This document shows, in pieces, positions 1-44,698 of a stretch of 44,698 nt of DNA. The position numbers were made by a program, and so were the translations under genes. The DNA lies in contig JAUCBJ010008616.1 in assembly GCA_032718475.1 (NCBI GenBank), forward strand, positions 1-44,698. The letters run 5' to 3'. The notes beneath the pieces were generated by a model. The model did no database searches. It was not told where the DNA came from and saw only the letters and a list, made by a program, of their open reading frames with translations. Origin of the DNA: Nemertoderma westbladi. Its lineage: Eukaryota; Animalia; Xenacoelomorpha. The number at the start of each line of letters is the position of its first letter. Positions within the stretch are counted from its first letter, which is position 1.

Positions 1-689
1 TGTAAAGATCTACCGTCTCTAGGACACTTTATTTGTGAATGATACAGCCCTTAGGTCCAGTCGGACAGATTAAGTGATTATTAAAACCAGTGTTATCAGG
101 GTCAGCATATATATGTATGTATCAACCTTATTCAGTTATTGCATACCGGTACCTCAATGTACTTATAACGCCTGATAACGGATTTACTGGGGAGTTAGAC
201 CTGGAGGGACTTTTTACTTCTAACACATATGTTCAACTGCATGTATCGTACATTTGTTGGTTGTTATCTGACTCGTTTGTAGCCCTTTATCTGCTTCTGG
301 GTTGTCTGGTTGTGCATCGTTGGTTCCTTTATGATTACCGGTGCCGATTATCGTTAAACCACCTCTATAAGAATAAAGTCAAATGGTTTCATATCTACCG
401 TTTTGCCTTCTTTGCCTGAATGTCTGAAGGGCAGAGTCGTCCGATGTCCTAACAAACAGCTTTTAGGCAACCATTAACATTTGTTATACATGCGGATCCA
501 GATAAGCGATCGTATAATATAGATGTATAGCTAAGAGAATAGAGGCATAAATTAGTTAAGATAACCGTGCTTATGAGTAGCCCATCAATCCAGGATTTCA
601 AGTTGCAGGTGATGTTCTAACCCCCTTTTTATAACACTAGATTATATATAAGTCTCGCCTTCTATAAATCTTGTGAACCGACTGCAACA
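1..689 (+). repeat. 5' LTR of element 1 (689 bp)
   Basis: Starts TGTAAAGATC and ends ACTGCAACA; AATAAA at 372-377. By eye it differs from the 3' LTR by one substitution and one 8-bp indel. Confidence 0.96.
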
Positions 690-701
690 TTAGAAGTAAA
701 A
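690..701 (+). promoter_or_regulatory. Primer-binding-site position of element 1, non-tRNA type, complementary to own LTR
   Basis: TTAGAAGTAAAA directly follows the LTR, lacks TGG, and is the reverse complement of LTR 212-223 (TTTTACTTCTAA). Confidence 0.7.
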
Positions 702-1835
702 GTCTAGCGTTGATCTGATTCAACCGGGCTATTACTGCATTTACTTTCAAATAAATAAAATTGATCACTGTAGCGGCCCTGGTGCCTCGCAGCCTGGCCC
801 ACAGTAAAATTTGTTATTTATCTTCAGATTCTAGCTGTCTATTGTCTAGAATTTCGGAAAGCGAAGCCTAGCCTGTGCTTGTCCGACCCCACAGAAAACC
901 AGACATTGCTGTAGCCAAAATAATTCCACAGACTTAATTCTGAAAATTTTCGTTAGTCTGTAAATAGGCCCAATCTGCTAATCCAATAATCACACTGCAC
1001 GGCTGCCTATGTTATAGCGGCCTATTCCTTTATTAATCAGTTGAATATTGGTTAGTAGTCTATCTATAGTGTAGGCTATTATTAATAAGGCTTACCTGCC
1101 TACTGTATTACCTTCCACCTTAGGCTGTCAGGCCCTATATATCATGTCTGCATGTAATTTCTAATAATATTACTGATATATATATATTATCTTATACATT
1201 CTGTTTGGATTTATAGATTTATTGCAGTGGTTTGTTTGTAATATCTAGCCTACTGTGCTACTGGTTGGTTGGTACCAATGGTATATTTTAATTTACCTGT
1301 AGTTTATTAACGGACTGGATTGTGATATAAATATATATTTGCTGGTAGGCCGACGTCGGGTATAGTAGTAGGCCTATAGATTATTATATAGTATGTACCA
1401 GATACCACAAGGCTTACTTGGATTTGACTAATATTACCGGTAAATTTAATTCGATATATTAAAAACTATACTGGTACCGGTAAGAAAAATATATAATTAT
1501 TTTGTAGAGTATAATTATTGACAGCACTGTATACATTAGGCCTACCTATACCGGTACGGATATATTTGTATATGGTTCTACTAGTACCGGTCTCGTACAA
1601 TTTCCACTATTCGGATATTACAATCTTTTTCAATTTTCTCTTTTACTAGGCTAATGAGTTAAAATCAGTCTTTATACGCCTGTACAGTACTAGGAATAAC
1701 ATACCGGTATCAAATGTAACTGTAAATACTTATGCACTATATAGATTACGACTAGGTCTGTAGGTTACGCTACACATATACCGGTACATATACAGTAAGT
1801 TTGTATAAAAGGATAAATTACCCTACAGTACTATA

Positions 1836-4800
1836 ATGAGTAGACCTATTCTAACAAAAGAGTTTCACTCCTCGGGTTCAGATGATTTAGGAGAATTTAA
1901 TGAAACTGTTATACAACAACAACTGGCATTGTCAGATTCTTCACAAATGAATGTCGAACGTTCAGTGATACAGCCACTAAGTGGTGCAAGAGCAAGTGGA
2001 CATGGGGAAGAAGAAGCGCAACCTTTAGAACTTCCCAGGTTTCCTAATCTATCTCTCGATGAAATGAGAGGATTTAATTCCCAAACATATATTGATAAGT
2101 TACCTATAACTCTTCCAGACGATCGTGCATATCAGAGATTCACTAAAGCTTGTGAAACATTGTATATACATTCAATTGATCCTGGTATGTCAGTGGCAGA
2201 TTTAGGCCGCAGCTTAGGTGGATATGCATCTGGAGTGACACGGTTTTTACGTTCATATGAAGCTAAGCTTCAACCTGATACGCTCCGAAGTATACAAGAT
2301 GATGAGTTGTTTGAATGGTACATGGACATTGAACATAAATTTTTTAAATTTAAGGAGATTGCGTATTGCATTCGACTCGTATCTCAATGTTTTGGGTATG
2401 TGCAGTTAGCTGAAAGAGCAAAGGCCCATTCCGAATTTTATTTTCGATGGGTGCAAAGATTATCTAAAGTGATTGCCCCAGTTGCGGGTGATGCTGGTAT
2501 GCGTCTCTTAACTGAACCGCCACCATCTGGAGGTGGATTGAGTATAATCAGTAGGTCTACCAATGGGAAGCAAGTGGAACTAGATCGCAGGGAAAATTAT
2601 CTTTTACAATCACAAGCCAGATATACTAGTCACAAGGAAAGAGTCAGCAATTATTTTGATAATACCATTCGAAATACTGAAGAGATGGATAAAGCCAACA
2701 ACAAACAACGCAGAATGAAGAGATTAATAGAAGAAGAAAAGAGACAAAACAAATTGGAGGCTTTAGAAGCAGAAAGACAAGAGCAAGAAGCGCTAGAGTG
2801 TCAACGCCAGAAAATGGAAGAATTGAAAAGCAAACGTGAGCAATATCTGGAAGTTTGCATTGATAAGGAATCCGAAATGCAGTCTATGTTAGGAAATATT
2901 ATTGAAGAGAAAAGGAAGGAGTCCCAGTCCCCCTCTAAAATATTTTCCACACTCGATGACAGGGTTGCGGCATTAGCACCTCCTTCATTTGGTAGCCTAT
3001 TCAATCCTACAGCCCCTGCGATTCAACCTTATAATGAATCGTTAAAGCGGTATCTAACACAAGAGGATGAAGAGGCAGACCCAATTTCAATGTCAGATAT
3101 TGAATATGAGATGACAGATGACAAATTTCCCTCATTACCAGATCATGGTCCGCTGACTTCAACCCTTATTGAGCCTTCCCATACAAAAATACAACAATTG
3201 AAATCTTTAGTAACATCTACAAGTAGCAAGAATTCTGATTTTAAGTCTTTGGCTTTAACCAGGGGAACACCAACTCCAGTACATCAACATTATATGGACC
3301 CGAAACCTAGAATTCCAGGGCCAGCATTATGTAGGCCTAATTTGGTTCCACCACAGATGACTGATATAGGTCACAGCGATCAACAGTGCCTTGGTTTCGT
3401 GTCCATGACAACTACATATCCAAATACATCATCCAGTATTATTACTACGTGTGTTTCACTATTGCCTGATACTAGGTCTACACCCTTGTCAACTTCAGTT
3501 AATCCAGTTAGATCGTTGACTACAGTGAATACAAGTCTCCATCCTTCCTCAATGGTTAGTAGTTATATTGGGTATAATAACTACAACACATCTAGATATC
3601 TACCATATGTTTCAGGTTTTATTCATCCTTTAACTGGAACCCCAGTGCGAGGTTATCAAGGTAATATTGCAACGACTACATTATCAAGCAGGATTATACC
3701 ATTGCCAGTACCGGTAAATGCAAAGCACCCATCTATGCCATTAGTGCAGCATCCCCAACTTTATCATAATACTGTGCCATGTTCTAATCAACTACCATAT
3801 CATTTGCCCAGTACACAGTCCCAATATACAAACCCAGAATCAAACATACATCACCAGTCACCAATTTTAAGTCAACTGGAGAGGGACTTGCTTCATGCGA
3901 ATAAAGCTAATAAGCATTTACAAGAGCAAAATAAATTACTAGCCAATCAAAATGCATGCCTACAAGATAATACATCTCAACTTCAAGACGTACTCTCTAT
4001 GCAGAAACATCAATATCATTATTCGAGGACCCCATTAATCTCTAAAACCTTGTATGATCCTTATACCAGTACATCTATTCAATCACAGACTTTGCCACCA
4101 CTGCCATCGGATACCATTACACCAGATGAATTAAAAAATTGTGTTAAGAGTGCTATTGATCGCAACACTTTGGAAATAAATAGAACATTGGATGATAGGA
4201 TTGAAGAATCATTGGCTAGATATCATGATCGCATCAATCTCCCAGGAGGAACTGCCTCTGGTCATAAACAGATACCCGGTTTGTTAAATATGTCACGATC
4301 TAGGTCAGCAAATGATGACTCTGATCTCGAAAGAACATTTGTCAAAGTGATGTCACGTATGGCCACAAATCAGACTTATCAATCAATGCCAAAGAGAGAT
4401 GCAATCAAATTTTCAGGATCATCGAATGACTGGATCCCTTTCAAACATTCATTCTTGTCTGATGTTGAATCATTGGTTATGTCACAGAGGGAAAAATTAT
4501 CTTTCCTTATAAATGCTTTAGATGGTTCACCAAAACGTCTTGTTGAAAAGTTTGTTGGTATTGATGATGGATTTGATCAAGCATGGGAAGAGCTGAAGGA
4601 TAGATATGGTAGAGATCAAACTGTGGTGCAATCATTACTTGATGGTTTAATGGAACTTCCACCATTGAAAAATTCTTATCAGACAATCGAATTCTCCGAT
4701 GAATTCACTAGAGCTTATACACAACTCGAACGTCTTGGGGAAGAGCAAGAGCTAGATAGTACGAAAGTCCTTAGGGATCTAGCAAAAAAGTTAGACAATG

Positions 4801-5273
4801 CAACACGAAGGAGATGGGCTAAGCGGAGCTTGGAGATTGAAGAAGATCCCCATAGTAATGGAAAGGTATTAGGAAAGGACTTTAAAGATTTTCTGAAACG
4901 GGAGGTAAAGGTTCTCATAAGAGATAAACTTGATGATGATAAGAAGAGAGACCCTAACAAAGATGAGAAATTGAGGGATGTGAAAAGTTGGGCAAGAGCG
5001 AATGTTGCTAAATCGTCTTCACCCATTTCAAGTGAAGACGATGATGGTGAGACAGTCATGGTTACTAAATCAAAGATTTCAAGGAATAAAACTAATTTTC
5101 CAAAGAAACAGATTAATAATGTGCATGTAAATAATGCAAAGGAAAATAAAGGTATAAGTAGTGGTGTGCTGACATTTTCTAAGGGTACTGGTGAGCTGAA
5201 ATGTGTACATTGCGGGGGGACACATACACTATATAAATGTGACAAATATTTAAAAATGTCATTAGAGCGATGA
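1836..5273 (+). CDS. gag: BEL/Pao gag with long N-terminal extension, ending at a premature TGA inside the zinc-knuckle cluster
   Basis: 1145-aa ORF. The KFSGSSNDWIPFKHSF...EKLSFLINALDG...AWEELKDRYG block is Pao-gag (DUF1759-like); CVHCGGTHTLYKC knuckle. The same frame continues past TGA 5271-5273 into CFNCLSDKHTRLHC and CRECGFAHHTTLH. Confidence 0.92.
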   Translation: MSRPILTKEFHSSGSDDLGEFNETVIQQQLALSDSSQMNVERSVIQPLSGARASGHGEEEAQPLELPRFPNLSLDEMRGFNSQTYIDKLPITLPDDRAYQRFTKACETLYIHSIDPGMSVADLGRSLGGYASGVTRFLRSYEAKLQPDTLRSIQDDELFEWYMDIEHKFFKFKEIAYCIRLVSQCFGYVQLAERAKAHSEFYFRWVQRLSKVIAPVAGDAGMRLLTEPPPSGGGLSIISRSTNGKQVELDRRENYLLQSQARYTSHKERVSNYFDNTIRNTEEMDKANNKQRRMKRLIEEEKRQNKLEALEAERQEQEALECQRQKMEELKSKREQYLEVCIDKESEMQSMLGNIIEEKRKESQSPSKIFSTLDDRVAALAPPSFGSLFNPTAPAIQPYNESLKRYLTQEDEEADPISMSDIEYEMTDDKFPSLPDHGPLTSTLIEPSHTKIQQLKSLVTSTSSKNSDFKSLALTRGTPTPVHQHYMDPKPRIPGPALCRPNLVPPQMTDIGHSDQQCLGFVSMTTTYPNTSSSIITTCVSLLPDTRSTPLSTSVNPVRSLTTVNTSLHPSSMVSSYIGYNNYNTSRYLPYVSGFIHPLTGTPVRGYQGNIATTTLSSRIIPLPVPVNAKHPSMPLVQHPQLYHNTVPCSNQLPYHLPSTQSQYTNPESNIHHQSPILSQLERDLLHANKANKHLQEQNKLLANQNACLQDNTSQLQDVLSMQKHQYHYSRTPLISKTLYDPYTSTSIQSQTLPPLPSDTITPDELKNCVKSAIDRNTLEINRTLDDRIEESLARYHDRINLPGGTASGHKQIPGLLNMSRSRSANDDSDLERTFVKVMSRMATNQTYQSMPKRDAIKFSGSSNDWIPFKHSFLSDVESLVMSQREKLSFLINALDGSPKRLVEKFVGIDDGFDQAWEELKDRYGRDQTVVQSLLDGLMELPPLKNSYQTIEFSDEFTRAYTQLERLGEEQELDSTKVLRDLAKKLDNATRRRWAKRSLEIEEDPHSNGKVLGKDFKDFLKREVKVLIRDKLDDDKKRDPNKDEKLRDVKSWARANVAKSSSPISSEDDDGETVMVTKSKISRNKTNFPKKQINNVHVNNAKENKGISSGVLTFSKGTGELKCVHCGGTHTLYKCDKYLKMSLER

Positions 5274-7831
5274 AGGGAGCTATGCAAAGAGCTTAGTTTG
5301 TGTTTCAATTGCCTATCAGATAAACATACTCGTCTACATTGTAGCAATAAGGGAAGGTGCAGAGAATGTGGCTTTGCCCACCATACTACACTTCATAAAT
5401 TGAGTCTTACTCAACGGGACAAGGATGATATTGCGTCTCATCACATAGGAACTGATACAGATTCAGATGCTGCAACTGATCATCTGGCAGATGAAGAGTT
5501 TTGCGACCTTGCTGTGATTGAACAACCTATAACCATTGGAGATGATGCCACTGTATGTAAGATTCAAAAGGGTAAAGCATCTATCAAGGAGTTCCCTATA
5601 ATTACCTTGAAGGTTGCTGGGGATATAGGTATGGCGACGATACATGCTTTGATAGACTCTGGAAGCTCGTCATCTTTTCTTGATTCATCTGTATTTAATC
5701 AAATTTTCTCTACAAAGAAGTCGAATAAATTAAATTTAACAGTTGTGACTTGGAAAAAGAATATGGATGTTGCTATTGCTAAAGGTAATCTTAGCGCATT
5801 GTGTCCAAATGATAACACAAGAGAAGCTAAGAATGTAAAGTTGATTAGTATGTTTGATCTGAGTTCATCTTTAGGTTATCCTTATGAATGGAGCAAAGAT
5901 GAATTTGTGAAAAGGAATCAAATCCCTATACCTCAATCAAATGGTAAACCAATTGAAATGCTTATAGGTCAAAATTGTCCAGAAGTGTTTCGTCACAGAG
6001 AAACTATACCTTCGAACCTGCAGCAATCGTATCAATTTTCAATTCCATTCGCAGCTCGCACTGATCTGGGATGGTTCTGCTCTGGTCCATCCGAGAGAAC
6101 GATTGCTGAACGAGAGTCCGAAACGATAAACTTTACAGACATAGCGAATGAATCTACATGCCATTGTTATGTTGAATCAGCTTTCCATGAACTTAAGGAC
6201 TTACTAGTTACTCCAATTTACAATAAAGACCCTCTGATACAAATAAAATGTATGTTGAATCAGACAAGTACTATAAAGGATGAAGACAATATTGAAGTGG
6301 AAAGAAATGATTGTAGAATGAATAGAATTAACAATTTAGAATCTGACTTTATATTGGAACAGAAGGTTCAAGCTTGGCTTGAAATGGATGCCTTTTTACC
6401 ATACGAAGTTGAGCCGGGGTTGTCAGTTGAGGAACAACGTGCCATTGATATTCAACAAAAAACTTGTAAACTTCTCCCGGATGGCCATTATGAGATCGAA
6501 CTTTTATGGCGAGATGCTAAACCTGAGCTTATTAACAACGAACCTTTAGCGCGTAAATGTGCTCTAACAATGAGAAAACGGCTTTTGCGTAACCCAGAAG
6601 TCCTCGAGATGTATAATACACAAATGCGGAAATATATTGATCAAGGATATGCTGATAGAGTTCCCCAAGAAAGTTTAGAATTTGGGCCGCGATCTTATTT
6701 TATGCCTCATCATTACGTAACTCATGCAAGTAAGCCAGGGCGAGTGAGGGTTGTTAATAATTGTGCTGCATTATATCAAGGTAAATCCCTCAACACAGAA
6801 TTAATGCCAGGTCCTAACTTATTGAGAAATTTATTTGGAATTTTATTTAGATTTCGTCAGTTTATGATTGCATTTACTTCAGATATTGAGGCGATGTTCT
6901 TGCAAGTAAGAACCACTAAGGTCGACAGTGACAGTTTAAGATATTATTGGTGGCCTGATAATTCCCTGGCGGGAGAACCAGTACAGTTTTGGATGCTTTG
7001 TCAAGCATTCGGAATCATATGTGCTCCATCAAACTCCAATTATGCTCTAAGGGTTACAGCGGATGACAATGCCCATAAATTTCCTCCGACAGTGATTGAA
7101 ACCATAAAAAAGGACATCTATATGGATGATTGCATTAAATCCACAACGACATTACCATTAGCCATGATCAATGCCCATGGAGTGCAAGATTGCCTTAAGC
7201 TTGGAGGTTTCAAATTAATCAAATTTGCAAGTAATAGTCGTGAACTTCTGGAGACATTTCCTCCTGAAGAACGAGCTCATCCTAACGTAGATCTTGACTC
7301 TGACCCATTGGTGATGCTTAAGATACTTGGTTTGAGATGGGACCCCACCATGGATCAATTTTTCTTTGATGTTAAATACCCTACTTCAGAAATAGAAGTA
7401 CTAACCAAACGTATATGTTTGTCACGTCTTGCGGGTATCTTTGACCCACTTGGTTTTCTTAATCCAACGATATTATTAGCGAAGATCTTAATCAAACGTA
7501 TGTGGAATATGGATCTTGATTGGGATGATGCTATACCAACCGAACTGTCCACAACATGGCATCAGTGGGAGCTAGGTCTCCAACAGATCAATGATTTGCG
7601 AATAGATAGGCCATATTTCGAAGATCTTCTTCAGGATCAAGATCTTGAGCTTCATACCTTTTCGGATGCCTGTGGCGAAGGCATGGGAGCGGTATCATAT
7701 TTACGATTAGAGCGAGATGGTGGTTTTCAAGTCAAAATGGAATTTCGTTCCAGGACCAATAAATCCCGCTGATCTGGCATGCCGGGGAGCCTCTGCTGAT
7801 GAACTATGCAAAGCCAATACGTGGTGGATAG
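5274..7831 (+). pseudogene. pol: Polyprotein continuation: knuckles 2-3, aspartic protease, reverse transcriptase, internally deleted RNase H
   Basis: Protease ALIDSGSSSSF; RT motifs SDIEAMFLQV and YMDD; TKRICLSRLAGIFDPLG; RNase H start LHTFSDAC. At ~7730 the reading jumps (+1 frame) to the RNase H C-terminus KWNFVPGPINPADLACRG...WWI. Confidence 0.93.
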
Positions 7832-10285
7832 TAGGGTGGTCCTTATTTCAATGTAAAATTTAAAAGTTGTGGAAATTCTCCTCTGACCCCCCCAAGTCCT
7901 TTCTTCTGATAAAAAAACACCTTGAGTAAAGTTTGAACACAAATGATATATATTTAGAGGTAGCTCAAACACCCTGAAGTTGAGCGTTTGGACACCATTT
8001 GATCGCGCGCGAAGAATATAATGGAGTTTGCTGATATTAAGGCTTCTGTTGGTCGTACAGAGTTAATTTTAGGCTTATTTGAACCGCAATCATCGATTTA
8101 GTGGGTGTAGATAGCTTCAAAACAAGTGCTAAGCTAGTAGTTCTTGAGATATCACACAAAAGCTTAAACCCGGCACAACTCATCAATCGATCATTCAATT
8201 GATTACGCCTAGGAGATATTGAAATATTGGCATTAACATTTTGTAGGTCTACCTCCCTGCATCTTATTTCAGTTAATCTCGATGTTAGCATTGTCTAACC
8301 ATTCAAAGCTATGTTTAGTAAAAAAAAAAATTCATCACAACCCCATGGGAAATGCTTGCACAAGCATCACTAATTTGTGTCTAAGCTCCATTTGCTACAA
8401 TATCAATAATTTACCACAAAACTTAACTTTTGGTTAATTATATCTAGGAACTGTTTGTTTAATTTGATTTGGACTGATTTTAAGGTGCAGAATCCAAAAA
8501 TCTCATCTGATTTGAATTTTAAAATGATATAGTGCATGATATACAACAATACCATACTGTACTTCAAAGCATATTAAAAGGATTGATAGATACAGAGATA
8601 TGTGCATCCAGCGACCATAAGAGTACTATATGGGAAGAAGCTTTGAACATATGCATTATACATAATTAGACAGTGCTGATTCCAAATCTGATTTCAGATT
8701 TGCCCTACCCCATCAAGTTTTCTCACAATTGCCAATTTGAATTCAAAAAACTTATCGCAAACGACTATGATGAGTGATGTAGATTCAAAAGAGAATCAAA
8801 TATGCTCAAAATCAATCTAAATCATTGAAAGGAGCTTTCTTTATATGAATTATATATAATTAAAACAATGTTGATTCTAAATCTGCTTTCATATTTGCCA
8901 TAGCATATCAAGTTATTTTCAAAATTACCAATTTAAGTTCAAATTACTTATCGCGAACAATTGTAAGGAGAGAAGTTGATTCAAAAAGAATCAAATATGC
9001 TCCAAATCAATATAAAGCATGAAAAAGAGCTTTGTTAATTTGAGTTATATATTAAACAATGCAATCTATATGGTGAATCTACTATCAGATTTACCATAGC
9101 ATATGTTGTAGATTGATTTGGGGGTGTATTTTATTATTATTGAATCTACTTTTACTCATAATAATTGTTTGCGATAAGTAATTTGAACTTAAATTGGCAA
9201 ATGTAAAAAAAACTTGATATCCTATGGCAGTATGGCAAATATTGAAGCAGATTTGGAATCAGCATCGTTTAAAAATATATAATTCATATAAACAAAGCTC
9301 CATTCAATGTTTTGGATTGATTTTGGGCATATTTGATTCTCATTTGAATCTACGCCACTCATCACAGTCATTTGCAATAAGTTTTTGAACTCAAAGTGGC
9401 AATTGTGAAAAAACTTGATGTGGTAGGGCAAATCTGAAATCAGATGTGGAATCAGCATTGCCTAATTATGTATAATACATATGTGCAAAGCTTCTTCCCA
9501 TATATTAGTTCTCTTTTGGTCACTGGATGCACATATCTCTACATCTATCAATCCTTATCTTAAAATGCTTTGAAGTACAGTATAGTATTCAGGTATTGTT
9601 GTATATCATTTTAAAATACAAATCAAATGCGATTTTGGGTTCTGCACTTAAAATCAGTCAAAATCAAATTAAACGAACAGTTCATAGATATAATTAACCA
9701 AAAGTTAAGTTTTGTGGCCAATTATTGATATCGTACCAAATGGCACTAATGCACAAATTAGTGATGCTTGTGCAAGCATTTCCCATGGGGTTGTGATGAA
9801 TTTTTTTTTCCTAAACATAGCTTTGAATGGTTATACAATGCTAAAATCGAGATTAACTGAAATAAGATGCAGGGAGGTAGACCTACAAAATGTTAATGCC
9901 AATATTTCAATATGTCCTTGGCGTAATCAATTGAATGATCGATTGATGAGTTGTGCCAGGCTTAAGCTTTTGTGTGATATCTCAAGAACTACTAGCTTAG
10001 CATTTGTTTTGAAGGTATCTACACCCACTAAATCGATGACTGCGGTTCAAATAAGCCTAAAATTAACTCTGTACGACCAATAGAACCCTTATATCAGCAA
10101 ACTCCATTATATTCTTCGCGCGCGATCAATCGGTGACCAGACACTCAACTTCAGTGTGTTTGAGCTACCTCTAATATTTGATGTACATGCTTAAAATTTC
10201 GCATGTCGTATTTTTTGACGAAGTGGAAACATTTGAGGGGGTCAGAGATGATAAATTCCAACCTTTCAAAATAAGGACCACCCTA
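7832..10285. mobile_element. Non-autonomous hAT-type DNA transposon with ~1.1-kb foldback arms, nested in element 1
   Basis: 17-bp TIR TAGGGTGGTCCTTATTT / AAATAAGGACCACCCTA; perfect 8-bp TSD GTGGATAG at 7824-7831 and 10286-10293. Removing it restores WWIGPEFLSRGKNHWP in frame. No transposase ORF. Confidence 0.92.
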
Positions 10286-10293
10286 GTGGATAG

Positions 10294-12168
10294 GTCCTGA
10301 ATTTTTATCTCGAGGGAAAAACCATTGGCCAGATCCATTGCCAGACTATAACCTACCTGCTGATGCAGAACTCGTGAAATGGAAAAATCGTCCTATGCGC
10401 TCTAAATTACTCGAGTACCAACCCGTCGGGAATCCAAATGATGCAAGGGAATTTAATATAACTGTTCAATATAATGATCAACTAGTATGTAACAACTTCA
10501 GTGGATATGTGGTAGATTGTCTGGAAAATGATCCAGAGGAAATAAAGCCACATGAGTGTAATTTCCCTGATATAACAGGTGGAGTTAGTGGCAAATATGA
10601 GCAGATGGTAGCCCGGACTAATTCAGCGCGGGCTTTAGCCAAACGTTTGGCAATACTCAAGCGCTTTTGTCATTTCTATCTGTGGTGTCGATTGAATTCA
10701 GGTAAATCTATTCCAAAACATTTCGGTGGTCCAATTTCACTCAATGAATTACATGCTACGCATCATCAAATAATCCGCTTATCACAAAAGGTCACTGATG
10801 TTAACCTTTATACAAAGCGACAACATGGCCAGACAATTAATAGTGAGCCTTTCCAAACCATAATGAGAGATGGACTTTTACGAATTAAGAGTAGGCTAAC
10901 ATTTGCACCTACTAGTGATGAGATGAAATACCCAATCTTGGTGCGAGATCATAGATTACAAGAACAAATGATTTGGGATACCCATATAGATTTATGTCAT
11001 GCTGGGCGTGACCATATCTTAAGTTATCTTAGAACGCAATATTATCTGATACATCCTTGGAAAACTATGAAGAATGTACTACAACAATGTTTGACATGCA
11101 AGAGATATAATGCCCCCTTAATGAAACAACAGATGTCTGACCTACCTTTAACTCGACTAGCTTCCTTTAAACCCGCTTTTTACAATAGTGGTATTGACAT
11201 GTTTGGCCCGATTGATGTGATGAGAGCTAGAACAATTGTCAAACGATGGGGCCTTATAATAACTTGTCTTACTACACGAGCAATCTGGTTGGATATTATG
11301 TTTACTGCAAACATGACTTCATTTACTCTTGCCCTACGCCGGTTTATTGCACATAGAGGAACACCAAAGAGTATTACCTCTGACAATGGTGGGAACTTCG
11401 TGGCAACAAGTAATGATATCAAGTTAAGCATCAAAGACTGGAATGAGGACATCATAAAGAAAGAACTTATGGATTACCATATCGAGTGGCTTGAATGGCA
11501 TTTCACACCGCCTCATGCGCCTTGGTACGGTGGTACTTATGAGCGTCTTATCAAGAGTGTAAAATTAGCCCTTAATAAAACACTACCTATACCTAGGACA
11601 TATCTTAATGATGAAGCTATCAGGACCTTCATGGCAGAAATTGAGCTAGTGTTAAACTCTCGACCTTTAACGAAAATGTCGGCATCACCTGAGTGCATTG
11701 AGGCTCTTACTCCTGCCCATTTTTTGCATCACAAACCTGGAATGATGTTGCCAATATCAACTCTGGAAGACTGTGATTTGTACTCTCAAAAAATGTGGAA
11801 GGTTCTTCAGCTAATGACTAACACATTCTGGAACATTTGGTTACTCTATTATCTTCCAAGTCAAACCCTACGTACCAAGTGGTTTGAGAAGACTGACAAC
11901 TTACACATTGGAGATATAGTACTTCTTCATGATGAGATGAGACCACGCAAATCGTGGTTAATAGGACGCATAACAAACAACGTACAATAGTGATGATGGA
12001 TTGATTCGGAATGTTTCATTAATCACAAAGACTGGCAAGAAATTAGATCGACCAATACAGCGCTTATGTCTCCTTGAACAAGATAGTGAACGTATTGGTT
12101 CGTATGGTAAATGGCCAGTGAATCATAATGATAGTTCTGAATCTGACCTCGAATTCCTCAAGAATTAG
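10294..12168 (+). pseudogene. pol: RNase H tail plus integrase of element 1, with a frameshift near 11975
   Basis: HHCC motif (HIDLCHAG...CLTC) and DDE motifs GIDMFGP, SDNGGNF, GTYERLIKS. After the ORF stop at 11990 another frame continues DDGLIRNVSLITKTGKKLDRPIQRLCLLE...KN* to 12168. Confidence 0.93.
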
Positions 12169-12460
12169 CGATGATATATCGATCAATACTGTATGTAATG
12201 TAACATAATAATGTAATGTGGATATAATCCAATATATATATATTATATATATCAAACTAATGTATCAATAATTGAGAATACCAGTACTTAATTGTTATCT
12301 CTGTTTAACCTTGTTATATTTACTGCCAATTTACAGTACGTGTAATGTTCACCCTAGACTATATATTTTTATAATTGAATTCTAGAATTGAAATAATTAC
12401 ATATATACATATGAAGGACCTGCCTGGATTTAACTGAACTTTACAATTCTAGCAATGGTT

Positions 12461-12565
12461 TAAAAAAAAATAAATAAAAATAAAAAAAAAAAATAAAAAA
12501 AAAATAATAATAAAAATAATAAATAATTAAAAAAAAATTATGAATAAAAAATAATAAGAAAAATT
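12461..12565 (+). repeat. A-rich low-complexity tract in the 3' internal region
   Basis: About 100 bp of A runs broken by T. Confidence 0.85.
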
Positions 12566-13635
12566 TTCGATATAAGATTTTTAGAAAATGAGACTTGAAT
12601 AGCTAGCCTATTAAGCTTAAGGCGATGAATTTAACAAAATATTAAAGTCGAGCTATACATTAGTGTCATACGATCTATCTTAGAGTTAATTAGAATCAAT
12701 CAATTAAGTAAAATAAAGAAAAGGAGAAAGGTTGTCATTAAGCTGTTTGTGAAGGATGAAGGTCAACTTGGTCTTGAAGATGTGACGGTTTAGGAGTATC
12801 TCAATGGGAAATTGAAACCGACTAAGTCAAGTCACAACTAAATGCAAACAACCCTTTGCTCAATATGATAATAGATATTAGCAGTACACCAAATGAGTCT
12901 CGTGGTAATCGTCGCATGGTAATGTACGTAAGTCGTGGTAACGACCGAGAGTCAATGGCAAACGTTCAACTTTCACCCAACAGAATGCCGAAGGTCATTT
13001 ATTTCAAAGGTTAACCTTAAAAACCCGATAATTGATAGTCCAATTTACAATGAGAAGCTATTGATGAAATGGACGGATACACTTGAATGAATCTATTTAT
13101 CTAGTTTATTTGTCTTAATATAGTATGATATCTTATGGAACATAACGATGACTATAATTTGTTTAATATTTGTAATTTTATTATAACTACATTACGAATA
13201 GATTCACTTAGTACCTACCAAGGTAATATGTAATATATATAAGCACTATTAGATCACTGTTGTACGAGAGTTTGAAATAAAACTGATAAAATGAACTTTT
13301 TCGTATTGATTTTGCATAATTTGTTCAGTGCAATTTGTGAGAACGTTCATGAGTCACTATGTTTTCAAAGCATCGCTCATGACCAATATGTTAAACAAAC
13401 ACTATACATTGAATTATTTTAGAGATACGTTTTGATATTTGGTATCTAATTTTTGGTATTGAATTTGTGCAATTTAGTCATTACAATGCGATTTGTGAGA
13501 GAACGTTTATGACTTCTATATTTTGAAAGTGTTACTCATGACTAATATGTTAAACAGATCCTATCCATTGCATTATATAGTTTATGTTTAGATACGGTAT
13601 CCTATATTGTATTTAAATTTAGTTAATCCTAAATT

Positions 13636-13644
13636 TGGGAGCGG
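13636..13644 (+). promoter_or_regulatory. Polypurine-tract position of element 1
   Basis: TGGGAGCGG directly before the 3' LTR; the same 9-mer precedes the 3' LTR of element 2. Confidence 0.8.
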
Positions 13645-14341
13645 TGTAAAGATCTACCGTCTCTAGGACACTTTATTTGTGAATGATACAGCCCTTAGGT
13701 CCAGTCGGACAGATTAAGTGATTATTAAAACCAGTGTTATCAGGGTCAGCATATATATGTATGTATCAACCTTATTCAGTTATTGCATACCGGTACCTCA
13801 ATGTACTTATAACGCCTGATAACGGATTTACTGGGGAGTTAGACCTGGAGGGACTTTTTACTTCTAACACATATGTTCAACTGCATGTATCGTACATTTG
13901 TTGATTGTTATCTGACTCGTTTGTAGCCCTTTATCTGCTTCTGGGTTGTCTGGTTGTGCATCGTTGGTTCCTTTATGATTACCGGTGCCGATTATCGTTA
14001 AACCACCTCTATAAGAATAAAGTCAAATGGTTTCATATCTACCGTTTTGCCTTCTTTGCCTGAATGTCTGAAGGGCAGAGTCGTCCGATGTCCTAACAAA
14101 CAGCTTTTAGGCAACCATTAACATTTGTTATACATGCGGATCCAGATAAGCGATCGTATAATATAGATGTATATTTGTATATCTAAGAGAATAGAGGCAT
14201 AAATTAGTTAAGATAACCGTGCTTATGAGTAGCCCATCAATCCAGGATTTCAAGTTGCAGGTGATGTTCTAACCCCCTTTTTATAACACTAGATTATATA
14301 TAAGTCTCGCCTTCTATAAATCTTGTGAACCGACTGCAACA
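13645..14341 (+). repeat. 3' LTR of element 1 (697 bp)
   Basis: Direct repeat of 1-689 with TG...CA ends. Confidence 0.96.
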
Positions 14342-14576
14342 TTAATAACGGGTTAACCCGTAGCCTACTTCAAATCAAGATAGTCCACCATCTTACACTA
14401 ACTCTATCAGAAAGGATGAGGGCCATATGTAGGCCTAGGCCTACTATGCAATAAAGTACTGATTGTTGAACTGGTATGTAAATAAAGTTGCATATTATGG
14501 TAATGATTACTATATAGCCATGCATACATTATTTTCATAAATAATGTACGAATGTTTGTATAAGTTGGGCCTATAG

Positions 14577-17500
14577 GCCCACTCGTAAATGTGATTTTTG
14601 TATAAGTATATTGTTTCATAGTGTTTTACATGCCCACTCGTGTTTTATACCGTAATTGTTATTTTTGTATAAGTATATTGTTTCATAGAGTTTTACATGC
14701 CCACTCGTGTTTCATACCGTAACTGTGATTTTTGTATAAGTATATTGTTTCATAGTGTTTTACATGCCCACTCGTGTTTTATACCGTAACTGTGATTTTT
14801 GTATAAGTATATTGTTTCATAGTGTTTTACATGCCCACTCGTGTTTTATACCGTAATTGTTATTTTTGTATAAGTACAGTATATTGTTTCATAGTGTTTT
14901 ACATGCCCACTCGTGTTTTATACCGTAACTGTGATTTTTGTATAAGTATATTGTTTCATAGTGTTTTACATGCCCACTCGTGTTTTATACCGTAATTGTT
15001 ATTTTTGTATAAGTATATTGTTTCATAGTGTTTTACATGCCCACTCGTGTTTTATACCGTAATTGTTATTTTTGTATAAGTATATTGTTTCATAGTGTTT
15101 TACATGCCCACTCGTGTTTTATACCGTAACTGTGATTTTTGTATAAGTATATTGTTTCATAGTGTTTTACATGCCCACTCGTGTTTTATACCGTAACTGT
15201 GATTTTTGTATAAGTATATTGTTTCATAGTGTTTTACATGCCCACTCGTGTTTTATACCGTAATTGTTATTTTTGTATAAGTACATTGTTTCATAGTGTT
15301 TTACATGCCCACTCGTGTTTTATACCGTAACTGTGATTTTTGTATAAGTATATTGTTTCATAGTGTTTTACATGCCCACTCGTGTTTTATACCGTAATTG
15401 TTATTTTTGTATAAGTATATTGTTTCATAGTGTTTTACATGCCCACTCGTGTTTTATACCGTAACTGTGATTTTTGTATAAGTATATTGTTTCATAGTGT
15501 TTTACATGCCCACTCGTGTTTTATACCGTAATTGTTATTTTTGTATAAGTATATTGTTTCATAGTGTTTTACATGCCCACTCGTGTTTTATACCGTAACT
15601 GTGATTTTTGTATAAGTATATTGTTTCATAGTGTTTTACATGCCCACTCGTGTTTTATACCGTAATTGTTATTTTTGTTTAAGTATATTGTTTCATAGTG
15701 TTTTACATGCCCACTCGTGTTTTATACCGTAATTGTTATTTTTGTATAAGTATATTGTTTCATAGTGTTTTACATGCCCACTCGTGTTTTATACCGTAAT
15801 TGTTATTTTTGTTTAAGTATATTGTTTCATAGTGTTTTACATGCCCACTCGTGTTTTATACCGTAATTGTTATTTTTGTATAAGTATATTGTTTCATAGT
15901 GTTTTACATGCCCACTCGTGTTTTATACCGTAATTGTTATTTTTGTTTAAGTATATTGTTTCATAGTGTTTTACATGCCCACTCGTGTTTTATACCGTAA
16001 CTGTGATTTTTGTAAAAGTATATTGTTTCATAGTGTTTTACATGCCCACTCGTGTTTTATACCGTAATTGTTATTTTTGTATAAGTATATTGTTTCATAG
16101 TGTTTTACATGCCCACTCGTGTTTTATACCGTAACTGTGATTTTTGTATAAGTATATTGTTTCATAGTGTTTTACATGCCCACTCGTGTTTTATACCGTA
16201 ATTGTTATTTTTGTTTAAGTATATTGTTTCATAGTGTTTTACATGCCCACTCGTGTTTTATACCGTAACTGTGATTTTTGTAAAAGTATATTGTTTCATA
16301 GTGTTTTACATGCCCACTCGTGTTTTATACCGTAACTGTGATTTTTGTAAAAGTATATTGTTTCATAGTGTTTTACATGCCCACTCGTGTTTTATACCGT
16401 AATTGTTATTTTTGTATAAGTATATTGTTTCATAGTGTTTTACATGCCCACTCGTGTTTTATACCGTAACTGTGATTTTTGTATAAGTATATTGTTTCAT
16501 AGTGTTTTACATGCCCACTCGTGTTTTATACCGTAATTGTTATTTTTGTTTAAGTATATTGTTTCATAGTGTTTTACATGCCCACTCGTGTTTTATACCG
16601 TAATTGTTATTTTTGTATAAGTATATTGTTTCATAGTGTTTTACATGCCCACTCGTGTTTTATACCGTAATTGTTATTTTTGTTTAAGTATATTGTTTCA
16701 TAGTGTTTTACATGCCCACTCGTGTTTTATACCGTAATTGTTATTTTTGTATAAGTATATTGTTTCATAGTGTTTTACATGCCCACTCGTGTTTTATACC
16801 GTAATTGTTATTTTTGTTTAAGTATATTGTTTCATAGTGTTTTACATGCCCACTCGTGTTTTATACCGTAATTGTTATTTTTGTATAAGTATATTGTTTC
16901 ATAGTGTTTTACATGCCCACTCGTGTTTTATACCGTAATTGTTATTTTTGTTTAAGTATATTGTTTCATAGTGTTTTACATGCCCACTCGTGTTTTATAC
17001 CGTAATTGCTATTTTTGTATAAGTATATTGTTTCATAGTGTTTTACATGCCCACTCGTGTTTTATACCGTAATTGCTATTTTTGTATAAGTATATTGTTT
17101 CATAGTGTTTTACATGCCCACTCGTGTTTTATACCGTAATTGCTATTTTTGTATAAGTATATTGTTTCATAGTGTTTTACATGCCCACTCGTGTTTTATA
17201 CCGTAATTGTTATTTTTGTTTAAGTATATTGTTTCATAGTGTTTTACATGCCCACTCGTGTTTTATACCGTAATTGCTATTTTTGTATAAGTATATTGTT
17301 TCATAGTGTTTTACATGCCCACTCGTGTTTTATACCGTAATTGCTATTTTTGTATAAGTATATTGTTTCATAGTGTTTTACATGCCCACTCGTGTTTTAT
17401 ACCGTAATTGTTATTTTTGTATAACTATATTGTTTCATAGTGTTTTACATGCCCACTCGTGTTTTATACCGTAATTGTTATTTTTGTATAAGTATATTGT

Positions 17501-20420
17501 TTCATAGTGTTTTACATGCCCACTCGTGTTTTATACGATAACTGTTATTTTTGTATAAGTATATTGTTTCATAGTGTTTTACATGCCCACTCGTGTTTTA
17601 TACCGTAATTGTTATTTTTGTATAAGTATAATTGTTTCATAGTGTTTTACATGCCCACTCGTGTTTTATACGATAACTGTTATTTTTGTATAAGTATATT
17701 GTTTCATAGTGTCTTACATGCCCACTCGTGTTTTATACCGTAATTGTTTTTTTTGTATAAGTATATTGTTTCATAGTGTTTTACATGCCCACTCGTGTTT
17801 TATACCGTAATTGTTATTTTTGTATAAGTATATTGTTTCATAGTGTTTTACATGCCCACTCGTGTTTTATACCGTAACTGTGATTTTTGTATAAGTATAT
17901 TGTTTCATAGTGTTTTACATGCCCACTCGTGTTTTATACCGTAACTGTGATTTTTGTATAAGTATATTGTTTCATAGTGTTTTACATGCCCACTCGTGTT
18001 TTATACCGTAATTGTTATTTTTGTATAAGTACATTGTTTCATAGTGTTTTACATGCCCACTCGTGTTTTATACCGTAACTGTTATTTTTGTATAAGTATA
18101 TTGTTTCATAGTGTTTTACATGCCCACTCGTGTTTTATACCGTAACTGTGATTTTTGTATAAGTATATTGTTTCATAGTGTTTTACATGCCCACTCGTGT
18201 TTTATACCGTAACTGTGATTTTTGTATAAGTATATTGTTTCATAGTGTTTTACATGCCCACTCGTGTTTTATACCGTAACTGTGATTTTTGTATAAGTAT
18301 ATTGTTTCATAGTGTTTTACATGCCCACTCGTGTTTTATACCGTAACTGTGATTTTTGTATAAGTATATTGTTTCATAGTGTTTTACATGCCCACTCGTG
18401 TTTTATACCGTAACTGTGATTTTTGTATAAGTATATTGTTTCATAGTGTTTTACATGCCCACTCGTGTTTTATACCGTAACTGTGATTTTTGTATAACTA
18501 TATTGTTTCATAGTGTTTTACATGCCCACTCGTGTTTTATACCGTAACTGTGATTTTTGTATAACTATATTGTTTCATAGTGTTTTACATGCCCACTCGT
18601 GTTTTATACCGTAACTGTGATTTTTGTATAAGTATATTGTTTCATAGTGTTTTACATGCCCACTCGTGTTTTATACCGTAATTGTTATTTTTGTATAAGT
18701 ATATTGTTTCATAGTGTTTTACATGCCCACTCGTGTTTTATACCGTAATTGTGATTTTTGTATAAGTATATTGTTTCATAGTGTTTTACATACCCACTCG
18801 TGTTTTATAAAGTAACTGTGATTTTTGTATAAGTATATTGTTTCATAGTGTTTTACATGCCCACTCGTGTTTTATACCGTAACTGTGATTTTTGTATAAC
18901 TATATTGTTTCATAGTGTTTTACATGCCCACTCGTGTTTTATACCGTAACTGTGATTTTTGTATAAGTATATTGTTTCATAGTGTTTTACATGCCCGCCC
19001 ACTCGTAACTGTGATTTTTGTATAAGTATATTGTTTCATAGTGTTTTACATGCCCACTCGTGTTTTATACCGTAATTGTTATTTTTGTATAAGTATATTG
19101 TTTCATAGTGTTTTACATGCCCACTCGTGTTTTATACCGTAATTGTTATTTTTGTATAAGTATATTGTTTCATAGTGTTTTACATACCCACTCGTGTTTT
19201 ATAAAGTAACTGTGATTTTTGTATAAGTATATTGTTTCATAGTGTTTTACATGCCCACTCGTGTTTTATACCGTAACTGTGATTTTTGTATAACTATATT
19301 GTTTCATAGTGTTTTACATGCCCACTCGTGTTTTATACCGTAATTGTTATTTTTGTATAAGTATATTGTTTCATAGTGTTTTACATGCCCACTCGTGTTT
19401 TATACCGTAATTGTTATTTTTGTATAAGTATATTGTTTCATAGTGTTTTACATACCCACTCGTGTTTTATAAAGTAACTGTGATTTTTGTATAAGTATAT
19501 TGTTTCATAGTGTTTTACATGCCCACTCGTGTTTTATACCGTAACTGTGATTTTTGTATAACTATATTGTTTCATAGTGTTTTACATGCCCACTCGTGTT
19601 TTATACCGTAATTGTTATTTTTGTATAAGTATATTGTTTCATAGTGTTTTACATGCCCACTCGTGTTTTATACCGTAATTGTTATTTTTGTATAAGTATA
19701 TTGTTTCATAGTGTTTTACATACCCACTCGTGTTTTATAAAGTAACTGTGATTTTTGTATAAGTATATTGTTTCATAGTGTTTTACATGCCCACTCGTGT
19801 TTTATACCGTAACTGTGATTTTTGTATAACTATATTGTTTCATAGTGTTTTACATGCCCACTCGTGTTTTATACCGTAATTGTTATTTTTGTATAAGTAT
19901 ATTGTTTCATAGTGTTTTACATGCCCACTCGTGTTTTATACCGTAATTGTTATTTTTGTATAAGTATATTGTTTCATAGTGTTTTACATGCCCACTCGTG
20001 TTTTATACCGTAACTGTGATTTTTGTATAACTATATTGTTTCATAGTGTTTTACATGCCCACTCGTGTTTTATACCGTAATTGTTATTTTTGTATAAGTA
20101 TATTGTTTCATAGTGTTTTACATGCCCGCCCACTCGTAACTGTGATTTTTGTATAAGTATATTGTTTCATAGTGTTTTACATGCCCACTCGTGTTTTATA
20201 CCGTAATTGTTATTTTTGTTTAAGTATATTGTTTCATAGTGTTTTACATGCCCACTCGTGTTTTATACCGTAATTGTTATTTTTGTATAAGTATATTGTT
20301 TCATAGTGTTTTACATGCCCACTCGTGTTTTATACCGTAATTGTTATTTTTGTTTAAGTATATTGTTTCATAGTGTTTTACATGCCCACTCGTGTTTTAT
20401 ACCGTAATTGTTATTTTTGC
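14577..20420. repeat. 67-bp tandem satellite, about 87 copies
   Basis: Unit GCCCACTCGTGTTTTATACCGTAA(C/T)TGT(G/T)ATTTTTGTATAAGTATATTGTTTCATAGTGTTTTACAT; unit starts at 14632 and 14699 give the 67-bp period. No unique spacers. Confidence 0.98.
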
Positions 20421-20823
20421 AGACTCGATATGTCCTTCTCCTCTGTCGTATTTCCCTTTGATTCCGCGAAACACGAGATCCCGAGTTCGGGGAATACTCT
20501 AAGCTCCGAGATGAGGCAGCAGTCAGCCTGAACTTTACAAAACGATGAATATTTTAATTACTGTCAGTATGACAATTATTTAATATACAGAATTAACAAT
20601 TATTGAATGTTTATTTATTAATGTTCTAATAATTATTATTAAAAATTTACCTTGCGAAATATCAGTTTTTATATATGTCCACACACGTTGATACAGTATA
20701 GGCCTACTATAATCCCTAAGAAGTCTACATTTGTCCGTTGGGGTCAAGGGATTTGAGTAGGCCTAGTGTTTTGTGGTGATTTACTGTTGAATTAACTCAA
20801 CAAACTGGCAACTACTGTATCGG

Positions 20824-20940
20824 CAGAGGCGTAGGGAGCTCTTCTGGCGCCCGGGGAAATGAAGCTGAGATAACCCCCCCCACCCCCCCCCCCACCCTTC
20901 AATAATTTTAACTTTTCATTTATGACGGTTTTTTTAATAT
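20824..20940 (+). mobile_element. Left-end fragment of the MITE family found complete at 37705-38109
   Basis: CAGAGGCGTAG...CTGGCGCCCGGGGAA..AAGCTGAGATA-polyC-TTCAATAATTTTAACTTTT matches 37705-37815. Confidence 0.8.
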
Positions 20941-22558
20941 AATATAATATAACAGTACAGAATATAATATTATAACAAAACGTCTGGTCTAAAAAAGTTT
21001 AGTAACAGTATACTGTATAACAAGTATCAATCACTTGACGTTCTATTTATTAACTATTTTATTTTTTTCCTAAGTCAGCATTTGCAACTAATATTACATA
21101 TTGTGTTTGTTTATTGAATTTTAAGCTATTTATCACCATATACGCTAAGACGTAGTTGTTGTTTGATTGAGCTACATCAATGAGTGTTTTTTTTAACGAA
21201 GAAAATTATTATTTTAAAGAATTTTGAATACAGGTTTACATGTTTGACGAAAATATTCTGTTTCATCCATAAATGAACATATATGGGGAGTTTTCGATTA
21301 TTCGTTTGGTAAACATAATTCAATTATGCAAGTTGTTATCTTGGTGATATTATTCAGCATGGAAATGTAGTAACAGCATGGAGTGAATGATGCTCTGGTG
21401 CAAAGATATTAGCTTGAATAAACTGTATTCATTCATTATTGATACTAACAATGTGTTGGCAAGCGGTATTTTTCGAGGTATTTGTTATTATACATTTATT
21501 ACATAGGAAGGATACATACACCAACGGGCTAAAATGTTCATTACGGGGGTTTTCGGGGTCGCCGATTTCATTTCCGATGTCAGTTTTAATTTCAGTATTT
21601 CTTACAATTTGACGGACAGATCGTCATACGGAAAAACAGTGATAACTCGAGAACTGAAAGAGGTCTCACTAAGCGGTTTTCAGATTTGTAATCCTCATTA
21701 AATTCTGCTCTAGGTGAAATAAAGAAACAACAATTTGAAAATAGGAAGGAGGAATAATATATAGGAATAATAATAACGAACCTGTCTTTAGACTGGGTAG
21801 TTTTTGTCTAAAGCTGAGGCCGGCAAAAACACGATGGATATATATATTTACCTATATCACTATATATATATGTCACTATATCACTCACTATGTATGTTCA
21901 CCAAATGGCTTGAAACCACTTGCATGCATTGTAAAATTGTAAACGCAAGTATTTATCAATTGTTGTCTAGTTGTTGAATAAAAAAGTTGGGAACGATTCG
22001 AAGTGCGATATTCGAAATATTTGCATATTTTCAACATTATTGAACGCGAAATTAAATACCCACAACTCCCTTGCTTGAAATGTTTTTCAGGTGATTGATA
22101 TTTAGCAATTATTATGAGGTTACTTACTACTGAAATCTGACAGAATGCCAAACGTATTATTATAGTTCTATCTCTATTCAGCCAGTTAGTGTAATGTCAA
22201 GCAGTACATCATTTATATATCGTATGTATCTATAGGGCCTAATTGTCATCGTTATAATACTGTCATCAACTTAGGCTAAGCTCAATTGTAATGCAAAGGC
22301 TTAGTAGGTTTTGTATATCTGGGACGTTTACAACAGCTGTCGATTAAACTAACAAAACCATAAAACTGAACCAGGGTGGCTGCCAGCCGGGTACCAACGG
22401 CTGTTGGGTAGACTTAAGGGAACATTTCACAAACTTTCATAGGATGCTTGTACATGTACATTATATTGGTTGCTCCGATGTTTTTATTAGGCTAACTGAG
22501 AATGTATCAGGTATAAATACTGTAATTATAGTGTTCTTTATTTTATTTATCTAATACA

Positions 22559-22807
22559 GAAAAGACCCCTCCGCAGAATAAACTGCTCTTTTGGGCCGTT
22601 TCTCAGGTTGCGGATATGGATACCATTTCACACATCATCGTAGTAATTGTGATTATGATTTGTTTGCCTAGGCGAATGTGTATTACATTAGATGGGAGGC
22701 AGTTTTTTGGTTGATGCAAGTCATTCTTGGTTTGCATCTTCCAATCCCCATCTGTTTCTTGGAGTCTGTGTAAGACAGGTTCGTTTAAAGCCATCTTGAT
22801 GGCGTTC
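22559..22807 (-). pseudogene. Possible degenerate exon of unknown gene
   Basis: Pyrimidine tract plus TAG acceptor on the minus strand near 22808-22840, then coding-like NAIKMALNEPVLHRLQETDG... with a stop or frameshift, and GT near 22558. No recognisable domain. Confidence 0.25.
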
Positions 22808-24198
22808 TAGTATATAAAAGGAGGAATAGGAAGGAATATATCTCAATAAAATGTGAACACTTAATCTTTTGATTGACTATATATTACAGTAGACCTAGTT
22901 TCATGACTACATGACTATCATTATCATTTAGTGTGATGGCCCTTTAAAAATATAATTACTGTATTTCAATCCCTTATTAAAATGTAACTCTTTATTTTGT
23001 CAAATTATTGTCTGTGTGTACATCCGTACAAGAAACAATGTGTGCGGAGCGAGCAGAAATTTTTGTTAAATTTTGAACAGCTTTTGAACCAGTCAAAATT
23101 CTACCACGAAGTGTTTATATTATGATTTAATATCATCATATTGTCCCACCCTTCCTTGGGGCCCCTAAAGTTCGGGGGTCCCAAGGCTCAGCCTTGTTAG
23201 CCTATTGGTTAATCCTGCCCTGATCCAATGCAAAGCTTTTGTCATGTAAAAACACCAGCGGGTCTTAATTGACCGGAATTATTAAATTATTATTAAAAAA
23301 ACACTCTTTGTTGACACTGAACCCAGGTAAATCTCTATAATTTAGCACCATCCATTGAGAATCTGGACAATCGTGTTTAGACCCGTGTGTTCCGCCTTAC
23401 ATCCTAAGCCATTAAATAATAACCGTATGGCGATATTTCTAACTAATAATTCAAGTGAAGTATTTAATAATATCATGATTGAGTATTGTCCTAAATGTAA
23501 TATTATAAAGTAAAATTACGTTTCCCATAAAGGGAAACACAATTCCGAAATAAGAAGCCCTTAAGTAAATGATCAGTCAGTCGTTAATCTTAATTAATTG
23601 TGCCGCCACATGCTCACGGGACTGTTTACACAGTGAATTACATAAGTGATCAATTATTTATCGTCAGGAAATAAGCAGATTTATGAGCGAATCAAGAATG
23701 GGAGGGAAAAAAGGGGATATAAGATCGGTACATTCAGAGGTCCTTCATTTTGGAGGTCTACTAGCGCCATCACGTTTGTCTGTGCTAGACCGGCGATTTC
23801 AATACATGACACTGGATTTGTAATAACGATTTATAACCTGATAACCTAGAGATAACCATTTTCGATCAAATGCGCTACCATACTGTACATAAATTCTTAA
23901 AAATTCTTAAGATTCCTAAAAACAGTTGTTCACAAGATAGAAAGTATTGTAGACCAGAGTGACCGTGAAGGCGTGTAAAGTGACAGTGGCTCACAAATAT
24001 TCGGGTGCTGTTCCAAATATATTAAGCCAACAATTCTGTACAAATTGGTGCTTTTTATTTGGATATTCCGTTTTACTTATTTTTCATACAATAAATGTTT
24101 TTTTCCAAACGGTTCACTTCACTGTTTTTCTGTTAATTAAATTCAGTATTTTTGTATGGTTGCATTCTAACTTCGTATTTGTGTTTCATAGAAAATGT

Positions 24199-25422
24199 TG
24201 TACGCGCTTTTGAAGACCTTTAGCAGTTTAACCTGCCAAAATTTATATGTCTTTTGGTTTATAAATAGACTTTAGAAATTGACAAATATTTAATACCAAT
24301 AAACACAACATTAGCAGAAGCCAGCCTAGTGCGCGTCCATTCACCCGCTGGATATACCCGGGAGACTGGATTCTGAGGGCTTAGATTGTTATTGCAGTGT
24401 AAGCTTACTGTATTATTCGATTGATCGTTAATAAATAATTTCTGACTAATATTATTCACTTTCGGGAAATATTAACAGTTCCTTTAGGACGTGGCGCTCT
24501 ATCTAGGTAAACAGAGATATGACTTATACTAAACACAACGGTAAGTCGGTAAGGCTTATGATTCACGTATGAGGCGCATTCTTTAGGAAATGCTTAGTTA
24601 TCAGCCACAATCATGCACACTACCGGTAACGCACAATACTGCACACTAATCTGCCGACCGTCAATGAATTTTATCATACATAAAGAGAACAGCAATTGAC
24701 TCATGTAGTGCCTATCAAATAGCATTAAACTCACTACAAACCACGATAATATAAGTCGCAATCGCTATATGTAACCTGTCTCTCTAACCTGTAGTGTATC
24801 AAGAAAATTGGGAAATTTGGGTTCTTTATAGATGTTCTCCAAATAATATTCAACCAACTGATACAAAATAATAACAACAGTAAAAGCATTAAGACGGTAG
24901 GTTAAGATATGATATGACAATGTATGTGCCGATTGAGCCGATAACAGTTATACGTTCTATAATCTAAGCCTACTAATGTTTCTTCTAAAGTCTGAAACGA
25001 ATTGACTCTAGAGCCGGTGTTCCTGGCCTAGATAGAAACAACACAACAGTAACAAAAACACTCTCTGACTCTAACACCGTTGCAGGTATCTTTTTACACA
25101 GAGAGGAATAGCTCTCATTGGCAGAACACCAGATTCCACAGGTTCCACGAATATCTAAATGCCGAACTATCAGGATTTTTGCAGCCCTTGGCCAACACAC
25201 GAAATGAGTCACTCCGCTCGGTTGCCCTGGTTGCATACTCTGCTGCTATAGCTCTGGTTGGCCGATAGAACATAGCAAAGAGCCCCTCGTATAACAAATC
25301 AGCCAATCAGCCGGTCGCTTTGCATCATTCGAGTTAGAGAGCTTTTTAGAGTATTCCAGCGCCTGGGGGGGAACTGGATTGCAAAGCAAAAGGGCCAGTT
25401 ACATCCCACAAAAGCTTTTACA
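24199..25422 (-). repeat. 3' LTR of element 2 (1224 bp)
   Basis: Direct repeat of 36319-37542 at offset 12120. Confidence 0.97.
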
Positions 25423-25431
25423 CCGCTCCCA
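25423..25431 (-). promoter_or_regulatory. Polypurine-tract position of element 2
   Basis: The minus strand reads TGGGAGCGG then TGTAAA, identical to the junction in element 1. Confidence 0.8.
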
Positions 25432-25501
25432 GAAAATGGGATTTGAGTCTATAAAATATACAAAAATCACAGTTTCTAATATACGTAAATACTCTAAACA
25501 G

Positions 25502-26952
25502 TTAGTCTTTCTTGCGCGGACGGCGTTTACGCAGTTTTTTAAAGCTGGCCAGAGTCTTTTTCTCTTTGGGGCGAGCCACTTTACAAGGAGGGCTATAACT
25601 CCTGGGTGAAGGGTGCAATATGATTGCATCAGAGGGTGCAGGATTAGGGTCGGTGTATCCGCCGGTCGAAGTGCCGGGTTGGTTGACATCAACGTCGGGG
25701 GAGAGGGGTCTAACAGCCTTTAGAGCGCGTTTTAGGACGGCCGCTCTTACGGGTCCTTTACGAGTGGTCTGAACGAGAGCCGTGGGTGGACCATAGGCAG
25801 TCAGAAACTTCCTGGGTTTAATGGTTCTTTCCAACTCGCGTTCGCGGGCTCGGTATTCGTAAGGCCGTCGATATACTTCCTGTAACTCGGGGTGTGAGTT
25901 AACAAATAAGTCTCCATAGCTCGGATCCTGACGGATAAAATTGATTAAGTTATAGGAGTGAATGTCGCTAGGATTAATACTCCTGAGAAATTTGCGTACG
26001 AACTTGGTTGAAATACATTCTCCGACGCGCTTCAGTAGTTCGTAACTCGATATGCGTGATTTCTGTTCGACAGAAGCGAATAGATAAGGATGGAACGCAT
26101 AAACTCCTTCGTAAGCGCGTCCAGGATAATAACGATGGCGCGAATCACAATGTAAATCAGTGTTCGCTTCCCAAGCTCTGATGTAACGTAGTGTGATCAT
26201 TTCATCTACGCTTTCCAAATTGTGATTAAAAAAGGGCAATCGAAACTGGCGTGTCCCTTTAGTTGACGATGGTGACATTGAGTCATAAATTGAGGGCAAA
26301 CCGCAAAAATGTGCAAGTTATTGAGTCTGCAATACGCACAATAAATTTCCATCGCCGGTTGTTCGTGGAAATAGGAACAGCGGACGTTTGTGTCCATGGG
26401 CGTAACATGGTCTCTCGATGCGCATAACCGACAACGTTGCCGAGAAACATAGTTGGCATGGCGATAATCGTACGCAGTGAGACACTGTGGACCTTGATAC
26501 CATTCTAGGATGTAATCGTTGTCGCTGTTCCGGGCGCGATAGGCTGAATCTCCTCAGATTCTAGGCATATTGGTTCGTCTTCCCAGTCTGTTACGAATAG
26601 AATTTTCGTGATCTATTCTCGGTTTATCGTTACGACTCCGCTGGGTATGATATTTAAATAGAACCATTTTCCTTTCGGTGTCTACATCGTCCGTATCATG
26701 TAAATCGATAGGATGGCCGGTAGTTAGGAAGTCCATATACGTACTATTACGATGCGTATAGCGAGCGGTGAATTTTCGATAGTTCAATTCACGCGTAAGT
26801 TGCTCTTGGGACATCGGCGGTTCGATATAACGACCATCGTCCTCCGTAATGGTTGGATCGGTTTCACCGCGTATCAAGCTATCCACAAATGCTTGTAAAG
26901 GTAGAGTATATCGCTCCCTGATACCAAGATCATCTTCTATCAACTCCGTCAT
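25502..26952 (-). pseudogene. Accessory ~483-codon gene with three zinc-knuckle-like motifs and a basic C-terminus; one in-frame TGA and one -1 frameshift
   Basis: ORF 26952-26554 continues in frame past TGA (GDSAYRARNSDNDYILEWYQGPQC...CRLCASRDH...) into ORF 26397-26206. A -1 shift in the T6 run at 26228-26233 joins ORF 26299-25502, which ends KKLRKRRPRKKD. Confidence 0.75.
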
Positions 26953-27771
26953 ATCTGCTATCTGAGTTTATTAATATCGAAATGAGTTTATGTTTAGGCG
27001 AGCGGACGTCGCTGCCTACTTCTCTTTGCCCCCGGACAGTGGGATTCTCAGCGCCGATGTACCGTCGTCGCGGTGTTTACGCCAACATGTAGCAACAGCA
27101 CGACAACGATAACCGGCACAAGTCACTCCACTGTCCGTCCCAAAGGCTTGGATCCACTTAGGTTCTTTCTATAGGAGAGTTGGGTTACTTTCACAATTGC
27201 GACTAGCTACTGTAAACATACTTTAGCAGTAACATTCACCTATAAACGCACAAATTCCACACAACTGTCACCAATTGTACACATACAGGCCATTTGTCCG
27301 TTAGTCAGTGCCTTCCAGAATGTCACGTTATTACTGTGTATCTTTGGATACTAACAGTGTGCTATGCATTCTCTATGCTAGGCAATGGGACAAGCTTTCT
27401 ATTGTTCTTTTAACTTGCTTCTAATTCTAGCGTGGGTGTTGCTATGGTGACATTATGGAAAGCTAGCGGTAGAATTATGGTAATTCTCATGCATACAGAT
27501 CTGGAATGCTATTTAATAGTAATTCTTTAATTGTCAATATCCTCTTTATACATGATTTTATTAATTTTATTGGCTATTGACTATATGTCGGAGATTCTCG
27601 CACTCTTATACACTCAATATGATGAATCTCCGCTCCCATGATCTATTAATTAATGGAATTTTGGGAATGTTATAAATTGCACAAGATGACAATTTATGAA
27701 ATTCATTTAAAAATATGAATTTAAATTTATTCCCGTGAATTTTATTATTTGATGTTAAAATTGACACAATT

Positions 27772-28060
27772 TTTATTCCAGAGCATGTCTGGGGACTGAG
27801 GATCCTTAATTCTATAAAATTGTCCTTTAAGAGCATCGGTAAGTGCTGCGATATCTTAATTGACTAGAAATTTTAAAGGATCTGAATTTTACAGATTTTA
27901 ATAAATATTAAATTAATATTTAAGATGGGCACCGATTTATTCCAGAACTTGTCTGGGGACGTTAACCACTGATTCTAGAATTTGTCTTTCAAGTATATCG
28001 GTGGGTGCCGCGATATCTTAATCGACTAGAATTACAGATGGTCAAAAGGTTTAACAGATT
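27772..28060. repeat. Two diverged ~130-bp direct repeats in the element 2 internal region
   Basis: TTTATTCCAGA...TGTCTGGGGAC...GCGATATCTTAAT.GACTAGAA occurs at ~27772 and ~27936. Confidence 0.75.
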
Positions 28061-28583
28061 TATTTGCGTTTTACGCTACTGTTATAGGGACATCATGCTA
28101 CTATATGTATTATTTAATATACGGTAGAAGAGCAATATCGCACGAAGCAATGTCAGTGTGAAGAGGCAAGTCGTTTCCAAGGTCTACCCAGAGCTTGGTT
28201 TAGCCGAGACACGAGGATCTGAACTTTGCATTCCTAATACTCTGCCTACCAATAATACTTGAATATAGTAGTGGCTTTATTGTACTTTAATAAGTACGGA
28301 CATTTCATCTTACTGTAGTCACGTATTTATAATATGATACGGACAGTAAGGAAAGAGAAAAAATAATTATTTCTCGCCGTCGCACTAAATATATATTATA
28401 AGTAATTACGTACGTAATAAACACTAATATATTGCACTAATCTACTAAATAATCACTAAAATAACATTCTACTAAATAAAATTAAAGGAAACGATTATAA
28501 TAAAATTACATAATAATACATACATAAATATAAAATAAAAACAAATATAAAATGATACAGTCACACGCCCACTCCATATGCTA

Positions 28584-28731
28584 TCACGTTATGGAGTCCC
28601 TAGATATTCGTCGGATTAGGGAAGTGGTCGTAGGAAGAGTATCTTGCCTTCCATAGTTTCCGGACAGTTTTCGGTCTCTTTCCAGTAAACATAAACGACT
28701 AGCTGGGCGATTGAGTTTTTGTGTTACTTTC
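28584..28731 (-). pseudogene. Remnant extreme C-terminus of BEL/Pao integrase
   Basis: KVTQKLNRPASRLCLLERDRKLSGNYG aligns with element 1 KTGKKLDRPIQRLCLLEQDSERIGSYG. Confidence 0.8.
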
Positions 28732-29994
28732 TCCGCTCCCTTGGCCTGTCTACGCTTGCGTCCTTCTGGGCTCTTCTCTGATGACTCCGAGGCGCACCCA
28801 TGAGGCGGACGCTGTCCCACCACCCTTGGGGCCAGTCCGACTCCGATCAGACTGGGCTGGAGGGTAGCCTGATGCTTCCCGGGTTCACTTTTCAATCCCC
28901 CGATCACACCGGCACAGCTCGTCGGTGTAGCCAGATGGTCGGCTACTGTCAACTTACTGTGGCCTGACTGTACATTGAGCCAACTCAAAGAGTCAACCGG
29001 CGGGTGGACCAGTCGATAGCGATCGAGCATCAAGGTCGCCCTTGAGCCAAACCGACGGTCTTGTCCCATGTGGGCTTTCGCTACCCAGCATGGAATATTG
29101 ACACGTTTTCACCCGCCTCGCCGGCAGTATTGAGGGGAAGTCGGTTCCGCAAACAATACTGACTAGCTCGAAAGCTAGGAACAAGTCACCACTTACCAGT
29201 CACTGTACACGTGTACTCAATAGATGCTCACGAAATCAAGTACACAACGGTAAACACAAATCTGACGCATACCATGCACACACAGAGGACATAATCGGGG
29301 AGGACAAAATCGGTGACAAAATCAGAGGGGACAAAATTGTATCGACTGATAAAAGAGTCGAGAGTACCTTATTTTGCCGTCAGGGCAAAATAACTTTGTG
29401 TGCACAAAGTATGCTGGGGCGCAGTAAAGATATGGTCCTACTAATAACCAGAGGCAACTGAACCAACCGGTAAGGGTTCCCATACCCACTCGCAGTGGCC
29501 ATACATACACTCACGTATACCACGTACACACACAAACCACAGATTCCAGAGTATCATTCACTCGGACCACACTACAACACCAACCCCTCCTTGCAGCCGA
29601 TATTCCGGGTGCCACCTCCATTCCAATAGTAGTACCAACAGAATCACCAGGAACCTGTCCATTCCGATGCAACACCTCCATTCCAATAGTGCTACCCTGG
29701 GAAAAGACACGTTTTGGCAACCGATCGGAGACAGTAAAGAGTCTGGTCAACTCATACATACCACACATAGACCTACCACATAAACCACAGATCACACTAA
29801 GCCACCACCCCTACTGTGTACAGGACTGGCAGTACGGCAACAGGCCGACTAGACGGTACCACGGCACCATGTTGATTCATGGTTCGTCAGACACGAGGGC
29901 CTTCAGTATCTCCCTAGCACTATACCACGGATTTAACGTGCCCCCAGACCCTCACGAGTCCGCCGCCGCCTGATGGAGACCCCCTATAGAGACC

Positions 29995-32900
29995 TCACCT
30001 CTTTAGGATCTCCGCCGTGGTAAGATGAGGAGGCCAATCTTCTTCTTCTTTACTTAAGAAGTCGGATCCACCTAACCAGCCTGGAGTATCTATCAGTTCT
30101 TGAGGAGTTGCTCCTCTGGAAGCGATGTCGGCTGGATTAATCGTCCCAAGGCAATGTCTCCATTGATCTACATTGGAGTTAATATCGTCATTATCTGAGG
30201 AGTATGGTGTTCCTTCAGTTGGATCGTCCACATCACTGCTCTCCACTTCCCATTCCTTTACTTGGTATACCTGTTGTTGAGGTAATCTCTCTTTGAGAGT
30301 TCTACGGGAAGGGCCAGTGAAGTACCAACCTACTCTAGTTCTTACCGCATAGGTTTGTAGTGGCTGCGGTTGAGCAGGCCGTTTCTCCAATGTCTCGAGC
30401 GCCTCATGCGCGTTTTGGCCGATGAGTATTTGCACTCCAGGATAATCTGTCTGGAATCGAGGTATCTTAAGCTGTTGGATGCTCTCATCCTCGTCCCAAT
30501 TATAAAGGTCTGCTTGGGTAGTAGCGAAGTTCTTTATAGCCACCATTTTTACCGACCTTATACCTTGTGCTCCTAATTTATCCTGGGGGGTGGACAACAC
30601 ACCTACATAGTAGTCTGCCGTTAGGGTAGATTTCCAAACCTGCATAATTCCTGACATATTCAATTTAGTCCGGAATTTGGGTTGTCCAGCAAAAATATCT
30701 TCGGCTAGTTCTTGATCGATGAATGTTCCTGTGCTGCCGGAGTCAAGGAGGGCGTTCACTATGTAACTTTTGTTAGGACCATGAACTCTTACCTGCACTA
30801 CAGGAAATTCTCTGATTCCTACGTTGGAAGTTGGAGGTTTCCAAGATGGTTGTCTGTCAAAGGTAGTTGGGGGGAACTCATTGTCGGTGTCCTTTTCATA
30901 CGTAAGTGCTCGATACACTGCGGTATTTATTAGGTAACAGGATTCGTTGGCGTCGGAGAATTCGTCCGTATAGAATCCTTCCATCTCAGACTCTTGATCA
31001 GTGTCATTTACATCACTGAATTGGACATGTAGTTCGGGCTCACTTACCTGACTCGGGTTGTCTCGTTCGAACTCACTGTGTAACAAGATGTGATGTTTCA
31101 CGCCACACTTTGCACACTTTACGTCGGAGTAACAGGTTCGCCGTTGGTGTCCTGATCTGAGGCAATTATAGCATAACCGCTTATTCCACAGGACTGCACG
31201 TCTGTCTACAAGGGATTTCTTTAGAAATTCAGCACACGCACTCAAACAGTGGGGCCCGTCGCACAGCGCACATTTTGGTTTGATGTTACTCACCTTACCT
31301 TGGGTAACGTTATGCACTCTCGTTCTTTCTTCGGGCTTTCTTCCGTAAATTCTCTTAGGAGACGTAGGAGGAGTTGTTGTTACCTGTTCTCTCCTGTCAC
31401 TGGTTCGAGACTTGTATTTACTTACGTCTTTATAGGTCTTGTTGTCATAGTAAGATTTTGCTGTGTCTTTCCCACTGTCCTCTTCTTGAGAAGCTTGGCT
31501 TTCGCCGTCGTCAGTATAACACACTGGTATTATCCTTCGCCTAGAAACGGGTTTCTCACTTACCTTATTTTCCGATGTTTTCTCTCTGGACTGCTTTATG
31601 AGTTGTAATTTTACTTCACTATCTAAGAAGGACATGAGATCAGCCATGGTAGGGCTTCGTCGTTGCTGCTCATTCATATACAACACTTTCTTGTCCCAAC
31701 GTGTACATACTCCACCCTTAGGTAAAGTAGAGACTACGGCTCCAATAACCATGGAACTCTGATATTCATGAGACTTACCTAACCAGTCCAATTGTCTACA
31801 GATCTCCTGAATCTCATCGGAAAACTCTATAATCCCGCTACTAAGGAAGTTTCGGGGGGCTACTAATTTTGCATACAAATACTTAGCTATGTTATCCTTG
31901 TTACCATACCTGATGTTTAATGTATCCCAAACTTGTCTTAATCCTTCTGGATGTCCAATAAACTTTAACGCCATTAACTTGGGAGGTCCTTCCAAACACT
32001 TGATGAGGAATCTAAGCTTCTCTCCGTTAGATAGTACAGAGTTCTGTATGCTATCTTTGTAATATTCATTGAAAGGTAACCATTTCATCTCATCTCCATT
32101 GAATTTGACGATCTCTCCCACCTTAACCGCTTGGCGGGCTTCTGTTCTAGCCATCTGACGCGTAAAGCTTTCTTGGGCCATCGTGTTATTTAATATCGAA
32201 TTATCGGTATATAAATTTCTCGGATCATTATCAGGTCTATAGGGAATATCATTAACAACAGGTTTATAATCACCCTTAATAGGGTTTGCTATAGGAGTTT
32301 CTACTTCACTAGCAGTATAGATGCGTGTAGGCTCCACACCTTGCGCATGTAATACTTCAGACCTAACAGGTTGACACCATGTTACAGGGGGTATTGGTAT
32401 CGCTTTTTGTATATTGACTAATTTGTCGCGTTCTAGAGCGATACTTTGCTGCACTTCTTGCAATTCGGCCCTACCTTCCCTTACTGTTCCCTTAAGTTGG
32501 TGGACAGTCTCCTGCATCTGTCCGAGCAGGAGATTCATCCCCCGCCGTCCCTCCTCTACCCACTCGACCGCCGAAGCGGGAGTTGCCAACATTGTAGAGG
32601 GCTGACGCGGGATGACGGGAGACAAATCTTTGATTTCTCTCTCAGCTTCCAGGACAGGGATATTCTCATGGACTGTTCTACCGGGTACAGGCAGTGTAGT
32701 ACTGTGTAGAGGGAATTTAGAGTTAAGCTCTGGAAGTACAGGGGTCTCTAGCACAGGAGTGGCTTTGGGAACGACAGGCCTAATTATTTCAGGCTCATCA
32801 ACTATGGTAGGGAGTCTTTTGACCTTAATAATTTGGTCTGTGGGTTCTGTACTACCTAAGTCTGTGCTAGCTAGTTGTCTTCTGACAGCTGGGGGCAAAT

Positions 32901-33966
32901 CAGGCAGTTTATGACGGTGAGATGTTTTTCTACGCCTGCTTAGACGAGATCTATTTCCTCCGCCTTCCGGATCGGTGGTCTCGCCTTCTTCCGATGATGT
33001 GTATTCTTGGCGTTTGGGAGTAGATCGACTCATCATCTGCATTTGACTAGCAGTTAACTGTTTATTTATGTTGTCTTGCGTCTCTTGCAGATTTTCCAAC
33101 TCCAGTTGGGTAGTCTGCTCAGACGCTCTCCGTTCTGCTTCTGCCACTGCCTTTGCCGCCTTTCTTTCCGCTTCTGCTTCTGCCGCCGCTGCCTTTCTTT
33201 CTGCTTCTGCTTCTGCCGCCGCTGCCTTTCTTTCTACTTCTGCTTCTGCCATGGCCGCCGCCTTTTGTTCCTCTATCCGTCTTTTCTTTACTTCTTCTTC
33301 CTGGACTCTAGCGAGGCGAAGTTTTTCATCAAATTTAGCTTGGTTTGCAGCTAACATTTCCGCATCGATTGCGTCCAACACAAGCTTGGTTCCTTCACTA
33401 TTAGGGCGAAGTCCAGACAGTCGTCTCCTCAACTCTTCGTCTCCTATGAATCGCTGATAGTCTGACAGATAGATGTCAATGGCGTCTCTAGTTCGCGGCT
33501 TCTCTGCTGCTGTTAATTCGCTTTCCACTTCGCTTTCCACCTCGCTTTCCACTTGAGAAGAAGTGGCGTCGGTTGATTCTTCATAGGTTGGCCGCTCATC
33601 ATAAACCGTATCCGCCATCTTCGCTCCGCGTTCGGGCGTCTGCTCAACAGTATCCGAACTACTGGAGCTATCGGGCCGCTGAGAACTAGGTTCTTGGCTA
33701 GGAGGTTGCTGCTGTTTTATAGCTTCTTCTTGATCCCGCTTGACTTGGGCCCGAGTACCTATGGCAGACCAACGGCGCTTCACTAACTTCGCAAATTGCG
33801 AAATCTTTTCTACCAACCTAGGTTCTGACACAACCACCGCAGGGGTTGCCCTTCTTACAGTATGAGGGGTTTCAGACCTCGGTCTGGGATTCTCTACACT
33901 TTGGTCTGAGAAACAGGCTGTTGTTTCTAGGAGACTATCTGACAGAGTTTGCCTTGTGTCAGCCAT
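29995..33966 (-). CDS. gag: BEL/Pao gag-protease ORF fused in frame to an RNase H C-terminal fragment
   Basis: Open 1323 aa. KFNGDEMKWLPF...EKLRFLIKCLEG gag block; knuckles CALCDGPHCLSAC, CYNCLRSGHQRRTC, CAKCGVKHHILLH; protease ALLDSGSTGTFI; ends with WRHCLGTINPADIASRG...WLGGSDFL...WP. No RT motifs. Confidence 0.94.
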   Translation of the reverse strand: MADTRQTLSDSLLETTACFSDQSVENPRPRSETPHTVRRATPAVVVSEPRLVEKISQFAKLVKRRWSAIGTRAQVKRDQEEAIKQQQPPSQEPSSQRPDSSSSSDTVEQTPERGAKMADTVYDERPTYEESTDATSSQVESEVESEVESELTAAEKPRTRDAIDIYLSDYQRFIGDEELRRRLSGLRPNSEGTKLVLDAIDAEMLAANQAKFDEKLRLARVQEEEVKKRRIEEQKAAAMAEAEVERKAAAAEAEAERKAAAAEAEAERKAAKAVAEAERRASEQTTQLELENLQETQDNINKQLTASQMQMMSRSTPKRQEYTSSEEGETTDPEGGGNRSRLSRRRKTSHRHKLPDLPPAVRRQLASTDLGSTEPTDQIIKVKRLPTIVDEPEIIRPVVPKATPVLETPVLPELNSKFPLHSTTLPVPGRTVHENIPVLEAEREIKDLSPVIPRQPSTMLATPASAVEWVEEGRRGMNLLLGQMQETVHQLKGTVREGRAELQEVQQSIALERDKLVNIQKAIPIPPVTWCQPVRSEVLHAQGVEPTRIYTASEVETPIANPIKGDYKPVVNDIPYRPDNDPRNLYTDNSILNNTMAQESFTRQMARTEARQAVKVGEIVKFNGDEMKWLPFNEYYKDSIQNSVLSNGEKLRFLIKCLEGPPKLMALKFIGHPEGLRQVWDTLNIRYGNKDNIAKYLYAKLVAPRNFLSSGIIEFSDEIQEICRQLDWLGKSHEYQSSMVIGAVVSTLPKGGVCTRWDKKVLYMNEQQRRSPTMADLMSFLDSEVKLQLIKQSREKTSENKVSEKPVSRRRIIPVCYTDDGESQASQEEDSGKDTAKSYYDNKTYKDVSKYKSRTSDRREQVTTTPPTSPKRIYGRKPEERTRVHNVTQGKVSNIKPKCALCDGPHCLSACAEFLKKSLVDRRAVLWNKRLCYNCLRSGHQRRTCYSDVKCAKCGVKHHILLHSEFERDNPSQVSEPELHVQFSDVNDTDQESEMEGFYTDEFSDANESCYLINTAVYRALTYEKDTDNEFPPTTFDRQPSWKPPTSNVGIREFPVVQVRVHGPNKSYIVNALLDSGSTGTFIDQELAEDIFAGQPKFRTKLNMSGIMQVWKSTLTADYYVGVLSTPQDKLGAQGIRSVKMVAIKNFATTQADLYNWDEDESIQQLKIPRFQTDYPGVQILIGQNAHEALETLEKRPAQPQPLQTYAVRTRVGWYFTGPSRRTLKERLPQQQVYQVKEWEVESSDVDDPTEGTPYSSDNDDINSNVDQWRHCLGTINPADIASRGATPQELIDTPGWLGGSDFLSKEEEDWPPHLTTAEILKR

Positions 33967-35315
33967 GTTTGATTGTACAGTTGAATGCCTACTGCTATAT
34001 TACAGTTAAAGCAAGTCTAGTAATTCAGTATCACTGTTAGCCTAGTAATTAATTACCGATACTGCTACTCAGTGTAGCGTAATATATATATAAGTATTAT
34101 TACAGACTAGATTTGTCACAGAGTACCGGTATATAAATTTAGCACAAATATATATAAATATATAATAGGCCTATCGTGAATACCGGTATACAGCTGACAC
34201 TTATAGTATATATAAGTATAATTATTACAGACTAGAATTAATTACAGAATACCGGTATGATTTCAGCCCAACTTTATAGAAATAAATATAATAAGCCTAT
34301 GGTAAATACCGGTATGTCAATTATTTTAGAATAATTGAATTTCTCAATATTTTAGGGTTACTTGGTTACTTTAACTTACTTTATTACCGTTATTTAAGCA
34401 GTAGTCCAACTGATATTGAGACCTAGTTGTTGTATGGCAGGCCTACTATTTATAAATCGTTTGAGTTGATTTATAATATATATATACCCGTTTAAAATGG
34501 GTCTTGTCAATATTTGAAATAAATGTTATTATTTCTGGGGAAGTCACTACACAGAAGCTGTGCGCTCTCAGTGAAGTGCTACTTATGGGACACTAAAACA
34601 GATAATTCTAATTTACCTAAGTTACTTAATACTACAAATTGCTTACGATACGGGTGAGATTAAATTTAAATCTCTAATTAAACACAACAAAATATTACGT
34701 ACGAAATTTTTTAGGGTAATTTTACAGGAAGTCTACAAACCAGCCTAACAAAGGGTTAGAATTCTGGTTATTACAACGAACAGGGTACTACGGTATTTGA
34801 AATAATAAGTAGTAGTAAATATATTGCACTGTCCAGATAGGAAAAATACCACCGCCTGACGACCTATAGCCGTATCGCTATAGGTCTACGTTATGTATCA
34901 CGGAGTGTTCCTACCTGGAAGTTAATTACCGCGGACTACCAGATCCAACATGCCTATTAACCACTTTACAACACAAATATACTGCCTACACACTAATTAC
35001 CTTCGGAAAGCACTGTACACTGAACCCTAAATTAGGTACAAGTACTGGTACAACAAATAATCAGTAGTTAAATATACTTGAACAGTTAAAAGAACCACGG
35101 CATCTGCTGGAGTGACCGGAGCACAAAGTCACCAGTCTTTACCTACGCCAAGCAGCCTGTGTAGTACCGGGGTTAATTTAACTATAACGGTATGTGTAAC
35201 AAGCACAATTACTGTAGGAATAAACTTGGGGACATGAATGTTGCGAATAATCGCATAAACTCTGAATAATAAATATTACGCTACCCGTACAGAATACTCA
35301 AACAAAATACAAACC

Positions 35316-35788
35316 AAACGCTGGCAGACCACCATCAAGCCTAAATAAACTACAGTATGTGCAGATTCCAAAATGGTTAGTTAGTATGCGTTCTAACACG
35401 GTAGTACGACTTATTCTTTAAGAGGGGATTGACCTTACAGCTCTGGCTGCCCCAACTTACTAACTGGCACTTTATCAGACAAACTCTACACACGCAGCAA
35501 TCTCTTCAGACCTAATAATAGCTAGACAACAATCCAGCCTACAAAATATCTGAGTAATAACTATTACGGTACCTGAACAGACCACACAAACAAACACAGG
35601 CCAAAACGCTGGCAGAATACTGTCAAGCCTAAATAAACTACAGTATGTGCAGATTCCAAAATGGTTAGTTAGTATGCGTTCTAACACGGTAGTACGACTT
35701 ATTCTTTAAGAGGGGATTGACCTTACAGCTCTGGCTGCCCCAACTTACTAACTGGCACTTTATCAGACAAACTCTACACACGCCGCAA
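35316..35788. repeat. About 185-bp direct duplication (offset 288) in the element 2 leader
   Basis: CTAAATAAACTACAGTATGTGCAG... is identical at 35341 and 35629 through ...AAACTCTACACACGC. Confidence 0.9.
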
Positions 35789-36026
35789 TTCCTCCAAACC
35801 CAACAACAATCCGACAACAGTCCGGCCTACAGTTATCTGAGCAATCTGAGCAGACTTACACGTCTTCAGCTCAATATTAACTTACTAGGAAATAAAACTG
35901 ACAGAAATAAGTAAACTATACAAAAGAATGAGGGGTGATCAATCCCTATTCCCCTGGCAGCCTACAATATACAATAGATCACAATCGAAATAATACTAAT
36001 GTACTTGTACTGGAAGTACCGGTTAG

Positions 36027-36250
36027 GACAGTTGGGCCTACAGACCTACAGCAGTACCGATTCTGGCAGTTGGGCCTACGGACCTACAGCAGTACCGATT
36101 CTGGCAGTTGGGCCTACGGACCTACAGCAGTACCGATTCTGGCAGTTGGGCCTACGGACCTACAGCAGTACCGATTCTGGCAGTTGGGCCTACGGACCTA
36201 CAGCAGTACCGATTCTGGCAGTTGGGCCTACGGACCTACAGCAGTACCGG
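36027..36250. repeat. 38-bp minisatellite, 6 copies, in the element 2 leader
   Basis: GGCAGTTGGGCCTACGGACCTACAGCAGTACCGATTCT at 36065, 36103, 36141 and 36179, plus a variant copy at 36027 and a partial copy at 36217. Confidence 0.95.
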
Positions 36251-36307
36251 TTCAGGTTTACCGGTCGACCGGTACTTTCAACTTTATTGCTTACTGCAAT
36301 AAAGACA

Positions 36308-36318
36308 ATAACTGTTAT
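36308..36318 (-). promoter_or_regulatory. Primer-binding-site position of element 2, non-tRNA type, complementary to own LTR
   Basis: Minus-strand ATAACAGTTAT directly follows the 5' LTR and lacks TGG. Its complement ATAACTGTTAT lies on the same strand inside the LTR at 37071-37061. Confidence 0.65.
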
Positions 36319-37542
36319 TGTACGCGCTTTTGAAGACCTTTAGCAGTTTAACCTGCCAAAATTTATATGTCTTTTGGTTTATAAATAGACTTTAGAAATT
36401 GACAAATATTTAATACCAATAAACACAACATTAGCAGAAGCCAGCCTAGTGCGCGTCCATTCACCCGCTGGATATACCCGGGAGACTGGATTCTGAGGGC
36501 TTAGATTGTTATTGCAGTGTAAGCTTACTGTATTATTCGATTGATCGTTAATAAATAATTTCTGACTAATATTATTCACTTTCGGGAAATATTAACAGTT
36601 CCTTTAGGACGTGGCGCTCTATCTAGGTAAACAGAGATATGACTTATACTAAACACAACGGTAAGTCGGTAAGGCTTATGATTCACGTATGAGGCGCATT
36701 CTTTAGGAAATGCTTAGTTATCAGCCACAATCATGCACACTACCGGTAACGCACAATACTGCACACTAATCTGCCGACCGTCAATGAATTTTATCATACA
36801 TAAAGAGAACAGCAATTGACTCATGTAGTGCCTATCAAATAGCATTAAACTCACTACAAACCACGATAATATAAGTCGCAATCGCTATATGTAACCTGTC
36901 TCTCTAACCTGTAGTGTATCAAGAAAATTGGGAAATTTGGGTTCTTTATAGATGTTCTCCAAATAATATTCAACCAACTGATACAAAATAATAACAACAG
37001 TAAAAGCATTAAGACGGTAGGTTAAGATATGATATGACAATGTATGTGCCGATTGAGCCGATAACAGTTATACGTTCTATAATCTAAGCCTACTAATGTT
37101 TCTTCTAAAGTCTGAAACGAATTGACTCTAGAGCCGGTGTTCCTGGCCTAGATAGAAACAACACAACAGTAACAAGAACACTCTCTGACTCTAACACCGT
37201 TGCAGGTATCTTTTTACACAGAGAGGAATAGCTCTCATTGGCAGAACACCAGATTCCACAGGTTCCACGAATATCTAAATGCCGAACTATCAGGATTTTT
37301 GCAGCCCTTGGCCAACACACGAAATGAGTCACTCCGCTCGGTTGCCCTGGTTGCATACTCTGCTGCTATAGCTCTGGTTGGCCGATAGAACATAGCAAAG
37401 AGCCCCTCGTATAACAAATCAGCCAATCAGCCGGTCGCTTTGCATCATTCGAGTTAGAGAGCTTTTTAGAGTATTCCAGCGCCTGGGGGGGAACTGGATT
37501 GCAAAGCAAAAGGGCCAGTTACATCCCACAAAAGCTTTTACA
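36319..37542 (-). repeat. 5' LTR of element 2 (1224 bp)
   Basis: Direct repeat of 24199-25422; A/G difference at 25056/37176. Confidence 0.97.
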
Positions 37543-37629
37543 AATGTGTCACCTGTATCTACAGTACTGTACAACCACCAAACATCGAGGCCAGCCATAC
37601 AAGGTAAACATATATGACATGACATGACA

Positions 37630-37704
37630 CTACCAATAGAAACAGGGGACTTCACACCTGCCGAACACCAAGAAGCATTTATAACATGTCCAATCACAAA
37701 GCGA
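37630..37704 (+). mobile_element. Short RTE-like LINE fragment interrupted by a MITE
   Basis: ACAGGGGACTTCACACCTGCCGAAC...GAAGCATT...TCCAAT.A.AAAGCGA resembles 40128-40195 and 43186-43212. Confidence 0.65.
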
Positions 37705-38109
37705 CAGAGGCGTAGCGAGCCATTCTGGCGCCCGGGGAATCAAGCTGAGATAGATAGCGCCCCCCCCCCCCCCCCCCCCTTCAATAATTTTAACTTTTTA
37801 TTTATGACGGTTTGGTTTTATTTAATATTATATATACGGCTGTATATATATACCTGCATATACTAATCAAATCTATTTTACACAAGTTTGAGTGCAATAA
37901 TAATATATTGAATAGCGAGCGAAGTGAGCAGAGAAAATTTTTAATTTTTCGCTTATGGCACATGCCCTGTATACTGACTGTATCACAATCACTGTCTTTA
38001 AACTGATTTGTCCTATTTTTACAAGAATACCCTGACATTTGCCTGGCATTTTCAGCGCCCCTGGGTGAGTGCGCCAGGGGGAACATCCCCCCCCCTCGCT
38101 ACGCCTCTG
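37705..38109. mobile_element. 405-bp MITE with CAG termini (hAT-like)
   Basis: 15-bp TIR CAGAGGCGTAGCGAG / CTCGCTACGCCTCTG; flanking duplication AAAGCGA at 37698-37704 and 38110-38116. Confidence 0.88.
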
Positions 38110-38654
38110 AAAGCGAGTGATCCTAAAGCAATTATGGAGATAAATATTCGAGGTACTACTTCCATGGCCCGCTAACTGCCCCTAGAGCTGTTTATACAAA
38201 TATAAGCGTCCCCCTGCGACCCTATCTCGCTATCTATCTAATATACGAAAAAGCAGCAGTGTCAGGCTGGTTAGCCGATACTTGTATCCACACCTTGTTA
38301 CCTGCGAAGATAACCAACAATGGCAAATAATGAATTGAATGTTTCCGTCGATTTCTCACCCCATTTGTCGGAATTGACAGTAAATTTCAGGACAAATCTC
38401 TAAATATACAGTAGAATGGGTAGGTAGGCCTTGCGCCGATCAGCCTCCGCCGAATATTAAGTAGTAGAGGCTTCGCTATCTTTGAAGATATTTGTGTCAC
38501 GAATTTGCATTCCACTATATTGGAAAGACCAATACTAAAATCAGGTTACTCTGTTACCGAGATCCAAACATCGGATAGACTCCTTAAAAAACCGACTCAG
38601 TTTAATTACAAACGGCTTCCAATGCTGATGATAACCATGTCATTTCTTGGCATA

Positions 38655-39175
38655 CCGGGTGTCACAGACGAAAATGCCCACCCCACTCACCCCCCCGCGC
38701 GGAATTCCCCCCCGGGCATTTTCGCCTAGCGCCGAATGCCCCCCCCCCCCATCCCAGGGCATATTCCCCCATATTTCGAGAGTGGCGGTCTGAAACCCTA
38801 ATTCAAAGTGAAATTGCGGTACGAAACCCTAATTAAAACTGTCATGTAACAGTAACACTAACCCTAACACTAACTGTTTAATTTTGGACAATACCATTGG
38901 CCCTTCGGGCTATTGGCAAGGGTCCAAAATTTTAAGAAAATTTCTTAGATTAGAGCCTTATGACTTATAGTTAGGGTTCATGACAGTTTTTATTAGGGTT
39001 TGTGCCTGACCAACTAACCCTAACCAAAAAAAATAAACAAATAATTCGAAGTTAAAGTGCTGTACGGTACGTTAGGCCTACTACACTATTATTATACTTG
39101 AGTCTATGAGGAGGGGTTGGGGGGGGGGGGGTGGGGGGCATTCCCCGCGGGGGGCAGATTCGCCTAGGACACTGG
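38655..39175. mobile_element. Degenerate non-autonomous DNA element with C-rich and G-rich ends and telomere-like internal motifs
   Basis: Imperfect TIR (CCGGGTGTCACAGACGAAAATGCCC / GGGCAGATTCGCCTAGGACACTGG), poly-C left and poly-G right, several AACCCTAA and TTAGGGTT motifs. Confidence 0.55.
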
Positions 39176-39534
39176 ACCTCAAACCTTAACTCGGTTTGCT
39201 TATCGTTCCACTATCACTGGTACCAGCCGCAACCGTTGTTTGCAACCGTTGTTATGCTGAAAGCGCTAATCTACAACTCAATTTTGCTTATTGTCGTACT
39301 TATAATAGACACTCATTTTTTAACCTTCCACAATTTATCGAACAATGCGATCACTACCAATTGAAAGGTCATAATAAAGGTCATAAGGTCAAGGCTATAA
39401 ATCGTGTCGCTTTTTAGTTTCCCCCAGGACGATTAACAATATCAATTAATAAGATACTGTATATTCGCTCGTGGGAATACTCAGCTGTATTCCGAAAGGA
39501 AGAAGCGAGGAAGCAAGTGTCAGGGGCAAGGGGC

Positions 39535-39603
39535 TGAACAGGTTATCGCTACTGATGAGTCCTGATAGGCCGAAACGCAAGTAGGCCCTATAGCTCTGGT
39601 TCA
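39535..39603 (+). ncRNA. Degenerate type I hammerhead ribozyme-like motif
   Basis: CTGATGA (39552-39558), GTCCT-GAT-AGGCC, GAAAC, GCAA, GTA. Upstream GCTA and TGAAC could pair with downstream TAGC and GTTCA. Stem II has a mismatch and extra bases follow the cleavage triplet. Confidence 0.5.
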
Positions 39604-39669
39604 ACATCTGGTGACGTGCTTCCTAATTTGTTCCATTTCCGAACAAAACCATTTTATTACATTATTAAT

Positions 39670-40126
39670 TACAATCAGCTCCAATTTATTTAATATATAT
39701 GTTATAGCCGGTCGTCCACGGTTACGCTTTCCCTGTGCTGGTCGCCAGAAAAGTAGATCTGGTATGACCTCGTCTTCTCCAGCAGTGCCCACTGAATCTT
39801 ACTCTGCGTTCACGAAGAGTAGTGGTTGATACAGGTGGTATTGTACTGTACCATGAAGCTCGGCGTTTGTCATGTGTTGTATCCAGCTGATGTTTAGGGC
39901 TGCCCTTAGTAGTCTTGTGTAGCAACCATCAATTCATTGTCCAAGTGATTTCGTCAGTATCCAGGTCACACTTTCCACTGTGGCTCGTAAGAACTTAGTC
40001 TTCAGATGGTATCCAGATGGTATCCATTTTTGATAGAGCTACCCAATCCTTTGCTTTCCTAACTTTATAGTCTATGACTTTTTTGCTGCTCTCTATCCAT
40101 GAAACAAGGTACTGGAAGTCGTCAAC
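39670..40126 (-). mobile_element. Inverted, more decayed 3' fragment of the RTE-like LINE
   Basis: The reverse complement matches ~41063-41530 (VDDFQYLG through TLRERRVRFSGHCW and RGRPAITY) with many indels. Confidence 0.88.
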
Positions 40127-41640
40127 CAACAGGGGACGTTACACCCGCCGAACTCCAAAGAAGCATTAAAAGCATCTCCAATGATAAACCGAGTGGGTTA
40201 GATGAAATCCCTGCAGAGCTATGGGAAACAGGAGTGGTAAACAGGCCAGTATTGGATGTTTGCAACCGGATGCTGAAACGGAAAAGCCACCACCAATTCG
40301 GACTAAAGGTCAACTAAAGCCTCTCCCTAAGAAGGGATACCACGGTGTACTAACAAACTATCGTGGGATCTGTCTGCTTGTGGTAGCTGCCAAAATATAC
40401 AATAAAATGATTCTATATAGGATTAGGCCTCACATAGAGAAACTACTGCGTAAGAGCCAAAACGGATTTCGACCAAGTAGATCAACAATAGTTCAGATAC
40501 TTGCACTACGGAGACTGATTGAAGGAAGTAAGTCAAAGAATCTCCCCGCTGTCCCGACTTTTGTGGACTTCAAGAAAGCATTCGACTCAATCCATCCATA
40601 GAGGTAAAATGCTGGAAATCTTAAGACCTTATGGTATACCATAGGTAATTGTGTCTGGCATTGCATTATTATATTGTGACATAGAAGCTCAGGTACTCTC
40701 ACCAGAATATGGTGAAACTGAGTTATTCTCAATCCTGGCTGGCGTAATGCAAGGTGACACATTAGCACTAATACTATTTGTAATTGTACTTGATTACGTA
40801 ATGAGGACGGCGACAAAGGGTGGGAGCTCTGGGATTCACACTACAAGAACGCAGAAATAGCAGATATCCGTCAGACACCGACTTTGCGGATGACATCGCC
40901 CTGCTCTATAATATAGTACACTAGCAGATGCACAGCTTCTACTAAATAAAGTGGATAGGGCTGCCAAAGAGGTTGGATTGCATATAAATGCACCAAGACC
41001 GAATTCATCACTTTTTAATGTCGATGGAAACTTGACAACAATTGATAATAATCAACTAAGGAAGGTTGACGACTTTCAGTACCTTGGATCATGGATAGAG
41101 GGTTTGCAAAAAGTACAGAAGTTAGGAAAGCAAAGGCTTGGGTAGCTCTATCAAAATGGATACCATCTGGAATTCAGATCTCTCCAGGCACCTGTACACC
41201 AAGTTCTTTCGAGCCACAGTGGAAAGTGTATTTTTATACGGGGGTGAGACCTGGACACTGACTAAATCACTTGAACAACGAATTGATGGTTGCTACACAA
41301 GACTACTAAGGGCAGCCCTAAACATCAGCTGGAGACAACACATGACAAACGCCGAGCTTTATGGTACAATACCACCTGTATCAACCACCCTCCGTGAACG
41401 CAGATTAAGATTCAGTGGGCACTGCTGGCGAAGTAAAGACGAGGTCATACCCGATCTACTTCTCTGGCAACCAACTCATGGAAAGCGCAGTCGTGGACGA
41501 CCTGCCATAACATATATAGATCAACTTGAAAGGGATACTGAACTTGGGAAAAACGAAATTGCGACAACTATGGAGAATCGGGAAGCCTGAAAGGATCTCA
41601 TTTCCACTGTCCGAGTTCGCTCGACCTAGTAGTAGTAGTA
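40125..41640 (+). mobile_element. 5'-truncated RTE-like non-LTR retrotransposon, RT pseudogene with (TAG)n tail
   Basis: GLDEIPAE, NYRGICLL, QNGFRPSRST, FVDFKKAFDSI, GVMQGDTL, FADDIAL, FQYLGS, LYGGETWTL and RLRFSGH occur across broken frames; TAG repeats at 41627-41640. Clade assignment is from motif memory. Confidence 0.9.
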
Positions 41641-41999
41641 AAAATAGGTAAGAGATTAAATATAGGTAAATACCCTTCCACGCTTGCATATAAGTATAAA
41701 ATCAAATACACAAGCTTATAAGTACACAATTACGCCATATCATAGTCTCTACATACTTCAACCTGCTGAATTGGTAATTTAAAACTTTCTACTTTTGGTC
41801 CGGATAGTGCATTTCAAGCATTGTTGCGCCACATTTAGGTCGAATTGTAGAAGAAAGTGAACAAAATGTGTCTATTGCATCGAACGAAAGGTTGTGTTTG
41901 TTCGATATGTTTCATCAAGCAAACAGCAAGTCGCCAGTCGAACTATTGCATCGAACCTGTTTCGTACCAGAACTAAAGAAGTGTAATATACAAGTTCCG

Positions 42000-42269
42000 G
42001 TCAATCCGGGTAAAAGATTCAAACTGGACGACTGTCGTGTCTGGATGCGGTTGATGTTCTGGGCCGGTCGGGAGGTCGGTCTGGCAGAACATCCAGAGTT
42101 TTGGAAATGGTACGTCGCGTTTATCTCTCATTTTGTACAGATTTATGAGTCATCGGCCCCACCATACGGGAAGGAGAGCGCTGATTGGTCGAAATCTATG
42201 ACGAATATCGAGGCGTACGAGAAGGCCGGATGTAAAATGAATGAAGTTATCGGGATCGGTCGATATTAA
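42000..42269 (+). CDS. Probable terminal exon or fragment of a host gene, unknown protein
   Basis: GC-richer segment with protein-like GKRFKLDDCRVWMRLMFWAGREVGLAEHPEFWKWYVAFISHFVQIYESSAPPY...*, followed by AT-rich UTR-like sequence. The 5' boundary and upstream exons were not found. Confidence 0.45.
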   Translation, partial: VNPGKRFKLDDCRVWMRLMFWAGREVGLAEHPEFWKWYVAFISHFVQIYESSAPPYGKESADWSKSMTNIEAYEKAGCKMNEVIGIGRY

Positions 42270-42584
42270 CGAAATATCATCAAAACAACATTTTGCACAT
42301 GAAATTACTTCTATATTTCTTACTTGTATTCGCATAAGGTTGTACCTCGTTTACATGTGGGTCCATAACGGTAATGTGAGTATTACAATTAGCTAGTCTT
42401 AGTATGAAGGTGAACATGTAGTTGTAACCCGTGTTTAACCGAAGAATTGAGAATAACCTTAATATTATTAAAGACTGGATTATTTCTATTTTGTAGTACT
42501 TCACACATTTTGGTGCTGTTTTTAATGCTATATAATAAATAATTGTGTATCATAATTTATTGTGCTTTATGTAAATATTTTTTG

Positions 42585-42660
42585 TAGGGATGTCCCGGAA
42601 TCGATAATTTGATTCCGGCCGGAACCGGAACCGGAATTCAATATGCCGGAACCGGAATTT
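42585..42660 (+). mobile_element. Isolated hAT-like left end
   Basis: Ac-like terminus TAGGGATG followed by clustered CCGGAA subterminal repeats; no partner end seen. Confidence 0.5.
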
Positions 42661-43185
42661 TATGTAGTTAGTGAAATACACTAAATGGCCATTAATTACC
42701 CTTTATAATTTTTTGTGAAATATACTAAATTTCTAAAGACGAGTTTACTAATTAGATCAATCAACACATTGGGGGGAAGTTTTGGTGCGAGAGTGGCCTG
42801 GCCCAGAGCAGGATAAATTGATTATGGGGCTGGAGGAGGGGGTGGGTGGTATTTGTGGGCCTTAACCCTATCTGGCCAGGTCTATTTTTACTAATCGGCC
42901 CTGGGTGGGTTGTCATTTTTGGAATTTTTTTAGATCTTGGCTAAAAAATTACAATTTTGTAGTATAAAGATTTTCGAGGTCGCTGATCCCGATAACACTT
43001 GTTAAAAATATTTTCTGGCAGTGCAACCGTCATTTTGTTGCACTATTCTGCTGCCCTAGGACGAAAAGTACAATGAAAAATTTTCAACTAACGACCGTTG
43101 TGTTTGGATGGGTAATTCTGAAGCTACAGTGTCGAGGTCGCTGATCACGATAGAACTTGTTAAGAATATTTAATGGAAGTGTAGC

Positions 43186-44560
43186 AAAAGCATGTCCAAT
43201 AATAAAGCGAGTGGATTAGATGAAATCCCAGCGGAGGTATGGAAAACTGGAGTGCTAAATAGACCATTATTGAATGTTTGCAACCGGATGTTAAAAGGGG
43301 AAAAGCCACCACCAATTTGGACTAAAGGTCAACTAAAGCCTCTCCCCAAGAAAGGAGACCTCGGCATACCAACAAGCTATCGTGGGATCTGTCTGCTTGT
43401 GGTAGCTGCCAAAATATACAATAAAATGATTCTATATAGGATTAGGCCTCACATAGAGAAACTACTGCGTAAGAGCCAAAACGGATTTCGACCAAGTAGA
43501 TCAACAATAGCTCAGATACTTGCACTACGGAGACTGATTGAAGGAATTAAGTCAAAGAATCTCCCCGCTGTCCCGACTTTTGTGGACTTCAAGAAAGCAT
43601 TCGACTCAATCCATCCATAGAGGTAAAATGCTGGAAATCTTAAGACCTTATGGTATACCATAGGTAATTGTGTCTGGCATTGCATTATTATATTGTGACA
43701 TAGAAGCTCAGGTACTCTCACCAGAATATGGTGAAACTGAGTTATTCTCAATCCTGGCTGGCGTAATGCAAGGTGACACATTAGCACTAATACTATTTGT
43801 AATTGTACTTGATTACGTAATGAGGACGGCGACAAAGGGTGGGAGCTCTGGGATTCACACTACAAGAACGCAGAAATAGCAGATATCCGTCAGACACCGA
43901 CTTTGCGGATGACATCGCCCTGCTCTATAATATAGTACACTAGCAGATGCACAGCTTCTACTAAATAAAGTGGATAGGGCTGCCAAAGAGGTTGGATTGC
44001 ATATAAATGACCAAGACCGAATTCATCACTTTTTAATGTCGATGGAAACTTGACAACAATTGATAATAATCAACTAAGGAAGGTTGACGACTTTCAGTAC
44101 CTTGGATCATGGATAGAGGGTTTGCAAAAAATACAGAAGTTAGGAAAGCAAAGGCATGGGTCAAAAATGGATACCATCTGTAATTCAAATCTCTCAAGGC
44201 ACCTGTACACCAAGTTCTTTCGAGCCACAGTGGAAAGTGTATTTATATACGGGGGTGAGACCTGGACACTGACTAAATCACTTGAACAACGAATTGATGG
44301 TTGCTACACAAGACTACTAAGGGCAGCCCTAAACATCAGCTGGAAACAACACATGACAAACGCCGAGCTCTATGGTACTATACCACCTGTATCAACCACC
44401 CTCGGTGAACGCAGATCAAGATTCAGTGGGCACTGCTGGCGAAGTAAAGACGAGGTCATACCAGATCTACTTTTCTGGCAACCGACACATGGAAAGCGTA
44501 CCACCCATGGACGACCGGCTATAACATATATAAACCAGCCTGAAAGGGATACTGGTGATA
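43186..44560 (+). mobile_element. Second RTE-like LINE RT pseudogene copy
   Basis: Same motifs as 40125-41640 at offset about 3019; shares the TAG after DSIHP; the 3' tail is missing. Confidence 0.9.
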
Positions 44561-44698
44561 CTGAACTAAGGGTCTCATTTCCTCTCAGATCTCATTTCGA
44601 TCTCTCTCGATCAAGTAGTATATCTACAATCGCAATAAATAGTAACAGTAATTCGCAGGACTCAACGTTCTTTGTGTGATTATCAAGAGTCTAGAGTC

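Follow-up and report, generated by a model that had tools for sequence, protein, structure and literature searches.

Candidate tRNA-independent self-priming in a BEL/Pao retrotransposon family of Nemertoderma westbladi

Two BEL/Pao elements in the window

The window, that is, the whole 44,698-nt stretch of Nemertoderma westbladi contig JAUCBJ010008616.1 analysed here, harbours two LTR retrotransposons. Element 1, on the forward strand, is bounded by a 5′ LTR (TGT...ACA; 1–689) and a 3′ LTR (13645–14341), which were delineated by comparison of the pair and differ by two substitutions and one 8-bp indel. Because the 5′ flank lies outside the window and the two copies are identical up to 692, three bases beyond the terminal CA, the LTR end rests on the TG...CA rule rather than on a target-site duplication, and an end at 692 is possible. 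The gag-pro-RT-partial RNase H frame (1836–7772) is followed by the integrase part of pol (10287–11990; Pfam Integrase_H2C2, rve and DUF5641), and a polypurine tract, GGGAGCGG (13637–13644), adjoins the 3′ LTR. The copy is defective: a stop codon at 5271–5273 interrupts the first frame, the RNase H part is apparently shortened (positions 1–111 of 162 in the Peptidase_A17 profile), and pol is split by a nested, non-coding 2.45-kb insertion (7832–10285) with long terminal inverted repeats and an 8-bp duplication, which resembles a DNA transposon and is probably hAT-like. A tandem array of about 90 copies of a 67-bp unit (14450 to about 20500) directly follows element 1.

Element 1 is a member of BEL/Pao (Belpaoviridae), as judged by its domains and by the reverse transcriptase (RT) tree. 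The domain assignment follows from Pfam matches to DUF1759, Peptidase_A17, the integrase zinc domain (Integrase_H2C2) and DUF5641, found in this order, and is accompanied by DSG (protease) and YMDD (RT) motifs, the gene order PR-RT-RH-IN, paired TG...CA LTRs and the polypurine tract. The RT is at most 41%–42% identical to any sequence found, the named relatives being from an abalone and a tunicate; a word-index protein search returned only four matches (29%–38% identity), and no relatives were found in IMG/VR.

Element 2 lies on the minus strand, with the 5′ LTR at 36319–37542, a gag-protease frame at 29995–33999 and the 3′ LTR, preceded by the same GGGAGCGG tract as in element 1, at 24199–25422; a 5-bp duplication, AATGT, fixes its ends. 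No RT or integrase match was found within these bounds (24199–37542, minus strand), yet the LTRs are 99.9% identical and the duplication is clean, as in a recent non-autonomous insertion. The leader contains about six 38-bp tandem repeats. Elsewhere in the window, a 1.4-kb segment is duplicated at 95% identity (40168–41540, 43186–44554 and 44011–44679) and partly overlaps a 222-aa frame without a Pfam match, the DNA of which resembles, by eye, a fragment of a non-LTR RT. No tRNA gene was found in the window.

A primer site complementary to the LTR

Directly downstream of the 5′ LTR of element 1 there is no TGG, and the dodecamer TTAGAAGTAAAA (690–701) is the exact reverse complement of LTR positions 212–223. 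With T211 bulged, the pairing reaches 208 and 704, for a total of 15 pairs, or 16 counting a G-U pair obtained by folding the RNA duplex. The only AATAAA of this LTR, a likely poly(A) signal at 372–377, lies downstream of the pairing partner. Our results confirm the observation made in the sequence-only reading from which this analysis departed. We annotate, both on the forward strand, a candidate self-primer at 208–223 (core 212–223, extension 208–210 beyond the bulge) and a non-tRNA primer binding site at 690–704 (core 690–701, adjoining the LTR). Should the LTR end at 692 instead of 689, nine contiguous pairs and the extension would remain.

Within the whole window, the 12-mer partner of 690–701 occurs only at 212–223 and in the 3′ LTR copy, being identical in both LTRs. 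A match of at least 12 nt at offset 0 was obtained in 3 of 20,000 dinucleotide-preserving LTR shuffles (4/20,000 for offsets 0–5, and 7/20,000 in a separate run with offsets 0–3), so that the earlier rough estimate of a chance match, 1e-4, was about right, and none of the 12,920 internal positions of element 1 has a 12-nt match to its own LTR. The partner is also the best duplex site in the LTR, at −17.4 kcal/mol, the next-best reaching −9.8. Judged by the rule that a self-primer requires a complement of at least 10 nt after the LTR and the absence of a tRNA site, element 1 shows 12 nt at offset 0. A primer assembled by splicing was considered for element 1 and rejected, the best spliced match being 6 nt long versus 12 contiguous nucleotides.

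In element 2, the first 11 post-LTR bases (36308–36318, minus strand) form another non-tRNA primer site, which adjoins the LTR and is the exact complement of LTR positions 472–482 (37061–37071, minus strand), the candidate self-primer of this element; the letters differ from those of element 1. Shuffled LTRs matched as well in 19 of 20,000 cases at offset 0 and in 62 of 20,000 at offsets 0–5. Element 2 constitutes weaker evidence, because its site is a near-palindrome able to form a local hairpin and because its long-range duplex, at 0.04 or less, is not predicted by folding. In both elements, the polypurine tract abuts the 3′ LTR without a gap (13637–13646 in element 1), consistent with a primer site that begins at the edge of the LTR. 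In the relatives described below, the gap between the polypurine tract and the 3′ LTR roughly mirrors, by eye, that between the 5′ LTR and the primer site.

The start of the element 1 RNA was addressed by folding, which predicts the primer duplex, with its 466-nt loop, at 0.6–1.0 for RNA starts at or downstream of 202 (0.9–1.0 at 202–212) and at 0.01–0.21 for starts at 1–200; these predictions favour a start at about 202–212. The folding energy of the whole region is uninformative (z −0.40). Upstream of the folding-favoured start lies the sole TATA-like box (108), which, together with an initiator-like TCAGT (132), may as a motif match mark an alternative RNA start (108–137, forward strand) upstream of 202–212. 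The first GT of the primer site is found at offset 6 in both window elements (690–697 and 36311–36318), and the six preceding bases are also paired, so that the putative cut in element 1 could fall either after 217 or after 223. Of the 13 relatives considered (L005, L007, L011, L012, L042, L059, L065, L066, L079, L090, L095, L106 and L131), 12 have a GT at the position where pairing of the primer site begins or one base further on.

Primer sites and LTR partners in the relatives

Relatives were collected by RT alignment from contaminated genome bins (32 loci) and metagenomes (80 loci), and 26 further regions were fetched. Several of the bacterial genome bins (L001–L032) hold animal contigs with BEL/Pao sequences, with up to 16 matches in G002, a sign of host contamination. 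Most of the 138 loci of the BEL search lack two LTRs and are unscorable; 23 relatives with usable LTR ends were scored for the longest perfect complement starting 0–5 nt after the LTR, either to contiguous LTR sequence or across a GT-AG junction within it. The count leaves aside the LTR pair of L014, which belongs to a different, nested element; L051, a tandem assembly with an undefined LTR end, the twin of which, L049, fits the self-match pattern; L093, which has a non-canonical end and a best match of 5–6 nt; and L088, L094 and L102, which are without a defined LTR end. Four further loci (L114, L118, L121 and L126), members of the TGG family that includes L113, were left unscored. The seven TGG controls include L122, which also served as the outgroup and which we assume from its tree position to be gypsy-like.

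Of the 16 relatives that have defined LTR ends and no TGG, 13 carry a match of 10–12 nt to their own LTR, corresponding to 10 of 13 families, whereas none of the seven TGG elements exceeds 6 nt and a single one of 426 cross-family pairs reaches 10 nt. Below the 10-nt threshold remain L011 (8 nt, or 12 nt with one mismatch as judged by eye), L106 (9 nt) and L040 (6 nt, degraded ends). In all 15 matching elements, the pairing starts 0–4 nt from the LTR end and is 10–12 nt long. Of 15 elements, 12 have A[AT]TAAA downstream of the end of their primer, the other three being without any. When ten loci with only an LTR start were searched blindly, six yielded a match of at least 11 nt, as against two in the reverse-strand control; the matches include L067, the twin of L066, and L015 gave more than one candidate end.

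The matches are contiguous in only three of the 13 relatives (L012, L065 and L079). In the other ten, the match is seen only across a predicted GT-AG junction inside the LTR, with strong donors (GTGAGT, GTAAGT, GTAAGC, GTAAGG or GTACGT), the donor rule having been fixed after the donors were seen and applied identically to the null; in these spliced relatives, exon 1 gives only 3–6 paired bases. The sisters L005 and L007, with 90% identical RTs, differ at two positions of the primer site, and both differences are matched at the end of exon 1. In L079, the 5′ LTR (1–326) carries a splice acceptor directly before the 3′ part of the primer, and the 3′ LTR (6694–7103) has the joined, intron-free form, as if the intron had been lost by way of a spliced RNA. 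The LTR copies of L079 are only 88% alike and the contig may merge two insertions.

Whether primer site and LTR partner covary was the check proposed by the sequence-only reading. They do so across families, the covariation being found in distant rather than close relatives, and this lends support to the core proposal of that reading, tRNA-independent self-priming within BEL/Pao.

Phylogeny of the self-matching elements

In a 26-row IQ-TREE of RT sequences, from which element 2 is absent because it lacks an RT and for which the class of the outgroup, L122, is assumed, element 1 branches deepest within an 18-row clade (support 100/99) and sits on a long branch. The clade comprises 12 self-matching elements and one element of the tRNA-Met type, L100, and four TGGTCC elements fall outside it; a 129-row FastTree agrees. 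Since L100 is nested inside the clade, the self-matching elements do not form one clean branch, and their distribution requires the trait to change twice, by a gain plus a reversal or else by two gains. A single clade of self-matching elements was not rejected (AU p = 0.076). The L100 site (L100:406–425, TGGTAGCAGAGC) is of the tRNA-Met type that the accessible text of PMC5445492 describes for GalEa, and L100 possibly represents a return to tRNA priming. The L100-type motif was not found in the first 5 kb of eight other members of the branch, the LTR ends of which are undefined.

Alternative explanations

Three other explanations of the match have to be weighed. That it arose by chance, or through local duplication as an artefact of a single decayed copy, gains some plausibility from the AT-rich region, the defective state of element 1 and the small target that a mismatch-free 12-mer represents. 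Against it stand the shuffles (3/20,000), the identity of the partner in both LTRs, and the matches in element 2 and in 10 of 13 families outside the window; this explanation is already largely refuted, and we regard it as extremely improbable. The site might instead be primed by a half-tRNA, the match to the LTR being secondary or coincidental. Half-tRNA priming is known in copia lineages, according to the available part of PMC6317226, and positions 690–697 could form eight contiguous pairs with the tRNA-Arg(UCU) anticodon loop. Likewise, 695–705 is one base off what the anticodon arm of tRNA-Lys(UUU) would give, as extrapolated from the FunCo1 site (accessible text of PMC5445492) and from tRNA-Lys(CUU) arms of animal contigs, but such a Lys-like match would begin 5–7 nt from the LTR. 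Among 143 distinct tRNAs, a mostly viral, motif-picked and non-host set, eight nucleotides is also the best Watson-Crick match to the primer site, and the best tRNA duplex reaches −11.4 kcal/mol (the median over 93 Arg(UCU) genes being −8.1) as compared with −16.3 for the self match. Moreover, the primer sites vary by family and follow their own LTR, so that no fixed tRNA explains them, and we consider half-tRNA priming very unlikely.

The pairing may also be real and selected but structural, acting in packaging, dimerisation, poly(A) control or translation control, with priming by something else. Long-range leader pairings are common in retroelements, which we count in favour of such a role, as we do the near-palindromic site of element 2. 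Fungal GalEa elements, in which a hairpin of unknown role replaces the primer binding site (PMC5445492, accessible text), point in the same direction. In all 15 matching elements, however, the pairing starts where DNA synthesis must start and has a length like the 11 nt given for Tf1 in the available portion of PMC7175516; in addition, no other primer site is visible, and the TGG elements are without the pairing. A purely structural role is, accordingly, unlikely in our estimation.

Proposed mechanism and its implications

We consider it likely that the family of element 1 uses tRNA-independent self-priming, similar in function to that of Tf1, within the BEL/Pao lineage. Transcription would start at or upstream of about 212, and the RNA would fold back such that 208–223 anneals to 690–704. 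A cut just after 223, which by analogy with Tf1 could be made by the RNase H of the element, would free a 3′-OH, from which RT would extend, copying 689 back to 224 into minus strong-stop DNA. This product would then be transferred to the corresponding R segment at the 3′ terminus of the RNA, which would end after the AATAAA at 372; as this signal lies downstream of the primer, the R segment would be left intact, a requirement of strand transfer. Most relatives would obtain their primer through the removal of an LTR intron by splicing, element 1 representing an intron-free form. Given that exon 1 of the spliced relatives gives only 3–6 paired bases, their primer would probably carry an unpaired 5′ tail, unlike that of Tf1. 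The broader scenario, to which we give somewhat less credence although we still judge it rather probable, is that an old and large animal BEL/Pao branch dropped tRNA priming in favour of its own RNA, with most families using a primer built by the spliceosome through removal of an LTR intron, element 1 being the deepest and intron-free member, and one nested lineage having gone back to tRNA-Met.

Tf1 has been shown to prime itself, and the same is predicted for some lineages of gypsy and of plant copia. If our interpretation is correct, a self-primed BEL/Pao branch would extend the mechanism to the third LTR superfamily and to numerous marine animals, and a splice-built primer in the relatives would link the onset of reverse transcription to the splicing of the host. 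Such elements might also be independent of tRNA supply and of silencing by tRNA fragments, and LTR finders that demand a tRNA site would presumably under-call them.

Comparison with known systems

According to the ICTV profile, Belpaoviridae are tRNA-primed, with an 18-nt site for the 3′ end of tRNA-Arg or tRNA-Gly; this is a usual trait of the family, which itself is delimited by phylogeny (PMC8742986). Element 1 shares with the ICTV Belpaoviridae (Semotivirus) the LTRs, the DUF1759 of gag, the DSG protease, the YMDD RT, Peptidase_A17, the integrase placed after RT and DUF5641, and element 2 resembles them in its 5-bp duplication, but neither has their tRNA primer site. Self-priming or a splice-built primer in BEL/Pao was not found in the literature searched, which included few subscription papers and Repbase reports, nor was BEL/Pao self-priming found in the accessible parts of PMC3601003, PMC6238403, PMC2774666, PMC12451622, PMC8220671, PMC3118150 and PMC7472051; the accessible part of PMC554778 makes no mention of a PBS, priming or tRNA.

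The closest functional parallels are found in other superfamilies. In Tf1, the 11 bases at the start of the RNA pair with the primer site and RNase H cuts between bases 11 and 12 (available portions of PMC7175516 and PMC4600332). As far as the accessible texts describe them, Tf1 and Tf2 of Schizosaccharomyces pombe, Tj1 of S. japonicus and the Tf1/sushi and Tcn1 groups resemble our elements in having no tRNA site and an LTR-adjacent site of 11–12 nt complementary to their own LTR RNA. Tf1/sushi elements belong to Ty3/gypsy, whereas element 1 belongs to BEL/Pao, a different superfamily; its RT groups with BEL/Pao relatives, in a tree that contains no Tf1 sequence, and not as expected of a Ty3/gypsy (chromovirus) ancestry. 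Element 1 is not a Tf1/sushi member. The primers differ as well, in that Tf1 uses the first bases of its RNA, whereas the primer of most relatives of element 1 spans a predicted splice junction and hence probably does not consist of the first bases. For the TAR lineage of plant Ty1/copia (Houba, Osr-1), self-priming was predicted from a complement of at least 10 nt located 0–5 nt after the LTR (PMC6317226, available part). Element 1 displays the same feature, the assignment being drawn from sequence in both cases; TAR is a plant copia lineage, and a splice-built primer is absent from its description in the accessible text of PMC6317226. In the literature found, self-priming is described only for other retrotransposon groups.

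Follow-up and report, generated by a model that had tools for sequence, protein, structure and literature searches.

Two BEL/Pao elements in the window

The window, by which we mean the whole 44,698-nt stretch of Nemertoderma westbladi DNA that was analysed, carries two LTR retrotransposons, element 1 on the plus strand and element 2 on the minus strand, together with several other repeats. The features of element 1 are as follows:

1..689, plus strand: 5' LTR; the window begins at its first base
212..223, plus strand: predicted self-primer, a contiguous 12-nt stretch (the duplex model gives 16 pairs and one bulge)
690..701, plus strand: predicted primer-binding site, directly abutting the LTR and lacking a TGG
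1809..11990, plus strand: gag-pol (DUF1759, Pao peptidase A17, integrase), interrupted by one stop at 5271-5273 and a fold-back insertion at 7950-10177
13645..14341, plus strand: 3' LTR, with a purine tract (13637-13644) ahead of it

The 2.2-kb fold-back element has long terminal inverted repeats (87.5% arm identity) and inner 195-bp repeats, and is inserted at an AT-rich site in the RNase H/integrase interval of the element 1 pol gene. Directly after element 1 lies a satellite (14584-20419) made of 87 copies of a 67-bp unit with 96% matches. The far end of the window (39694-44679) holds degraded LINE-like RT fragments and an inverted piece, with a LINE-like tandem duplication at 40168-41540 and 43186-44554 (95%).

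Element 2 is a non-autonomous BEL/Pao element that measures 13.3 kb from LTR to LTR:

36319..37542, minus strand: 5' LTR, 1224 nt, TGTA...TACA
24199..25422, minus strand: 3' LTR, 1224 nt, with the primer copy at 24951-24941
37543..37547 and 24194-24198, minus strand: target-site duplication ACATT, 5 bp, on both flanks
36015..36253, minus strand: 38-bp tandem repeat of the leader, 6.3 copies, right behind the primer site
29995..33999, minus strand: gag-protease ORF (DUF1759), 1334 aa
28584..29108, minus strand: ORF with a 28-aa remnant resembling the element 1 integrase (E 5e-4)
25423..25430, minus strand: purine tract GGGAGCGG, the same letters as in element 1

The two LTRs differ by a single mismatch, at 37176, and element 2 is therefore a young insertion. 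Its gag-protease ORF runs in frame into 50 aa that normally lie immediately ahead of the integrase; a deletion has removed RT and RNase H, and most of the integrase is gone as well. Tandem repeats of 288 bp (35261-35845) and 126 bp (34085-34315) accompany the 38-bp repeat in the 2.3-kb leader. Ahead of the 3' LTR are two more minus-strand ORFs, 25502-26317 (271 aa) and 26554-26967 (137 aa). A Pfam search with both returned no match and a protein search with the longer one found no homolog of similar length; they are possible accessory genes.

By their proteins both elements are BEL/Pao (Belpaoviridae). Pfam found DUF1759, Peptidase_A17, integrase H2C2, rve and DUF5641 in element 1 and DUF1759 in the Gag of both. 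They also have the TG...CA LTRs and purine tract of this superfamily, and a 5-bp target duplication surrounds element 2. No chromodomain was found by Pfam, and the Pao-type domains place the pair outside the Ty3/gypsy Tf1/sushi group. Among all loci fetched, element 1 is the closest relative of element 2 (bit score 202 versus 117 or less; 27.5% identity), and the two have their purine tract and LTR start in common. The LTRs of the two could not be aligned (best BLASTN E 0.29), which agrees with the dissimilar LTR bodies described in the initial annotation. To judge from these comparisons they are distant sisters and not fully independent, so the further proposal in that annotation, that element 2 is an independent replicate of element 1 and the pair an instance of natural covariation, could not be upheld; indeed, no compensatory change can be counted between LTRs that cannot be aligned. 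The best relatives of the element 1 RT are up to 42% identical, the named ones coming from corals, and in a quick tree (74 rows) element 1 forms a long branch at the margin of a coral/fish/oyster group, apart from insect elements. Because of this position, element 1 is likely to be related to the intron-bearing elements described below, if not tightly. Naming its clade as Sinbad/Sailor is a guess from host range.

The predicted primer-binding site of element 2 and its complement in the LTR

On the minus strand, the 11 nt that directly follow the 5' LTR of element 2 (36318-36308) read ATAACAGTTAT. The exact reverse complement of this word, ATAACTGTTAT, is present within both LTRs (37071-37061 and 24951-24941). 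The letters and coordinates of this pairing, noted earlier, were confirmed, as was the zero gap, with which the LTR ends and the ACATT duplications agree. The two predicted features are:

36308..36318, minus strand: predicted primer-binding site, directly abutting the LTR, lacking a TGG and exactly complementary to 37071-37061
37061..37071, minus strand: predicted self-primer at nt 472-482 of the 5' LTR, contiguous and without an intron

A TGG is absent within 5 nt of the LTR end in both window elements. When the element 2 LTR was dinucleotide-shuffled 5000 times, the 11-mer was present in 4 of the shuffles, and an 11-nt complement in the LTR was found for 6 of 10885 other interior positions of the element. 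Together these give a chance of 5e-4 to 8e-4 for the match, close to the hand estimate of about 1e-3 that had accompanied its discovery. When duplex energy was compared with that of 200 shuffles, p was 0.030 for a 12-nt segment and 0.19 for an 18-nt segment. The earlier caveat that the word is AT-rich and almost palindromic also stood: 10 of its 11 letters match as a direct copy too, and it recurs twice in the 67-bp satellite (17538 and 17673), a few variant units of which contain it by chance. For these reasons the 11-mer alone is modest evidence. The pairing in element 1, likewise without a gap, was verified as well, 690-701 being complementary to 212-223 over 12 nt, and was matched in 0 of 5000 shuffles and at 0 of 12943 other interior positions.

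The predicted duplex of element 2 is weak, at about -10.1 to -10.7 kcal/mol, with self-duplexes of the near-palindrome (-5.0 to -5.5 kcal/mol) reaching half that stability. The loop between primer and site would span 742 nt, versus 52-223 nt in the spliced relatives described below. In folded leaders of 788-808 nt the pairing probability was 0.00, and for element 1 it was 0.80 with one assumed start and 0.01 with another; long-range folds are unreliable. No TATA box was found about 30 nt upstream of 37071 and no AATAAA in the element 2 LTR. Among the aligned elements only L009 has a TATA box at a fixed distance, and the start site is therefore not pinned.

Other kinds of primer were also considered for element 2. 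ARAGORN found 0 tRNAs in the window, and a tRNA-like primer within the LTR was rejected, the best Rfam result being one sub-threshold match (E 0.43). An intron inside the element's own primer was rejected as well: the 10-nt match that it would create, at offset 1, needs a non-canonical GT..AG donor. No GTRAG donor lies near the primer site of either window element. Downstream of the primer, the LTR also contains the strong donor-like sites GTGAGT and GTAAGC, at 36854 and 36528 (minus strand). Their use in splicing would make the 742-nt loop shorter, at the price of an expected loss from progeny.

Copies of the element 2 family in host contigs

Host contigs from four runs were compared over 37020-37110. 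For the primer (37061-37071), zero substitutions at 2% or more were listed, versus 7 plus many indels for 37046-37058. Substitutions are just as absent from the 40 nt that lie upstream, and the primer itself is therefore not set apart by the read data. Contig depth climbs roughly tenfold at 37060, and loose ends cluster at 37052-37061. These features outline one more segment:

37060..37180, minus strand: block common to many genomic copies, comprising the primer and about 110 nt upstream (from summed contig depth and loose ends, suggestive only)

The shared block stops at the primer 3' end, 37060, and is followed by about 40 variable nt. Many copies thus seem to share the primer and the block upstream of it and to diverge right past the predicted cut. 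A variant from run X3 has 37 different letters, after which the window sequence resumes exactly at 36308.

The element 2 LTR family is very abundant in the host contigs and has subfamily-specific upstream LTR halves. For runs X1 and X3, summed contig depth over 36319-37542 lies between 1e4 and 2e6, a depth that is not a copy number, and the part at 37181-37424 lies about 10 to 50 times below the rest of the LTR. One contig from a run guessed to be RNA covers the primer site, which has no bearing on expression.

Complements to the LTR in related elements

For a test in sister families, 96 loci from public contigs were used. Metagenome contigs supplied 80 of them (58 clusters at 90% RT identity) and genome contigs the other 16 (L081-L096); three scans of viral contigs yielded no relatives. 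The loci include no tRNA-primed BEL/Pao element and so provide no within-family negative control. The 16 genome-contig loci are animal BEL/Pao elements on contigs filed under bacterial metagenome-assembled genomes, most likely by host contamination. In L071 and L072, which lie on one contig, a BEL/Pao element recurs exactly every 6138 bases, as either a circular form or an assembly artefact would do. L092 has a small second LTR element (1584-6303; 331-nt LTRs, 99.7%) nested on the opposite strand in its BEL/Pao leader; the self-complement of this small element is just 4 nt, and its primer site is presumably of the copia half-tRNA-Met type.

The first set consisted of 13 loci whose LTR end was fixed by divergence of the two copies, reduced to 12 when L024, a duplicate of L025, was dropped. 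Their RTs are 42-74% identical among themselves and 35-40% identical to that of element 1. With a contiguous complement of 10 nt as the measure, 11 of the 12 failed, L078 alone having one. Duplex energies compared with shuffled LTRs reached p<0.05 in 0/10 (12-nt) and 2/10 (18-nt) relatives. The partial matches in this set were located directly behind apparent splice acceptors. When any GT..AG pair in the LTR was allowed, a perfect complement of 10-15 nt across one junction was obtained in 11 of the 12. The best junction uses a GTRAG donor in 9 of these 11 (GTRAG makes up 24 of 652 GT sites), and cross-pairs within the set gave 10 nt in 6 of 176 and never more.

Because the intron idea was formed on these first 12 elements, fresh loci were needed. 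Eight loci with a known LTR start and an unknown LTR end were held out and scanned under limits set beforehand. Five were positive, four across a junction (11-15 nt) and one contiguously (13 nt); shuffles equalled the four junction matches in 1, 0, 0 and 0 of 40. The other three gave 15, 11 and 11 nt under widened limits (gap 5, LTR to 1200, intron to 500), each with 0/100 shuffles, and L032 was lost under the stricter acceptor of that scan. Five genome-contig loci with fixed or nearly fixed LTR ends comprised three junction matches of 11 nt, one contiguous match of 11 nt and L084, with 8 nt. Elsewhere among the genome contigs, L082 had an 11-nt match and L081, L083, L085, L091 and L095, when scanned, had no credible one. 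Twelve further loci were scanned as well: L021 has a contiguous 11-mer, and 10 were without a match, most for want of a whole 5' LTR. L050, one of these 10, gave no credible match, and this was not for want of a whole 5' LTR. An 11-nt junction match in L023 was seen by eye only, with an LTR end that is not ACA. Loci with too little flank were excluded from scoring, and 5 of the 16 genome-contig loci were not scanned.

In the final scoring, one rule was applied to 19 fixed-end elements, with two weak or non-canonical donors having been added to it after the first set was seen. A complement of 10-15 nt to the element's own primer site was present in 18 of the 19, the exception being L084 with its 8 nt. 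In 14 of these 18 it exists only across an LTR intron, mostly one with a canonical donor, and in 4, both window elements included, it is contiguous. When each related group was represented by one element, a pairing of 10 nt or more with the element's own LTR was present in 15 of 16, versus 1 of 240 cross-pairs. Across 7383 derangements the count never exceeded 1 of 16, and control stretches downstream matched in 6 of 800. The initial annotation had called for sister families to be compared against a null, and the comparison went in favor of its suggestion.

The pairing is always oriented with the 3' end aimed at the LTR, and the gap from the LTR end to the pairing is 0-5 nt across the relatives. 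The 11 nt and zero gap that had looked special at the outset are thus single values within a range of 10-15 nt and 0-5 nt. A TGG within 5 nt of the LTR is missing in 18 of the 19; the one that has it, L018 (offset 1), has a weak donor. Predicted primers finish in AC or AT in 15 of the 19, among them that of element 2 (AT). The pairing appears in the lowest-energy fold of 7/11 spliced leaders versus 1/11 or 0/11 unspliced ones. The evidence from element 2, modest by itself, is strengthened by these relatives.

Compensatory change and intron loss

Two groups of loci provide natural experiments. The LTRs of L086 and L090 are about 89% identical, and exon 1 ends in CAC in one and TAA in the other. 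The matching place in the two primer sites reads GTG and TTA, respectively, such that both changes are compensated across the junction. This is real covariation, of the kind that could not be counted in the window elements. The second case is L048, which is 90% identical to L042 along the element and has an unchanged primer site. Alignment of its LTR with that of L042 covers nt 28-214 of the latter and resumes at 382, so that exactly the predicted intron is missing. The alignment shows that the intron was precisely removed, leaving a contiguous primer like those of the window elements. L048 is the sole such case for 11 junctions sought in the 96 loci, and its contig may derive from DNA or RNA. 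In the quick tree, the contiguous forms L046, L078, L031 and L061 are scattered among intron-bearing elements, which fits repeated intron loss, with gain also possible. The window elements match the intron-less form of L048, L046, L078 and L087.

Comparison with known systems

In PMC7175516, the first 11 bases of Tf1 RNA are described as pairing with the primer site and RNase H as cutting between bases 11 and 12. The model of fold-back, cut and extension is also set out there and in PMC5341516. As in Tf1 and Tf2 (Schizosaccharomyces pombe, Ty3/gypsy), the window elements have no tRNA site, and about 11 nt after the 5' LTR are complementary to the LTR. Unlike Tf1/sushi elements they are BEL/Pao by Pfam and not chromoviruses. 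The lineage also differs from Tf1 in its pairing of 10-15 nt with gaps of 0-5 nt and in having a primer that is split by an intron in most relatives, while element 2, whose start site and cut are predictions, differs in being non-autonomous and in its 742-nt loop.

In PMC6317226 and PMC3601003, Tf1/sushi elements are described as self-priming, and Tcn1 and TAR are predicted to be so. The rule given in PMC6317226 asks for 10 or more complementary nt, the first of them 0-5 nt behind the LTR. It would call elements 1 and 2, as it does plant Tcn1 (Ty3/gypsy) and TAR (Ty1/copia; Houba, Osr-1), which belong, unlike the window elements, to other superfamilies and to plant hosts. Because it seeks contiguous matches, the rule in this form would miss 14 of the 18 positives reported here.

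Belpaoviridae (Semotivirus), as described by ICTV, have an 18-nt site to which host tRNA-Arg or tRNA-Gly binds; BEL/Pao is listed there as tRNA-primed, with a poorly understood replication (PMC8742986). The present elements resemble that description in the DUF1759 Gag, the Pao peptidase/RNase H region, the integrase in last place, TG...CA LTRs, purine tract and 5-bp duplication, and depart from it in the lack of a TGG within 5 nt of the LTR in 18 of 19. Element 2 resembles the LARD-type non-autonomous LTR elements, as defined in PMC4558846, in being large (13.3 kb) and recent, in lacking RT and integrase, and in keeping its LTRs, primer site and purine tract; unlike a LARD it retains a 1334-aa Gag-protease ORF. 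Primer and PBS terms are absent from the available text of three BEL/Pao surveys (PMC3118150, PMC554778, PMC6238403), and that of PMC7472051, PMC4558846 and PMC8220671 holds nothing on BEL/Pao self-priming. Our literature searches, which had subscription papers, supplements and Repbase reports outside their scope, returned no report of BEL/Pao self-priming or of a splice-built primer.

A probable self-primer and its alternatives

Tf1-like self-priming in a BEL/Pao lineage is the best reading of these comparisons, and element 2 is probably an intron-less form of that lineage. We put the probability that the element 2 pair is a working or inherited self-primer, used in place of a host tRNA, at about three in four. 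By analogy with Tf1, the RNA of element 2 would have its 5' end within the 5' LTR, at 37071 or farther upstream, and its 5' part would fold back onto 36318-36308. RNase H would then cut right past 37061, the last paired base, and the freed 3' end would prime minus-strand DNA from the LTR end. Because its RT, RNase H and most of its integrase are missing, element 2 would need a helper element of the same lineage to supply the enzymes. The two would have no need of an identical primer, since the element 2 site matches its own LTR and not that of element 1.

For the lineage as a whole, we consider it fairly probable that a wide group of animal BEL/Pao elements dropped the tRNA primer and has the spliceosome join a self-primer from two LTR exons. 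Splicing would then gate reverse transcription, and only the capped 5' copy would prime. The cap-proximal LTR intron would be spliced, so that the primer is built at the 5' end only, and the 3' LTR copy would usually stay unspliced, leaving progeny with the intron and each RNA with one primer. Where the 3' LTR copy is spliced too, progeny would have intron-less LTRs with a ready-made primer. The contiguous sites of elements 1 and 2 probably arose in this way and would be products of repeated, precise intron loss. The core of the original proposal, a Tf1-like self-primer in BEL/Pao elements that have no tRNA site, is supported; what it had missed is the LTR intron that splits the complement in most relatives.

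The comparison with sister families covered pairing and not priming, and a pairing that is real and selected might have some other job, such as leader structure for translation, packaging, dimer formation or splicing feedback, while another primer is used. The near-palindromic word of element 2 could indeed pair two RNAs, at -5.0 to -5.5 kcal/mol, but such self-duplexes are half as stable as the heteroduplex. Moreover, another job would have to account for a pairing that is always 10-15 nt long, 0-5 nt from the LTR end and directed with its 3' end toward the LTR, and no other primer is in view because 18 of the 19 elements lack a TGG there. We regard this alternative as unlikely. The match in element 2 could instead be due to chance or be a relic in a lineage that does self-prime, with the true primer located elsewhere or the element primed otherwise. 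A probability of about 1e-3 for a single element picked by a reader, a near-palindrome that occurs twice more in a nearby satellite, a fold model without the pairing, and the alternative 10-nt match that a non-canonical GT..AG pair can create at offset 1 in so long an LTR all lean this way. However, the match sits exactly where the lineage pattern predicts and ends in AT (AC or AT in 15/19), and sister element 1 has the same contiguous layout. In addition, the conserved block ends at 37060, the X3 variant rejoins at 36308, and the copy is young, with one LTR mismatch. On balance a coincidence or relic at this position seems quite improbable.

The primer might also act in trans, with a short LTR RNA (from a solo or 3' LTR, spliced if it has an intron) or a host tRNA fragment annealing to the site. 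The BEL element Cer7 encodes its own tRNA-like primer, a precedent that we count toward this possibility, and the 742-nt loop and the fold model disfavor easy folding in cis, while the LTR family is very abundant in host contigs. Against this, the window contains no tRNA, no RNA family passed the threshold when the LTR was searched, and the sites vary by family. Because they track each element's own LTR, a host tRNA cannot explain them. Priming in trans is accordingly judged very improbable, and a self-primer within the element's own RNA is preferred.

Implications for LTR retrotransposons

If the self-primer reading is true, self-priming members would exist in all three LTR superfamilies. It would also explain why annotation tools find no primer site here. 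As a practical matter, the self-primer rule offers a simple way to locate LTR ends, and predicts for each family the junction, the cut site and where the primer ends at its 3' side. A splice-assembled primer would constitute a new start for reverse transcription, a new point of host control and an escape from silencing by tRNA fragments, and the two elements in the window would matter as the intron-less end state of such a splice-built primer system.
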